This document shows positions 1 through 64,000 of a DNA stretch of 64,000 nt, one piece after another. How positions within the stretch are numbered: the first letter of the stretch is position 1; every line of letters begins with the position of its first letter. The stretch spans positions 1,488,001 through 1,552,000 of the forward strand of contig JAUFOQ010000010.1 of assembly GCA_040285855.1 (NCBI GenBank), given 5' to 3'. The notes under the pieces are model-generated. The model was not told the DNA's origin, made no database searches, and saw only the letters and a list, made by a program, of their open reading frames with translations. Source of the DNA: Eukaryota sp. GEM-RC1. Taxonomy: Eukaryota. The position numbers and the translations under genes were made by a program.

Positions 1-808
1 GGAAATAAACAGATAATTGAAAAAACTCCAAAATATTTGAAATACTAAATTCAACAGAATTCTCATAGTGAATAAGTCCGAAAAACAAACCAAAAAGATC
101 TTCAGAAACACCCGGAAATTCATCAGAATATTCAAAATTTCTCACAGCTGAATCTTTAAATTCACATGTAATTAAATTCTGAAACATTTTTGAAAATGAT
201 ATCAATAAGACAGAGTTCAAAGTGATATACGTGTTATTATAAGAAACACGTATGTCTTTAGGGCAAGATTCTACAATTTTTAAAATTAACTGTTTTAAAT
301 CCAATTTAAAACTGTTATCCTCAAAGTTGACAAGCCCGTTTGTCATTCTCTCAAAAACAAACTCACTTAACTCCTGGAACTGAAGAAGAGAAGCAATAAA
401 AGACACATAATTAACATTTTCAGGAGTAACAGTAAGAGATTGGCCATAGAGAGTTGACAAGACTGAGAAGAAGATATCAGAATTTGTAAGGAAAGGAAGT
501 AAAGGGAAGTCTATTGTGGTAGATTCCAGAACCTTCTCCCTAAGAACAGGACTGAAAGCACTGACAACGAAGGAATGACAGGGGAAAGAGTTGCCATCAT
601 AGGTAATGACAGTATCAGTAAGAATGTTGTCTATTTACAGGGAATAGAGGTTGTTGCAGAAGCAATCTGAAGGGAAGCAATAAGTATTTGGAAGAGCAAG
701 ACTATCTAGAACTCGAGGGCGTTTAGAAGGAGGACTTTTGACGTCAGTGGTGTTGGAAGTTCTAGAAGAGGGTCGAGAGTCACTTGAATTGGACATGAGA
801 TTGGGCAT
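1..808 (-). pseudogene. BTB/POZ-domain protein (paralog of 13298-15722), runs off the left edge
   Basis: ATG at 808 reads MPNLMSNSSDSRPSSRTSNTTDVKSPPSKRPRVLDS... and is colinear with 15722-14900. An in-frame TAA near 635 replaces CAA (Gln) of the paralog. Confidence 0.8.
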
Positions 809-1296
809 TCTTCAAGTTCATATCAAAGACATACACCAATGTAAAGGCATTCTGCCTCGTTCCCTCTCCTTAGAATGTTCTAGCCAATGATTCTGGTTCA
901 GTCACTTCCACCGTCAATTCTTCCATTTAAGTCCTTTTGCTAATTCAAGCTGAATTGCTTTTTGCATTGATGTTATTTCCTTCTATTTCCTTCTCTTAAC
1001 TGTCCTTATGGAACTTATCGGACAGTTTCCGTCTTCTTTTGACTTCTTTTGGTGATGTGATGATCCATGAGTCCTTAGCTTTTACATTCACTTTGAACTG
1101 TTTCTCTATTTGTGACTTGCTTTGGGTCCATACTTTGAAAAAAAATTTCTGATTTTTGTTGGTGAAAGCAAATTTCAGCACTCAAATTCGTGAATCTACC
1201 CGTGTGACAGAATTTGAATTTGGAATTTCAGATTTCGTATGTATGTGACAGAATTTGAATTCCCAATTTGGAAATGTGAAGATGAATTAAAACTCT

Positions 1297-2750
1297 TTAT
1301 AGATATAAAAAAACTAGAATACAGATTAGGGATGGAACATAAAAGTGGAGGAAAAGGTGGGTTAGGTTGAGGTGCAGACTCATCCGAGAGATTCGAAGAT
1401 GGATTTCTAGAGTGTTGGATAACCGCCGCCTTAGGATACTTGTTTTGTGCTGTCTGATTTGTTTCAAACGAGAGCGAGTTGCATTTTCTGCTGTTGTCAA
1501 CATTGAAGCCATTTGTTCAAGTGGGTTCAATAAAGAAGGAGCAGAGAGATTTAACCACCATTGACGACCGAAGTCTTCCAATGTTAGAGCAGAGTCGTTG
1601 GAGATAAGTTTTGCAAGGGAGTCCATTCACAGTTCTATTCCAATGGGAGCATTGTGGAGTCCTTTGGTCTAAAGATTCAAGACAGGATAGGACATTGTTA
1701 AGAGCGTAAGAAGAGATTATCCTAACAACATGTTTGAAGAAGTCATTGTTAACAAGTCTTCTGTCAACTGTTGATTTATCATCAGCTACAGTTCTTCTAT
1801 AATCTGCTAACTGTTGAACAATGTACTCGTGAATTTGATGCATTGCCCCCATAACATTCCTTGAGGTCATTCGAGAAGTTGCTTTCAGTGAATTGTGTGC
1901 ACTTTCTGCTCTGCCCATAGTGCTCGTATTGAAGTGCTTCAGTTTGTCGACATGGCAATGCAAGAAGTTCTTCGACACTTTCATTGAGTGATCAGTTAGA
2001 TGTCTGATTACAGAAGCAAGTTGTTAATCAGCAGATCATTTTCGATTCATTTCTTCCCACATTGTTGTAGTTGTTTCTTCAGTGGATTCGCACACCATTT
2101 CGTCAAACATTTGAACAAATGTCTTCAATTATGACTCTTCAACTGAACGTTTGTGGCCATTCAAGATCTGTTTAATATGAAACCAGCAAAGTAGATGGTG
2201 GGCAGATGGATAGAGATCTCGGATGGCTTTTAGGAGGGCTTTGTCCTGATCAGTAACTATAATGCAGGGGAGTCGCCGGTAAAACATTATAAATCATCAT
2301 TAACGCTAATTTGTATGTAGCATTATTTTCATTTGTCATGAAAATATGTGCAACAACCAAAGTGTTGTTAGTACACGTCTTCACAGCTATGGTGAATAAA
2401 GGCATGTTAAATCTATTAGTTGAATATGTTGAATCCATTATCAACATACTAGCATTACCTTCTCCATAAAGATATCGTTTCTTTATTCGATATTAAGACA
2501 CAAAATTTGTCTTCGTGCACCTGAAATATGTTAGAAATAATTATACAATGTGATGATTCATCTACGGATGTTAATATTCTGAAGGTGTGATCGTTCCTTA
2601 ACTCGTCTTCACGCGATATGCATTGTATGGATACCTCACTGTTTACCTGCAATTACCATCATAATTAAGAAAATGCCACATTTCTTGCTTTACATATCCA
2701 GTCTCGAGCCTAACTTCAAAGCGGCATGAAGTCTTCTAAACGGTACAGAC
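1297..2750 (-). mobile_element. Degenerate Mutator/MULE transposase
   Basis: Manual translation across frameshifts gives MULE motifs in order: IMDSTYSTNRFNMPL (D1), IVTDQDKALLKAI (D2), HLLCWFHI (CxxH), TMGRAESAHNSLK (E), then a SWIM-like CSHW...GLPC. Several stops and shifts; element ends not identified. Confidence 0.85.
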
Positions 2751-3423
2751 ATTAAATGAAGCATTACCTTAATGTGATGTGTCTTTTCATCAGAATAAAT
2801 GGCATGTAGTTTTTGTTATGATCTCAACGTTTGCTTCCAACGTATGAGTTGTTTCATCTACAAATTATTATTATATTACAAACAAACTACAACACAATCT
2901 AACCAGTATGATCCAGATCTTCATGATTTTCCAACCATAAATAGTCATTAAAGAAACAGTTTTTGAGCCAACAGTTATATATGTGATTTTGAAAAACGGC
3001 TTTATTAGTGATCAAATTAAATATTGCAGGAATAAATTGAGATTATGACGTTCCAAAACAATGCAATTAGAAGCGTATCTGGTCATGAGCAGTTTCAGCA
3101 GAGTCAGTATAGAATGTTCCATTAAAACGGGTTTAGCTATTGTGTGGTTTAAATTAAAGTGTACCACAATAAGAGTATGCCATGATACTCCATATCTCTG
3201 GAGTTTCAGAAAAACGGAATAGAACAAGGTCAAAACTGTGTGCGACACAGCAAGGGTATGTAAGATTTTTTAAAGTTGCGTAGTTGTGACATACTGTGTT
3301 TTATAAAGCTGTTGTACGTAACAAAAAGTACCTGCTACTCGCTGTGTGAACTAATATACTTGTTTCGAGAAGCGCGAAATTTTCAATGTGATCAACTATA
3401 AAATGCAAATAGTCTCAAAGGTA

Positions 3424-4037
3424 CACTCCAGGAAGCATTTAGTCTCACTGCAGAATTAGTCTCAGTACAAAATGCGTCGCACTGAGACTAATTTTGTGTT
3501 ACTCATTTTGAAAAATGCTCCAGTGAGACTATATTTGCCCTGCAATTTTCAAATACAACAACTTATTTTTGAATTAAACTGATGTTTACAGTCCATATAT
3601 ACACAGTACTAACGACAAACAGCTGGAAGGGAATTACCTCTATACGTTTAAATTGTATACAATTGAATCTATATCTCACATTATTCCATTTGTGATCAGG
3701 AATACACGTTGTCAGTAACACTGACTTCTAACACAATTCTAAAGTCTTTTAAATGAGATCAAGTCCCTGTTACATCTGATGTTCATCAAGAACAAAGTGT
3801 GCTATCATAAGTTGAGGGAGGGTGACTGATTGATTGGAGTCTAGATGATGACGAACATTTATATGTTCGTGAGCAAATCTGAGTAATGAAGTCTATTTTA
3901 ACACTTTAACAATTGTAAAAAATTGGTCTCAGTACAGAATTAGTCTCACTGAGATTTGGTGAGACTAGTTTTGAAATGTCTAATTAAAATTTCGAGTACA
4001 GAATTAGTCACAGTGAGACTAAATGTTTTCTGCAGTG
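3424..4037. mobile_element. Non-autonomous TIR element (MITE), CAC termini, TA flanks; CMC/EnSpm-like
   Basis: Left TA|CACTCCAGGAAGCATTTAGTCTCACTG vs right reverse complement TA|CACTGCAGAAAACATTTAGTCTCACTG (3 mismatches). Several subterminal TAGTCTCA/TGAGACTA motifs in both orientations. 614 bp, no ORF. Confidence 0.85.
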
Positions 4038-4651
4038 TAAAACAGAGCGTGATTTTGGAGTAATCTTATTTTGTACAGAGATTGTCTGTAACAGGGATTG
4101 ATTCAGGGATCCTTATATCTGAATTATAGTATATATTGTTCTGTACTTTATCTATTTTATTAAATAATTTAGCCCATATGGATTCATCATTTTACAAACT
4201 TGATTTTTCGATTCTCTCTTCATACTGACGACTGTAAAACTATTAGAAACAAGGTTATGTGGTTTCAAAATCACGTGTCATGATTGCGTAAGCTGTGTGA
4301 TGTTCTATAAACTGTCTAATGTATGCTTAAAACATACTTCAAGTGTGATGCTACTATCAGAGAAAAACTTGATACTTTAGACAACTAATGTAGAGTAGTC
4401 AGTGGGTCAGAAACTGGTACGACAGTGGATCTCCCATTTTTAGGTTTAGTTTTACAATTTTTTTGTATTTCGGTTCTGTAAATATAGTTAATTGCTAATA
4501 TCGAGAAGAACATATCTTGGTGGGATTGTTGGTAACCACAACAGTCAATTGCTTAAATTGCTTGACATAATTTAAAGTAAAGTGTCCTGCTCTCATTGTG
4601 GAATCTACTGTAGAGTGTCTCTGTCGACACAACCGTCCAAATTTCCTCTCA

Positions 4652-7600
4652 ATGCTAACTGGTCTTTGCTCAGTCTGTAAAGCCAATGTCCCTGATAGCA
4701 TCGCTGTCTGTTGTGATCAAGTTGTTTGCTCTCAGAAATGTCTCAAAGATTGGCAGAAAAGTTCTTGTACGTGTGACTCTTGCAACGCAATGCCTTCTTC
4801 TCTTGTTTCTTCCCCCGACCTTGTATCTGGCTCCAGCACTTCTTCTCTTGCTTACCAGGTCGTAGTTCAACCGAGGTACGTTCATTGTCGTCGGTCTTTA
4901 CTGGTGCTGATAACCTCTCATGTATTAGCAAGGCTCTGGAAGTCTGATATTGCGCGTGATCGTTATCATCGTCGCTTGACAAACATATTACCTACATTTT
5001 TCACACAAGTTGGCTATGTTAGTCAACGTTTCCTTGAATCAGCTTTATTAGGAGTCAACCTCTTTTTGATTCCAACATTATCTCCACTTCAGCTTCTGAT
5101 CTTTCCATTCTTCTTCCCATCACGTCTTACTTTAAAGCAGACGTTCAATCTGTGCTCTTGAAAATAGAAAGTCCATTTCATATCGAAGACATTCTTGACT
5201 ACACTTCAAGAATTATAAGTCTAAAAATGAATAATAACGTCACCAAATTGATCTATTTACTGGACGAATCTTCTCCTTGTTTCTTACCTAGACTAAGATG
5301 TATTGACTTTACCACAAAGTCTCAAGCCCAGTTAATTACCTTTTGTAAAGCTTTATTGTTAAGGACAACTATTATTGAATTATGTATCACTGTTGATTTT
5401 ACAGCTACTGTTGTGATTGCTTTAACAGAGCTCTTTCGTTCAGTACATTCTTTTACTTCGATTAAGCTGTTGTCGTTGTCTTCTAACTTTGGATTACCTA
5501 TCAATGATGAACATTCACTGCTTCTGTTTAATGCTTTCATGAGCAATACTTCACTTAAATCATTAGATTTGTCTGGTGTTTTTATACTAAATTCAAGTGT
5601 TCTTGATCCTCTTCTACACACGTCTAGTCTTAAAAGTCTAGTGTTTCCTTGTTGTAGAAGAAGTCTTGATTCTAGAGTGATTGATGCTCTGAAGCATAAT
5701 GGATGTCTTCAAGAACTAACTGTTGTTGGTGCTAAGATCAATGCTGAAGTACTTTCTGAAGTTTTGGAGTTCAATACTTCTTTAAAAAAACTGGAGCTTA
5801 TTGAAGGTAATTCCAAACATTTTATTAATTTTCTTGAATCAAGTTGTTCTCAGAGATCTCTCAAACGTTGTCAGACAAGTTCTTGTCACTGCGAAGCCAA
5901 ACCTTTTTCTCATATTTTCACTCCCGATCATGTGTCCGACATCACCTCTTCTTTTCTTGCTTGCGAGTACAGATCTGATTCGAGACACATTCATTTTCAG
6001 CAGACTCTAATAGTACTGGTAAGCTCTCATCTCGTACGAAGTCTCTGGAAGTCTCATGTTACACACTATCGATATTCTCGTTCCGTGAAAAACATATTAC
6101 TGACATTCTTACAAAAAGTGGGCTATGTTAGTAAACGTTTCGTCCAATCTGCGTTCTTAGGAGTTCAGCTCTTTTTTGATTCAAGTACTATCGTTACTTC
6201 AGCTTCTGATCTTTCTCTTATTTTTCCCATCACATCTTATTTCAAAGCAGACTTACAGTTTTGGTTTCTAGAAATTGATAGTCCCTTCAATTTGGGAAAC
6301 CTTCTTGACCACACTTCAAGAATTACTGGTTTACAAGTAAATGATGACGTCACCAATTTGACCCACCTACTTGACAGCTCTTCTCCTCTCTTCTTACGTA
6401 GACTAAGATGTCTTGAATTTACCATAAAGTCTCAGGCCCAATTAATTACCTTTTGTAGAGCTCTATTGTTAAGTACAACCATTATTGAACTAAGTATTGC
6501 TGTTGATTTAACAGCTACTGTTGTGATTTCCTTAACAGAAGTCTTCCGTATAGTACATTCATTTAGAAAGATTATACTTTTACCATTATCTTCCCATTTT
6601 CAACATTCTCTTACAGATGAACAATCATTGCTTCTGTTTACTTCTCTAATGAGTAATACTTCCCTTAAATCATTAAAGTTATCTGGTATTGTTATAGAAA
6701 GTTCTCGAGTTCTTGTACCTCTTCTAAACACGTCTAGTCTTAGAAGTCTAGTGTTTCCTAGTTGTAGAAGAAGTCTTGATTCTACAGTGATTGATGCTTT
6801 TAAGAATAACAATTCTCTTCACGAACTAACTATTATTGATACTAAGATTAATGTTAAAGATCTTTCAACAGTTTTAAAGTCTAATACTTCTTTAAAGAAA
6901 TTGGTCATAAATGAATGCTTTTTCAAACATATTGCTCGCTTTCTTGAATCAAATTAGTCTTTGTTAGAATTATCAATTTCTAAGCCTAAGAACGTTTCCA
7001 TTGAATATCAAATCAACGCTCTTATTGACATGGTAAAGAAACTTACTGGTTTGCTTGTATTAAGTCTTGATGTTTCTGTTTTTAACTTTCAACAGTTTCA
7101 AAATCTAGTCAATGTACTTAAACTTAATTTAGGACTCAAAAAGTTAGTTTTTCGGGATTAACTGATCCAGGTTTTGATGGTATTGTTATTCTTTATCAAT
7201 TTCTTTTCATCAATAATTTAATGATAGATCTTGGAATTTTTCCTCATGTCATTGATACAAAATCTGGCATCTTCTCCTTTTCCCCACATCATCACACTGA
7301 AATTACCGCTGAGAATGTCTACGCTTTAATTTCTCTTGAAATCACTGACTTACGTATCAACAACTGTTGTTTTACTAACGAAGCTTTTGCAGTCTTGTGT
7401 GACTTAATCAAGACTAGTACTTCATTGACTTGTCTTGACTTATCATACTGCCGATTATCTAACTTAGAGTTCTCTACTCTACAGTCCAACTCTAAATTAA
7501 CGAACGTCAATTTAACGGAGACTTCAATTGGATTAAACATTGTTTTGACTATATTTGATTTAGTTTCAACTGGAAAATTAACTCCACATATTCAAATTTC

Positions 7601-9432
7601 TCCTCATTCTTTCGATTTTTCACTAAGTTCAATTTATTTCAAAAGTCAGGTAGATACCGCCGATTTATGTGCACTCCTAAAGGCCTTAAAGTCAAATGTA
7701 CCTATTAAACGTGTTAAATGTCGTCGACTGAGAACTTTCAGTTTAAAAGGAATTTTTGCATTATTTGAAATTCTTTCAATTAACAAATCAGTGATTGATC
7801 TTGATGTTTCTCCTCATTGTCTAGATATTGAAAATGGTATTTTTTGCTTTTTTCCAAGAGATTTTACCTATATATCAGCTCAAGAACTTTCATATCTTCA
7901 TTATTGGTTCAAATCCTGTAGTTTTAAGAAACTGATTTTTAAACAATGTAAACTTTCTGTCTCTGGGACATCTGTTCTGTGTGACATCATTAGAAATTGT
8001 CATTCGTTGACTTCTGTTGGCTTCATCAGCTGTGGTATGTCCTCAACTGGTCGTCTTCAAATTATCAATGCACTTCAGTCAAATTCTTGTTTAAAAATGG
8101 TTAATCTGAGTCACAATGATATCAACATGATAACAATTTTGGCTATTTTCAATCACTTTTCTACTTACCATTCACCACCAACATTTGAAGTCTTTCCTCA
8201 TTCTATTGATTTCTCTCGTGGTATTATTCGTTATGAATATCAAGTTACTAGTTATGACTTGGTATCACTTTTAAATGTTTTAAAATCAAATGTTCCTGTT
8301 AAACGTGTTGAATGTCGTAGAAAGTCGAGTCTAAATTTTGGCGCTGTTGCTGCACTATTTCAACAAAAATCCATCAATAATTCATGGATCGATGTTGATA
8401 TTGCTCCTCACTTTATTGATACAAAATCTGCCATTTTCTCCTTTTCTCCACAAGTTCGTACTAAAATTACTGCTAAGAATGTCTCTGCTTTACTTGCTTT
8501 TGAAATCACTGACTTACGTATCAACAAGTGTCCTTTTTCTAACGAAGCTTTTGTAGACTTGTGTGACTTAATCAAGACTAGTACTTCATTGACTTGTCTT
8601 GACTTATCATACTGCCGTTTATCTAATTTAGACTTCTCTACACTACAGTCCAACTCTAAATTAAAGAACGTCAAGTTAATTGAGACTTCAATTGGATTTA
8701 ACAATGTTTTGATTATTTTTGATTTAGTTTCAACTGGAAAGTTAACATCAAATATTGAAATTTCACCTCATTCTTTCGACTTTTCACTAGGTGGAATTTA
8801 TTACAAAAGTCAGATAGATACTGGAGATTTAAGTACACTCCTAAAGGCCTTAAAGTCAAATGTACCTATTAAATGTGTACAGTGTTGTGGAATTATAGAT
8901 TTAAGTTTTGACAGTCTTGTTGCCATTTTTCAATTTTATACCATATATAGTCTAAAAATAGACTTTGATACTTCTCCTCACTTTATTGATGTAGAATCTC
9001 GCATTTTCTCCTTTTCACCACAATTTCACACTGAAATTACTGCTGATAATGTCTCTGCTTTACTTTCTCTTGGAATCACTGACTTGCGTATCAAAAAGTG
9101 TACGTTTACTCACGAAGCTTTTTCAGTAATGTGTGACTTAATCAAAATTAGTAATTCATTGACTTATCTTGACTTATCTTACTGCCGATTATCTGATGTA
9201 CATTTCTTGAGAATAATTGATTCTTTTCAGCTAAATTCTGCTTTAAATGTAAAAGAACTTCGCTTTGAAGCAATTTTTTTGGAAATAGAAGTGCAAAAGC
9301 ATTAGCCGAATTATTGAAGGTAAATACTACACTTTCTAAAGTTCACCTTTGGAACAACCGCATGGACAAAAGTGCAAAGCACAACTTAAGCGGTTATCAA
9401 AACCCCGGATAACTTTTCATCAAGAATTGTAA
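4652..9432 (+). CDS. Large LRR-rich protein with N-terminal RING-like Cys-rich domain; interrupted (pseudogene or assembly errors)
   Basis: ORFs 4598, 5152, 6961 and 7221 join into one gene. N-terminus CSVC..CCDQVVCSQKCLKDW..CTCDSC. LRR segments SLTCLDLSYCRLS and SLKSLDLSG. Internal duplications (about 4.9-5.85 vs 5.95-6.95 kb; about 7.25-8.4 vs 8.4-9.3 kb). Breaks: T-run near 5065, TAG 6955, G-run near 7155, shift near 9270, A-run near 9370. Confidence 0.75.
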
Positions 9433-12400
9433 AAGAAGACAGAAATAAATTTCAAAATAAAAAACCGTAACAAAGAAACCGAAAATGTTTCATCAAGATC
9501 ACCATATTTCTTGAACCAAGTTACCATGATTGACTATATGAACTTGTAAATCGGAACAGATAAACATATTAAGGATTTTGTCAATAATATCAACTGAATC
9601 TCTTAGGATAGGAGTCACCATGATTCAAATAAAAGTTTATAGGTAATGTCATTAATACAATTTACACTCGGTTTAGTGCATAGTTTTCTATTACCAACTT
9701 TCAGTCATCGTACTTCTAGCAATTCCTGAATGCTATGTTTGTACCTCAGAATTACTGACTTTCAAGGAATTCCTAATACAATTTAGATATTATATTAGCA
9801 GGACTATGTCAGTGTTGCACAATACGCTTTCCAGTTTCCAACTCGAAACTCCTCTGGAAATCATAAATCATCCTTGGTTTTGAATCTAGAAAATGATCAC
9901 ATTTATGTGATCATAGCTCAATAAAACATTTAAACGACCAAGAAGGATTAACAACGTACAGCAAGGAAGTGAAACAAAATTCTTCAAGGAAGAGGATCAT
10001 ACTCCATTGAAAAAACGGAAAAAAATTCTAAATTTTGATCTAATCCTTTCTTCCTTCTTAATCCAATTCCACGCTACATGTGTCAAAGCTGACTTATTTT
10101 GCATTTTTCTTATGGGTATATTGCTAGTAAGTTTCATTTATGAGCATAAAGCTGTGCTACAATTTGATAGTAATTTGTGTTGTTTTAGTAACATCAAATT
10201 TTATTTTCTGTAATTTTCTACATTTATAAATTCATAATCCTTAAATTAGCAAATTTTAAAAGAATTATTTCTTAGATCTGTAAAATCCGTTCATTTTTTG
10301 AAGACAACCTTTAGTTTTGTGAACATTAAAAAGAGTTGTCGCTCATTTTTGAGGTCTAATTGTTTACTACAAGCAACCCCAGAGTCGGAAGTATATGACA
10401 TTTTGATATAAGAAGTGGTTTGGTGCCTAACGCAATGTCAAATTAGAAATGTAGAAAACACCACACACTTTGGTACAATAACTGTTATATAACGACACAT
10501 CTGATGTCACAAGTCGATTAATCGATGCGCCGTAGGGAAAATAGTGTAATGTGATAAGATACACAACAAATCAACAACAATGGACACATGTGAGACAATG
10601 ACAGGCTCTAGAAACACCTGATGAAACACCAATGTGTGTATAATGTCATATACTGGCCTTGGAAGCGGTCTTTTACCTTGAGTTAAGCCTGGATCTGATC
10701 CACGAATTATTAGCTTGTAGGATCAAAAATATTGTAAATAGTTTGATTTATGAAATACATTCTTAATCAAGACTAGTACTTCATTGACTTGTCTTGACTT
10801 ATCATACTGCCGTTTATCTAATTTAGACTTCTCTACACTACAGTCCAACTCTAAATTAAAGAACGTCAAGTTAATTGAGACTTCAATTGGATTTAACAAT
10901 GTTTTGATTATTTTTGATTTAGTTTCAACTGGAAAGTTAACATCAAATATTGAAATTTCACCTCATTCTTTCGACTTTTCACTAGGTGGAATTTATTACA
11001 AAAGTCAGATAGATACTGGAGATTTAAGTACACTCCTAAAGGCCTTAAAGTCAAATGTACCTATTAAATGTGTACAGTGTTGTGGAATTATAGATTTAAG
11101 TTTTGACAGTCTTGTTGCCATTTTTCAATTTTATACCATATATAGTCTAAAAATAGACTTTGATACTTCTCCTCACTTTATTGATGTAGAATCTCGCATT
11201 TTCTCCTTTTCACCACAATTTCACACTGAAATTACTGCTGATAATGTCTCTGCTTTACTTTCTCTTGGAATCACTGACTTGCGTATCAAAAAGTGTACGT
11301 TTACTCACGAAGCTTTTTCAGTAATGTGTGACTTAATCAAAATTAGTAATTCATTGACTTATCTTGACTTATCTTACTGCCGATTATCTGATGTACATTT
11401 CTTGAGAATAATTGATTCTTTTCAGCTAAATTCTGCTTTAAATGTAAAAGAACTTCGCTTTGAAGCAATTTTTTTGGAAATAGAAGTGCAAAAGCATTAG
11501 CCGAATTATTGAAGGTAAATACTACACTTTCTAAAGTTCACCTTTGGAACAACCGCATGGACAAAAAGTGCAAAGCACAACTTAAGCGGTTATCAAAACC
11601 CCGGATAACTTTTCATCAAGAATTGTAAAAGAAGACAGAAATAAATTTCAAAATAAAAAACCGTAACAAAGAAACCGAAAATGTTTCATCAAGATCACCA
11701 TATTTCTTGAACCAAGTTACCATGATTGACTATATGAACTTGTAAATCGGAACAGATAAACATATTAAGGATTTTGTCAATAATATCAACTGAATCTCTT
11801 AGGATAGGAGTCACCATGATTCAAATAAAAGTTTATAGGTAATGTCATTAATACAATTTACACTCGGTTTAGTGCATAGTTTTCTATTACCAACTTTCAG
11901 TCATCGTACTTCTAGCAATTCCTGAATGCTATGTTTGTACCTCAGAATTACTGACTTTCAAGGAATTCCTAATACAATTTAGATATTATATTAGCAGGAC
12001 TATGTCAGTGTTGCACAATACGCTTTCCAGTTTCCAACTCGAAACTCCTCTGGAAATCATAAATCATCCTTGGTTTTGAATCTAGAAAATGATCACATTT
12101 ATGTGATCATAGCTCAATAAAACATTTAAACGACCAAGAAGGATTAACAACGTACAGCAAGGAAGTGAAACAAAATTCTTCAAGGAAGAGGATCATACTC
12201 CATTGAAAAAACGGAAAAAAATTCTAAATTTTGATCTAATCCTTTCTTCCTTCTTAATCCAATTCCACGCTACATGTGTCAAAGCTGACTTATTTTGCAT
12301 TTTTCTTATGGGTATATTGCTAGTAAGTTTCATTTATGAGCATAAAGCTGTGCTACAATTTGATAGTAATTTGTGTTGTTTTAGTAACATCAAATTTTAT

Positions 12401-12957
12401 TTTCTGTAATTTTCTACATTTATAAATTCATAATCCTTAAATTAGCAAATTTTAAAAGAATTATTTCTTAGATCTGTAAAATCCGTTCATTTTTTGAAGA
12501 CAACCTTTAGTTTTGTGAACATTAAAAGAGTTGTCGCTCATTTTTGAGGTCTAATTGTTTACTACAAGCAACCCCAGAGTCGGAAGTATATGACATTTTG
12601 ATATAAGAAGTGGTTTGGTGCCTAACGCAATGTCAAATTAGAAATGTAGAAAACACCACACACTTTGGTACAATAACTGTTATATAACGACACATCTGAT
12701 GTCACAAGTCGATTAATCGATGCGCCGTAGGGAAAATAGTGTAATGTGATAAGATACACAACAAATCAACAACAATGGACACATGTGAGACAATGACAGG
12801 CTCTAGAAACACCTGATGAAACACCAATGTGTGTATAATGTCATATACTGGCCTTGGAAGCGGTCTTTTACCTTGAGTTAAGCCTGGATCTGATCCACGA
12901 ATTATTAGCTTGTAGGATCAAAAATATTGTAAATAGTTTGATTTATGAAATACATTC
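8568..12957 (+). repeat. Near-perfect 2195-bp tandem duplication (8568-10762 and 10763-12957)
   Basis: Junction TACATTC|TTAATCAAGACTAG at 10762/10763. The duplicated ORFs translate identically (7221 C-terminus = 10784; 10007 = 12203). The only differences I saw are two A-run lengths. Confidence 0.95.
10763..11628 (+). pseudogene. 5'-truncated duplicate of the 3' end of the LRR gene
   Basis: Same translation as the last ~240 aa of ORF 7221-9305. Begins at the duplication junction with no native start. Confidence 0.85.
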
Positions 12958-13297
12958 GTTACCTTTCCGGTAACAAAGCAGATTGCTCGTCAGATATTAA
13001 GAAGATCTCAAAAGTGAATTCATTTACTCGTTCCCCCTAATCAATCATAATTTCAATCGAATCATTCACCTGACCAATTGAATGATTCGACTGTTTCATC
13101 AAGCTCCGACATCCCGTTACTTGTTCTACACTGTAAGTGCAGATCTGAATATAATATTGGATGATACAATTGTTCACATCAAGTTTTCAAGTTCAATATA
13201 GAACAAACTAAAAAATTGTAACCAATAGATTTGAAAGTCATTGCATTAATACACGTAAACCGTGACATACTACAACAACCCTCTTTTTTTTAAAACG

Positions 13298-15722
13298 TCA
13301 GTTGGTAAACATCCATCTAATTCCTCCTTTTTTTCTTTCCCAGTACCTCACCAATTCCAAATTACCGCTTTTTCTGTAAAAAGAGGTTAATCTATCAATC
13401 GCGGAAGTACTGTTCAGGTATGCTGAATGAAGAAGTAATTCAAGGGCTTTCTCGCTGTTTCTTGGCAACATAGTACCAACGTCGTACTGATGGCCTAAGT
13501 TTCTCATACTAAGGGACGATCCTCCTTCAGCTGCCAATTTAAAATAATTAACTGCCTCATTCTTATTCTGCTCCACAACATCACCCTTAAATAACAAACA
13601 TCCCATAGTATTCATAGCTTGAGTATTTCCCATATCAATAGCAACTTGTAAATGTTGAAGAGCTTCTGGAACATTCTGCTCAACTCCAAATTCACCATTA
13701 TAACAGAAATAAAGACCAAGAAAACCTTCAGAATTTCCTAATTCAGACACCTTTTTGAAACAAAGCATAGCTTCATTGATATTCTTGTCAACTCCTTGAC
13801 CATACAAAAACAATATCCCAAATTGAGCATTCCAAAAACATTTCCCAATTCTGCAGATTTTTTAAAATATTCAACAGCTTTGTAGAGATTCTTTTCAACA
13901 CCTAAACCTAAATAGTAACAACTGCCTAATTTGAGAATTGAATCAACGTGATTGTGATTAGCACCTTCATTAAACAAGGCAAAAGCCTGTCCATAATTCT
14001 GAGTGACAGAATTTCCATCGAAAAACAGTAATCCATCTGAGTACAATTGATTTCCAGCTTTGAGCTCTTTTTCACGTGACGAGCAGAAGTCAAGAGAAGT
14101 CTCTGCTACAAAAGAATTGATATAAGACCCAAGATTAGTGTCTTTACGGATTTCCATTAAAAATTTTAAAAACTGCATTACATTTAAATCGGGTTTCTCC
14201 ATAATTAATGAGATACATTTAATAAAACCATCAACATTCCAAGAAAAATTGAATTCGTCAGAATTCTTCCAAGATTTCACCAGACTTTTGCCAAGCCACA
14301 TGCAGAAATCTCCAGGAAGTATTGAACAAAGAAGTTCAAGATAGTTCTTTGGTAAACATAAATAAGGATAATTTTTTAAAGACTCTAAAGTAACAATAGA
14401 AAGAAAACATTCGCCAAAAAGATTTAAATCAGTGAAATAATTAAAATTCTTTTGTAAGGTCCACAGAAACCAATCTGGAGGAATATTTGTAAAAGATTTG
14501 ACATTTTGAAAAATATACATTGACCACTCCAACAAAGTGGAAATTAAGTGATCATCACTAGTGCAATCTATAAGCTCGAAAATTTTGAAGAAATCAACAG
14601 AAAACTCCTCTGGAAGTTTTAAAAATTCATTAGTTTTCGGATCTAGAGAGTGTTCATCTTTATATTGCTCAATTAAACATTTAAACAACCAAAAAGGATC
14701 AACAACAGGCAACAATGAAGTAATAAAAGAAACTCTTAAAGGAAAAGGTTCATGCTCGATAGTTGAAAGAATTGAAAAAATCTCGGTATTTTGATCAATG
14801 AAATAGAATTGATTCTTGTCGTTACAAGTTTTCAATAGAGAAAAAAGCTCTTCTTGTGAGAAAGAGTTCGAAACAAGGAAGTTTTTACAATCCAATTTAA
14901 ACTGATCTACTTGGAAATAAACAGATAATTGAAAAAACTCCAAAATATTTGAAATACTAAATTCAACAAAATTCTCATAGTGAATAAGTCCGAAAAACGA
15001 ACCAAAAACTTCGTCAGATACACCCGAAAATTCATCAGAATATTCAAAATTTCTCACAGCTGAATCGTTAAATTCACATGAAATTAAATTCTGAAACATT
15101 TTTGAAAATGAAATCAATAATACAGAGTTCAGAAGTGATAGACGTGTTTATGTAAGAAACACGTACGTCTTTAAGGCAAGATTCTACAATTTTTAAAATT
15201 AAATTTTGTGAATCCAATTTAAAATTGTTATCCTCAAAATTTTTTCAACCCTTTTGTCATTCTCTCAGTAACAAACTGACTTAACTCCTGAAACTGAAGA
15301 AGAGAAGCAATGACGGAGATATATGTAACATTTTCAGGAGTAACAGTAAGAGATTGGCCATAGAGACTTGACAGGACTGAGAAGAATAAATCAGAATCTG
15401 TAAGAAAAGGAAGATGTGGGAACTCTATTGTAGTAGATTCCAGACCCTTCTCCTTAAGAACAGGACTGAAAGCACTGACAACGAAGGAATGACAGTGGAA
15501 AGAGTTGCCATCGTAGGTAATGACAGCGTCAGTAAGAAGGTTGTCTCTTTGTAGGGAATAGAGGTTGTTGCAGAAGCAATCTGAAGGGAAGCAATAAGTA
15601 TTTGGAAGATCAAGACTATCTAGAACTCGAGGGCGTTTAGAAGGAGGACTTTGGACGTCAGTGGTGTTGGAAGTTCTAGAAGAGGGTCGAGAGTCACTTG
15701 AATTGGACATGAGATTGGACAT
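13298..15722 (-). CDS. BTB-BTB ... Sel1-like repeat protein (two single-base frameshifts)
   Basis: BTB1 LTDAVITYDGNSFHCHSFVVSAFSPVL; BTB2 remnant VLLISFSKMFQNL...LSVYFQVDQFKLDC; Sel1 repeats LGSCYYLGLGVEKNLYKAVEYFKKSAELGN and GQGVDKNINEAMLCFKK. Shifts fall in A/T runs near 15240 and 13808. Confidence 0.85.
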
Positions 15723-15779
15723 TTTTGTAAGATTTGTACAATTGCAATTTCAAGATCGATTAATAAAAAGTAATATATT

Positions 15780-18378
15780 CGTTGTAATAATTGTCTTTAA
15801 AATGTGTTCCTGAGTTATCATCCTACTTGTATTATTATATGGAAAACCAAGTGATTTGATTTATGATTCATATTCGTTGAAATCTATGTCTGGTGTTAAA
15901 CAAAGTGATGCTCTTGTTCTTTTTTTTTCCTGGCTATTCATGATTCGCTTTTGTGTATTGTACAAAAATTCCCAGACCTTAAGATAGTTGGCTATATGGA
16001 TGATATTTCTATTATTCGTCCTTTTGATTAGTGAAGAAAGGTAGCTGTGGAAGTTGCAGATATTTATGAAACATTATGTTCATCGTTGAACCCAGACAAA
16101 TGTTTATTAATTGGTAGATCTACACAAGAATTAGTTATTAATGGAGTTCAGATTCCTTTTACTAATTATGTTGAAGATGATTTCCGTTTTCTAGGAGGTT
16201 GGCTTGAGACTGTTCCTAAAATTTCTCAAGAATTATGTACATTAATTGTTTCGAAAAAATTAGTTCAGAACTCAACACAATTTCTTTATATGACATTGAA
16301 AAACATATAAAATTTTTGGGAAATTATATAGGTAATGATGAGGAAATCAAGAAGCGTTTAACGGGAAAGAATTTTTCAATTCATTGTAAACTGAAGGAAG
16401 TTCTGGATCTAGGAGTTGGAAAGCAAATTTCTTTTGCCGTTTTACAAGCTTGCTTTGCTGGTAAAATTACTCATTATCTAAGAGGCCTTCCTCCTAGTGT
16501 TACTTGTGATTTTTCGAGAGATTTAAACAAGATCCGAACCAAGTTTTTGGAGCGTATTGATAGACTGTGGTGACACTTCGTTGCCAGATCATTGTTTCAC
16601 ATCTACTTGTTTTGGGGGTGTAGGTTTTTCAAAGGTATATTGTCTTCGTGAAGGAGCATTCTTAGGTTGTCTAATTTCTTGTTTGAGTTTCGTGTCCGTT
16701 ATCCTGATCTTTGGCTTGATCATCGTTTTCTCTCATCCTCCCCGTGTTCATGGTTCATTAGTCTGCAAGATCAGATGGAGAACCTTGATGGTGATATATG
16801 GACGTCTCTGTTCCCCATATCTGTTACTGAGATTCCTCAAAGAAGTTTGTTCTCCTTACCACAATGCGTCCGTAAATTGCAAAAGCAATTTATCAACTAT
16901 CATGAAAGCTTGGACTTTCAAAATCGTTATCATAATTTAGACAATTATTTGCTTGGCTAAAATCGAGAGTCCCTTTTTTGTGCTTTTTTGAAAGACATTT
17001 CTAGCATAGTTGACAAATACACCACCTCCGAAAATAAATACAAAAAGTCCAAAAATACACTAAAATACAAAAAAAATACAAATTTCTAACATAATGACAT
17101 TTTGTTATTTTCGTTTGTTGAAATATTCGAAATACCGCTTAATATCACCAATCAATGTCACTTTCGATTAGCTCTCAATCCTAAAACATGATCAGATTCT
17201 ACCAATCACATTGAGTGTTTACATTTTGCAAAGTGTATCTGTAACTTTCATCATCTCAAATTTGGTGTCGTTGATTGTGTATTTTTTCCCACGTCCTATT
17301 TATAAAACAATCTTAATTAATTAGTTTATCTATTGTACGACCAATTCAAAGGTACTGGGCATAACCAAAATGTGTTTCACAGAAGAATATTATGAATGTT
17401 GTGTTTGTTAAGTAGATTCATAACTTAATGTTACTGATTTATGGACTCATTAGTTGTGTTGATAACTGAAACATGTATATTCGAGGCATATGAGTACTTG
17501 GATAGTCAAAATTGACTTTCTGGAAAAAATACAAAAACAACGCTTAAAACCGAATTTAAAAAATACAAAAAAATCCTAAAATACAAATAATACAAAACAG
17601 TGTATTTCGCAACTATGATTTCTAGTGATGAGGCTTCTACTTTGATTACTCGATATCCTCATAGATATAGTTTCAACTTAAAAGATCATGAATGGCTTAT
17701 CAACATTCATTTGAGGTTGGGTTTATGGCCGTTTGGTCTCCTTCAAAAGTCTACTTGTGTGTGTGGTTCTTCGTTAACCTCTTTCCATCATGAGGTCAAC
17801 TGTCATAAGTTTATTCATTTTAGATCAATTATTCACATTAGTATCCGGGATACATGTTTGGATATATTTAAAGCGAATGGTTTTCATGGAAAAATTGAAC
17901 CTTTACTTGCTAATCTTTCTGATCTGCCAAAAGTTGATGGACGTCGTGGTGATTTGATTGGTGCTTGTTATCATGTCAGGAAATTATCATGAATTTTACA
18001 ACTGTTGATCCTTGTAATTCAAGATCAATTTCCAAAATTTTGATAATGATTTTTCTGCTCTTGAAGTGGCTAAAAGGCAAAATACAAAGTACTGTCACTT
18101 AATTAACCAATTAAATGTTGACAGGTACAATGTTTCTGTGTTTCAACCTTTTGCGATGTCGATATATGGTAATATTGGACCAGATGCACAAAGTTTTTCA
18201 ACTTCCTTTGGTAAATTGTTTTCTGAGTATGGTGAAGTTTTCAATGAAATTTTGTGGTTGAGTAGGTTACCGTTTGCGTTGTTTCGTTCAATGCACAGAT
18301 AATTTAATTCAATTTTAGGTAAGTTGTTCGGTGATGCACAGAAGGATTATGGTTTAGGTACTTTAGTTTGTGACTGAT
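15780..18378 (+). mobile_element. 5'-truncated, decayed non-LTR retrotransposon with RT and C-terminal restriction-like endonuclease (CRE-like)
   Basis: RT motifs SGVKQSDAL...LAIH and VGYMDDI (about 15890-16010), FRFLGG; then LRLG...CVCG...HEVNC zinc knuckle, RRGDL, FTTVDP, KRQNTKY, FQPFAMSIYGNIG. Many shifts; interrupted by a MITE. Clade assignment is inference. Confidence 0.85.
17005..17617. mobile_element. hAT-type MITE inserted in the non-LTR element
   Basis: 8-bp TSD ATTTCTAG (16997-17004 and 17618-17625). TIRs CATAGTTGACAAATACAC / CATAGTTGCGAAATACAC (16/18). AAATAC subterminal repeats. Removing it restores ...FLKDISSDEASTL... Confidence 0.92.
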
Positions 18379-18439
18379 AGTTATTAACTTCTGCACATGC
18401 ATTTATTTCACTGATTAATCATAAACCCCGTTTTTTTTA

Positions 18440-18632
18440 CAACAGTTTACGTGATCAATGTTTAGAATTGTTTAAGAGCAATGGTTTTCATTGGGAAATC
18501 GAACCAGTTTTAAATACTTTGTGTGACTCAATTATTAGAGATAAGAGCAGTGGTGATTTGATTGGTCCTTGGTTTTCCTCTCAAGAAATAATTATGGACT
18601 TTACTACGGTTGATCCTTGTAACTCAACTTCT
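18440..18632 (+). mobile_element. Second RLE-domain fragment of a related non-LTR element
   Basis: LRDQCLELFKSNGFHWEIEP...GDLIGPW...MDFTTVDPCNS parallels 17845-18020. Confidence 0.8.
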
Positions 18633-18637
18633 GAGAT

Positions 18638-20462
18638 GCGGTCATCTGTTTTGAATGTGAAGAAGCTCCCGCCACTCTTTTCTGTGGTGATTGTGATGCC
18701 GCTATATGCGATAGTTGCTCAGCAGCTGTCCATAAACACAAGCTATTACGATCCCACTCAGTTGTTCCTATCAACCAAAAACCCACCATCTCTTACTCTA
18801 AATGACCTCGCCACCCCTCTAAACCCCTCGAACATTTCTGCACCAAGTGTTTGGTATCCATATGCGACTCATGTGGACTTTTAATGGGTCACGCTAAACA
18901 CTGTGAGGAATTGATTCCTCTTTCACAAGCCAAAGAAGACTTTGAACTCCAAGTCAAAGAGCTCCACCTCTCTATGTCCAACGCAACTTCGAAAGTCTTT
19001 GGAAATAAAGAAGAAGTAGAAAAGGTTGTTGCTGAAGTTGTTGTCAATACTCAGACAATTCTTTTGATTTGATCAACAACTTGGTTAGAGAATCATCTCA
19101 AAAGATTGTGAATCTTGGGACTGGAAATACCGTGAGTTGTTCTCTAACTTTTAACAAAGAGTTGAGAGAAAAATGTCATGATTTTATTGAAAATGCTTTA
19201 GAGGTGTTAAAAGCTTTAAACAATCATTTAATGAAAGCTTTGAATTCATTGGAGAAAATGCAAACTCTTTTCATTTGAAATTGTTGTCCAAATTGTTGAA
19301 GCAAGATTTAGTTGTTGTTGATGTGTTTGATGTGTCTTCAAAATCTAAAGAAATTTTAAAAATTGCTCAAATTTCTTATGATTTTTCTATCAATTTCTCA
19401 GAGTTGCAAGAACTTGTGGTAATTGAAATTTCTCAAGATTTAAAACTGAAACTATTCAATAATTTCATCAATAACTCTCAAACTATTTCAATTTCTCAAT
19501 TTTATTTGGATTAAAGAACTTAACCCTGAATTAACTATTTTAATGTTTGAAAAACTAGAGTTTAATTCACTAACTGAAGAAGAATTTCTTGCTATAGTTG
19601 GTACTTTTATTGAACATTCCAATGTAGAATTGTTGTCAAAAGTTGTCAATAATTTCTCATTTAAAAGTGTTCCTAAAATTCCTGTTATTCATGGTAATTT
19701 GTTATCAAGAATCAATTTAGATAATGCTTCAAATCAAAACAGGGAAATTTGGTTGGAAAAAGTTATTCTTACAAATCTTGTTGGAGATGAAATTCAAGTA
19801 ATTGGTAGAAAATTCTTGGGTAGGGAGATTTCTTCAAGAATTAATGTTGGAGTTTTTGTTTGTAATCAAGGTTTCTTAAATGACCTCACTGAAAAAATTA
19901 AAAAAGGTTTTGCTGAAAATTGCGGAAATGTTAATCTTTCAATTAATTCATTCACCAGTAAAGTTCAAAGCCTTGAAGAACTTGAAAACTATGATGTTTT
20001 AGTTGTTGAACGTCTTGCTTGTCCTTGTCCAGGTCAACTTCTTGACCAGTTTTTAAACCAAGGTAAGGGTTTGGTTTTGTTTGATTGTTCGCCAAGTTGT
20101 ATTCAAGGAGGATTTAGTAATTCTTGTTTCAGTGGAGGTGGTGATGGGGGTGGCTTTCTAATAATCAACAACATGACATGGTAAAAACTCTACCAAATGA
20201 TCCTATTTTTCTTAATGTAAACAGTTTTGCAACAAACTTTGGTTTTCAAACTCCAAAGTCTGTTAATGGAACTCTATTAGCTACTGTTAATTCTGGAATT
20301 GCTTTAATTGCAAAGAAAGAAGTTGGTGGAGGTAGACTTGTAGAGTTTGGGTTGTTTTGTCCGTCTAGTGACTCTAATGGTAATGGAGTTTGTTGGTCAA
20401 GTTCAACTGACGGACACAAGTTGTTTGCTAATTCTATTATTTGGGTACATAAAATGGTTTAA
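18638..20462 (+). pseudogene. B-box1/B-box2/coiled-coil protein with C-terminal alpha/beta domain (class I GATase-like fold by inference)
   Basis: A frame absent from the ORF track reads VICFECEEAPATLFCGDCDAAICDSCSAAVHKHKLLRSH...K*PRHPSKPLEHFCTKCLVSICDSCGLLMGH, with TGA in place of a Cys. C-terminus YDVLVV..QFLNQGKGLVLF..DPIF..GGGRLV..LFANSIIW. Several shifts; 5' end replaced by the retroelement fragment. Confidence 0.75.
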
Positions 20463-20934
20463 ATAACGGTTTAAAAACGTACGTAATGATTAAGTTATGA
20501 TAGTATACAAGTCTTGATGACTCTGCCCATTTTGTCTCAAAAACAACGTTAGCTGTTAGTTTATCTATTGGAAATAACATTTGACTACTGTCCTGGTAAT
20601 ATATTTCTACCTCAACAAAAGAGGTTTCACACAATTTTGCTCGTTTTCGCGAACCAAAATACACTGATTTAACCTAAACCATTTATCTATCATCCCTAAT
20701 ACAAAATCAAATTATTCTCCACAATAGCAATAGTTTTTTTCTCGCGCTGTAGAATGTTGGCTTTTCAAATTTAGAATTCCTGAAACACACTTTCAATTGT
20801 TCAACAAATCATCAGCTTTGGATAATTTTACTTCAAAGGGATTACCAGTCATTTTTGTTGCCGAATCCATCTTAATAGTATTGGTTACACTGTGTTGAAC
20901 AGAAAAACATTTCAACTTGATAATAATTTAGTTT

Positions 20935-21058
20935 AAGAATGACTTTTGCTGTTTTCTGTCGTTATTTAGATATTTCAATTCTATGTTAGCTAATTTTTTT
21001 GATTCTAGTCAGGTGGAGTTTAGTTCAGATAGTTTAACTAGTGTCTTCCAGTTTTAGT
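20935..21058 (+). mobile_element. Short 3'-terminal fragment of a CRE-like non-LTR element
   Basis: RMTFAVF..SLFRYFNSML matches RLPFALFRSMHR.FNSIL at about 18263-18320. Confidence 0.5.
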
Positions 21059-22104
21059 TAGTGTACATTGTACGTGGTAAGTTGGTGTCGTCAAATAACA
21101 GTATTTCTCTTTAGAGTATTTAAAAGCTCGCCAAATTATCTACAGAAAAATACATGCTTAATGATGAATATCAATATCATTTGTCATGCATGCTATAAAA
21201 TGCCAATCATGTATAATGAAAACACATTGGTGTTGTAAAACAGTTACTTGATTTATTGTATTTATCTGAGTACAGAACTAGTAAAGGATTGTCGGGTGAA
21301 GATGACGTTATTGTAATTGATGATTCATCATGAGAAGAAGAACGCGAGTTTTACCAAAAACGTATCGAATCTACTTGAAGAAAACTCAAGAAACCAGTGG
21401 ACAAACTTAACTGGCTCATCTACAAGAAACCTTCACCTGGATTGACTGTCCCATCTTCTCATATGAAACAGACATCGAAGCCTTAATATCATCGTTGAAA
21501 CGAAAACTTCCTCATTGGTACCATTAATAGTGACTATCCATTCCTCACCGCCACCAAAGAAATGATACGTAGCAGTTAGCTTCCGGTTAGCTAAAGTTTA
21601 TGTTTTAACTTACACTTCTAAGTCAGTAAAGTAGCGATTTTTTCTTTATTTGTGTCAATGTGTCACGAGCAATTCGAAATAGTTTACAGACTCTCAGATT
21701 TAATATTCCATGAGTTACAGATGTCATGGTAATCCCAAAATTGTTGAAACCCCAGTTGATATCAAGTAAAAGTATTCACGGACACCAAGTTATTACCCTA
21801 TCATTATATTTGGAATACACAATCAATGTTTTCTCTTCTGTCGATTATGCGGTTTTTCATATGGGTTCGTTAAGAGTACAATAATTCTTTATGTTAATCA
21901 TTTTAAACCTACAACATGTAGAAACCATTACAGTCGCCGAATTATCTATTAGATCCGATTTTTGGAGAATAAGTGGTTACACGTTTTGCATATTTGCTGA
22001 TGAATAAGTGTGTCGTTTTTAAAGAGCATTGGACACAATAAATGAGTAAGTAAACTTTCATAAGAAGGGTCGAAACAGATACAGTTGCTCAAAAGAACTA
22101 TTAA

Positions 22105-22370
22105 TTATCCTCTTTATGGAACGTTTTGTTGCTTCAGTCAACAACTTCTCACAGATTTAGGCAAATTGTGTAAGTATTATGGAAAGAATTTTAATGAAAG
22201 TTACTGGAGAGGAAGGTTGTCGTTTTCCCTTTTCAAAGCACTGTTTAGGTATTTTGATTCGATTTTGAACAGTCTCTTTGCATTGAGACATGAATTTGAG
22301 ATGATATAGAGGTATTTGTATCTCATTTGTTAATATTGATAGTTTGTATTTGTAAGAGTAAATAAAAGGC
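22105..22370 (+). mobile_element. 3'-terminal fragment of a CRE-like non-LTR element
   Basis: LYGTF...LGKLCKYYGKNFNESYWRGRLSFSLFKALFRYFDSIL parallels ORF 18066-18302; AATAAA follows near 22361. Confidence 0.65.
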
Positions 22371-22407
22371 GTTTTTTATTAAATTTTTATATTAAAAATT
22401 TGCAACT

Positions 22408-23420
22408 TGTTTCACCAGTCTAACTCTCAGCCACTCGAAGAAGGACATCGCTCGTCATCTTCTGTTGAAACACGCGTGTTGTTGTCCTTGAAATTCCAGA
22501 TCTTCACATAAGTCTGAGAACATTATCTACTGATTCAATGATGACGTGATCATGGGGTTATTACTAGCACTGAAAACAACCAGAGTAATAGAGAAGATTT
22601 GTTACCATATATAGATGGTGACGTTTGCAAAAGGTCATAAAGCACGTCATCTTTTGACCCTAGAGAAGTACTTAATGATCGTTGACAATGAAAGACAGAA
22701 GATAAAGACATTGAAGTGAGACAGGGTGAAAATCAATAGACTCTCAAGGAGGTATAGGTAGGAGAACCAAAGAAAGTAAAAGTCTTACTTTCACAAGTAC
22801 TAGCAAACATCGATGACGTGTCACCTAGGTTTGATGACGTGTCACTTAGCGTGCTGGCTGGTCAGTAACTAGTTTCAGCACTAGTGAGTAGAATCCAATA
22901 GTGAGTACTGAGAAGTAGAGTAGATTTAGTTTTGGAAGAGGGAAGAAGTAGATATTTGGAGTGAAGAACTAAAAAAAGATGAAAGGTTGGTAGGATTCAG
23001 AAAACTTCTGATCTTTTTGGGACTATTGGTATTCCTTAGTGTTTCTGAGAGATTGTGTAGGAGAAGTGAAGTGGGATTCAGCTTCAACGTTTGAGGAAGA
23101 TGGATCGAACTGGCTTTTGTTTTGAACACCAGTACGGAATATAAAATCACTCATCTCCTTCTTTTCAAGGACATAGTTGGATGGGAAGGATGACGTGATT
23201 TGCATATCCTTGAGGGGGAGGGCGATCGATGTAATGCTCATAGGGAAGTAAAGATCAATCGACGAGAAGCAGGATTAGAACAACACAAGCTCCATCGGCA
23301 GAAAGAGTAGGCGGATGTGGTAATTAAGTGAAGCCATAAGTTATTGGAAGAACATAATCATCTAGAACCAGAGGGCGTTTAGAAGGTGGACTGATGACAT
23401 TAGTATATAGTTGGAAGTTC
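22408..23420 (-). repeat. Decayed ~1 kb gene-family copy, paralogous to 29234-30255
   Basis: Colinear high identity with 29234-30255 (e.g. GTTTCACCAGTC..AACTCTCAGCCACTC; LPQTLKLNxTSLLLHNLSETLRNTN). Both begin with an SPxSKRPxVL segment like the BTB genes. Confidence 0.8.
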
Positions 23421-24539
23421 TGGTAGAGAGTAAACCATAGTCAAGGTTTGGTCTTGATGTGAATCTCCGTCTCCTACAGTTCTAGGTCTCCTCATACGTC
23501 CTCGTGTCTTCTTCTTCTACTACTACTACTACTTGGCAGTTATTTCTGGTAATTCAAGGCCATTTTGACTTTTGTTTCTCTATTGACGCTATGTACTATC
23601 AGTTTGAGCTTGTAAGTGTGATTTTTGTCTACTCTGTTGAACCGCTTCCTCCCTCAAACAAGATTATGTTCCTAGATACTGTCGTTCTTTCACAGCTCTG
23701 TTGAAATGTTCATCTGGTGTGTCTTCTGGATTGTCCAATTCCTTCCTCAGAGATTCTTTTCTTACACGTGGCAACACTTCTCCGACTTTGTTACACTCAA
23801 AGTACTCGTACAACTTTAGAACTTATTCAAACTACACCGTTGCCACAGATTTATACTTCACTATGTCTCTTTCATTCTTTCTTCACTTACAGTCTCTTCT
23901 ATTTGTTAGTAATTCTTCTGGTAGTAATTCGAAGCTTTACTGCCTACTGTTTGTCTGTTTCAACTTTGTACCTTCAATTTGTACTGAATTTTGGGAGAAC
24001 TTTCCATTGAATGTAATTCTACATTATAGTGAAAGCTAATTTTCATTATTACGAATCCAAAAACTACTTCATAAATACAATACAGTGACTATTTACCATT
24101 GATAAAATTCAACACCAACACTGTCGTTGGATTTTACTATATTGATTATGTGTGACATTCGATTGATGACGTGACTAGCCTCAGTTATAGAAAACTCTAA
24201 TGGAGAAAGAGATCAATCATCGGTTAAGACGGCTATAAGATCGTCCATGAAGCATGTAGTATCCCTTCTAGTCTGCGTGAGAGTACATATGGCGTTGTCC
24301 TTAATGTCAAGGATGATTTACATGAAACTCACATCCCTCTTATAGTGTTGAGAAAGTTCTTTTTAAACAAAATACCAGTTTATTATTGTATGTCTACCTC
24401 TTAACGGTAGTACATAATTACATGATATTGAGACATCTTTAAAATGATTTGTCTAACCAGTGAGATGACCAGATGTGAGTGTCTTCGGCTTCACTGCTGA
24501 AAGGCATCACCATTGACTTTGTTGAGTCAAAAGAAGCAA

Positions 24540-24835
24540 GTAAGTACAAAGCTTGATCGATAATTCCTCGTAAATGCTCTGAAAATTGAGTAGCTCGCTG
24601 ATATGAAGCGTCATTCAACGCCTTGAAAAACATGGGCCTTAATAGTTCAAGACTCAGGCCAGAGTGTACTGAAAGAAGACTTTGTAAGGATTGAAACCCT
24701 CTTTCAGGAAGAAACTGGATAACCAAAGGTATGATATTCGCATTAGAGTTGGTGATCGTCTTGACCAAGCAGTTAGCATGTTTGTCACCTGGAGTTTGAA
24801 ATCACAAAAAGACATCCATGTTTGGCGGTGGCAAT
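24540..24835 (-). repeat. Fragment of the dispersed repeat also found at about 61200-61465
   Basis: ORFs 24439 and 61181 share VKTITNSNxNIIPLVIQFxPERGFQSLQS...FFKALNDxSYQRATQ. Confidence 0.8.
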
Positions 24836-26617
24836 GACTCGAGTACTCATCATTAATACACTCGTTTTTAGTCTTTTTACAGTTTCTCACAACTGAAGGC
24901 GTCATTGTGGTAATTTCAGCCACTGTTGCTTATAAGAGTTCGATTACATTTCGCTGCAAATTATTGACAATTCGAGTGATTTCGTTGATAGATCAAATCA
25001 CTTTCCCTATTGACTAGATCTTCATATATGGGAGTAGCTATGAGTGAGAAGCGTTCCATCAGACTTTGTGGAATTCCTATAGCTAAGGTTTTAACATTCC
25101 GCGGTATGCTTTTGCAGCAAACCACTGGGGATTAATTTCTTTCAGCTGTCAATACTTAAGCTTCCTCTCTCTGTTTGCTGTAAGGACTTAATATACGAGT
25201 TGTACTGATCAATCTTGATGTTCTCCACTCTGAGCCTAACAGTATTTTGGTGTCCGTCGCTTGTTTCCAAAACGAAGCTTGGAATAAAAGCCGATTGGTG
25301 TTCATTTGTGCAAAAGCATTCCATCTTGTTACGTTGCGACGAACAGGACTTTTGTTATAATGCGGAGAAGTAGTCTTCGTTTTGCAGTTTTTAATTTGGA
25401 CATAAATGAGTCAAGTTTTCTAAGAAAAGAAATGGAATCGATGAGCGTAGTTTGTAGGCCAGTTGTCAGAAACCAGAAAGCTAGTGTATCGCGTATACTT
25501 TTCATACCCATCATGTAGGAACGGGCAACAATTTATTGCAATAGTATTACTACGAAATTTGGGAACCCAATAATTGATATTAATTCAATGCACAAATATC
25601 ACATATCAAAGTGACATAAGTTGAGATCAAATTTTATTAATTATTGAACGTTTTTGACTCAGTCTGATCACATCTTAAATTTAGAATACAAAGTACAACA
25701 AAAACAATCACGGGAAAAATGTTCTGCAATAGCATTTAGCTTCTTTATGTCTACTTATTGGTAAAACATATTAAATTCAAACTCCTTCGACGGAAGTTAG
25801 CGCTTATGACACTTTACGTTGATCAACTCAATTTTGAAAAAGGACACCTTGAAGAATTCTAAAACAATTAATCTTCAAAAACTAGGCACACTTTACAGCA
25901 AAGGGTTATTTCCAATATATTGTTATTGAAAAATTATCGGAAAATGGGTTGTATTCAATAATAACTATTGACAGTACCAATAAACTGTACCAATAAACTG
26001 TACCGATAAATTGACACACTCTCTTCGTATGTTTGTCTGTAGCAGGCAGATCCAACAACAAGGAAATTCATTCGGTTGTTCTTTGCTCTTAGATGTTCTA
26101 TCTAGAGGCTTCTTGCCACAGATTGAATGTTGTGGTATAAAATTAAATAGCAAACTGTTCTGAATATTGAATCACTTATTTATTGGAAAAGAAGGTGGAA
26201 TTTAAAAAATTCTGTTACTGTTGATTATTAAATAGATGAGGATTGTTGTAGGTACATCAATGTTCTCTCATATTTTGTCCAAATTGTATACACTCCCAAT
26301 TTTACCCTTATATATACCAAAACAAAGGATGAAAAGAGAAGAAGAAAGGAAGTGGGACATCTTTGGTGAAATTTGGTGTCGAGTGTGTCTCAATAACACA
26401 TACGACTATTTGTACAAAATCTTCAGAAGGAAAATGTGTGAAGAGAAGAAAGATTAGTGTTGGGTTCCAAATGTGAAGCCAAAGACTATATAATGTAAGC
26501 GTGTTTATTGTGCATCGAGATCGATCGATGTACGGTCGATAGAGACGGAAAGATCGATCGACAAATGTTTCGAAGCGACAATTTGGCACTAAACCAAGGG
26601 AAGACTGTAGTATGGAT

Positions 26618-27240
26618 CAGGTATTGGAAAAAATATATGTATATTTATTGTGTACCAACAATATTTATTGATAATATGAGATCTTGAACAATATGGTATT
26701 GTTATTGTGAACAATAAATATATATCTATTGACAATGTATTGCAATATTTGAAAACACATAAAAGAAGCAGTTTATTTGAATCTGAGTAGATTCTTTACC
26801 TTCTAGTATCTTTATCACCCCTGGTTCGAAATCAGGAGACTGCCAGATAGTGGACAAACGCTGCAACAATAGGCAACATAATGTTGTTTGTCTACTGGAG
26901 GTTCTGGTTGGGGCGTTACTTTCAAAAAGATGCGTTTTGCTATCTCTTTTGCCGTGTACATATTTGTAGAAGAAATTATTCTTTCATTGTACTAGTAGCT
27001 TTTATATTCCACTGCATGGTCTTTGTTCATTTCCTTCCTCGTAAGAAAGCGATGTATGTTCAATTTTACAATGTATTCTCCCACAACGATTCGAAACAAC
27101 ACTGGTGTACCAACTTTTACACTAACAATAACACATCAATATATTGCAATATATTGTTATTGTACATGTACTAACAATATCATATTGTTATTGCACTTAT
27201 TGCAATATATTGCAATAGCAATAAATTTTTCCAACCACTG
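26618..27240. mobile_element. hAT-type MITE
   Basis: 8-bp TSD GTATGGAT (26610-26617 and 27241-27248). TIRs CAGGTATTGGAAAAA / CAGTGGTTGGAAAAA (12/15). ATTG/CAAT-rich subterminal regions. 623 bp. Confidence 0.88.
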
Positions 27241-28760
27241 GTATGGATCCCTTTAGTGTTTACATCATCATATCTGTTGTTATACAAACCTTAGTTGACA
27301 CTACTAAGACTTCAAAAATGATTTTATGTGAAAGCTTTTTCTGATTTGTTACAATTTCTGGACATCAATAACCACCTTCTCTCCATTCAAAGTTTGAATT
27401 TCAATCTGCAACTGGAACTTCGCAGCTTCTTGAGTGATAAACGACAAAGAATCGATGTTATGTCTTATGAACTATAAGTTGTCTTCGTCGATTTTTTCAT
27501 TTGATCATCTAATACATTCTCGTGCTACTTTCCTAAACAGCGTTTCTCAAAGTGTATCTACTGTTTAGATACCAAAGATTGCTACTAATATATGGACCGT
27601 CTCTACTAAATCATTGCAACAATTCCCATTATGAGATGTGCTGCCGGATAGGTGGACATAATGAGAGGGTAGACTGTATATCACTCCTTAATTCCTTCCC
27701 TACACGTAAACAAGTCAAATCGAACGTTTTTATAGAACTAAGATATATAACACTCAACTCCAGAATTATTTCTATAAAAGTGAGATTTTAGAAAAGTGCT
27801 AAAATAAGAAATAGTCTGGGCCAGACTATTTAAAACATATACTAGTATATATGATAAAGTTAATTCATTGAGGTATTTTTCAGGGGTTAAAGCATTGGAA
27901 TTAAAATTGACAAAAATCAAACAAGTAGCATATCCAACTCTTGAAAGGTTGCGGATTGTTGATAATGATTTGACTGTTTTATTTCATTGTAAATCCATAA
28001 TTGCAATTGAATCAAAGACACATCAAATACCATACATGGTAGAAAATATACAAATAGAGTCAATAAAAAATATAACTGATGATATAAATAATGATACTCA
28101 TTCATTAATAATCTCGATAGAAAAATGATTAATGGTAAAAAATGATTACTCCTATAAAGTAGAACTTTATTACATTATGAGCTCTGCTCCAGTTTGTCCT
28201 CCTACTCCCCGCGCTGTACGACCTGTAAGGTTATACGATGTCCTTCCGCTCCTCTAATTTTCCCTGGGGGAAATGATATCAATGCTATTGAAGAAGAAGA
28301 TTCAGGGTATATCACGCCCACTTATTTAGTTTCGGACGGTACTGGAATTTGTCCAGGTGTTCCTCGTAGATAATAATAAATCCTTAATTTTATAGTGTTG
28401 TTTTCATTTTTTTAGTATTATTTTTATAACATTTCATTTGACAATTATTAAATGAACACATCCGAGAACGAAACATCTCCATTGATAAATAAATCAGGAA
28501 AAGAGAAAGAAAATTTATACAGTCAAGGCATTAAGGTAGCTAAAGCACATCCTCGTATCACTGGGGGTTTAATATTAGTATTGACCTTATTATAGATATT
28601 AGAAGAGCTGCATGTACAATGTTTGAAAGTCACAATTAAACATCTTGCAATGTGACTCTATGTCATCAAATGTAGATTTACGTTCAGTTTCAGTACTTGA
28701 ATTAAATAAATTCTTTTAGAAAACTGCTCCTTCTGATTCTCCTTCTCTTTTCTCACTGTT

Positions 28761-28862
28761 GAATATGCCAAGGAGCTCTGTCAAGGTGTAAGTTATCCCC
28801 ATAGTAAGTCAATTGTCCATGGAGATCTCAAACCAGGAAATGTGTTGATTGTTGATGATAGA
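28761..28862 (+). pseudogene. Isolated protein kinase fragment (subdomains VIa-VIb)
   Basis: EYAKELCQGVSYPHSKSIVHGDLKPGNVLIVDDR; no DFG or other subdomains follow. Confidence 0.8.
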
Positions 28863-29233
28863 TTTGTTGTTGTTCTTCAGCTATACAAGATATACACTAT
28901 GATCCCAGAGTTGAATATAAGTACTGTCCAATTGTCCTCAATGTCCATTAATTGTTTACTTGGGTACCAAGTGATCAAGACAATTACCTTGATTATTGGA
29001 ATTTTGTACACCAAGAATAGCTAAAATTATCTGACTACAATCTGAAAAACAGTAATTTTTGAATAATATGAAATTCTGAGTAGTGAAAATTCCTTCCTCC
29101 ACTGAATAGAACTACATATATTATAATAACAGATAAAATTAAATATAAAATAGGAACCACATGAATTAAAAAAGATTGAAAGAAGAACTAATTGAACATT
29201 GTTAATTTTCCTTCAACAAAGAGATCAGTTCAA

Positions 29234-30255
29234 CTAGTTTCACCAGTCTTAACTCTCAGCCACTCAAAGAAGAACAAATCACGTCATCTTCTGTTGAAAC
29301 ACGCGTGTTGCTGCCCTGGTTATTATAGATCTTAACGTAAGTCTGAAACCTTTATCTACTGATTCAATGATGACGTGATCATGGGGTTATTACTATCACT
29401 GAAAGCAACGAGAGAAATAGAGAAGATTTGGTAGCAAGTATAGATGACGACGTTTGCAAAAGATCATAAAACACGTCATCTTTTGACCCTAAAGAAGTTC
29501 TTGATGGTCGTTGATAATGAAAGACAGAAGAAAAAAGACATTGAAGTGAGACAGGGTGAAGATCAACAGACTCTCAAGAAGGATAGGTAGGATACCCAAG
29601 GAAAGTAACAGTCTTACTTTCACAAATACTAGCAAAGATCGATGACGTGTCATTTGGATTTGATGACGTGTCACATAGGGTACTGGGTAACCACATTCAC
29701 CACCAGTGAGTAGAAGCCAATAGTAAGTATTGAGAAGTAGACGAGATCTAGTCTTGGAAGAGAGAAAAAGTAGAAGTTGGAGTGAAGAACTAGAGAGATG
29801 AAAAGTTGGTAGGATTAAGAAAACTTCTGATCTTTTGGGGAGTGTTAGTATTTCTTAGTGTTTCTGAGAGATTGTGTAGGAGAAGTGAAGTGGTATTTAG
29901 CTTCAACGTTTGAGGAAGAGCGATCGAACTGGCTTGTGATCTGAACGGCAGTACGGTGTATCAAGTCACCCATCTCCTTCTCATTCAAGGATCTGGTTGG
30001 AGGAAAAGAATGACGTGATTTCCCTCTCTTTGAGGGGGGAGGGGGAGTGGGAGGGCGATCGACGCGATGATCATAGGTAAGTAAAGCTCGAAAATAAGCA
30101 GGATTGGAACAGCACAAGCTCTGTCGGCAGAGAGAGCATGTAGTTGATACAGTAGTGAAAACTAAGGGAAGCAACAAGTTATTTGAACAACGGGCTTGTT
30201 TAGAACTCGAGGGCGCTTTGAGGAAGGACTATTGATGGTAGTGATGTTGGAAGTT
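29234..30255 (-). repeat. Decayed ~1 kb gene-family copy, paralogous to 22408-23420
   Basis: Colinear similarity to 22408-23420; multiple stops in all frames. Confidence 0.8.
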
Positions 30256-30939
30256 AGCCTAATCTCAATTCAAGCTCTGACTCATCATCTATTTCTTCAA
30301 ACATATCAAAGACATACAACAATGCAAAGGCGATCTGCCTCGTTCCCTCTCCTTAGAGTGTTCTAGTCAATAAGTCTTCTTCTTAATACACTCCAGGTTT
30401 TCGTCTTTTGATCAAATCAATTGAGTTCTAGACGTATTGCTTCTTGCATTGGCCTTCTTCTTTTCTCTGAACTATCTTTACTATTGTAATGTGCTTCGTC
30501 GGGAACTTCTTCTTTGTGTGTGTCCTCTGGTGGTTTGTTGTTTGCATCAGCATTTTTCTTCGCCTTTACTCTTTTATTATTTTATTTGAACTAGTGTTTA
30601 TACATGACTTGATTCCAATCAATGTTGAAAGACGATTTTCACCATTAAGTTTTTTCGTAAAGCATTTTAATCCGTACATTCTTTGTATTGTATCACTTTG
30701 TCTCACGAATGGTTGTTTGTGTATTTTAGGCACTTTATCAGATAGAATTTTGGAGTGACACTTATGAACACCTTTTACATTGATTTGACTTCGTTCACGT
30801 CATCTCGTTGAGATCAAATATACTACCATTGTGCCTTAATGACAAAGTGTGTTACAGAACGTGGAGTGTTTGTCATAAGTAACTTTGATATCGTCAGAGA
30901 GTCAGTTGTTGTGACTCCTCCAGATTGCTACAAACATTT

Positions 30940-31371
30940 ACAGTTGACATTGTTCAGTGCTACCAATGTAAGAGCTCTGGCTTTTACCCAATTCACCGTA
31001 ACTTGTTCTAAACGGGATCGTTTGTCCAATATCTCATCATACAAGGATTACTCAAGGTCAGTGCTCAAAGGCTTACGTCCTGCACCAGATACCCGAAAGG
31101 AAGAAGGGTCTGACCTCATGATATTAATCTTATCAGCCTGCCAGTCTTTCAACTGGGGGTGATTCAGATTGCGGTACTGAGAAAGAACAGCAGCTTTGCA
31201 TTTCGTTTCCATTTCGGTGAGGATATTTTGTTTAAAGCCGATGGTGATTTGGGCTCGAGTACGGTTTAATTGGGGGTGAGGTTGTAGAGGGATTGGTAAA
31301 CCCAATTGGTTACGATGAGATCCAGGAGCCATAGTCAATACAGGGGAGGAGTATTTTGACTTTATGCTCAT
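30940..31371 (-). mobile_element. pogo/Tigger-like transposase N-terminal DNA-binding (CENP-B-like HTH) remnant
   Basis: FKQNIL...QLKDW...FRVSGAGRKPLSTDLE*SLYDEILDKRSRLEQVTVNWVKARAL fits the GRKP..LE..L..I...R....VT...I...A pattern. No DDD domain seen. Confidence 0.65.
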
Positions 31372-31536
31372 TAATAGTCATATAATAATAAATAGTATAT
31401 ATCGTTTTTATTTAATGTTTGATGTGAATACGTCAAATAATAAGTTATTTTCAGAAACGGGCTCTATTCGGTAAGGCTAACAGTGAGAAATTGTCCATAT
31501 AGAGTTGACAGGACTGAGAAGAAGATAACAAGATCT

Positions 31537-32360
31537 GATGATGCTTTGTGTTAGAAGACATACGAAAGTATGGAGTGAAATTAAGATGATTTATGATTGC
31601 TCTATTAGCTATTATACATCTACACTACTTCTTCTCCTTCTTCGAGCCAACGCTTCTTCGAGTTCTCTTTGCTATATGTGTTTTACTAGGTTTAGCTTTG
31701 GATGAGGTTCTCTTTCTGGGACTCGAGGGAGGATTATTATTATTTTTCATAAACTCGACATAGGCTTTAGTATTTTTAATGCTAGAAGAAGCAACTGTCG
31801 TGATATCACTGCCATACAGAACAGAACACATAAGTCCTTCATGTGAGTGGACCTGTTCCAACACTTGGATGATGACATGTTCTTCCTTATCACCTGATGC
31901 GACTTGTTGATGTATACCATGGTTAGATGGAAGGTTGGAGTTGTACAGCTCACATTGATGTACGCTGGCTTGGGAATCGACGCCAGATACAAGGTTCTTG
32001 ATTTTCAAGGATGATGTTGAAGGGATCACGATGACCAGGAATGGGCCAGAGTGTTTGCCATGAAGCTTTGTAGCAGTCTTAGAGGATCTGAGGATCAGAT
32101 CGCCAATTTCAAAGGGATTTGATTTATTGGACTTAGGGGGTCTCTTTGACAATTGGTTGCTACTTGCTGATTCCTGCTTTTCCTTGATTCTCTCGTTTTT
32201 TCTTTGAAGATCTTCAATAAAAGGGATGCTTAAATTGGATGCTTCTAGAGCTTTGATTATGAGACTGGGATCTGCTTTAGGACCAAAAGAGGACCCAAAC
32301 ATGAGTTCGTAGGGAGTGTGTTCGGTGTAACGGTTCTTGGTAGCGTTAAGCTGGAGTCTT
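31537..32360 (-). mobile_element. Ty3/gypsy integrase C-terminus with chromodomain-like tail, PPT and start of the 3' LTR
   Basis: LNATKNRYTEHTPYELMFG...FEIGDLIL...KLHGKHSGPFLV (GPY/F motif)...EEHVIIQVL. Purine tract GAAGAAGGAGAAGAAGTAG is followed directly by TGTAG at 31624. Confidence 0.8.
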
Positions 32361-32365
32361 TATAA

Positions 32366-35020
32366 ATTTATCAAACGAACCAGAATTGTGAAAATATTAG
32401 TTCTTTTGAAGCGGCTGATATGTTCTCGTTTCTTCCAATAACTGTTTAATGATTGTATATAGCTTTCAATACATCCACATGAGGGTACTTCAATATGAAT
32501 ATGGCATTAATGACCAAAATAAGGTCATTGGCAGTAGATATTGAACGTGATTTCCTTTTTGTGCGAAGCTATCAAGTGGATGAGAAATAAAAAGGTGTCG
32601 CTGTTTTTGGTGTCGCAAAGATTTCTTTTTGCCAATAATTGAATAAAAGTAATGTTAATTTAGAAAAGATGAATAAGCTAGATGGTAAAACAACAACAAC
32701 AGTTTAAATTACTGAGAATACCTTAAGGTAACGTAAGGTAAAGAATAATATTATTCTTGTTTGACTGTAGTGAGTTTACTATAATCTTGACAGAAATCCT
32801 TCAAATACTACAGTAATGTCCATTTCCTTGAATGATTGCTCCTCTTCCATTGTTTTTGGTGAAGGAAGAAGATTGTGAAATCTTGTCTTATAGAACCTAG
32901 ACATGTATCTGATCTTCTGATTCTATCTACTCCATCGATCTGGGTATTCACCTCTCTCACGTTACTTCTCGCCTCATAACTACCATCTCTGCTATGAGTT
33001 CTACAATCCTTACAATCTCATCCTGCTCACTTATCAAATTGCTATGGATTACTTGGAGGAGTTATCATTCTCCACGATTCCAGTCTCAACGCGTCTTCTT
33101 CTTTCATCCATCATACTAGTGATGATGCACTCTATGCTTTCTATTTCCAAAAGTCATCTGCCTCTGTTCATAACATCACTTATCACATCACTTCTACTGA
33201 CTATGGTGACCTCTTCTATGTGTGTTTCTCCCCTTTCTACGGCTCCTTCATCAACTCTTCCTACAGTCACACCACGCATGGTGATGTCGATTTCCTTGTC
33301 AAATATACTCTGCTCTTTGCTTTTGCTCAATTCCAGTTTCTCCTCTTTGATGCTGATTATATTCGATGTTTTTGGTCTTACACACTACATTATCCGTGTG
33401 TCTGATGTTTACCAGAGTACCATTGAGTTCTTCTAAGAAAACTACCAAATTAACTTATCTCAAAGAGTGTTTGCTGACGTTATCAACACGTGTCAGTAAC
33501 ACGTGTTTTCTACCTTTGGTCAGCTACTTCCCCGTATTACTCTGATGATGTGTATATTGTTAATCTCAGAATCATCTATACCAATTAGATTGATCATGAT
33601 CTCTTCTTGTTTTCATTTGACTTGTTTCAACGATGTTTTGAGTGATCACATCATCACACGTGTTTTGGGCGTGTTTAATTTTCGTTGTCTGCTTTTTAAT
33701 TTTTATTGGTGGAATAATCTGGTACCGTATCACACGTGTTTTTGATGGCTCTTTTTAGTATCACGTCACAATGTTTTGTACCCGGTTTAAAAACATGTTC
33801 TGGACCAGTTGGTGTCTTTACAGTCTAAGGTTTACATGGTCATCTTCTTTATCACGAATTTCCATACATCATTCATATTTAGTTTTTTTATTTAGATTAT
33901 TTTTAGTTCAGTTCGATTTAGCAAAAATCTCCTAGATCAGCGTTTGTATATCGTTGGAGTTTTGATACACGGCCCAGAGTTCCAGCCATATTGGGACAAT
34001 TCCAAGGTTGGAGAGGATGGCTTTGACTATAGCTTTGTCAGACAATGCATTCATAGTTTTGTCGTTGTCTAGAAGAATTGCTTGTGTTCTCTGGAAAACG
34101 CGATGTAATCGGTTGATGAAATCGCCCCATCGTTCCTCAGGGTCGTTGATTGTCCAGTTCACTTTGACTTTGTTTAGGTCATTGATCGCAAGAGTCTGTA
34201 AACTGTGTACGTTTAAGCAATGCTATCCAAAGTTGAAGAGGAGTGGTACCGTTCCATTCTCTCGACATAGACAATTGAGTCTGCATGTTGAATTTTACGA
34301 ATAGTTGAATATACGAAGGGTCGGCTATTATAACTACTGTTCGAACAAAACCGAAGAAGTGGCGTGTTGAATGTTAGGAGTCGAAACAATTCTGATCTGA
34401 CTTACACTGAGTAATGAAGGCTTGAGCTCTAGTATGACCTTTTTGTTTGGGCGAGCTTTGAAGAGCACGTGTAGCACGTGGAGGAACTTCGATTCTATTT
34501 CTAAGCATGAGCAGTCTACAATAACGCAATCAAAGTTTTCACAAAAGACCAATTTTGTAAAATTGTTTTTTTTTGACTTTTTCGTAGTTGATAACGGTAA
34601 TATAGATCATTCGGTACACCGTTTGCTTGAATTGTAGGATCCTTCACAAACAACACTACCCAGGAATTTTACGCACTAAGAGGAGCATGCAAAGTATCGT
34701 TCAGCTCTTTGAGTTGTTCAACCGAAATGCTGCGACATTCCTCTTTCAAGCTGGCTTTCTTAAAGGCTAATGTATTCAGCAGGGTTGACGTTTTCCAGGG
34801 AAACTCCGATAGAGAATGTATACAGTTTTCTTTTGTAGTTGCCAGCAGTTGACCAGTTCAACACCCATCCACTAATGGTCTCTGCGGTAACCTTCGTAAA
34901 ATCTGTTGTTCTACCATATTCGAACAAAAACTTGGGATCTGCGTCAGGATGTGCAAGTAATTGGTGGTGTTGAACGAGAGAGTGATAAACGGAGATGAAA
35001 ATGCCCTGGGGGTTAGTTGG
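32366..35020 (-). repeat. ~2.7 kb dispersed repeat (copy 1), decayed, with a gag-like segment
   Basis: Colinear high identity with 58472-61188. Encodes LALNEINKVKMNW..DPEERWGDFINRLHRVF-type helical segment; gag assignment is inference. Confidence 0.85.
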
Positions 35021-35094
35021 TGTAAGATCACTAAGGTTCCTGTATTAGACATCAAGACTGTCTAAACAGAAAATTGAAATATTTATTTAATTTT

Positions 35095-37898
35095 GTTACC
35101 TCATTCTATTGATTTCTCTCGTGATATTGTTCGTTACGCTAAAAGGTTAATAACACTGATTTACGGTTACTTTTAACTGCTTTAAAATCAAATGTTCCTA
35201 TTAAACGTGTTGAATGTCGTGGATTGAAAACTGTCAGTTTTGAAGGAATTGTTACTTTATTTGAAATTCTTTCCATCAACAAATCAGTTGTTGATATTGA
35301 TGTTTCTCCTCATTGTATAGATGTTGAAAATGATGTTTTTCGATTTTCACCGGAAACTTTTGCAAAATATCAGTTGAAGAACTTTCATCTCTGCACTGTT
35401 TGTTGAAGTCATGTAGTTTTACTGAACTTACTCTTAAAAAACTTCACGTTTGTGACACTGGAATTTCTATTTTGTGTGACATCATCAAGACCTGCCATTC
35501 ATTGACTTCTGTTGACTTCAGTACTATGAGATTGTTGGAGCAACTCTCTCGCTGTTCATCCGATTTTGAATACTCTCATTCTAGTGTTGATGTTTTCTTT
35601 GATGATGATTCATCTGTTTACAACAAGCTGACTCATGACAATTTCTTGCAATTATTCAATGCATTGCAGTCCAATACTAACTTGAATCATGTTAATGTCA
35701 ATAACCTTGATATTGGGTTTGAAACTCTTTTGACTGTTTTCAAACAGTTTTCTACCCACCAATCACCACCAACAATTGAAGTGTTACCTCATTCTATTGA
35801 TTTTTCTCGTGGTACTATTAGTTACGATAACAAGGTTACAAACACTGACTTACGGTTACTTTTAAATGCTTTAAAGTCCAGTGTTCCGATCAAACGTGTT
35901 CAAAGTAATGGAATTGCAGATTTAGATTTTGATACTCTTCTTACGATTCATCAAATTTATTCTATTAATAATTCATTGATAGACGTTGATATTTCCCCTC
36001 ATTTTATCGACACAGAATCTGGAATTTTCTACTTTTCACCACAAGACCACACTCAAATAACCCCTGAGATTGTCTCTGATTTACAATCTCTTAATATCAA
36101 AAACCTTGGTATCCACGAATGTTATTTTGTTGATGATGCTTTTGACTCGTTTTGTGACTTAATCAGGACCAGTACGTCATTGACTTCTCTTGACTTATCT
36201 GATTGTTATATACATGCATATTTCCTGAAATTAATCGATGCACTGCAGTCCAACTCTAAATTAAACAACGTCAATTTAAGTAATCATTCAATTGGATTTA
36301 GGGGTCTACTGACTATCTTTGACTTAGTTTCAGCTGGAAAATTAACCTCAAATATTCAATTTTCTCCACATTCTTGTGATTTTTCTAATGGCGCAATTTG
36401 TTATGACTCACATGTAGGTACTGCCGATTTATGTACACTTTTAAGTGCTTTAAAATCCAATGTTCCTATTAAACGTGTTGATTGTCGTGGATTGAAAACT
36501 CTCAGTTTTGAAGGAATTATTACTTTATTTGAAATTCTTTTCATTAAAAAATCAGTTGTTGATATTGATGTGTCTCCTCATTCTATTGATTTTTCTCGTT
36601 GTATTATTCAATACGATAACAAGATTACAAACACTGATTTAGGGTTACTTTTAAATGCTTTAAAATCCAATGTTCCTATTAAACGTGTTGAATTTAGTAG
36701 ATTGAAAAATCTCAGTTTAGGAGGAATTATTACTTCATTTGAAATTCTTTCCATTAACAAATCAGTAATTGATGTTGATGTTTTTCCACATTTTGTAGAT
36801 ATTGACAATGGTGCTTTTCACTTTTCACCAGAAACTTTCACCCAAATATCAGCTTAAGAACTTTCATCTCTACATTGTGTTTGTAAATCATATAGTTTTA
36901 GAGAACTTACTTTTAAAAATTGTCATGTGTCTAACGCTGGAATATCTGAATTGTGTGACATCATACGAACTTGTCATGTTTTGACTTCAGTCACTGTCGT
37001 CTGTCGTATTCCAGTAGTCGTAAATTTATCACTGCACTTCAGTCAATTTCTTGTCTGAAAAGAGTTTATGTCAGTAACAATCATATTGAATTCAATAGTC
37101 TTTTGGATATTTTTAAACAGTATTCTACCCACCAATCGTCACCAACCATTGACTTTATTTCTCATTCTATTGATTTCTCTCGTGGAATTATTAGTTACGA
37201 TAACAAGATTAAAAACACTGATTTAGGGTTACTTTTAAATGCTTTAAAATCCAATGTTCCGATCAAACGTGTTCAGTGTAATGGAATTGCAGATTTAATT
37301 TTTGATGGGTTTGTCGTTCTTTTCAAATTTATTCCATTCAAAGTTCATTGATAGATGTTGATATTTCGCCTCACTTTATCGACACAGAATCAGGCATTTT
37401 CTCCTTTTCACCACAAGACTACACTGAAATTCATAGCGAGAATGTCGCAGAATTAAGTTCTCTTGATATTAAAAACCTTAGCATACACAAATGTAGTTTT
37501 ACTGACGATGCTTTTGAATTGTTTTGTGACTTAATCAGGACCAGTACGTCATTGACTTCTCTTGACTTATCTAACTGTAATTTATATGAATCTGATTTAT
37601 TACGAATTATTGAATTCAACAAACATATTTCTTCTTCAAATTTTAGAGGCCTCGAGTTTGGAAGACAATTGAGTGTAAAGGCATTTTAGCTGATTTGTTG
37701 AAAGTAAATACCACTCTTTCTAAAATTGACCTTTGGGGTAACTCTATTAGTAGGAGCGGTGCTCTAGAACTTTTAAAAATATTGAAGTTGAATTCCACAA
37801 TTCAATGTATTAATCTTGGAAATAATGGTATTAACGAACGAACTAGAAAAGAAATTAAAACAATCTCAAATGGACGCATTGTATTTCTACCGAATTAG
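35095..37898 (+). pseudogene. 5'-truncated LRR-rich protein of the same family as 7221-9432
   Basis: Repeated modules PHSIDFSRG..LLNALKSNVPIKRV..DVSPH..SLTSLDLS and C-terminal LKVNTTLSKIDLWGNSI. In-frame TAA at 36855 (CAA in the paralog) and several shifts. Confidence 0.85.
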
Positions 37899-38504
37899 TC
37901 AATCCAGTCAGTTTTTGCATGCAATCCATCAAATTTCAAAGAAAATGTTGGTCTTCATTTTTTACTACAATTAAAGTCACATTATATATGTATACTAAAC
38001 ACTTTAGAACAATAAACATTATTTTGAAGACGTAAATCACAAATCTGTTGGGGGAAAAGAAATCGATGACAGGGACAAATTTATTACACTCATTGGATCC
38101 AAAATACACGAATAACATGTAAAAAATCAGAAGAATTACCAAAAGATTACTTCAATACATCATAACAAATATTGATTTATTCAAATTATAACTTCCCAAA
38201 ATAGTCACTGATTATAAAACTGTCTTCTATTTAGCATTAGATATACAAATTCTCTGAAAAGTACTACTAGCAATTAGGGTTATGCCACAAGCCATTAACT
38301 AATCGTTTTCCCGTTCAATATTTGGCCTAAATGCAGAGCTCATTCCCACTTTGCAAGAAATTGTGTTATAAAAAGAACAAATTACATGTGCAATATCATT
38401 AATGTGACAAATCGGACGAATTCTACCAACTTGTACACATGCTGTGGCAGCTGGGGTGTCACACTCGTTAGTGTCACCACAGCAAATCCAGAACAATTAA
38501 AGAA

Positions 38505-38751
38505 GGTTGCTAGAGCTTTGGCAGATGCCTTGAAAGTTAATACGTCAGTTAAAAGTATTGATCTGCAATGGAATTGTATTGGGGATGTAGGTGCTAGAGC
38601 TTTGGCAGATGCTTTAAAATTTAATGATACTGTTACTAATGTTGACCTGTTTGCAAACTCTATTGGAGATGACGCTGTTAGAGCGTTGGCAGAGGTGTTG
38701 AAAGCTAATGAGAAAATTAAAATTAGTGGTGTAAGTCAACTTAATCTTTAG
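38505..38751 (+). pseudogene. 3' fragment of an NLRC3/RI-type LRR gene
   Basis: ARALADALKVNTSVKSIDLQWNCIGDVGARALADALKFNDTVTNVDLFANSIG; upstream sequence is unrelated. Confidence 0.75.
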
Positions 38752-39520
38752 AACTTGACAATAAATTAAGAAATTAAATAACACCAACATTGTTTTAATC
38801 TTGTTGAGACTAATTATGTACTAAAAATCTATGCTTCAAGTACTCTTTGAACGAGTTTTGTATAATATACATTTTGTTTAATTAATTGAACGACATCGTA
38901 ATCATGTTAATACAGTCACAACATTTAAAGGGTGGTCTATTACTAGTTTTCAATAGTCCCTTTGCGAATCATAAGCACTATTGACATGTTCTTCGAACTC
39001 AAAACATTAAAATATCGATCTGATTGGATGTATCAGACAGGGATTAGTTACTTTTATCAATGTCTTTTAGGGACTCTCAAATGTATATAGCAACAATGCA
39101 ATAATTCAATACATTCGGTTTTGAACAACATTCTTTTCTCAAGTATTTCCTTCCAATCAGTATGAACTGCTACTGTGATATAATGCGTTCACCGTATACG
39201 GCTTCAATGGATTGCAGATTTCACTCATCATATGCCACATATTTTACTGTAGTGTTGTTGTCAATAAATCTTGTCAATGGAAAAAAATATGCCACATATT
39301 ATCATATATTGAATTTATTTTATTTAATAATATTCCAAAATATTCAGACAACCCAAGTGAATACAATAACATGCTAAAACTTGGAATAAACATTAAACAA
39401 AGTCAATTGAATGTTGAGAGATAGTTATAGTTTGGAGTGATCTAGATTTTGGAACAGATAGTACTTCACAATACTCAAAAGATCTTCAAACTCTATAAAA
39501 TCATTACTCAAAATGACGTT

Positions 39521-40800
39521 TTACAAGTCCACTGCTACCTGAATTGGACTAATAACACCCTGGAAATCCTTATCAGACAATATAAAGCCACAAAAGTCAC
39601 CAAAAGTCAAAGATCTGTTTAACCTGATTAATTCACATAAATCAATGACTGACTTATTGGAGAAACAACAAATATTCAAAGTTAGTCTCTTGATTGTGAA
39701 ACATTGAGACAAGGACTTTGGTTGTGACATTGCTTCACCACTACATGTAGATATATTCCAAAACTTGGGTGACAAACAAATCACACATCATATTTACCTT
39801 GTTTGGTATAACCCAAGGAGTGAATCAAAAGATTGTAAACGACCCAGGCTTGGTGAAGAAGCGCTTCATAGAAACAAATGTGTTGATATTAAAAATATGA
39901 TGTATTAGAGATATAAAGGTACCTCAAACTTTGATTCAGACACAGGGGTGATACTAATACATCATCGTAGTCACATTGTGGAAGTACATTATAAGTGTTT
40001 GGAGAAAGAAGGAGATGGTTAAGAGCATCAGACTGTATGAGAAACAACATAGAGTTATTAAAGGAGATGGTTAAGAGCATCAGACTGTATGAGAAACAAC
40101 ATAGAGTTATTAAAGGAGATGGTATTCTTCCAAACAATATAAGAATTTCGGTAGTGTGACCTCCTGATTCAAGTACAGTCTACCCTCCCATTAGTGCAAG
40201 CTTTTGGGCAGACCTTAATGGGAGGTTTTGTTTGTACAGACATGAACAGCAGACGACAGCCTTTTATGATATATAAACCAACAAACTACGACTATTGTGC
40301 ACCATTTGGTGATGAACTGAAGATGACACGGATAATCGTCGTTCAAATATAAGTGGTGGGATTGAGGGAAAATATTGCAGAACACTCAACCATCAGCAAA
40401 CAGCAATAATCTCTCAGATTTCTGCTAAATAGTTGAGGGAGAGAAGGGGAGAACTAACGGGGAGGGCGATATAAGAGCGAGAAAGGTCAAGGACGGACCT
40501 GAAACTACCAATATAGGAAAGGAGAAAGTTTCAGATACTCAAAGAAACAAATCACAGAGAACTTGTTCTGAGTTAGTACGCAGAATTGAATATGTGAAGA
40601 GAAGAACCCCTTCAAAGCATTGAGACGACAATAGCAGCATTAACATTGCTAGAGAAGAGTGTTCTTAAAGAAGAGAATCTACAAGAGGGATATGAAAAGA
40701 TAGGGTAATTTATGCAAGAAGTACAGTCACACCTAAAATCGTATTCCCAAGATGACAACGAAAAGAGCAGATGATTGGTGATGAAAAAGGGGAAGCTCAT
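39521..40800 (-). pseudogene. Highly decayed LRR-family gene containing a 52-bp tandem duplication (40009-40123)
   Basis: IKRLTLNICCFSNKSVIDLCELIRLNRSLT resembles ITDLRINNCCFTNEAFAVLCDLIKTSTSLT. 5' boundary uncertain. Confidence 0.5.
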
Positions 40801-41084
40801 GTCTTAAGTTTACCCCTTGTTTCTTTTGCTGCCTAAGCAACAATACTCTCTGTTATCTGCTCTTTCTGAAAGTCAAAAATAAAAACCAATGATCCCGGTT
40901 AAGCTAGATTGGATGTGTGTGATTGATGCAAAGATAAGGTCTCGATCCTGGCTTATATATGGTACTGTAACTGCTGGAAGAGGTTGAAAAAGAACCCGAA
41001 AAGGGAAAAAATTGTCGTGCGACAAAATGATGTCGGAGTTCTCCAGAATGAACTCTTCGACCTGAAGTCTATTTTCTTCCTCAA

Positions 41085-43051
41085 ATGTCTCACTATCTCT
41101 GTGATATTTGTCATGAAATTCTCAAGAATCCGGTAACTACTTGGTGTGGCCACACCTTTTGTATGTCGGACTTGCAGGAATGGCTTGTTTCTCATAACGG
41201 ATGTCCGATCTGTCGAGCTGAAGTGGACAAGTCAAGGCTGTGTCCTAACTACAAGTTGAAAGAAGCTGTTGAAGCCTTTGTTGCTGGTCAAGGTGAGACT
41301 ATTTGTTTTGAGTGTGATGAAGCTGCTGCCACTTGTTATTGCGCAGAATGTGACGCCGATTTCTGTGACAAATGTTTTAACCCTGCTCATCGCCCCAAGT
41401 TGCTACGATCTCATGTTGCTGTCCCCCTAAATAAGAAGCATGCCTACCTTATTCCCAAGTGCCCCAGCCACAGTATGAAGTCGTTAGAGTTGTTCTGCAC
41501 CTTCTGCTCCGTCGCCCTTTGCTCCACTTGTGCTTTCCTTGGTGACCATGACCAACACAAAAGAAGTTGCTTCCCTTTGACGAAGGTCGAACCTCTGTTG
41601 AAAAGAATATCAACTCAATTAATCAAGAGTTGTCGTTAGCCATTGAAAAAATATCTCAGTCAGCTGAAGCTGCTATCCAGCAAGCAACAAGTGGTTTTGT
41701 CCAACTCAAAGAAAGTCTGACTGTCCTGCTCCAAGAAACTATGTTAGACTCTACCATTATGAATGACTTACAATCTGGGAAACCTGTCATGTTCAAGCCA
41801 AAGATCAGCGAAAAATTCACTACCACCACTTCAACCCTTCTCAACAACCAATCTGATATCATCTCCTCTTTAAATGAAGAACTTTTCTCCATCCACTCCG
41901 ATGCTTCTCGTCGTTTGACCTCTCTTTCCGTTGATTCGGAGTCTAGTGTTGGTTCTGATAGGCTTCTAGATGACACTCCTTTACCAATCAAGTCTATTGA
42001 AAGTGTATGCTCTGTACAACAAGTTGAAGAGAAGAAACTTGTTATTGATTGGAGCAAGCTTAGTTCTAAGTTGAAGAATTGTTATGATCAGATGGTGAGA
42101 AATGAGGTTTCTACGATCAATCTATATTACAACTCAATTGGTAAAGAAGGCGCTATTGCAATTGCTGAAGCTTTGAAGGTGAATTCTTCAGTTTCTCAGA
42201 TCGATCTAAATAACAACTCAATTGGTCCTGAAGGTGCTATTGCAATTGCTGAAGCTTTGAAGGTGAATTCTTCAGTTTCTACGATTGGTCTAGGTAACAA
42301 CTCAATTGGTCCTGAAGGTGCTATTGCAATTGCTGAAGCTTTGAAGGTGAATTCTTCAGTTTCTACGATCAATCTACATAGCAACTCAATTGGTCCTGAA
42401 GGTGCTATTGCTGAAGCTTTAAAGGTGAATTCTTCAGTTTCTACGATCGACCTATGTTTCAACTCAATTGGTCCTGAAGGTGCTATTGCAATTGCTGAAG
42501 CTTTGAAGGTGAATTCTTCAGTTTCTACGATCAATCTACATAGCAACTCAATTGGTCCTGAAGGTGCTATTGCAATTGCTGAAGCTTTAAAGGTGAATTC
42601 TTCAGTTTCTACGATCGACCTATGTTTCAACTCAATTGGTCCTGAAGGTGCTATTGCAATTGCTGAAGCTTTGAAGGTGAATTCTTCAGTTTCTACGATT
42701 TATCTACATAGCAACTCAATTGGTCCTGAAGGTGCTATTGCAATTGCTGAAGCTTTAAAGGTGAATTCTTCAGTTTCTACGATTTATCTACATAGCAACT
42801 CAATTGGTCCTGAAGGTGCTATTGCAATTGCTGAAGCTTTAAAGGTGAATTCTTCAGTTTCTACGATCAATCTAGGTGGTAACTCAATTGGTCCTGAAGG
42901 TGCTATTGCAATTGCTGAAGCTTTGAAGGTGAATTCTTCAGTTTCTACGATTTATCTACATAGCAACTCAATTAACAGTCAAACACAACAGTCGTTAAAA
43001 TCACTGCACAAGAATAGAATTAGTTTTCAAAGATATTTTCCTCTGATATAA
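41085..43051 (+). CDS. TRIM-like RING - B-box - B-box - coiled coil - LRR protein (putative E3 ligase); one single-base frameshift near 41590
   Basis: C3HC4 RING CDIC..CGHTFC..CPIC (sixth ligand appears to be Asp); B-box1 CFEC..CAECDADFCDKC..H..H; B-box2 CPSH..FCTFC..LCSTC..H..H; helical region; 11 28-aa LRRs. One extra A in GTCGAACC joins ORFs 41085 and 41567. Confidence 0.88.
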
Positions 43052-43461
43052 AGATCACCCCATGATAAGTCACACATGAACAAATATCAATGCGGTTTAG
43101 CAGTTGTTCATACACAGATTGATTTTCAGTTTTACCCGGTAATTAAGACTCGTCATATCGAAAAGTTCATTTGCTATTGTTTTCAACAACACCACTTATT
43201 AATTGGTATCTGGAAATGATGTAACATTATACTATATGTTTCGAAATATTTCGAATCACCGACACATTGTCTCCTCATAAACACGGTTGTATTTTTTCTC
43301 AAAAAACAGCTTAATTGTCCTTGAGTTGAGTGATGCTTTAGTGATCTGTGATTTAATTGGAAATCTTGTCACACAATTGTCTTAACATACAAAGCAGGTT
43401 TTTGTTTATCTTAAATTGAGTTTATTATCTAACATTATCTAAGCTTCTGTTTACTGGATAT

Positions 43462-45273
43462 GTGTTCTATGAACCGGCTAGAATTTCCGATTTCTATCTA
43501 CATTACAACTCAATTGGTAAAGAAGGCGCTATTGCAATTGCTGAAGCTTTGAAGGTGAATTCGTCTGTTTCTACGATTGGTCTAGGTAACAACTCAATTG
43601 GTCCTGAAGGTGCTATTGCAATTGCTGAAGCTTTGAAGGTGAATTCTTCAGTTTCTACGATCAATCTACATAGCAACTCAATTGGTCCTGAAGGTGCTAT
43701 TGCAATTGCTGAAGCTTTGAAGGTGAATTCTTCAGTTTCTACGATTTATCTACATAGCAACTCAATTGGTCCTGAAGGTGCTATTGCAATTGCTGAAGCT
43801 TTGAAGGTGAATTCTTCAGTTTCTACGATTTATCTACATAGCAACTCAATTGGTCCTGAAGGTGCTATTGCAATTGCTGAAGCTTTGAAGGTGAATTCTT
43901 CAGTTTCTACGATTTATCTACATAGCAACTCAATTGGTCCTGAAGGTGCTATTGCAATTGCTGAAGCTTTGAAGGTGAATTCTTCAGTTTCTACGATTTA
44001 TCTACATAGCAACTCAATTGGTCCTGAAGGTGCTATTGCAATTGCTGAAGCTTTGAAGGTGAATTCTTCAGTTTCTACGATCAATCTAGGTGGTAACTCA
44101 ATTGGTAATGAAGGCGCTATTGCAATTGCTGAAGCTTTAAAGGTGAATTCTTCAGTTTCTACGATCAATCTACATAGCAACTCAATTGGTCCTGAAGGTG
44201 CTATTGCAATTGCTGAAGCTTTGAAGGTGAATTCTTCAGTTTCTACGATTGGTCTAGGTAACAACTCAGTTGGTCCTGAAGGCGCTATTGCAATTGCTGA
44301 AGCTTTGAAGGTGAATTCTTCAGTTTCTACGATCAATCTATATTACAACTCAGTTGGTCCTGAAGGCGCTACTGCAATTGCTGAAGCTTTGAAGGTGAAT
44401 TCTTCAGTTTCTGCGATTTATCTACATAGCAACTCAATTGGTCCTGAAGGTGCTATTGCAATTGCTGAAGCTTTGAAGGTGAATTCTTCAGTTTCTACGA
44501 TCAATCTACATAGCAACTCAATTGGTCCTGAAGGTGCTATTGCAATTGCTGAAGCTTTGAAGGTGAATTCTTCAGTTTCTACGATCAATCTACATAGCAA
44601 CTCAATTGGTCCTGAAGGTGCTATTGCAATTGCTGAAGCTTTGAAGGTGAATTCTTCAGTTTCTACGATCAATCTAGGTGGTAACTCAATTGGTAATGAA
44701 GGCGCTATTGCAATTGCTGAAGCTTTAAAGGTGAATTCTTCAGTTTCTACGATCGACCTATGTTTCAATTCAATTGGTCCTGAAGGTGCTATTGCAATTG
44801 CTGAAGCTTTAAAGGTGAATTCTTCAGTTTCTACGATCAATCTACATAGCAACTCAATTGGTCCTGAAGGTGCTATTGCAATTGCTGAAGCTTTAAAGGT
44901 GAATTCTTCAGTTTCTACGATCAATCTACATAGCAACTCAATTGGTCCTGAAGGTGCTATTGCAATTGCTGAAGCTTTGAAGGTGAATTCTTCAGTTTCT
45001 ACGATTTATCTACATAGCAACTCAATTGGTCCTGAAGGTGCTATTGCAATTGCTGAAGCTTTGAAGGTGAATTCTTCAGTTTCTACGATTTATCTACATA
45101 GCAACTCAATTGGTCCTGAAGGTGCTATTGCAATTGCTGAAGCTTTGAAGGTGAATTCTTCAGTTTCTACGATCAATCTACATAGCAACTCAATTAACAG
45201 TCAAACACAACAGTCGTTAAAATCACTGCACAAGAATAGAATTAGTTTTCAAAGATATTTTCCTCTGATATAA
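43462..45273 (+). CDS. LRR-only cassette 1 (20 units), no in-frame ATG
   Basis: Order GHYYYYNHGWYHHNDHHYYH (G=GLGN, H=NLHS, Y=YLHS, N=NLGG, D=DLCF, W=NLYY). Track start is GTG; upstream in-frame TGA at 43417. Confidence 0.7.
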   Translation: MFYEPARISDFYLHYNSIGKEGAIAIAEALKVNSSVSTIGLGNNSIGPEGAIAIAEALKVNSSVSTINLHSNSIGPEGAIAIAEALKVNSSVSTIYLHSNSIGPEGAIAIAEALKVNSSVSTIYLHSNSIGPEGAIAIAEALKVNSSVSTIYLHSNSIGPEGAIAIAEALKVNSSVSTIYLHSNSIGPEGAIAIAEALKVNSSVSTINLGGNSIGNEGAIAIAEALKVNSSVSTINLHSNSIGPEGAIAIAEALKVNSSVSTIGLGNNSVGPEGAIAIAEALKVNSSVSTINLYYNSVGPEGATAIAEALKVNSSVSAIYLHSNSIGPEGAIAIAEALKVNSSVSTINLHSNSIGPEGAIAIAEALKVNSSVSTINLHSNSIGPEGAIAIAEALKVNSSVSTINLGGNSIGNEGAIAIAEALKVNSSVSTIDLCFNSIGPEGAIAIAEALKVNSSVSTINLHSNSIGPEGAIAIAEALKVNSSVSTINLHSNSIGPEGAIAIAEALKVNSSVSTIYLHSNSIGPEGAIAIAEALKVNSSVSTIYLHSNSIGPEGAIAIAEALKVNSSVSTINLHSNSINSQTQQSLKSLHKNRISFQRYFPLI

Positions 45274-45803
45274 AGATCACCCCATGATAAGTCACACATG
45301 AACAAATATCAATGCGGTTTAGCAGTTGTTCATACACAGATTGATTTTCAGTTTTACCCGGTAATTAAGACTCGTCATATCGAAAAGTTCATTTGCTATT
45401 GTTTTCAACAACACCACGTATTAATTGGTATCTGGAAATGATGTAACATTATACTATATGTTTCGAAATATTTCGAATCACCGACACATTGTCTCGTCAT
45501 AAACACGGTTGTATTTTTTCTCAAAAAACAGCTTAATTGTCCTTGAGTTGAGTGATGCTTTGATTATTCTCAGTGATTTATAAGATGTACAGTATCCTTT
45601 TGTATCTATTCCATAGATATTTTAGTCATGGTAATTTATTAAATATTGGTCAAAATTAGGTTGTTCGTTAGTTTCTGTTTTAGTGATCTGTGATTTAATT
45701 GGAAATCTTGTCACACAATTGTCTTAACATACAAAGCAGGTTTTTGTTTATCTTAAATTGAGTTTATTATCTAACATTATCTAAGCTTCTGTTTACTGGA
45801 TAT

Positions 45804-46691
45804 GTGTTCTATGAACCGGCTAGAATTTCCGATTTCTATCTACATTACAACTCAATTGGTAAAGAAGGCGCTATTGCAATTGCTGAAGCTTTGAAGGTGA
45901 ATTCGTCTGTTTCTACGATTGGTCTAGGTAACAACTCAATTGGTCCTGAAGGTGCTATTGCAATTGCTGAAGCTTTGAAGGTGAATTCTTCAGTTTCTAC
46001 GATCAATCTACATAGCAACTCAATTGGTCCTGAAGGTGCTATTGCAATTGCTGAAGCTTTGAAGGTGAATTCTTCAGTTTCTACGATCAATCTAGGTGGT
46101 AACTCAATTGGTAATGAAGGCGCTATTGCAATTGCTGAAGCTTTAAAGGTGAATTCTTCAGTTTCTACGATCAATCTACATAGCAACTCAATTGGTCCTG
46201 AAGGTGCTATTGCAATTGCTGAAGCTTTGAAGGTGAATTCTTCAGTTTCTACGATCAATCTAGGTGGTAACTCAATTGGTAATGAAGGCGCTATTGCAAT
46301 TGCTGAAGCTTTAAAGGTGAATTTTTCAGTTTCTACGATCGACCTATGTTTCAACTCAATTGGTCCTGAAGGTGCTATTGCAATTGCTGAAGCTTTGAAG
46401 GTGAATTCTTCAGTTTCTACGATCAATCTACATAGCAACTCAATTGGTCCTGAAGGTGCTATTGCAATTGCTGAAGCTTTGAAGGTGAATTCTTCAGTTT
46501 CTACGATTTATCTACATAGCAACTCAATTGGACCTGAAGGTGCTATTGCAATTGCTGAAGCTTTGAAGGTGAATTCTTCAGTTTCTACGATTTATCTACA
46601 TAGCAACTCAATTAACAGTCAAACACAACAGTCGTTAAAATCACTGCACAAGAATAGAATTAGTTTCCAAAGATATTTTCCTCTGATATAA
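45804..46691 (+). CDS. LRR-only cassette 2 (9 units), no in-frame ATG
   Basis: Order GHNHNDHYY; same lead-in and C-cap as the other cassettes. Confidence 0.7.
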   Translation: MFYEPARISDFYLHYNSIGKEGAIAIAEALKVNSSVSTIGLGNNSIGPEGAIAIAEALKVNSSVSTINLHSNSIGPEGAIAIAEALKVNSSVSTINLGGNSIGNEGAIAIAEALKVNSSVSTINLHSNSIGPEGAIAIAEALKVNSSVSTINLGGNSIGNEGAIAIAEALKVNFSVSTIDLCFNSIGPEGAIAIAEALKVNSSVSTINLHSNSIGPEGAIAIAEALKVNSSVSTIYLHSNSIGPEGAIAIAEALKVNSSVSTIYLHSNSINSQTQQSLKSLHKNRISFQRYFPLI

Positions 46692-47221
46692 AGACCACCC
46701 CATGATAAGTCACACATGAACAAATATCAATGCGGTTTAGCAGTTGTTCATACACAGATTGATTTTCAGTTTTACCCGGTAATTAAGACTCGTCATATCG
46801 AAAAGTTCATTTGCTATTGTTTTCAACAACACCACTTATTAATTGGTATCTGGAAATGATGTAACATTATACTATATGTTTCGAAATATTTCGAATCACC
46901 GACACATTGTCTCGTCATAAACACGGTTGTATTTTTTCTCAAAAAACAGCTTAATTGTCCTTGAGTTGAGTGATGCTTTGATTATTCTCAGTGATTTATA
47001 AGATGTACAGTATCCTTTTGTATCTATTCCATAGATATTTTAGTCATGGTAATTTATTAAATATTGGTCAAAATTAGGTTGTTCGTTAGTTTCTGTTTTA
47101 GTGATCTGTGATTTAATTGGAAATCTTGTCACACAATTGTCTTAACATACAAAGCAGGTTTTTGTTTATCTTAAATTGAGTTTATTATCTAACATTATCT
47201 AAGCTTCTGTTTACTGGATAT

Positions 47222-49285
47222 GTGTTCTATGAACCGGCTAGAATTTCCGATTTCTATCTACATTACAACTCAATTGGTAAAGAAGGCGCTATTGCAATTG
47301 CTGAAGCTTTGAAGGTGAATTCGTCTGTTTCTACGATTGGTCTAGGTAACAACTCAATTGGTCCTGAAGGTGCTATTGCAATTGCTGAAGCTTTGAAGGT
47401 GAATTCTTCAGTTTCTACGATCAATCTACATAGCAACTCAATTGGTCCTGAAGGTGCTATTGCAATTGCTGAAGCTTTGAAGGTGAATTCTTCAGTTTCT
47501 ACGATCAATCTAGGTGGTAACTCAATTGGTAATGAAGGCGCTATTGCAATTGCTGAAGCTTTGAAGGTGAATTCTTCAGTTTCTACGATCAATCTAGGTG
47601 GTAACTCAATTGGTAATGAAGGCGCTATTGCAATTGCTGAAGCTTTAAAGGTGAATTCTTCAGTTTCTACGATCAATCTACATAGCAACTCAATTGGTCC
47701 TGAAGGTGCTATTGCAATTGCTGAAGCTTTGAAGGTGAATTCTTCAGTTTCTACGATCAATCTAGGTGGTAACTCAATTGGTAATGAAGGCGCTATTGCA
47801 ATTGCTGAAGCTTTAAAGGTGAATTTTTCAGTTTCTACGATCGACCTATGTTTCAACTCAATTGGTCCTGAAGGTGCTATTGCAATTGCTGAAGCTTTGA
47901 AGGTGAATTCTTCAGTTTCTACGATCAATCTACATAGCAACTCAATTGGTCCTGAAGGTGCTATTGCAATTGCTGAAGCTTTGAAGGTGAATTCTTCAGT
48001 TTCTACGATTTATCTACATAGCAACTCAATTGGTCCTGAAGGTGCTATTGCAATTGCTGAAGCTTTGAAGGTGAATTCTTCAGTTTCTACGATCAATCTA
48101 CATAGCAACTCAATTGGTCCTGAAGGTGCTATTGCAATTGCTGAAGCTTTGAAGGTGAATTCTTCAGTTTCTACGATCAATCTAGGTGGTAACTCAATTG
48201 GTAATGAAGGCGCTATTGCAATTGCTGAAGCTTTAAAGGTGAATTCTTCAGTTTCTACGATCGACCTATGTTTCAACTCAATTGGTCCTGAAGGTGCTAT
48301 TGCAATTGCTGAAGCTTTGAAGGTGAATTCTTCAGTTTCTACGATCAATCTACATAGCAACTCAATTGGTCCTGAAGGTGCTATTGCAATTGCTGAAGCT
48401 TTGAAGGTGAATTCTTCAGTTTCTACGATTTATCTACATAGCAACTCAATTGGTCCTGAAGGTGCTATTGCAATTGCTGAAGCTTTGAAGGTGAATTCTT
48501 CAGTTTCTACGATCAATCTACATAGCAACTCAATTGGTCCTGAAGGTGCTATTGCAATTGCTGAAGCTTTGAAGGTGAATTCTTCAGTTTCTACGATCAA
48601 TCTAGGTGGTAACTCAATTGGTAATGAAGGCGCTATTGCAATTGCTGAAGCTTTAAAGGTGAATTCTCCAGTTTCTACGATCGACCTATGTTTCAACTCA
48701 ATTGGTCCTGAAGGTGCTATTGCAATTGCTGAAGCTTTGAAGGTGAATTCTTCAGTATCTACGATCAATCTACATAGCAACTCAATTGGTCCTGAAGGTG
48801 CTATTGCAATTGCTGAAGCTTTGAAGGTGAATTCTTCAGTTTCTACGATCAATCTAGGTGGTAACTCAATTGGTAATGAAGGCGCTATTGCAATTGCTGA
48901 AGCTTTAAAGGTGAATTTTTCAGTTTCTACGATCGACCTATGTTTCAACTCAATTGGTCCTGAAGGTGCTATTGCAATTGCTGAAGCTTTGAAGGTGAAT
49001 TCTTCAGTTTCTACGATTTATCTACATAGCAACTCAATTGGACCTGAAGGTGCTATTGCAATTGCTGAAGCTTTGAAGGTGAATTCTTCAGTTTCTACGA
49101 TTTATCTACATAGCAACTCAATTGGACCTGAAGGTGCTATTGCAATTGCTGAAGCTTTGAAGGTGAATTCTTCAGTTTCTACGATTTATCTACATAGCAA
49201 CTCAATTAACAGTCAAACACAACAGTCGTTAAAATCACTGCACAAGAATAGAATTAGTTTCCAAAGATATTTTCCTCTGATATAA
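47222..49285 (+). CDS. LRR-only cassette 3 (23 units), no in-frame ATG
   Basis: Order GHNNHNDHYHNDHYHNDHNDYYY. Confidence 0.7.
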   Translation: MFYEPARISDFYLHYNSIGKEGAIAIAEALKVNSSVSTIGLGNNSIGPEGAIAIAEALKVNSSVSTINLHSNSIGPEGAIAIAEALKVNSSVSTINLGGNSIGNEGAIAIAEALKVNSSVSTINLGGNSIGNEGAIAIAEALKVNSSVSTINLHSNSIGPEGAIAIAEALKVNSSVSTINLGGNSIGNEGAIAIAEALKVNFSVSTIDLCFNSIGPEGAIAIAEALKVNSSVSTINLHSNSIGPEGAIAIAEALKVNSSVSTIYLHSNSIGPEGAIAIAEALKVNSSVSTINLHSNSIGPEGAIAIAEALKVNSSVSTINLGGNSIGNEGAIAIAEALKVNSSVSTIDLCFNSIGPEGAIAIAEALKVNSSVSTINLHSNSIGPEGAIAIAEALKVNSSVSTIYLHSNSIGPEGAIAIAEALKVNSSVSTINLHSNSIGPEGAIAIAEALKVNSSVSTINLGGNSIGNEGAIAIAEALKVNSPVSTIDLCFNSIGPEGAIAIAEALKVNSSVSTINLHSNSIGPEGAIAIAEALKVNSSVSTINLGGNSIGNEGAIAIAEALKVNFSVSTIDLCFNSIGPEGAIAIAEALKVNSSVSTIYLHSNSIGPEGAIAIAEALKVNSSVSTIYLHSNSIGPEGAIAIAEALKVNSSVSTIYLHSNSINSQTQQSLKSLHKNRISFQRYFPLI

Positions 49286-49815
49286 AGATCACCCCATGAT
49301 AAGTCACACATGAACAAATATCAATGCGGTTTAGCAGTTGTTCATACACAGATTGATTTTCAGTTTTACCCGGTAATTAAGACTCGTCATATCGAAAAGT
49401 TCATTTGCTATTGTTTTCAACAACACCACTTATTAATTGGTATCTGGAAATGATGTAACATTATACTATATGTTTCGAAATATTTCGAATCACCGACACA
49501 TTGTCTCGTCATAAACACGGTTGTATTTTTTCTCAAAAAACAGCTTAATTGTCCTTGAGTTGAGTGATGCTTTGATTATTCTCAGTGATTTATAAGATGT
49601 ACAGTATCCTTTTGTATCTATTCCATAGATATTTTAGTCATGGTAATTTATTAAATATTGGTCAAAATTAGGTTGTTCGTTAGTTTCTGTTTTAGTGATC
49701 TGTGATTTAATTGGAAATCTTGTCACACAATTGTCTTAACATACAAAGCAGGTTTTTGTTTATCTTAAATTGAGTTTATTATCTAACATTATCTAAGCTT
49801 CTGTTTACTGGATAT

Positions 49816-50787
49816 GTGTTCTATGAACCGGCTAGAATTTCCGATTTCTATCTACATTACAACTCAATTGGTAAAGAAGGCGCTATTGCAATTGCTGAAG
49901 CTTTGAAGGTGAATTCGTCTGTTTCTACGATTGGTCTAGGTAACAACTCAATTGGTCCTGAAGGTGCTATTGCAATTGCTGAAGCTTTGAAGGTGAATTC
50001 TTCAGTTTCTACGATCAATCTACATAGCAACTCAATTGGTCCTGAAGGTGCTATTGCAATTGCTGAAGCTTTGAAGGTGAATTCTTCAGTTTCTACGATC
50101 AATCTAGGTGGTAACTCAATTGGTAATGAAGGCGCTATTGCAATTGCTGAAGCTTTAAAGGTGAATTCTTCAGTTTCTACGATCGACCTATGTTTCAACT
50201 CAATTGGTCCTGAAGGTGCTATTGCAATTGCTGAAGCTTTGAAGGTGAATTCTTCAGTTTCTACGATCAATCTACATAGCAACTCAATTGGTCCTGAAGG
50301 TGCTATTGCAATTGCTGAAGCTTTGAAGGTGAATTCTTCAGTTTCTACGATCAATCTAGGTGGTAACTCAATTGGTAATGAAGGCGCTATTGCAATTGCT
50401 GAAGCTTTAAAGGTGAATTTTTCAGTTTCTACGATCGACCTATGTTTCAACTCAATTGGTCCTGAAGGTGCTATTGCAATTGCTGAAGCTTTGAAGGTGA
50501 ATTCTTCAGTTTCTACGATCAATCTACATAGCAACTCAATTGGTCCTGAAGGTGCTATTGCAATTGCTGAAGCTTTGAAGGTGAATTCTTCAGTTTCTAC
50601 GATTTATCTACATAGCAACTCAATTGGACCTGAAGGTGCTATTGCAATTGCTGAAGCTTTGAAGGTGAATTCTTCAGTTTCTACGATTTATCTACATAGC
50701 AACTCAATTAACAGTCAAACACAACAGTCGTTAAAATCACTGCACAAGAATAGAATTAGTTTCCAAAGATATTTTCCTCTGATATAA
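49816..50787 (+). CDS. LRR-only cassette 4 (10 units), no in-frame ATG
   Basis: Order GHNDHNDHYY. Confidence 0.7.
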   Translation: MFYEPARISDFYLHYNSIGKEGAIAIAEALKVNSSVSTIGLGNNSIGPEGAIAIAEALKVNSSVSTINLHSNSIGPEGAIAIAEALKVNSSVSTINLGGNSIGNEGAIAIAEALKVNSSVSTIDLCFNSIGPEGAIAIAEALKVNSSVSTINLHSNSIGPEGAIAIAEALKVNSSVSTINLGGNSIGNEGAIAIAEALKVNFSVSTIDLCFNSIGPEGAIAIAEALKVNSSVSTINLHSNSIGPEGAIAIAEALKVNSSVSTIYLHSNSIGPEGAIAIAEALKVNSSVSTIYLHSNSINSQTQQSLKSLHKNRISFQRYFPLI

Positions 50788-51317
50788 AGATCACCCCATG
50801 ATAAGTCACACATGAACAAATATCAATGCGGTTTAGCAGTTGTTCATACACAGATTGATTTTCAGTTTTACCCGGTAATTAAGACTCGTCATATCGAAAA
50901 GTTCATTTGCTATTGTTTTCAACAACACCACTTATTAATTGGTATCTGGAAATGATGTAACATTATACTATATGTTTCGAAATATTTCGAATCACCGACA
51001 CATTGTCTCGTCATAAACACGGTTGTATTTTTTCTCAAAAAACAGCTTAATTGTCCTTGAGTTGAGTGATGCTTTGATTATTCTCAGTGATTTATAAGAT
51101 GTACAGTATCCTTTTGTATCTATTCCATAGATATTTTAGTCATGGTAATTTATTAAATATTGGTCAAAATTAGGTTGTTCGTTAGTTTCTGTTTTAGTGA
51201 TCTGTGATTTAATTGGAAATCTTGTCACACAATTGTCTTAACATACAAAGCAGGTTTTTGTTTATCTTAAATTGAGTTTATTATCTAACATTATCTAAGC
51301 TTCTGTTTACTGGATAT

Positions 51318-52205
51318 GTGTTCTATGAACCGGCTAGAATTTCCGATTTCTATCTACATTACAACTCAATTGGTAAAGAAGGCGCTATTGCAATTGCTGA
51401 AGCTTTGAAGGTGAATTCGTCTGTTTCTACGATTGGTCTAGGTAACAACTCAATTGGTCCTGAAGGTGCTATTGCAATTGCTGAAGCTTTGAAGGTGAAT
51501 TCTTCAGTTTCTACGATCAATCTACATAGCAACTCAATTGGTCCTGAAGGTGCTATTGCAATTGCTGAAGCTTTGAAGGTGAATTCTTCAGTTTCTACGA
51601 TCAATCTAGGTGGTAACTCAATTGGTAATGAAGGCGCTATTGCAATTGCTGAAGCTTTAAAGGTGAATTCTTCAGTTTCTACGATCGACCTATGTTTCAA
51701 CTCAATTGGTCCTGAAGGTGCTATTGCAATTGCTGAAGCTTTGAAGGTGAATTCTTCAGTTTCTACGATCAATCTACATAGCAACTCAATTGGTCCTGAA
51801 GGTGCTATTGCAATTGCTGAAGCTTTGAAGGTGAATTCTTCAGTTTCTACGATCAATCTAGGTGGTAACTCAATTGGTAATGAAGGCGCTATTGCAATTG
51901 CTGAAGCTTTAAAGGTGAATTTTTCAGTTTCTACGATCGACCTCTGTTTCAACTCAATTGGTCCTGAAGGTGCTATTGCAATTGCTGAAGCTTTGAAGGT
52001 GAATTCTTCAGTTTCTACGATCAATCTACATAGCAACTCAATTGGTCCTGAAGGTGCTATTGCAATTGCTGAAGCTTTGAAGGTGAATTCTTCAGTTTCT
52101 ACGATTTATCTACATAGCAACTCAATTAACAGTCAAACACAACAGTCGTTAAAATCACTGCACAAGAATAGAATTAGTTTCCAAAGATATTTTCCTCTGA
52201 TATAA
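51318..52205 (+). CDS. LRR-only cassette 5 (9 units), no in-frame ATG
   Basis: Order GHNDHNDHY. Confidence 0.7.
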   Translation: MFYEPARISDFYLHYNSIGKEGAIAIAEALKVNSSVSTIGLGNNSIGPEGAIAIAEALKVNSSVSTINLHSNSIGPEGAIAIAEALKVNSSVSTINLGGNSIGNEGAIAIAEALKVNSSVSTIDLCFNSIGPEGAIAIAEALKVNSSVSTINLHSNSIGPEGAIAIAEALKVNSSVSTINLGGNSIGNEGAIAIAEALKVNFSVSTIDLCFNSIGPEGAIAIAEALKVNSSVSTINLHSNSIGPEGAIAIAEALKVNSSVSTIYLHSNSINSQTQQSLKSLHKNRISFQRYFPLI

Positions 52206-52735
52206 AGATCACCCCATGATAAGTCACACATGAACAAATATCAATGCGGTTTAGCAGTTGTTCATACACAGATTGATTTTCAGTTTTACCCGGTAATTAA
52301 GACTCGTCATATCGAAAAGTTCATTTGCTATTGTTTTCAACAACACCACTTATTAATTGGTATCTGGAAATGATGTAACATTATACTATATGTTTCGAAA
52401 TATTTCGAATCACCGACACATTGTCTCGTCATAAACACGGTTGTATTTTTTCTCAAAAAACAGCTTAATTGTCCTTGAGTTGAGTGATGCTTTGATTATT
52501 CTCAGTGATTTATAAGATGTACAGTATCCTTTTGTATCTATTCCATAGATATTTTAGTCATGGTAATTTATTAAATATTGGTCAAAATTAGGTTGTTCGT
52601 TAGTTTCTGTTTTAGTGATCTGTGATTTAATTGGAAATCTTGTCACACAATTGTCTTAACATACAAAGCAGGTTTTTGTTTATCTTAAATTGAGTTTATT
52701 ATCTAACATTATCTAAGCTTCTGTTTACTGGATAT

Positions 52736-54799
52736 GTGTTCTATGAACCGGCTAGAATTTCCGATTTCTATCTACATTACAACTCAATTGGTAAAGAAGG
52801 CGCTATTGCAATTGCTGAAGCTTTGAAGGTGAATTCGTCTGTTTCTACGATTGGTCTAGGTAACAACTCAATTGGTCCTGAAGGTGCTATTGCAATTGCT
52901 GAAGCTTTGAAGGTGAATTCTTCAGTTTCTACGATCAATCTACATAGCAACTCAATTGGTCCTGAAGGTGCTATTGCAATTGCTGAAGCTTTGAAGGTGA
53001 ATTCTTCAGTTTCTACGATCAATCTAGGTGGTAACTCAATTGGTAATGAAGGCGCTATTGCAATTGCTGAAGCTTTAAAGATGAATTCTTCAGTTTCTAC
53101 GATCGACCTATGTTTCAACTCAATTGGTCCTGAAGGTGCTATTGCAATTGCTGAAGCTTTGAAGGTGAATTCTTCAGTTTCTACGATCAATCTACATAGC
53201 AACTCAATTGGTCCTGAAGGTGCTATTGCAATTGCTGAAGCTTTGAAGGTGAATTCTTCAGTTTCTACGATCAATCTAGGTGGTAACTCAATTGGTAATG
53301 AAGGCGCTATTGCAATTGCTGAAGCTTTAAAGGTGAATTTTTCAGTTTCTACGATCGACCTCTGTTTCAACTCAATTGGTCCTGAAGGTGCTATTGCAAT
53401 TGCTGAAGCTTTGAAGGTGAATTCTTCAGTTTCTACGATCAATCTACATAGCAACTCAATTGGTCCTGAAGGTGCTATTGCAATTGCTGAAGCTTTGAAG
53501 GTGAATTCTTCAGTTTCTACGATTTATCTACATAGCAACTCAATTGGTCCTGAAGGTGCTATTGCAATTGCTGAAGCTTTGAAGGTGAATTCTTCAGTTT
53601 CTACGATTTATCTACATAGCAACTCAATTGGTCCTGAAGGTGCTATTGCAATTGCTGAAGCTTTGAAGGTGAATTCTTCAGTTTCTACGATCAATCTAGG
53701 TGGTAACTCAATTGGTAATGAAGGCGCTATTGCAATTGCTGAAGCTTTAAAGGTGAATTCTTCAGTTTCTACGATCAATCTACATAGCAACTCAATTGGT
53801 CCTGAAGGTGCTATTGCAATTGCTGAAGCTTTGAAGGTGAATTCTTCAGTTTCTACGATCAATCTATATTACAACTCAGTTGGTCCTGAAGGCGCTACTG
53901 CAATTGCTGAAGCTTTGAAGGTGAATTCTTCAGTTTCTGCGATTTATCTACATAGCAACTCAATTGGTCCTGAAGGTGCTATTGCAATTGCTGAAGCTTT
54001 GAAGGTGAATTCTTCAGTTTCTGCGATTTATCTACATAGCAACTCAATTGGTCCTGAAGGTGCTATTGCAATTGCTGAAGCTTTGAAGGTGAATTCTTCA
54101 GTTTCTACGATCAATCTACATAGCAACTCAATTGGTCCTGAAGGTGCTATTGCAATTGCTGAAGCTTTGAAGGTGAATTCTTCAGTTTCTACGATCAATC
54201 TACATAGCAACTCAATTGGTCCTGAAGGTGCTATTGCAATTGCTGAAGCTTTGAAGGTGAATTCTTCAGTTTCTACGATCAATCTAGGTGGTAACTCAAT
54301 TGGTAATGAAGGCGCTATTGCAATTGCTGAAGCTTTAAAGGTGAATTCTTCAGTTTCTACGATCGACCTATGTTTCAACTCAATTGGTCCTGAAGGTGCT
54401 ATTGCAATTGCTGAAGCTTTGAAGGTGAATTCTTCAGTTTCTACGATCAATCTACATAGCAACTCAATTGGTCCTGAAGGTGCTATTGCAATTGCTGAAG
54501 CTTTGAAGGTGAATTCTTCAGTTTCTACGATTTATCTACATAGCAACTCAATTGGTCCTGAAGGTGCTATTGCAATTGCTGAAGCTTTGAAGGTGAATTC
54601 TTCAGTTTCTACGATTTATCTACATAGCAACTCAATTGGTCCTGAAGGTGCTATTGCAATTGCTGAAGCTTTGAAGGTGAATTCTTCAGTTTCTACGATC
54701 AATCTACATAGCAACTCAATTAACAGTCAAACACAACAGTCGTTAAAATCACTGCACAAGAATAGAATTAGTTTTCAAAGATATTTTCCTCTGATATAA
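52736..54799 (+). CDS. LRR-only cassette 6 (23 units), chimeric
   Basis: Order GHNDHNDHYYNHWYYHHNDHYYH. Its only in-frame ATG is an internal GTG>ATG change at 53081. Confidence 0.7.
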   Translation: MFYEPARISDFYLHYNSIGKEGAIAIAEALKVNSSVSTIGLGNNSIGPEGAIAIAEALKVNSSVSTINLHSNSIGPEGAIAIAEALKVNSSVSTINLGGNSIGNEGAIAIAEALKMNSSVSTIDLCFNSIGPEGAIAIAEALKVNSSVSTINLHSNSIGPEGAIAIAEALKVNSSVSTINLGGNSIGNEGAIAIAEALKVNFSVSTIDLCFNSIGPEGAIAIAEALKVNSSVSTINLHSNSIGPEGAIAIAEALKVNSSVSTIYLHSNSIGPEGAIAIAEALKVNSSVSTIYLHSNSIGPEGAIAIAEALKVNSSVSTINLGGNSIGNEGAIAIAEALKVNSSVSTINLHSNSIGPEGAIAIAEALKVNSSVSTINLYYNSVGPEGATAIAEALKVNSSVSAIYLHSNSIGPEGAIAIAEALKVNSSVSAIYLHSNSIGPEGAIAIAEALKVNSSVSTINLHSNSIGPEGAIAIAEALKVNSSVSTINLHSNSIGPEGAIAIAEALKVNSSVSTINLGGNSIGNEGAIAIAEALKVNSSVSTIDLCFNSIGPEGAIAIAEALKVNSSVSTINLHSNSIGPEGAIAIAEALKVNSSVSTIYLHSNSIGPEGAIAIAEALKVNSSVSTIYLHSNSIGPEGAIAIAEALKVNSSVSTINLHSNSINSQTQQSLKSLHKNRISFQRYFPLI

Positions 54800-55329
54800 A
54801 GATCACCCCATGATAAGTCACACATGAACAAATATCAATGCGGTTTAGCAGTTGTTCATACACAGATTGATTTTCAGTTTTACCCGGTAATTAAGACTCG
54901 TCATATCGAAAAGTTCATTTGCTATTGTTTTCAACAACACCACGTATTAATTGGTATCTGGAAATGATGTAACATTATACTATATGTTTCGAAATATTTC
55001 GAATCACCGACACATTGTCTCGTCATAAACACGGTTGTATTTTTTCTCAAAAAACAGCTTAATTGTCCTTGAGTTGAGTGATGCTTTGATTATTCTCAGT
55101 GATTTATAAGATGTACAGTATCCTTTTGTATCTATTCCATAGATATTTTAGTCATGGTAATTTATTAAATATTGGTCAAAATTAGGTTGTTCGTTAGTTT
55201 CTGTTTTAGTGATCTGTGATTTAATTGGAAATCTTGTCACACAATTGTCTTAACATACAAAGCAGGTTTTTGTTTATCTTAAATTGAGTTTATTATCTAA
55301 CATTATCTAAGCTTCTGTTTACTGGATAT

Positions 55330-56301
55330 GTGTTCTATGAACCGGCTAGAATTTCCGATTTCTATCTACATTACAACTCAATTGGTAAAGAAGGCGCTAT
55401 TGCAATTGCTGAAGCTTTGAAGGTGAATTCGTCTGTTTCTACGATTGGTCTAGGTAACAACTCAATTGGTCCTGAAGGTGCTATTGCAATTGCTGAAGCT
55501 TTGAAGGTGAATTCTTCAGTTTCTACGATCAATCTACATAGCAACTCAATTGGTCCTGAAGGTGCTATTGCAATTGCTGAAGCTTTGAAGGTGAATTCTT
55601 CAGTTTCTACGATCAATCTAGGTGGTAACTCAATTGGTAATGAAGGCGCTATTGCAATTGCTGAAGCTTTAAAGGTGAATTCTTCAGTTTCTACGATCGA
55701 CCTATGTTTCAACTCAATTGGTCCTGAAGGTGCTATTGCAATTGCTGAAGCTTTGAAGGTGAATTCCTCAGTTTCTACGATCAATCTACATAGCAACTCA
55801 ATTGGTCCTGAAGGTGCTATTGCAATTGCTGAAGCTTTGAAGGTGAATTCTTCAGTTTCTACGATCAATCTAGGTGGTAACTCAATTGGTAATGAAGGCG
55901 CTATTGCAATTGCTGAAGCTTTAAAGGTGAATTTTTCAGTTTCTACGATCGACCTATGTTTCAACTCAATTGGTCCTGAAGGTGCTATTGCAATTGCTGA
56001 AGCTTTGAAGGTGAATTCTTCAGTTTCTACGATCAATCTACATAGCAACTCAATTGGTCCTGAAGGTGCTATTGCAATTGCTGAAGCTTTGAAGGTGAAT
56101 TCTTCAGTTTCTACGATTTATCTACATAGCAACTCAATTGGACCTGAAGGTGCTATTGCAATTGCTGAAGCTTTGAAGGTGAATTCTTCAGTTTCTACGA
56201 TTTATCTACATAGCAACTCAATTAACAGTCAAACACAACAGTCGTTAAAATCACTGCACAAGAATAGAATTAGTTTCCAAAGATATTTTCCTCTGATATA
56301 A
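55330..56301 (+). CDS. LRR-only cassette 7 (10 units), same protein as cassette 4
   Basis: Order GHNDHNDHYY; a synonymous TCT>TCC change near 55767 distinguishes it from cassette 4. Confidence 0.7.
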   Translation: MFYEPARISDFYLHYNSIGKEGAIAIAEALKVNSSVSTIGLGNNSIGPEGAIAIAEALKVNSSVSTINLHSNSIGPEGAIAIAEALKVNSSVSTINLGGNSIGNEGAIAIAEALKVNSSVSTIDLCFNSIGPEGAIAIAEALKVNSSVSTINLHSNSIGPEGAIAIAEALKVNSSVSTINLGGNSIGNEGAIAIAEALKVNFSVSTIDLCFNSIGPEGAIAIAEALKVNSSVSTINLHSNSIGPEGAIAIAEALKVNSSVSTIYLHSNSIGPEGAIAIAEALKVNSSVSTIYLHSNSINSQTQQSLKSLHKNRISFQRYFPLI

Positions 56302-56603
56302 AGATCACCCCATGATAAGTCACACATGAACAAATATCAATGCGGTTTAGCAGTTGTTCAAACACAGATTGATTTTCAGTTTTACCCGGTAATTAAGACT
56401 CGTCATATCGAAAAGTTCATTTGCTATTGTTTTCAACCACACCACGTATTAATTGGTATCTGGAAATGATGTAACATTATACTATATGTTTCGAAATATT
56501 TCGAATCACCGACACATTGTTTCGTCATAAACACGGTTGTATTTTTTCTCAAAAAACAGCTTAATTGTCCTTGAGTTGAGTGATGCTTTGATTATTCTCA
56601 GTG

Positions 56604-57787
56604 ACTCTAACAACGTAGATATTAAGTGAACGTTACCAATGGAATCGATAAGCTCGAAAATTTTGAAAACTTCAACCCGATACTCATCTGGAAAATTTAA
56701 AAGTTCACTGGTTTTTGAGTCCAAATGATGGTCATTCTTGTAAAGCTCAATTAAACATTTAAACAACCAAACAGGATCAACAACAGGTAACAGAGAAGTG
56801 ATAAAAGAAACTCTTAGGGGGAAAGGTTGTTCATATTCCATTTCTTCAAAAATTTCAAAAAGCTCCGAATTTTGATCAACGAAGTAGAATTGGTTATGTT
56901 CATTAGAAATTTTTAAGAGAGATAAAACATCTTCTTCTGAAAAGAATTCGAATCAAGAAAGTTTTGGCAAGCTGATTCCAACTGGTCTACTTGGAAATAA
57001 ACTGCTAATTGAAAAAGTTGTAAAATATTTGAAATTTTGAAATCAATGAAATTCTGGTAATGAAAAAGGTCGAAAAAAAGACACAAAACATCTTCAGATA
57101 CGCCCGAAAATTCATCAGTATATTCAAAAATTCTCACGTTTGAATCTTCAAAATCACAAGTAAATACATTCTGAAACATTTTTGAAAACGAAATCAATAG
57201 AACAGAATTCAATTTAATAGATGCATTGTTGTAAGAAACATGTACATCTTTAGTGCAAGCTTCTACAATTTTTAAAACTATCTTTTTGAGTCTAATTTAA
57301 AATTGTTACTCTCAAAGTTTGTAAGTCCATTTGTTATTCTCTCAGTAACAAACTCACTTAACTCCTGGAACTGAAGAAGAGAAGCAATGATAGAAAGCGT
57401 AGGGACATTTTCAGGAGTAACAGTAAGTGATTGTCCATAGAGAGTTGACAGGACTGAGAAGAAGATATCAGGATCTGTAAGAAAAGGAAATAGTGGGAAT
57501 TCTACTGTGGTAGAGTACAGACTCTTCTCCCTAAGAACAGGACTGAAAGCACCGACGACGAAGGAATGACAGTGGAAAGAGTTGCCATCGTAGGTAATGA
57601 CAGTGTCAGTAAGATGGTTGTCTCTTTGAAGGGAATAGAGGTTGTTGCAGAAGCAATCTTAAGGGAAGCAATAAGTATTTGGAAGGTCAAGACTATCTAG
57701 AACTCGAGGGCGTTTAGAAGGAGGACTTTTGACGTCAGTGTTGTTGGAAGTTTTAGAAGAGAGTCGAGCATCCCTTGAACTGGGCAT
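56604..57787 (-). pseudogene. BTB-BTB protein paralog, 3'-truncated at the LRR array boundary
   Basis: Colinear with 15722-14525. In-frame TAA near 57660 (TCA in the paralog) and shifts. Homology stops after ISTLLE at 56604. Confidence 0.85.
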
Positions 57788-58471
57788 AGTGACTAAGATG
57801 AATAGGCAAAGTACAGTGCAAAGACAGTTAACTACTTACTGTAGACAACACTGTAAATGGTGGTTCAATTAGTTGTATGTTCAATCCAAATCATAAAACA
57901 TAGGTTAGTTGACATGACATCATCAAACGACCAACAAGTGGAGTCAGTGTGACTCGTGCCGTCTCCTAACTCACATTGAAAGAGATACTGTGATTGCTTC
58001 TGTTCACCATAAAGCACAACACTTAATTACAGAAGAGATCACAGCAGCTGGTTTTCTGACCACCATGAGCCAACATCCCAACACGAATCTCCGATGATCG
58101 TCGAAAATATCTTCGTCTGATAATTATGTGTGTAAATCTAAACATGACATTATACTGTATTCAAATTTAAACCTCATTTGCAGAATAATCGCCAGTGATG
58201 ACAGCTGGACAGTACTTACATTCAACTCTGGGATCATGGTTTCCACATCCATTATCCGGAGTTTGGTCTTGAAGAACAATATTTTGAATATGTTTTGAAC
58301 TTAACCACCAAATCAGCCGTTTTGAAACTCAAAGTCATCTTTACATTTTCATTCAATAAATTCAATTGATTTAAATTTCTTTGGCAACATCCTTATTGCG
58401 AGCAAAGACGATAGTTGAATTTTGGACATTCTTTTCTAGTGATTAGTACTTTAACAAAATGCTCTTCATAT

Positions 58472-61400
58472 ATTTATCAAACGAACCAGAATTGTGAAAA
58501 TATTAGTTCTTTTGAAGCGGCTGGTATGTTCTCGTTTCTTCCAATAACTGTTTAATGATTGTATATAGCTTTCAATAAATCCACATGAGGGTACTTCAAT
58601 CATGAATATGGCATTAATGACCAAAATAAGGTCAATGGCAGTAGATATTGAACGTGATTTCCTCTTCGTGCGAAGCTATTGAGTGGATGAGAAATACAAA
58701 GGTGTCCCTGTTTTTGGTGTAGCAAAGGGTTCGTTTTTGCCAATAATTGAATAAAAGTAATGTTACTTTAGAAAAGATGAATAAGCTAGATGGTAAAACA
58801 ACAACAACAGTTTAAATTACTGAGAATAACTTAAGGTAACGTAAGGTAAAGAATAATATTATTCTTGTTTGACTATTAGTGAGTTTACTATAATCTTGAC
58901 AGAAATCCTTCAAATACTACAGTAATGTCCATTTCCTTGAATGATTGCTCCTCTTCCATTGTTTTTGGTGAAGGAAGAACATTGTGAAATCTTGTCTTAT
59001 AGAACCTAGACATGCATCTGCTCTTCTGATTCTATCTACTCCATCGATCTGGGTATTCACCTCTCTCACGTTACTTCTCGCCTCATAACTACCATCTCTG
59101 CTATGAGTTCTACAATCCTTACAATCTCATCCTCCTCACTTATCAAATTGCTATGGATTACTTGGAGGAGTTATCATTCTCCACGATTCCAGTCTCAAAG
59201 CGTCTTCTTCTTTCATCCATCATACTAGTGATGATGCACTCTATGCTTTCCAAAAGTCATCTGCCTCTGTTCATAACATCACTTATCACATCACTTCTGC
59301 TGATGGTGACCTCTTCTATGTGTATTTCTCCCCTTTCTACGGCTTCTTCATCAACTCTTCCTACAGTCATGCCAAGAATGGTGATGTCGATTTCCTTGTC
59401 AAATATACTCTGCTCTTTGCTTTTGCTGAACTCCAGTTTCTCCTCTGCTGAGGAGAGGATGCTGGTTATATCGACGGTTTTTGGTCTTTGAAGTTGACAT
59501 TATCAGTGTGTCTGATGTTTACCAGAGTACCATTGAGTTCTTCTAAAAAACTACCAAATTAACTTATCCCAAAGAGTGTTTGCTGACGTTATCAACACGT
59601 GTCAGTAACACGTGTTTTCCTCATTTGGTCAGCTACTTCCCCGTATTACTCTGATGATGTGTATATTGTTAATCTCAGAATCATCTATACCAATTAGATT
59701 GACCATGATCTCTTCTTGTTTCCATTTTACTTGTTTCAACGATATTTTGAGTGATCACATCATCACACGTGTTTTGGGCGTGTTAAATTTTTGTCTGCAT
59801 TTTTAATTTTTATTGGTGGAATAATCTGGTACCGTATCACACGTGTTTTTGGTGGCTCTTTTTAGTATCACTTCACAATGTTTTGTACCCTGTTTAAAAA
59901 TCATGTTCTGGACCAGTTGGTGTTTTTACAGTCTAAGGTTTACATGGTCATCTTCTTTGTGTAGTTCTATGCAGTGGAGAAAGAAATTTTCCACACTGAG
60001 AATTTCACTATTTCACGAATTTCCATACATCATTCATATTTAGTTTTTTTATTTAGATTATTTTTAGTTCAGTTCGATTTAGCAAAAATCTCCTAGATCT
60101 ATGTATCTTAGATCTTTGTATATCGTTGGAGTTTTGATATACGGGCCAGAGTTTTAGCCATATTGGGACAATTTCAAGGTTTGAGAGGATGGCTTTGACT
60201 ATAGCTTTGTCAGACAAGGCATTCATAGTTTTGTCGTTGTCTAGAAGAATTGCTTGTGTTCTCTGGAAAACGCGATGTAATCGGTTGATGAAATCACCCC
60301 ATCGTTCCTCTGGGTCGTTGATTGACCAGTTCATTTTGACTTTGTTTATCTCATTGAGCGCAAGAGTTACGTCTGTAAACTGTGTACGTTTAAGCAATGC
60401 TATCCAAAGTTGAAGAGGGGTGGTACCGTTCCATTCGCGTGACATAGACAATTGAGTCTGGATGTTGAATTTTACGAACCGTTGAATATACGAAGGGATC
60501 ATAACCACTGTTCGAACAAAGTCGAAGAAGTGGCGTGTTGAATGTTAGGAGTCGAAACAATTCTGATCTAACTTACACTTAGTAATGAAGGCTTGAGCTC
60601 TAGTATGACCTTTTTGTTTGGACGAGCTTTAAAGAGCACGTGCAGCACGTTGAGGAACTTGGATTCTATTTCTAAGCATGAGCAATCTACAATAACAGCA
60701 ATCAGAGTTTTCACAAAAGACCAATTTTGTAAAATTGTCTTTTTGACTTTTTCGTAGTTGATAACGGTAATATAGATCATTCGGTACACCGTTTGCTTGA
60801 ATTGTAACATCCTTCACAAACAACACTACCCAGGAATTTTACGCACTTAGAGGAGTATCCAAAGTATCGTTCAGCTCTTTCAGTTGTCCAACCGAGATGC
60901 TGCGACATTCCTCTTTCAAGCTGGCTTTCTTAAAGGCTAATATATTCAGCAGAGTTGACGTTTTCCAGAGAAACTCCGATAGAGAATGTATACAGTTTTC
61001 TTTTGTCGTTGTCAGTAGTTGACCAGTTCAACACCCATCCACTAATGGTCTCTGCGGTAACAGATAAATTCGTACGTTCCACCACATTCAAACAAAAACT
61101 TGGGATCTGCGTCAGGATGTGCAAGTAATTGGTGATGTTGAACGAGAGAGTTATAAACGGAGATGAAAATGTCCTGGAGGTTAGTTGGCTTGATATAATA
61201 TTCTTTGTAAATGCTCTGATAATTGAGTAGCACGCTGATATGAAGAGTCATTCAACGCCTTGAAAAAGATGGGACTTAATAGTTCAAGAATCATGCCAGA
61301 CTGTACTGAAAGAAAACTTTGTAAGGATTGAAACCCTCTTTCAGGACGAAACTGGATAACCAAAGGTATGATATTCTCATTAGAGTTGGTGATTGTCTTG

Positions 61401-61680
61401 ACCAAACAGTTAGCATGTTTGTCACCTGAAGTTTAGAAATCACAAAAAGACATCCATGTTTGGCGGGACATATTAACGGGCGAGGAAAATCGCTTCCAAT
61501 CAATGAACGTAGTAGTTCATTCGAACTATTGTGATTGGGTCTCAAAGAGACCCAGTTGATTCTCAAATCCGATAACAGAGATGATTCACCTTGGGGATCT
61601 AACTTCTTTAGCATGACGTCGGCAGTTAGCCTTGTGGGGACATGTTTACGTTCGTGTTGGTGCACTGTGTTAGCCAAAGG
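58472..61680 (-). repeat. Dispersed repeat (copy 2, longer), decayed, gag-like segment at 60053-60508
   Basis: 58472-61188 matches 32366-35020; 61200-61465 matches 24540-24835. Right boundary approximate. Confidence 0.8.
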
Positions 61681-61769
61681 TAATTGTATAGTATCAAGTA
61701 GGATTATTTCACTTTATAAACACCTTTATCTTACCTCTTTCACCAACAGGTATCAATAATTATTGTCTT

Positions 61770-64000
61770 ATGGTGAAAAGACGACAAGACATTAACTCTA
61801 GGCCTCAAGTTGAGGAAGTCAGCTCATCAGAATATGCTTCTGATAGCTCTTCATCATCATCTTCGTCATCCGGTGTAAGCCCTGATCCGTCAGGCAACCG
61901 AAGTCCCCCATCCAACACGGAAGGCGGAAGTCCTTCTCTCTCATCTTCGGAACGCAGAGATAGGACTGGTGTAAGACCCCCATCCTTTACGGAAGGCGGC
62001 AACCCGGAGGACCTAAGACCCCCATCCAATACGGAAGGCGGCAGTCAAGGAGGTACTACTTCCTCAGCCTTAGACATTGAGTCTTTGCTGAACAAGTTTA
62101 GACCTCCTGGAGGTTACCAGCAACGTTACGCTGCCACTTTCTCAGCTGTAACTAACCAAGAAATGGTTTCCTCCACTCCTCAGGTATCCTCACAAGGTAC
62201 TCCTCTTAGTACCTCTTTTCAAAATAGTGTAGTTTTAGATAATAAAGATAATGTATCGGACAGTATTCCAGCTTCTCCTGTGAGATCAGCTGAAGTAGCA
62301 AAGGCAATTCGTCTTCTAGAAGAATCCTTAGCTAAAAGTAAGACCATGAGTGCAGAAGTTAGCAACAAACTTCTTGCTGAACAGGAACATAACCTTCAAA
62401 GAATGCAAATGTCTGCTGAAGACCGTGCTCGTGAAGTACAAAGACAAGTCGGGAGTGTTGGTATGGGTTTCCACCCTGATGCCATCCCTGATAGTCGAAT
62501 TCCTTGGGTAAGTCCTCATGATCAGAACGTTTCAATCTCTGACTCTGATATGTGGCACCTAGCAAAGTTCCGTCCATGGCATCCAGTACTCAGGAACCGT
62601 ATGCCAGAAGGTAGGCATTATCTTCTGCGCAACGTTCCACCTGGTACCCTCACCTGAAGTTATTGAACAATTTCTAGGAAGTTGGTACAACAGGGAGTCT
62701 GAAGACACTTACAGGTAACCAGCTGTCAGTTCTTGGGATCCTCGTCATGGGATCATCATTGAACCTCTTGAGCCAAAGTATGACGCTGATGGTATGTCTG
62801 TGGTGTATGAGTACACTGCGTGGTATCAGCACTGTTTGAATAACCAGTCGCAGATTTATCACAATGTGGCCATAAGTACTGAGTGGTTGTCCCCCAATCA
62901 CAATTACAGTCACTTACCGGTTTCGACGTTCCAAAACGGAAACTCGACTACTCGTGTCCCGAATGTTGAGTCCACTCGAATCATACCTTTTCAAGGTATT
63001 GGTGGCTCTCAGAGAGTTCTTCCACTTGCAGCTGTGAGAATGCAACTGACACTCCAAAACAAGACGAGCTAAGCCGAACTCAACGACTTACTCCCTTTGC
63101 TCCAGGTGAAATCGAACATCCTGAAGTTGTTGACAGGTTCTCAATTGATTCGTTCGGTTTCAGATCTCGTAATGATCAATCGACCGCTAAATTCGACCAA
63201 GAGAAAGCTTGTCCCCGTTATGTTGCCCGAATGGAACATGAAAATGTTTATCGCAAACCAGAATTCTTCGCTGATGGTCACAACAATACCGAATCGTCGG
63301 TAATCTCTAAAGAAGAACTTCTACGCCCTCGAAAGGAACGCACCGAAAGACTGATTGCCGAAGAGAAACGTCAGCGAGAAAGAGAAGCTCAATCGGTTGT
63401 GATTGATGATTCACCTCTCCCAATCGAAAATCATTTAAATCAAAGTTCTTCGTCTGAAGATGAACTCCCTGATAATGTTCTCCATGATTCCACCATCCTT
63501 GCATCTGGTGTTACTCCCAAAGCAAAAAAACCAAAAAAGAAAGATTCGAAACATCGCCCCTTTTTGAAGAACGACACCCGTGCCGAGGTGGTCAAATTCC
63601 TACATGATTTCAGCCACTGGGCTGTCCATACAAGGAAACAACCAGCTTACAGAGGCTTCGACATGTGGCTTGGCAAACCCAAGAACAGATTTGATTTCGC
63701 CAGAACAGCCCTTTGTGAAGTGGACCCAGAAGGAGTAAGTGGTTTCATTGACCAAACAACCCTGTCCACTTGGAAAATGATGGATGCTATTGGTAACGAC
63801 ACTGATACTGTTTCCCTAGAACAATCCATCTGGAGACTGCTAGTCGACAAAAGCCAATTCTCTTCAACAACCGCAGCATCGAGTGCTCTGAAATCCATCC
63901 GTCTAGGAAATGCTAAAGACCCCCTTGAATGCATCGAGAACTATCTCTGCAACATAATCCGGTCTCTAAATTGCTCGATGGCAATTCCCACCATCTCGAG
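61770..64000 (+). mobile_element. Long interrupted ORF, probably retrotransposon gag-like; runs off the right edge
   Basis: Visibly higher GC. Ser/Pro-rich N-terminus with three R(S)PPSxTEGG repeats. After shifts a frame stays open from about 63030 to 64000 and ends SSTTAASSALKSIRLGNAKDPLECIENYL (capsid-like by inference). No pol in the window. Confidence 0.45.

What the first reader, a model, noticed from the sequence alone, without database searches (positions are those of the whole stretch)
41085..56604. One TRIM-like E3 ligase gene followed by seven start-less variable LRR cassettes: candidate combinatorial receptor system
Seen: a single RING-B-box-B-box-coiled-coil head with its own LRR tail, then seven same-strand LRR-only cassettes (104 units in total) with no stop or frameshift, although most neighbouring genes are broken. 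All cassettes share the lead-in and C-cap and lack an in-frame start ATG. Known: in TRIM proteins the C-terminal domain selects the substrate. Constant-head plus variable-cassette logic occurs in lamprey VLR LRR assembly, Borrelia vls and trypanosome VSG donor arrays, and alternative-exon clusters. Inference: the cassettes may supply interchangeable recognition domains to the one ligase head by splicing or gene conversion, as a protist immune-like system. The simpler alternative is a recent neutral tandem amplification of a 3' gene fragment.
Basis: partly seen in the sequence, partly recalled or inferred. Interest (0 to 1): 0.9.

Follow-up and report, generated by a model that had tools for sequence, protein, structure and literature searches.

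The report
Tandem-copied LRR tails behind TRIM-like gene
A gene for a predicted ubiquitin ligase, likely from an anaerobic protist, is followed by seven near-identical copies of its repeat-rich tail, which likely arose by recent ordinary tandem duplication rather than serving as a store of swappable sensor parts.

Summary
The seven LRR cassettes are real: 104 full units, no stops, with a shared lead-in and cap. The donor-store reading is weak.
(1) The head is frameshifted at 41559-41562 as assembled, and it is one of 13 related RING heads retrieved.
(2) Spacers are 99.7-100% identical, so the array is too young for intactness to mean much (chance of no stop about 0.6-0.67).
(3) The cassettes add only 2 surface motifs that the head lacks; ten paralogues carry 49.
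(4) The head shows no long tract copied from a cassette (0 of 8 four-module runs).
(5) The same window holds other orphan 3' LRR fragments.
Best reading: recent tandem amplification by unequal crossover in a skoliomonad-type TRIM-like RING/B-box/LRR family. Its repeats have a frozen framework and hypervariable surface positions, as in fungal HNWD receptors.
Open points: every cassette has a branch-point/acceptor-like motif in frame (simulated chance 0.002-0.07, found post hoc), six have an upstream ATG|GT, and new coding changes lean synonymous. No reads were available. The scan's earlier notes showed nothing similar.

The parts
41085..41639 (+). RING-B-box-B-box ORF (184 aa). RING 41100-41213, B-box 1 about 41304-41414, B-box 2 41460-41558. 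Ends early because of the frameshift.
   Evidence: held as window-encoded protein P0126
41559..41562 (+). A-run at which the frame shifts relative to intact homologues (real mutation or assembly error, unresolved)
41552..43051 (+). Coiled-coil-like region, linker and the head's own LRR tail (10 full units from 42107, one with an in-frame 6-bp deletion near 42386, plus cap)
42092..42102 (+). Donor-like site ATG|GTGAGA (GT at 42095), phase 0; also the conserved Met-Val-Arg coding motif of paralogues
43052..43419 (+). Spacer 1: 3' flank A plus shortened segment B; a 120-bp deletion at 43340 removes the ATG|GT found in the other spacers
43420..45273 (+). Cassette 1 (20 full units + cap)
45274..45576 (+). 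Spacer segment A (3' flank; present after the head and after all seven cassettes, 0-5 differences in 288 nt)
45577..45830 (+). Spacer segment B / lead-in: no other match in the window, no substitution among copies. Holds ATG 45628, GT 45631, branch-point-like CTAAC 45771 and acceptor-like AG 45785 (ATG equivalents at 47046, 49640, 51142, 52560, 55154).
45762..46691 (+). Cassette 2 (9 full units + cap)
47180..49285 (+). Cassette 3 (23 full units + cap)
49774..50787 (+). Cassette 4 (10 full units + cap)
51276..52205 (+). Cassette 5 (9 full units + cap)
52694..54799 (+). Cassette 6 (23 full units + cap); mosaic of a cassette-5-like 5' half and a cassette-1-like 3' half; internal in-frame ATG at 53081
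55288..56301 (+). Cassette 7 (10 full units + cap); same module order as cassette 4
56302..56604 (+). Last copy of segment A, ending at a junction with the BTB pseudogene instead of segment B
56604..57787 (-). BTB-BTB pseudogene cut off at the array's right edge (83% identical to 14526-15710)

Best explanation
The locus is a TRIM-like RING/B-box/LRR gene, frameshifted as assembled, followed by seven near-identical copies of its LRR tail and 3' flank that likely arose very recently by one tandem duplication and repeated unequal crossover, and that likely do not act as a dedicated donor store. Shown: the unit structure (segment B, LRRs, cap, segment A), 99.7-100% spacer identity, mosaic module orders among cassettes, and a frozen repeat framework with variation at five positions. 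Inferred: the first duplication joined downstream flank B to the first LRR unit of a head-like allele; crossovers in the 84-bp and 1.4-2.6-kb registers then changed unit number and copy number; a later rearrangement joined the right end to a BTB pseudogene. Inferred function of the family: intact paralogues would be ubiquitin ligases whose LRR solenoid picks substrates, with specificity varied across many genes by in-gene repeat gain, loss and shuffling, as in fungal high-internal-conservation receptors. The array would be a by-product of that recombination-prone design and only an incidental template for it.
For: Youth: spacers 99.65-100% identical, B invariant among copies; chance of no stop given 10-13 new changes is 0.60-0.67. 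Older neighbours at 83-92% identity carry stops and frameshifts. Low added variety: 8 surface motifs in 111 cassette units, 6 shared with the head; 49 motifs in 77 units of 10 paralogues. No sign of copying into the head: 4 of 10 head units have an exact cassette match; longest head-cassette exact match 137-182 bp against 263-605 bp between cassettes; 0 of 8 head four-module runs occur in cassettes, against 57 of 90 cassette runs found in another cassette. Orphan 3' LRR fragments recur: a 2.2-kb 99.9% tandem duplication at 8567-12957 gives a start-less ORF at 10754-11500; 38509-38748 equals the last 80 aa of P0038/P0125; paralogue P0130 has three linker+LRR blocks behind one head. 13 RING heads among the proteins held. 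Entropy 1.4-3.2 bits at unit positions 3, 5, 7, 8 and 13, at most 1.1 elsewhere; positions 3 and 5 fall on the predicted strands of a NOD2/ribonuclease-inhibitor-like solenoid (paralogue P0002).
Against: New framework changes in cassettes are 5 nonsynonymous to 5-8 synonymous against a neutral 73% nonsynonymous (p 0.10 to 0.008), a hint of selection on them or on their founder. All seven lead-ins have a branch-point/acceptor-like motif open into the LRR frame, and six have an ATG|GT upstream (simulated chance 0.002 strict, 0.03-0.07 for looser rules; found after listing 24 possible routes). The head has a phase-compatible donor-like site at 42095. The origin of segment B is inferred, not seen. 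The exact repeat of cassette lengths (10, 24, 11 units twice; 5514-bp period) with different module orders is unexplained. P0130 is a gene model whose DNA was not seen.
Confidence: 0.6

Rival explanations
1. Cassettes 2-7 are young, separately expressed LRR-only genes. Segment B would be the promoter, start codon and first intron of the next gene downstream, fused in frame to the LRRs by the first duplication and then amplified.
For: ATG|GTAAT at 45628, CTAAC at 45771 and acceptor at 45785 give a phase-0 route in six cassettes. The same pattern occurs 7 times outside the array, never open for 60 codons; simulated chance 0.002. Synonymous lean of new changes.
Against: Looser routes arise in 3-7% of simulated spacers. 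No intron model for this organism was found. No listed protein matches the cassettes closely (best 120 listed of 831 and of 1200; repeat masking could hide models). Cassette 1 has lost the ATG.
Confidence: 0.15
2. One reading: the cassettes feed interchangeable LRR tails to the head, either as alternative 3' exons (donor 42095 to the lead-in acceptors) or as templates for gene conversion.
For: Phase-0 donor-like site and phase-0 acceptor-like sites. Each cassette has its own stop and 3' flank. The cassette next to the head lost its own ATG but kept the acceptor. Cassettes recombine with each other. The head's frameshift may be an assembly error.
Against: The donor lies downstream of the frameshift, so a real frameshift removes the ligase link. 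The donor is also a coding motif shared by collinear paralogues. Cassettes add 2 motifs only, and the head has no long tract from them. Many heads exist. Lead-in B has no counterpart upstream of the head's LRRs to anchor conversion.
Confidence: 0.12
3. Copy number or module order is partly an assembly artefact of a shorter or polymorphic array.
For: Near-identical 84-bp and kb-scale repeats; exact 5514-bp period with mixed orders. Published skoliomonad assemblies used R9 nanopore reads with Illumina correction (PMC11316075); whether the window's assembly shares that history was not established.
Against: Cassettes carry private and linked substitutions. 104 units keep the frame, and all 10 coding homopolymers of 5 or more bases in the locus keep it too. 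Long reads did rebuild comparable high-identity WD40 arrays correctly (PMC12222747).
Confidence: 0.1

Closest known systems
Fungal HNWD/NWD NLRs with high internal conservation (Podospora het-d, het-e; PMC12222747, passages)
   Same: Near-identical repeat units, a few hypervariable surface positions, and gain, loss and shuffling of units attributed to unequal crossover, with occasional exchange between paralogues.
   Different: Here the repeats are 28-aa ribonuclease-inhibitor-type LRRs behind a RING/B-box head; no NACHT or HET domain; no function shown.
TRIM/RBCC E3 ligases (PMC5758549, passages)
   Same: RING, B-boxes, a long helical region and a variable C-terminal domain in that order.
   Different: The C-terminal domain is an LRR solenoid; the predicted first helix is about 54 residues, shorter than I recall for animal TRIMs; the window's copy is split by a frameshift.
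Borrelia vls system (PMC11499132, abstract)
   Same: One complete-looking gene next to a contiguous run of start-less copies of its variable part.
   Different: vls has one expression site, head-to-head layout, cassettes about 90% identical to it and one-way segmental transfer. Here the strand is the same, each cassette has its own stop and flank, there is little added variety, many heads, and no transfer trace.
Drosophila mod(mdg4) common exons plus alternative 3' exons (PMC13490949, PMC6237743; search listing only)
   Same: Constant N-terminal part and several possible C-terminal parts, each with its own end.
   Different: There the splice junction is established; here head and paralogues are collinear without an intron and no transcript was seen.
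Brown algal ROCO and Tetrahymena LRR exon shuffling (PMC11378527, abstract; PMC6564038, passages)
   Same: Protist or algal LRR families diversified by repeat shuffling and tandem duplication, proposed as immune-like receptors in the algae.
   Different: Those have one LRR per exon; here the LRR arrays are intron-free.
Lamprey VLR assembly and trypanosome VSG donors (recalled, not read)
   Same: LRR modules or silent copies beside an expressed gene.
   Different: VLR uses an incomplete germline gene and many diverse cassettes; here the head has a full tail and the cassettes hold 8 motifs.

Membership tests
TRIM/RBCC E3 ligase | N-terminal C3HC4 RING | tested here: met
   Pfam zf-C3HC4_2 E 1e-9, residues 6-43
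TRIM/RBCC E3 ligase | One or two B-boxes after the RING | tested here: met
   zf-B_box, 2 stretches, E 2e-11; Cys/His spacing
TRIM/RBCC E3 ligase | Coiled coil after the B-box | tested here: inconclusive
   Model of paralogue P0002 has helices 167-220, 224-231 and 244-282 at pLDDT 40-71; dimer not tested
TRIM/RBCC E3 ligase | Tripartite motif and C-terminal domain in one polypeptide | tested here: not met
   Window copy is split by a frameshift; met in paralogues P0001, P0002, P0004, P0006, P0130
TRIM/RBCC E3 ligase | Ubiquitin ligase activity | not testable with these tools
   needs an assay
vls/VSG-type donor cassette system | Single expression site | tested here: not met
   13 related RING heads among 254 proteins held; expression itself not seen
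vls/VSG-type donor cassette system | Start-less copies of the variable region next to the gene | tested here: met
   exceptions: internal ATG 53081 and a possible spliced start
vls/VSG-type donor cassette system | Cassettes hold variety beyond the expressed copy | tested here: not met
   2 of 8 cassette motifs absent from the head, one of them the junction unit
vls/VSG-type donor cassette system | One-way segmental transfer into the gene | tested here: inconclusive
   No long shared tract, 4 of 10 units matched; only one haplotype seen, clones not testable
Alternative 3' exon cluster (mod(mdg4) type) | Constitutive intron between constant and variable parts | tested here: not met
   Head is collinear with paralogue proteins through linker and LRRs
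Alternative 3' exon cluster (mod(mdg4) type) | Phase-compatible acceptor before each variable part | tested here: inconclusive
   Motif in 7 of 7 lead-ins (one ancestral event), simulated chance 0.07 in any phase; organism's intron consensus unknown
Alternative 3' exon cluster (mod(mdg4) type) | Spliced transcripts | not testable with these tools
High-internal-conservation repeat receptor (HNWD-like behaviour) | Repeat units near-identical at DNA level | tested here: met
   8 of 28 codons invariant in 113 units; most framework variants are rare or synonymous
High-internal-conservation repeat receptor (HNWD-like behaviour) | Few hypervariable surface positions | tested here: met
   Positions 3, 5, 7, 8, 13 in 67 units of 10 paralogues; strand positions from the model; no codon-model test of positive selection was run
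High-internal-conservation repeat receptor (HNWD-like behaviour) | Variable unit number and order | tested here: met
   About 5-11 units in paralogues, 9-23 full units in cassettes
HNWD/NLR family proper | NACHT or NB-ARC domain | tested here: not met
   none in the Pfam scan of head or cassette
Lamprey VLR | Incomplete germline gene completed from diverse cassettes (recalled) | tested here: not met
   Head has its own 10 units, cap and stop

The most novel reading that the evidence does not exclude
The frameshift is an assembly error, the head is live, and a protist TRIM-like ligase switches its substrate-binding LRR tail among eight versions. It would do so by splicing from the phase-0 donor at 42095 to the branch-point/acceptor in each cassette lead-in, while unequal crossover keeps re-ordering the modules. 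This would be a constant-head, variable-tail immune-like receptor in a metamonad.
Probability: 0.1. Interest if true: 0.85.

Novelty: new variant of a known kind. Interest (0 to 1): 0.4.

Why it matters
At family level this looks like an undescribed protist version of a known design: near-identical repeats with a few hypervariable surface positions, here LRRs on a TRIM-like ligase head, in a large gene family with many broken members. I found no paper on it in searches of the held library. The array is a snapshot of the recombination that could drive such a family. If the splice-like motifs are used, it would be a rare combinatorial receptor in a single-celled eukaryote, and ordinary RNA-seq could test that directly. 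If they are not, the array is an ordinary young amplification.

Tried and rejected
No whole genome was held, so other head-plus-cassette loci could not be scanned as DNA. Sequencing-run search: none was listed, no RNA holder listed; this is no evidence either way, and no reads could be laid. Metagenome scans with the head (46 pattern matches, 0 confirmed) and with a cap motif (0) found nothing. No Rfam match in 40000-47300. No notable direct or inverted repeats bound the unit. Five ATG-started versions of the head tail or cassette 6 are not in the protein collection, whereas the RING ORF and 3 of 4 neighbouring ORFs tested are; this is weak, because repeats may have been masked. Programmed -1 frameshifting was considered: a C CCT TTG heptamer follows the break, but the residues of P0128 and P0129 imply it is not kept there; rejected. 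A 20-nt intron at the break was considered; intact homologues need those residues; rejected. The lead-in resembles a stretch of a mammalian NLRC3 (E 4e-4 for the pair), but it was picked from 254 proteins, so about 0.1 overall; treated as chance. The HMMER search for the lead-in's source protein did not run, so the origin of segment B stays open. No intron statistics for this lineage were found (supplement search had no hit and one scanned PDF was unreadable, which may bear on the splice question). The Atlas search gave B-box and B-box+LRR clusters at 0.84-0.90, leads only. One search was too broad and gave nothing. Earlier-findings look-ups gave one unrelated bacterial cassette note, not used. 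No complex prediction was run.
Full report
Observation. The seven cassettes are present at the stated place. They hold 104 full 84-bp LRR units plus one cap unit each, with no stop or frameshift. Each repeat unit of the array is segment B (lead-in), LRRs, cap with stop, and segment A (3' flank). Whole spacers are 99.65-100% identical. A differs at 0-5 of 288 positions. B has no substitution among copies, apart from a 120-bp deletion in spacer 1. B has no other match in the window. After cassette 7, segment A joins a truncated BTB pseudogene at 56604.

The head. Pfam finds a RING and two B-box stretches in 41085-41636 and LRR_6 in the tails. The two halves lie in different frames. Intact homologues read HDQHKKKLLPFDEG across the break, so about one base is missing at the A-run 41559-41562. 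Whether the break is real is open. For an error: four paralogues (the window's own P0126, P0128, P0129, P0131) share the same shift, yet all 6 visible differences among them after the shift are synonymous in the downstream frame, against 26% expected for each (inferred from proteins, assuming single-base changes). That needs several independent origins of one deletion. Also, one published skoliomonad gene set has 29 fragmented BUSCOs against 9 in its transcriptome. For a real mutation: all 10 other coding homopolymers of 5 or more bases in the locus keep the frame, and neighbours carry nonsense substitutions. I put it near even.

Organism and family. All 4 proteins passing E 0.001 among 135 candidates for the head come from Eukaryota sp. 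GEM-RC1, a Skoliomonas-type metamonad (PMC11316075). Paralogues reach 95-98% identity, so the window is from that organism or a close relative. Of 254 proteins held, 13 have this RING head: intact with LRRs (P0001, P0002, P0004, P0006, P0130, and the more distant P0030), truncated, or with another tail (P0003). The same cap also ends a protein with a different N-terminus (P0019) and several head-less models. In 67 units of 10 paralogues, entropy is 2.3, 2.0, 3.2, 1.4 and 1.7 bits at positions 3, 5, 7, 8 and 13, and at most 1.1 elsewhere. A model of P0002 (mean pLDDT 69; LRRs about 86-97; RING under 50) gives a solenoid whose best match is NOD2, E 3e-16, with ribonuclease inhibitors further down. 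By established LRR anatomy, the variable strand positions line the concave binding face. This matches the behaviour described for fungal HNWD repeats (PMC12222747, passages).

Test of the donor-store reading. (1) Variety: cassette units carry 8 surface motifs, the head 7, with 6 in common; 10 paralogues carry 49 in 77 units. (2) Transfer: 4 of 10 head units have an exact cassette match. The longest exact head-cassette match is 137-182 bp, close to the head's own internal repeat (125 bp), against 263-605 bp between cassettes. 0 of 8 four-module runs of the head occur in a cassette. Head and cassettes share a pool of modules, as common descent predicts. (3) Intactness: 3.9% of framework point changes give a stop, so 10-13 new changes leave no stop with probability 0.60-0.67. 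(4) Recurrence: 8567-10762 is repeated at 10762-12957 at 99.9%, giving another start-less LRR-family ORF; 38509-38748 is an orphan copy of the last 80 residues of P0038/P0125; P0130 has three linker+LRR blocks. (5) Cassette 6 joins a cassette-5-like front to a cassette-1-like back, and its following spacer equals that of cassette 1. This is what unequal crossover within the array produces.

Results against my reading. New cassette framework changes are 5 nonsynonymous to 5 synonymous, or 5 to 8 when founder and cap changes are counted; neutral expectation is 73% nonsynonymous, p 0.10 to 0.008. Some may predate the amplification. Listing all ATG/GT/AG routes into the cassette frame gave 24. One looks like a real first intron: ATG|GTAAT, CTAAC, TAAG|, 155 nt, phase 0, in cassettes 2-7. 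Such a route arose in 0.2% of simulated lead-ins, and looser ones in 3-7%; all seven copies count as one event. The head has a phase-0 GTGAGA at 42095, downstream of the frameshift and inside a coding motif shared by collinear paralogues. I found no intron in the window's genes and no intron consensus for the lineage, so these motifs cannot be weighed further. The repeated 10/24/11 lengths are unexplained.

Mechanism, with status. Shown: anatomy, youth, mosaicism among cassettes, family-wide hypervariable positions. Inferred: one duplication joining flank B to the first LRR, then unequal crossover at unit and cassette scale. Inferred from TRIM knowledge (PMC5758549, passages): intact members would ubiquitylate what the LRR binds. 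Untested: expression, splicing, variation among cells, any immune role.

Comparison and novelty. The family works like high-internal-conservation repeat receptors but is not an NLR. It has the TRIM domain order, but the window's copy fails the one-polypeptide test. It fails the main features of vls (PMC11499132, abstract) and of VLR (recalled). It lacks the constitutive intron of mod(mdg4)-type clusters (search listing) and the one-LRR exons of algal ROCO (PMC11378527, abstract) and Tetrahymena genes (PMC6564038, passages). Of PMC11316075 I saw passages, sections 6 and 17, and a supplement search. Searches listed no paper on this family; the library lacks most subscription journals.

Verdict. 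Recent tandem amplification 0.6, separate spliced LRR genes 0.15, donor or alternative-tail system 0.12, artefact 0.1. Interest 0.4; new variant of a known kind at family level.

Noticed in passing
window 8567-12957: 2.2-kb tandem duplication (99.9%) starting inside an LRR-like gene (7128-9305) and leaving a start-less 3' ORF at 10754-11500; a two-copy parallel of the finding.
   Followed up: partly
window 38509-38748: Orphan LRR 3' fragment, 100% identical over 80 aa to the ends of P0038 and P0125, joined to unrelated sequence.
   Followed up: partly
window 1-812, 13298-15749, 56604-57787 (minus): Three BTB-BTB(-Sel1) paralogues at 83-92% identity, with nonsense changes and frameshifts.
   Followed up: partly
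window 32357-35020 and 58463-61188: 2.7-kb dispersed repeat (92% identical) with overlapping ORFs of unknown kind, possibly a mobile element; further pieces at 24551-24828, and 22403-23419 matching 29231-30255.
   Followed up: no
window 1517-2023, 16035-18884, 61692-63998: ORF fragments that look by eye like transposase, non-LTR retroelement and gag-like remains; no Pfam hit for the two scanned (1520-2023, 61692-62654).
   Followed up: no
window 41049-41085: An upstream ATG resembles the 12-residue N-terminal extension of P0129 but is out of frame and meets a stop here.
   Followed up: no
P0126, P0128, P0129, P0131: Four paralogues share the same frameshift while their downstream differences are synonymous in the lost frame: a recurrent assembly error, a mutation hot spot, or spread by conversion.
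   Followed up: partly
P0019, P0026, P0217, P0220: Related LRR tails sit behind other N-termini (another repeat family, kinase domains, reticulon-like domain), suggesting tail swapping in this lineage.
   Followed up: no
window 40012-40121: A direct duplication of about 55 bp upstream of the head, inside a probable mobile-element remnant (seen by eye).
   Followed up: no

Follow-up and report, generated by a model that had tools for sequence, protein, structure and literature searches.

The window analysed here, a stretch of 64,000 bp from Eukaryota sp. GEM-RC1, contains eight arrays, of 11, 21, 10, 24, 11, 10, 24 and 11 units respectively. Together they comprise 122 anchored units of 84 bp, none of which carries a frameshift. 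Array 1 forms the 3' end of a RING–B-box–coiled-coil–leucine-rich repeat (LRR) gene at 41085-43051, referred to below as the head gene, while arrays 2-8 are seven headless tandem copies, which lack the N-terminal part and the start codon and share their C-terminal tail and stop with array 1. Read on the forward strand, the head gene begins at 41085-41639 with a RING and two B-boxes (Pfam zf-C3HC4, U-box and two zf-B_box matches) and continues at 41552-42106 with a coiled coil, a low-confidence linker and an LRR cap (helices H4-59, H82-120 and H167-177 in the structure model). Array 1 follows at 42107-43051; its 11 units, in the order FGEADADBBCB and with a single in-frame 6-bp deletion, run into the C-terminal tail and a TAA stop.

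The headless copies lie on the same strand. Copy 1 (43483-45273) is an open frame of 21 units without a methionine, in the order HEABBBBCAEFBAACDAABBA; copy 2 (45825-46691) has 10 units (HEACACDABB), copy 3 (47243-49285) 24, copy 4 (49837-50787) 11 (HEACDACDABB), copy 5 (51339-52205) 10 (HEACDACDAB), copy 6 (52757-54799) 24, and copy 7 (55351-56301) 11, in an order identical to that of copy 4. The order in copy 6 resembles a start of the copy-4/5 type fused to an end of the copy-1 type. Six of the seven contain no methionine, copy 6 has a single internal one at residue 130, and in the headless copies an in-frame stop stands 66 bases ahead of the first unit. Between the arrays, a spacer of about 300 bp of 3' flank and a 261-bp junction piece (45274-45824, with the junction piece at 45576-45836) recurs between all later copies, and the spacer alignment shows the same flank and junction piece with a 120-bp deletion in the first spacer (43052-43482). 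The spacers are 99-100% identical to one another, those of the later copies 99.5-100%. The last 3' flank (56302-56604) ends at the exact start of a truncated BTB-Sel1 paralog, which is homologous to 14526-15710. The junction piece has no match outside the array within the window, its coded peptide was absent from the retrieved proteins compared with it, and an Rfam search of 38-60 kb returned no matches. We also asked whether the piece might be the head gene's cap in decayed form, and rejected this, the alignment being no better than that of shuffles. Three candidate LRR open reading frames (ORFs) had no exact match in the protein collection, so that no gene model for the copies emerged from it.

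The RING, two B-boxes and coiled coil stand in the order of TRIM/RBCC proteins, split in the window by a one-base shift and contiguous in the paralogs P0001, P0004 and P0309. Using tblastn with the intact P0004, we located the slip in a run of A near 41558. The same shift occurs in four of the six members of the head gene's cluster, the other two reading through, and all six distinct differences beyond this frameshift, when read in the coiled-coil frame, are silent, so the read-through form was the selected one. Since the assembly of the named relatives was based on R9.4 nanopore reads corrected with short reads, according to the available text of PMC11316075, a recurring homopolymer error would be the likeliest explanation, the alternatives being real lesions or recoding.

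TRIM/RBCC E3 ligases share with the head gene the RING, the two B-boxes, the coiled coil and the presence of a C-terminal module. Here, that module is an LRR array, which to our knowledge is not the C-terminal module of any TRIM class; the likeness to animal TRIMs is one of domain order. The C-terminal domains of TRIM proteins select targets; by analogy, the head protein is a putative E3 ligase whose LRR may select variable targets. Its RING carries an Asp at the sixth ligand position. The RING–B-box–coiled-coil–LRR order was not found in the literature searched, and among 447 retrieved proteins a RING together with a B-box occurred in this family only; both negatives are weak, the second because retrieval was ranked by the LRR. 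An identity as an NLR (STAND) protein was rejected, as neither the head ORFs nor the intact paralogs have a Pfam match to the central NACHT or NB-ARC ATPase. Among named proteins, those of Eukaryota sp. GEM-RC1 itself are nearest, at 80-92% identity, and the coiled-coil and cap part is 90-92% identical to P0002 and P0003 over the aligned part. A scan of metagenomes with the scaffold DNA pattern gave no matches, and one with the coiled-coil/cap protein gave 274 pattern matches, none of them confirmed. By name, GEM-RC1 probably equals Skoliomonas sp. GEMRC, described as a free-living metamonad in the available text of PMC11316075.

Each unit encodes a 28-residue RI-type LRR of beta/alpha build that conforms to the LxxLxLxxNxI pattern (Pfam LRR_6). 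The structure model (pLDDT 80.1, built on 16 sequences) places a strand and a helix in every unit, and the fold matches LRRC34, ribonuclease inhibitor (RI), NOD2 and NLRP3 in the PDB, with Foldseek E values down to 5e-18 for RI and LRRC34. The original prediction had assigned three variable sites to the strand and its concave face. In the model, site 1 does lie in the beta-strand (codons 3-5), but sites 2 and 3 (codons 7 and 8) fall in the loop that follows, and codon 13 is at the start of the helix. That codons 5, 7 and 8 face a ligand on the concave side is a prediction from secondary structure, from a result in Ectocarpus (PMC3341825) and from the geometry of RI. Across RI-type LRRs in general, variability likewise peaks at these positions (entropy 3.4-3.8 bits in 957 units from outside GEM-RC1).

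The codons listed for the variable sites are exactly those present in the 122 units: AAT 60, TAT 35, GAC 17, GGT 9 and GAT 1 at site 1; CAT 71, GGT 30, TGT 17, TAT 3 and AAT 1 at site 2; AGC 64, GGT 21, TTC 17, AAC 10 and TAC 10 at site 3; and CCT 86, AAT 20 and AAA 8 at site 4. All 15 codons at the strand sites end in a pyrimidine, again as noted. The surrounding scaffold was said to be nearly invariant even at synonymous positions, and the units are indeed near-identical, with 23 distinct internal units that differ at few bases; the scaffold is not fully invariant, though, because three synonymous polymorphisms are common (codon 4, ATC 78/ATT 37; codon 15, GGT 83/GGC 31; codon 23, TTG 89/TTA 25). 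Likewise, the variation at the three sites is real, but the prediction counted copies as if they were independent, and it made no mention that seven of the eight arrays are without an N-terminal part and a start codon. The sites are linked: only eight strand triplets are observed, against a mean of 41.9 and a minimum of 34 in 5000 permutations with independent sites, and the effective sample is therefore eight, not 122. The head gene already contains seven of the eight strand variants. The copies contribute one more, fixed at their first unit; what varies between copies is the order and number of units, not the repertoire. The unit contains four disjoint four-gamete intervals, which point to exchange below the level of the unit or to repeated mutation. 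We infer that recombination is the agent that shuffles the units, although these conflicts could also reflect repeated mutation.

To quantify selection, we counted changes by per-codon parsimony on the eight variants, which gives lower bounds. At least 11 amino-acid-changing steps are required at codons 5, 7 and 8, and the whole unit requires 12 synonymous and 22 non-synonymous ones. When all units are taken together, the ratio of pN at these three codons to pS over the whole unit was 2.6-3.3 (p 0.005-0.019); in the 11 units of the head gene it was 5.4-6.8 (p 0.0001-0.0007), and the a priori xxLxLxx set gave a pN/pS of 2.1-5.0 (p 0.0006-0.041). With an omega of 0-0.21, the scaffold is under purifying selection. 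Synonymous change is also high inside codons 4-8 (pS 0.68-1.24, versus 0.15-0.46 outside, p 0.06-0.14), so the ratio to local pS is only about 1.2-2.4. This last result lends some weight to an alternative in which constraint at exposed positions is merely relaxed and clustered mismatches block conversion, such that the variable block escapes homogenisation and no positive selection is needed; the variability of these positions in all RI-type LRRs and the frameshift of the head gene as assembled are on the same side.

We compared the counts with neutral simulations in which exposed codons were free and the scaffold fixed, under gene conversion with or without mismatch blocking; the simulations leave out import from paralogs and selection on codon usage, and their samples are autocorrelated. 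In steady state, none of the 38 settings (24 + 14) produced a sample with 11 amino-acid states and at most four synonymous ones. Among transient runs, 8 of 3818 matched samples (9-13 amino-acid states) had four or fewer synonymous states, and under the most favourable setting 6 of 297 did so, which speaks for relaxed constraint. The same contrast recurs, however, across the family. Considering proteins with at least five units (22 of 64 from GEM-RC1 and 47 of 240 others had too few), scaffold identity reached 0.85 or more in 9 of 42 GEM-RC1 proteins, with variable-site identities of 0.24-0.64, and in 19 of 193 others, and the head gene itself has 0.93 on the scaffold against 0.44 at the variable sites. 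A contrast found in 9 of 42 family proteins is hard to see as a rare transient. Because pN at the three codons exceeds whole-unit pS 2.6- to 6.8-fold and the neutral simulations rarely match the data, diversifying selection on a homogenised scaffold, as had been proposed, is likely. The codon counts suggest selection that is positive rather than relaxed, and we regard relaxation as unlikely, if still the most credible of the competing explanations.

It had also been suggested that the NNY form of the variable codons was a special feature. This appears to be mostly an amino-acid effect. Asn, Tyr, Asp, His, Cys and Phe are encoded by NNY codons alone, and they account for 11 of the 15 strand-site codons; of the rest, one is AGC and three are GGT. 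In eight ORFs of the window, GGT is the most frequent choice for Gly (40 of 98), and the third base is a pyrimidine in 64% of 2949 codons. Across 312 distinct family units, 82% of site 1 and 53% of site 3 are taken up by the same six residues. Lys, Glu, Gln or Trp occurs in 8 of the 31 triplets of nine close paralogs, so the NNY form is not a rule of the whole family, and the difference from the 0 of 8 found here is compatible with chance (Fisher p=0.17), as is the pattern under a single-step null (p 0.08-0.26). Among family proteins with at least five triplets, 5 of 33 are likewise without these four residues. Some preference for particular amino acids must nevertheless be assumed, because with amino acids left free only 69 of 3818 matched simulation samples were all-NNY, and because the pattern is unusual when the whole family is treated as independent draws (p 0.007-0.017). 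The simplest account is a preference for Asn, Asp, Tyr, His, Cys and Phe at these positions, combined with a shallow ancestry; the variants are only a few first- and second-base steps apart.

An all-NNY set of codons also recalls diversity-generating retroelements (DGRs), whose hallmarks are paired template and variable repeats and adenine-directed change, and whose AAY-derived variable codons are NNY, as described in the available text of PMC5006420. Reverse transcriptase (RT)-driven adenine mutagenesis would fit the 15 of 15 NNY codons, and 18 of 27 variable columns include A among their states. The formal derivation of the codons from AAY by substitution at adenines fails for a single template, since sites 1 and 3 have both C and T as third bases. 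The observation that other adenines stay fixed was accurate: five of the six synonymous adenines are unchanged in 107 of 107 internal units, and the sixth is altered in two. Moreover, none of the 462 ordered pairs among 22 distinct full units shows the at least five adenine mismatches with at most one other mismatch that we required of a template and its variable repeat, and the window contains no template-like stretch outside the array, where the best match, in other LRR genes, agrees at 54 of 84 nt. No RT family was found in the 116 frames scanned (14 + 102, the latter from 130 of at least 70 aa outside the array), although degraded frames might evade Pfam. The variants are linked rather than combinatorial, and Lys, Glu, Gln and Trp occur at the sites in paralogs. 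The unit variation is thus not adenine-directed; on the evidence of this window, we reject the locus as a eukaryotic DGR, and consider DGR-like mutagenesis of the variable codons scarcely credible.

This leaves the headless copies, which most likely arose by ordinary tandem duplication. Partial tandem duplication is frequent in this setting, and this makes a passive origin the more likely one. Another, unrelated LRR gene of the same window (8567-12957) has a headless tandem duplicate of its own (2197 bp, 99.9%), and in the paralog P0309 three cap+LRR blocks, whose joins are predicted, represent a head and two partial copies with a different breakpoint, its own scaffold variants running through all three. 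Copies free of stops are expected by chance anyway (p 0.64). States not found in the head gene comprise seven non-synonymous and seven synonymous ones (omega 0.34-0.41, p 0.04-0.08), a synonymous lean that pure junk would not predict; none of the 14 is at codons 5, 7 or 8 (p 0.2, uninformative by itself). Markers specific to the copies include synonymous changes at codons 6, 12 and 15 and a Phe at codon 27.

One could also speculate that the copies are maintained as a donor library, comparable to vls or VLR systems, whose unit orders would reach the expressed head gene through conversion or crossover, or that they serve as alternative 3' ends joined by splicing. Such a role is suggested by the seven open but startless frames beside one complete gene, by the differences in unit order, by the weak synonymous lean described above and by the renewed appearance of a head with partial copies in P0309. 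The copies bring only one new strand variant, though, fixed at the first unit, copies 4 and 7 are identical in order, the lack of stops needs no maintenance, the unrelated LRR gene is duplicated in the same headless manner, and breakpoints vary between loci. A scan with a guessed intron consensus, which may not be that of this lineage, gave 11 candidates, and the end of none of them coincided with the start of a copy. Silent cassettes would be expected to offer variety that the expressed gene lacks; here, beyond the one extra strand variant, the copies vary in order and number only. In Borrelia vls, as far as the available text of PMC11499132 describes it, one complete gene likewise adjoins a contiguous array of partial copies. 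The vls cassettes, however, supply sequence variety through directional conversion. We therefore hold a donor or splicing role to be improbable. No more probable is its boldest extension, anticipatory recognition by a TRIM-like ubiquitin ligase whose LRR surface is rewritten from adjacent, silent, pre-shuffled cassettes at several family loci, and it is an equally long shot that such rewriting would be, by analogy, an intron-free counterpart of vls or of lamprey VLR assembly in a free-living metamonad.

The near-identity of the spacers, the frequency of broken frames across the window and the recurring one-base loss in the A run could mean that errors of assembly contributed to the array or to the number of its copies. 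We consider this very improbable, as the copies differ in unit order and in private linked variants, one spacer has a 120-bp deletion, the 122 units are free of frameshifts, and separate paralogs show the scaffold/variable contrast too, along with the strand variants NHS and DNN. The pattern is real, and represents a known mechanism in a new setting. Taken together, we think it probable that an RI-type LRR array of a RING–B-box–coiled-coil gene carries eight unit variants on a near-identical scaffold, that diversifying selection likely keeps the variation at the predicted ligand-contact codons, that unequal crossover and gene conversion likely reorder the units, and that ordinary tandem duplication likely produced the seven headless copies.

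The closest parallels are the fungal NLRs with high internal conservation, such as the WD40 repeats of Podospora HNWD and the ANK and TPR repeats, in which, according to the available texts of PMC13449251 and PMC4986451, units are gained, lost and shuffled and near-identical repeats carry a few hypervariable, positively selected positions on the binding surface. As in these proteins, homogenised repeats carry hypervariable binding positions here: scaffold identity in the head gene (0.93) lies above the 85% repeat identity that marks high internal conservation, and a few hypervariable, positively selected positions emerge from parsimony pN/pS and the simulations, more weakly against local pS; the number and order of repeats vary among copies and paralogs. 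The locus differs from them in its RI-type LRR, its RING–B-box–coiled-coil head without a NACHT or NB-ARC match, and its adjoining headless copies. Protist LRR arrays with unit-wise reshuffling are also on record, in so far as the available texts go: in the Ectocarpus ROCO genes, repeats are reshuffled unit by unit and positively selected sites lie on the concave face (PMC3341825), and unequal crossover has been invoked for the 90-bp-exon LRR genes of Tetrahymena (PMC6564038). There, each repeat is an exon and the heads are different, whereas the units here are contiguous, with no introns between them. A more distant parallel is PRDM9, where the available text of PMC3890296 describes selection at the recognition residues of a zinc-finger coding minisatellite; with a different fold and ligand, the shared coding-minisatellite character is an analogy only. 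The unit of the PRDM9 minisatellite likewise has a length of 84 bp.

If the headless copies did prove to be donors, the locus would add a new branch of eukaryotes to those with programmed diversification. On the preferred reading, that of selection, recombination and ordinary duplication, it is a compact test bed for the reshuffling of repeat order, and a candidate for cell-autonomous defence in a free-living metamonad, of which no case is described in the literature searched. It would thereby extend the regime of homogenised scaffold and hypervariable contacts beyond the NLRs of fungi and the LRR receptors of algae, where it is already familiar, to the TRIM-like E3 gene of such an organism.

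The gene that heads the LRR arrays, encoding a RING-B-box-coiled-coil-LRR protein (window 41085-43051, plus strand), is split by the loss of a single base in an A run at 41545-41570, and the same loss is found in four of the six members of its cluster. On the 3' side of the run, the changes among cluster members are silent in the coiled-coil frame. A sequencing error is the likeliest origin of the loss, while slippage or frameshift recoding may also underlie the shift. About 1 kb upstream of this gene lies a perfect 52-bp tandem repeat of 2.2 copies (40009-40123).

Partial tandem copying is also seen in other LRR genes. A tandem duplication of 2197 bp at 8567-12957, with copies 99.9% identical, has produced a headless 3' copy (10754-11500) of another gene of the family (7221-9305). 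In P0309, a 985-residue paralog of the head gene, three cap-plus-LRR blocks are joined in one gene model; that is, a head and two partial tandem copies that differ in unit content, with the joins stemming from the gene model.

Three BTB(-BTB)-Sel1 paralogs, 83-92% identical to one another, lie on the minus strand at 56604-57787, 14526-15726 and 1-812, the first of them truncated precisely where the LRR array ends on its right side. A second B-box region (18644-18997) has 36% identity to the family head and is followed by unrelated frames. A dispersed 2.7-kb repeat, present in two copies (32357-35020 and 58463-61188; 91.6% identical), gave no match in Pfam and is probably a mobile element. The broken frames at 16220-18000, likewise without a Pfam match, bear a probable resemblance to the C-terminal region of an ORF from a non-LTR retrotransposon, and a MULE transposase fragment lies at 2253-2492 on the minus strand.

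Between unit variants C (42857-42890) and E (42275-42308), codon 8 differs as though it had been copied from the adjacent codon on one side or the other (GGT or AAC), which hints that micro-slippage may generate some of the multi-base changes. In the relatives P0080, P0096, P0125 and P0060, this LRR module is joined to heads of other kinds (BTB, protein kinase and reticulon), and the contrast between conserved scaffold and variable sites is also present in the BTB and kinase members of the family.

What the first reader, a model, noticed from the sequence alone, without database searches (positions are those of the whole stretch)
51318..54960. Cassette 6 is a recombinant of cassette 5 (5' part) and cassette 1 (3' part)
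Seen: cassette 6 begins GHNDHNDHY like cassette 5 and shares its private GACCTCTGT variant (about 51943 and 53362; others have GACCTATGT). Its second half has features otherwise found only in cassette 1: NLYYN-SVGPEGAT, VSAIY and a final H unit. It also has C-cap AGTTTTCAA (cassettes 2-5 and 7 have AGTTTCCAA) and spacer CCACGTATT (spacers after cassettes 2-5 have CCACTTATT). Inference: out-of-register unequal crossover or conversion between non-adjacent cassettes creates new module orders. Linked private SNPs also argue against a purely collapsed assembly.
Basis: partly seen in the sequence, partly recalled or inferred. Interest (0 to 1): 0.7.

Follow-up and report, generated by a model that had tools for sequence, protein, structure and literature searches.

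The report
Mosaic LRR cassette from unequal crossover
In a single-celled eukaryote, the repeat-coding tail of a TRIM-like gene is copied seven times in a row, and the sixth copy is a patchwork of two others, likely the ordinary result of misaligned crossing-over between near-identical repeats, although an assembly join of two alleles is not excluded.

Summary
The mosaic is in the sequence. A RING/B-box/LRR gene (41085-43051) is followed by seven headless tandem copies of its 84-bp LRR array, cap and 3' flank. Cassette 6 (52781-54799) is cassette-4/5/7-like up to a junction at 53442-53545 and cassette-1-like after it. The cassette-1 assignment is strong: four linked derived variants, and 1,323 bp with one mismatch running on into the next cassette. 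The cassette-5 assignment rests on one synonymous base, and cassette 5 may be a later daughter of cassette 6, not its parent. Best reading: unequal crossover in a concertedly evolving repeat array, as described for Podospora HNWD and Tetrahymena LRR genes. It reorders seven surface types that the head gene already has. The cassettes have no in-frame start and no convincing splice acceptor, and no recent long tract is shared with the head gene, so a VLR-like donor archive is not supported. No reads were listed, so a join of two haplotypes remains open (about 17%). The closest homologues are skoliomonad (metamonad) proteins with hypervariable LRR strands.

The parts
41085..41562 (+). Head gene, 5' part: ATG, RING finger (sixth ligand Asp) and B-box region; the frame shifts at a four-A run, 41559-41562
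   Evidence: Pfam zf-C3HC4_2 E 1.3e-9 and zf-B_box E 1.9e-11; 134-135 of 158 residues identical to P0001, P0004, P0122; paralogues run through in one frame
41558..43051 (+). Head gene, 3' part: linker (coiled coil inferred from position), 10 LRR units from 42131, C-cap and stop
43507..45273 (+). Cassette 1: 20 LRR units and cap; type source of the 3' half of cassette 6 (from 43832 on)
45849..46691 (+). Cassette 2: 9 units and cap; its LRR array is cassette 4 minus one unit
   Evidence: one switch, no mismatch
47267..49285 (+). Cassette 3: 23 units and cap; itself a patchwork of cassette-2/4-like tracts
   Evidence: five switches, two private bases
49861..50787 (+). Cassette 4: 10 units and cap; its LRR array differs from cassette 7 by one base
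51363..52205 (+). Cassette 5: 9 units and cap; carries the synonymous A>C at 51944
50629..53545 (+). 1,418-bp tandem doublet (50629-52127 = 52047-53545, one mismatch at 53081) that contains cassette 5 and the front of cassette 6
52781..53545 (+). Cassette 6, 5' part: units 1-9, cassette-4/5/7 type, with the shared A>C at 53362 and a private G>A at 53081
53442..53545 (+). Junction interval under the simplest model (inferred): cassette-1 identity can start at 53442 and cassette-5 identity ends at 53545
53442..54799 (+). Cassette 6, 3' part: cassette-1 type units with derived variants at 53879, 53898, 53939, 54023, final NLHS unit, cap T at 54775
54376..55698 (+). 1,323 bp equal to 44850-46172 but for one base (54421): end of cassette 6, spacer (G at 54944) and start of cassette 7
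55375..56301 (+). Cassette 7: 10 units and cap, cassette-4 type
56302..56603 (+). Terminal, truncated spacer with three private bases; joins a cut BTB-like/Sel1 family gene on the minus strand

Best explanation
Cassette 6 is a mosaic of a cassette-4/5/7-type front and a cassette-1-type back, likely made by an unequal crossover between misaligned 84-bp LRR units in a tandem array of headless, probably silent copies of a TRIM-like gene's tail. Shown: the array, the mosaic, the junction interval, the continuation of cassette-1-type sequence through cap and spacer into cassette 7, and the absence of an in-frame start. Inferred order of events: (1) a tandem duplication with one break at the first LRR unit and the other in the 3' flank made the first headless copy; (2) near-identical units and spacers then allowed repeated unequal exchange, giving cassette 1 and the shorter 4/7 type; (3) an exchange between a 4/7-type cassette and a cassette-1-type one duplicated the block from cassette 1 unit 4 to the array end, giving cassettes 6 and 7; (4) single-unit gains and losses followed; (5) a late 1,418-bp duplication gave cassette 5. 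The process reorders binding-surface modules but adds no new surface type beyond one point change (T23A). It is most likely a by-product of the repeat shuffling that diversifies the intact genes of this family.
For: Donor pair 1+5 is best of 28 donor sets, and only cassette 6 gains from a second donor. The 3' part costs 4.03 from cassette 1 against 15.06 from the next best; the 5' part costs 1.0, 2.0, 3.0 from cassettes 5, 4, 7 and 6.03 from cassette 1. Identity continues across cap, spacer and into cassette 7 (1,323 bp, one mismatch), as a crossover predicts. The two blocks 43832-46993 and 53442-56603 differ by two 84-bp indels, rearranged units and six isolated substitutions, so they are not one molecule read twice. 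The cap and spacer variants, 169 bp apart, show all four combinations among 8 tails. The first and last spacers carry most private changes, an edge effect expected of unequal crossover (own knowledge). All 114 units keep frame. A second 3'-partial tandem duplication of the same anatomy lies at 8567-12957. Precedent: PMC1805685, PMC13449251, PMC6564038 (passages).
Against: No single molecule was seen across the junction. The window shows one-base indels at homopolymer runs (41559-41562, 5068, 9372/11567, 10328/12524), the pattern of a long-read consensus with residual errors, so structure in repeats may also be imperfect. The history is not unique: crossover, long conversion and the direction between cassettes 5 and 6 cannot be separated from one sequence. 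The second half of the spacer has no counterpart elsewhere in the window, so step 1 is not reconstructed. Synonymous changes are 7 of 13 among framework alleles absent from the head gene, against 3.9 expected (P about 0.06), a faint hint that the cassettes are not fully neutral.
Confidence: 0.63

Rival explanations
1. Assembly artefact: two haplotypes or cell lines with different arrays were joined in series, out of register inside the LRR units. Cassette 6's back half and cassette 7 would be the allele of cassettes 1 and 2.
For: It gives exactly the same sequence as a crossover between homologues. The two blocks have the same length, 3,162 bp. Homopolymer indels show an imperfect consensus. 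The 1,418-bp doublet differs at one base only.
Against: The markers to be phased (53362 and 53879-53939) are under 600 bp apart, within one long read. Run lengths in the spacers (T6, A6 in 8 of 8; T5 in 7 of 7 full spacers) are uniform and 114 units have no frameshift. A same-haplotype chimera is excluded by the unit-level and base differences between the blocks.
Confidence: 0.17
2. Long-tract gene conversion: cassette 6 was a copy of cassette 5 whose back end, cap and spacer were overwritten from cassette 1 without crossover.
For: Leaves cassette 5 intact next to the hybrid, as seen; conversion is invoked for repeat exchange between genes in PMC13449251 (passage).
Against: The tract would exceed 1.5 kb (53.5 to at least 54944), add about 14 units, and end somewhere in the invariant spacer; the terminal spacer also carries the cassette-1-type G, which a block duplication explains without a second event.
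Confidence: 0.08
3. Silent donor archive: the headless cassettes are kept as templates that are copied into the expressed TRIM-like gene to change its binding surface, as lamprey VLR cassettes are; shuffling among cassettes stocks the archive.
For: Seven frame-intact, start-less cassettes lie directly behind one head gene. Variation sits at LRR positions 23, 25, 27, 28 and 5, in the window and in 45 units of seven paralogues; 23, 25 and 27 lie on the predicted beta strand. In Podospora, repeats of pseudogenes exchange with active loci (PMC1805685, passages).
Against: The head array shares at most 182 bp exactly with any cassette, against 250-581 bp among cassettes; 5 of its 8 unit types are its own; it has 0 of 10 NE units against 20 of 104 in cassettes (weak alone). 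The head gene has its own full array, and as written a frameshift. The cassettes are rearranged themselves, unlike VLR donors (PMC3308329, passage). Open frames are expected anyway from so few mutations (chance of no stop among 13 changes 0.66).
Confidence: 0.08
4. Alternative last exons: the RING/B-box part is spliced to any one of the eight LRR arrays.
For: A GTGAGA at 42095 and an AG ending at 43443 (repeated before each cassette, with CTAAC upstream) are both phase 0 and would give an open frame.
Against: The GTGAGA is coding sequence (MVRNE) conserved in paralogues. CTAAC-N6-10-AG occurs 18 times in 96,570 bases outside the array with no preferred spacing. The 8-nt gap is longer than in the fused diplomonad motifs quoted in PMC6679479 (passages). 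The intron consensus of this organism is unknown.
Confidence: 0.04

Closest known systems
Podospora HNWD/NWD genes and other NLRs with high internal conservation (PMC1805685, PMC13449251; passages and section 12 read)
   Same: Near-identical repeat units with a few hypervariable positions; gain, loss and shuffling of units ascribed to unequal crossover and conversion; intact repeats kept in broken loci.
   Different: LRR instead of WD40; RING/B-box head and no NACHT or NB-ARC domain; the extra arrays are adjacent headless tandem copies; no population or functional data here.
Tetrahymena 90-bp-exon LRR genes (PMC6564038; passages read)
   Same: Large, young protist LRR family scrambled by ectopic recombination; variable unit number among paralogues.
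   Different: Here units are 84 bp with no introns between them; no retrotransposon was identified in the spacers.
Lamprey VLR loci (PMC3308329; passages read); Borrelia vlsE and trypanosome VSG archives (recalled, not read)
   Same: Incomplete cassettes beside one gene; LRR modules varying at concave-face positions (VLR).
   Different: The head gene is complete apart from a frameshift, the cassettes are whole tail copies that rearrange among themselves, and no recent long shared tract with the head was found.
TRIM/RBCC ubiquitin ligases (PMC3503706; passages read)
   Same: RING followed by B-boxes at the N terminus of the head gene and its paralogues.
   Different: C-terminal domain is a ribonuclease-inhibitor/NOD2-like LRR array; that paper has 0 occurrences of 'leucine' or 'LRR'; RING ligand 6 is Asp.

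Membership tests
TRIM/RBCC E3 ligases (head gene) | N-terminal RING finger | tested here: met
   PF13923 38.2 bits (cut-off 27), PF00097 31.2 (21); sixth ligand is Asp in the head and in 3 of 4 aligned paralogues with a RING
TRIM/RBCC E3 ligases (head gene) | One or two B-boxes after the RING | tested here: met
   PF00643 44.4 bits, 2 stretches
TRIM/RBCC E3 ligases (head gene) | Coiled coil after the B-box | not tested
   inferred from position only
TRIM/RBCC E3 ligases (head gene) | One continuous reading frame | tested here: inconclusive
   frame shifts at an A run; paralogues P0001, P0004, P0122, P0009 are continuous; similar homopolymer slips elsewhere in the window suggest a sequence error
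TRIM/RBCC E3 ligases (head gene) | Ubiquitin ligase activity | not testable with these tools
   needs an assay
Concertedly evolving repeat arrays with high internal conservation (HNWD-like) | Near-identical units at DNA level | tested here: met
   114 units fall into 26 DNA types; 90-92% matches within cassettes 2-7
Concertedly evolving repeat arrays with high internal conservation (HNWD-like) | A few hypervariable surface positions | tested here: met
   entropy 1.4-3.1 bits at positions 5, 23, 25, 27, 28 in 45 paralogue units, at most 0.69 elsewhere; strand position from the model; no dN/dS test was run
Concertedly evolving repeat arrays with high internal conservation (HNWD-like) | Unit number and order vary by recombination | tested here: met
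   9 to 23 units per array
Concertedly evolving repeat arrays with high internal conservation (HNWD-like) | Length polymorphism between isolates | not testable with these tools
   no second sequence of the locus was obtained
NLR (NACHT/NB-ARC + repeats) | Central STAND ATPase | tested here: not met
   no such Pfam hit in either part of the head gene
Silent-cassette conversion system (VLR-like) | Headless cassettes beside one gene | tested here: met
   seven cassettes without an in-frame start
Silent-cassette conversion system (VLR-like) | Recent donor tracts in the expressed gene | tested here: not met
   longest exact match head-to-cassette 182 bp; 5 of 8 head unit types private
Silent-cassette conversion system (VLR-like) | Donors stay unrearranged | tested here: not met
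   cassettes 2, 3, 5, 6 are rearranged relative to the others
Silent-cassette conversion system (VLR-like) | Cell-to-cell diversity at the expressed locus and a dedicated enzyme | not testable with these tools
   needs reads, transcripts and the whole genome
Alternative last-exon array | Real 3' splice site before each cassette | tested here: inconclusive
   in-frame AG exists but is not above background

The most novel reading that the evidence does not exclude
A free-living anaerobic protist diversifies a TRIM-like ubiquitin ligase by keeping a tandem archive of headless LRR cassettes that shuffle among themselves and are copied or crossed into the expressed gene, a VLR-like variable receptor wired to an E3 ligase. 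One crossover between the head array and any cassette would already give the head a new in-frame binding surface.
Probability: 0.1. Interest if true: 0.75.

Novelty: new variant of a known kind. Interest (0 to 1): 0.32.

Why it matters
The mosaic itself is what unequal crossover does in any array of near-identical repeats, and the process is described for fungal NLRs and ciliate LRR genes. What is less ordinary is the setting: a RING/B-box gene family in a metamonad whose LRR strands vary at a few positions, and a locus where 104 spare LRR units sit in frame behind one head. If population or transcript data showed flow from cassettes into the head gene, this would be a compact, testable case of receptor diversification in a unicellular eukaryote. 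On present evidence it is a clean snapshot of repeat shuffling in probably silent gene tails.

Tried and rejected
Reads: no run was listed for 39500-43500, so phasing, depth and expression were not tested; this is no evidence either way. No whole genome was available, so other loci of this organism were not examined. A 29-nt cap pattern had 0 matches in metagenome contigs. No earlier findings by place, sequence or words. The spacer has no convincing protein similarity to 31 named paralogues and no match below E 0.1 elsewhere in the window. No branch-point-to-AG spacing peak was found. The sigma-70 scan does not apply to a eukaryote and was not used. Rejected: 'cassette 6 is a verbatim copy of cassette 1 and 5 reads'; 'cap T is a derived cassette-1 marker' (the head gene has it); 'single parent plus internal slips' (cost 11.07 vs 6.04). 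The four-gamete count among units (73 of 231 site pairs) was not relied on, because multi-allelic sites and recurrent change inflate it. Literature: the search for 'silent cassettes' + 'gene conversion' + 'leucine-rich repeat' gave 0 papers; among the 20 of 194 and 12 of 3,791 listed no title or abstract opening concerns TRIM-LRR genes of metamonads; (false duplications) was seen as a listing only. No supplements were opened.
Full report
Setting. The window is eukaryotic in content and 35.7% G+C. From 42107 to 56223 it holds an array of 84-bp units encoding a 28-residue LRR of the ribonuclease-inhibitor/NOD2 type: Pfam LRR_6, sequence hits to RI-like and NOD2 structures, a model with mean pLDDT 85.4 and one strand plus one helix per unit, and fold matches of the same class. 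The first array belongs to a gene that starts at 41085 with a RING finger and B-boxes. The four best homologues of its 3' part are hypothetical proteins named from Eukaryota sp. GEM-RC1, 78-89% identical. PMC11316075 (abstract, passages, sections 6 and 17) describes GEM-RC as a skoliomonad, a free-living metamonad, with repeat-rich genomes assembled from nanopore reads and corrected with short reads. I infer a skoliomonad-like host; whether the window comes from such an assembly is not known.

Anatomy. The head gene has 10 units. Seven cassettes follow with 20, 9, 23, 10, 9, 23 and 10 units; each has the same cap and, for cassettes 1-6, the same tail of 662 bp from cap to next unit (542 bp after the head gene). 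Each cassette opens with the KEG marker of the head's first unit, has no RING/B-box part, and has no in-frame ATG in the 150 bases before it: both ATGs there are out of frame. The 114 units form 26 DNA types; 113 are 84 nt and one is 78 nt, so all keep frame. The head gene's frame shifts at a four-A run (41559-41562) where paralogues read on in one frame. One-base slips at homopolymer runs also occur at 5068 and are the only two differences between the copies of a 2.2-kb duplication, so a consensus error is likely, but a real lesion is not excluded.

The observation. GACCTCTGT is in 2 of 113 units (51944, 53362). I3V, I9T, T23A and the YY end are confined to cassettes 1 and 6 among full units. 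Two markers are less specific than stated: cap T is also in the head gene, and spacer G also follows cassette 7. The opening order GHNDHNDHY is shared with cassettes 4 and 7.

Test of mosaicism. I explained each array as in-register copies of the others, at a cost of about 1 per switch or mismatch. Cassette 6 costs 6.04 with donors 1+5, 7.04 with 1+4, 8.04 with 1+7, 11.07 with cassette 1 alone and 15.07 at best without cassette 1. With caps and spacers included, a second donor saves 5.03 for cassette 6 and at most 1.01 for the other seven arrays; 0 of 500 shuffles of unit order did as well. So the 3' assignment is firm, and the choice of cassette 5 over 4 rests on one synonymous base. Under the simplest model the junction lies between 53442 and 53545.

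Mechanism. Two long matches order the events. First, 44850-46172 equals 54376-55698 with one mismatch: cassette-1-type sequence runs on through cap and spacer into cassette 7. This fits a crossover that duplicated the block from cassette 1 unit 4 to the array end. The two blocks are both 3,162 bp and differ by two 84-bp indels, rearranged units around the YY/SAIY modules and six isolated substitutions, so this event is the older one or involved a diverged allele. Second, 50629-52127 equals 52047-53545 with one mismatch. A single late 1,418-bp duplication explains why cassette 5 has nine units, carries the A>C variant and lacks the GGA variant of cassette 4's last unit. Cassette 5 is therefore as likely the daughter of cassette 6 as its parent (inference). 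Cassette 6 is not alone in being rearranged: cassette 2 is cassette 4 minus one unit and cassette 3 needs five switches. The cap and spacer variants show all four combinations among eight tails. A second 3'-partial tandem duplication at 8567-12957, with about one base of junction homology, leaves a headless gene piece in the same way, so the anatomy needs no dedicated machinery.

What is shuffled. Amino-acid variation concentrates at unit positions 25, 27, 28 and 5 in the window, and also 23 in 45 units of seven named paralogues. Positions 23-27 form the predicted strand; that 23, 25 and 27 face the ligand-binding concave side is my own knowledge of this fold. The window has 8 surface types in 113 units and the seven paralogues 31 in 45. 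Seven of the 8 are already in the head gene, counting the NLYY before its first full unit, so the cassettes add order and number, not new chemistry, apart from T23A.

Evidence against a donor archive. The head array shares at most 182 bp exactly with any cassette, while cassettes share 250-581 bp with each other; 5 of its 8 unit types are its own; it has no NE unit (0 of 10 against 20 of 104). Intact frames are expected from so few changes. In favour, synonymous changes are 7 of 13 against 3.9 expected (P about 0.06), and Podospora pseudogene repeats exchange with active loci (PMC1805685, passages). An in-frame donor/acceptor pair exists but is not above background and does not match the diplomonad spacing quoted in PMC6679479 (passages).

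Assembly risk. A chimera of one haplotype is excluded by the differences between the blocks. A join of two haplotypes would give the same string as a crossover and cannot be excluded without reads. The markers lie under 600 bp apart and the array shows no frameshift, which lowers but does not remove the risk; I put it at about 17%.

Comparison and verdict. The process matches concerted evolution of high-internal-conservation repeats in Podospora (PMC1805685 passages; PMC13449251 passages and section 12) and LRR scrambling in Tetrahymena (PMC6564038 passages). The locus is not an NLR (no ATPase domain) and fails two tested features of a VLR-like system (PMC3308329 passages). The RING/B-box plus hypervariable LRR architecture was not met in the searches or in PMC3503706 (passages), which is a limited look. 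Observation confirmed, interpretation partly supported, new variant of a known kind, interest 0.32.

Noticed in passing
window 8567-12957: 2.2-kb tandem duplication of the 3' part of an LRR-like gene (7221-9305) plus its flank, leaving a headless second copy; the copies differ only by one A in each of two A runs. Very recent duplication or false duplication.
   Followed up: partly
window 1-812, 13298-15749, 56603-57787 (minus strand): Three copies of a gene family with a BTB-like N terminus (label from my reading of the sequence, not from a call) and Sel1 repeats; the copy after cassette 7 is cut at 56603 where the last spacer ends, and several copies have frame slips.
   Followed up: partly
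window 41085-41220: The RING has Asp at the sixth zinc-ligand position (CMSD), kept in 3 of 4 aligned paralogues with a RING; it also scores as U-box.
   Followed up: no
window 43020-43051 and each cassette cap: The cap reads on as RISFQRYFPLI where most paralogues stop after RIxF, suggesting loss of a stop codon before the cassettes were copied.
   Followed up: no
window 45580-45830 (and each full spacer): The second half of the spacer has no counterpart outside the array in this window; its origin is unexplained. The first spacer lacks about 120 bp of it.
   Followed up: partly
window 32357-35020 and 58463-61188: Dispersed 2.7-kb duplication at 91.6% identity.
   Followed up: no
window 40009-40123: Perfect 52-bp tandem duplication about 1 kb upstream of the head gene.
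   Followed up: no
window 16035-18884 and 31625-32359: Broken reading frames whose translations look to me like reverse-transcriptase/endonuclease and integrase/chromodomain remnants of retroelements (resemblance recalled, not tested).
   Followed up: no
P0002, P0003: Two named paralogues, 93-94% identical to the head gene's linker, are annotated as starting only after the B-box region, so their 5' parts may be broken or mis-annotated too.
   Followed up: no
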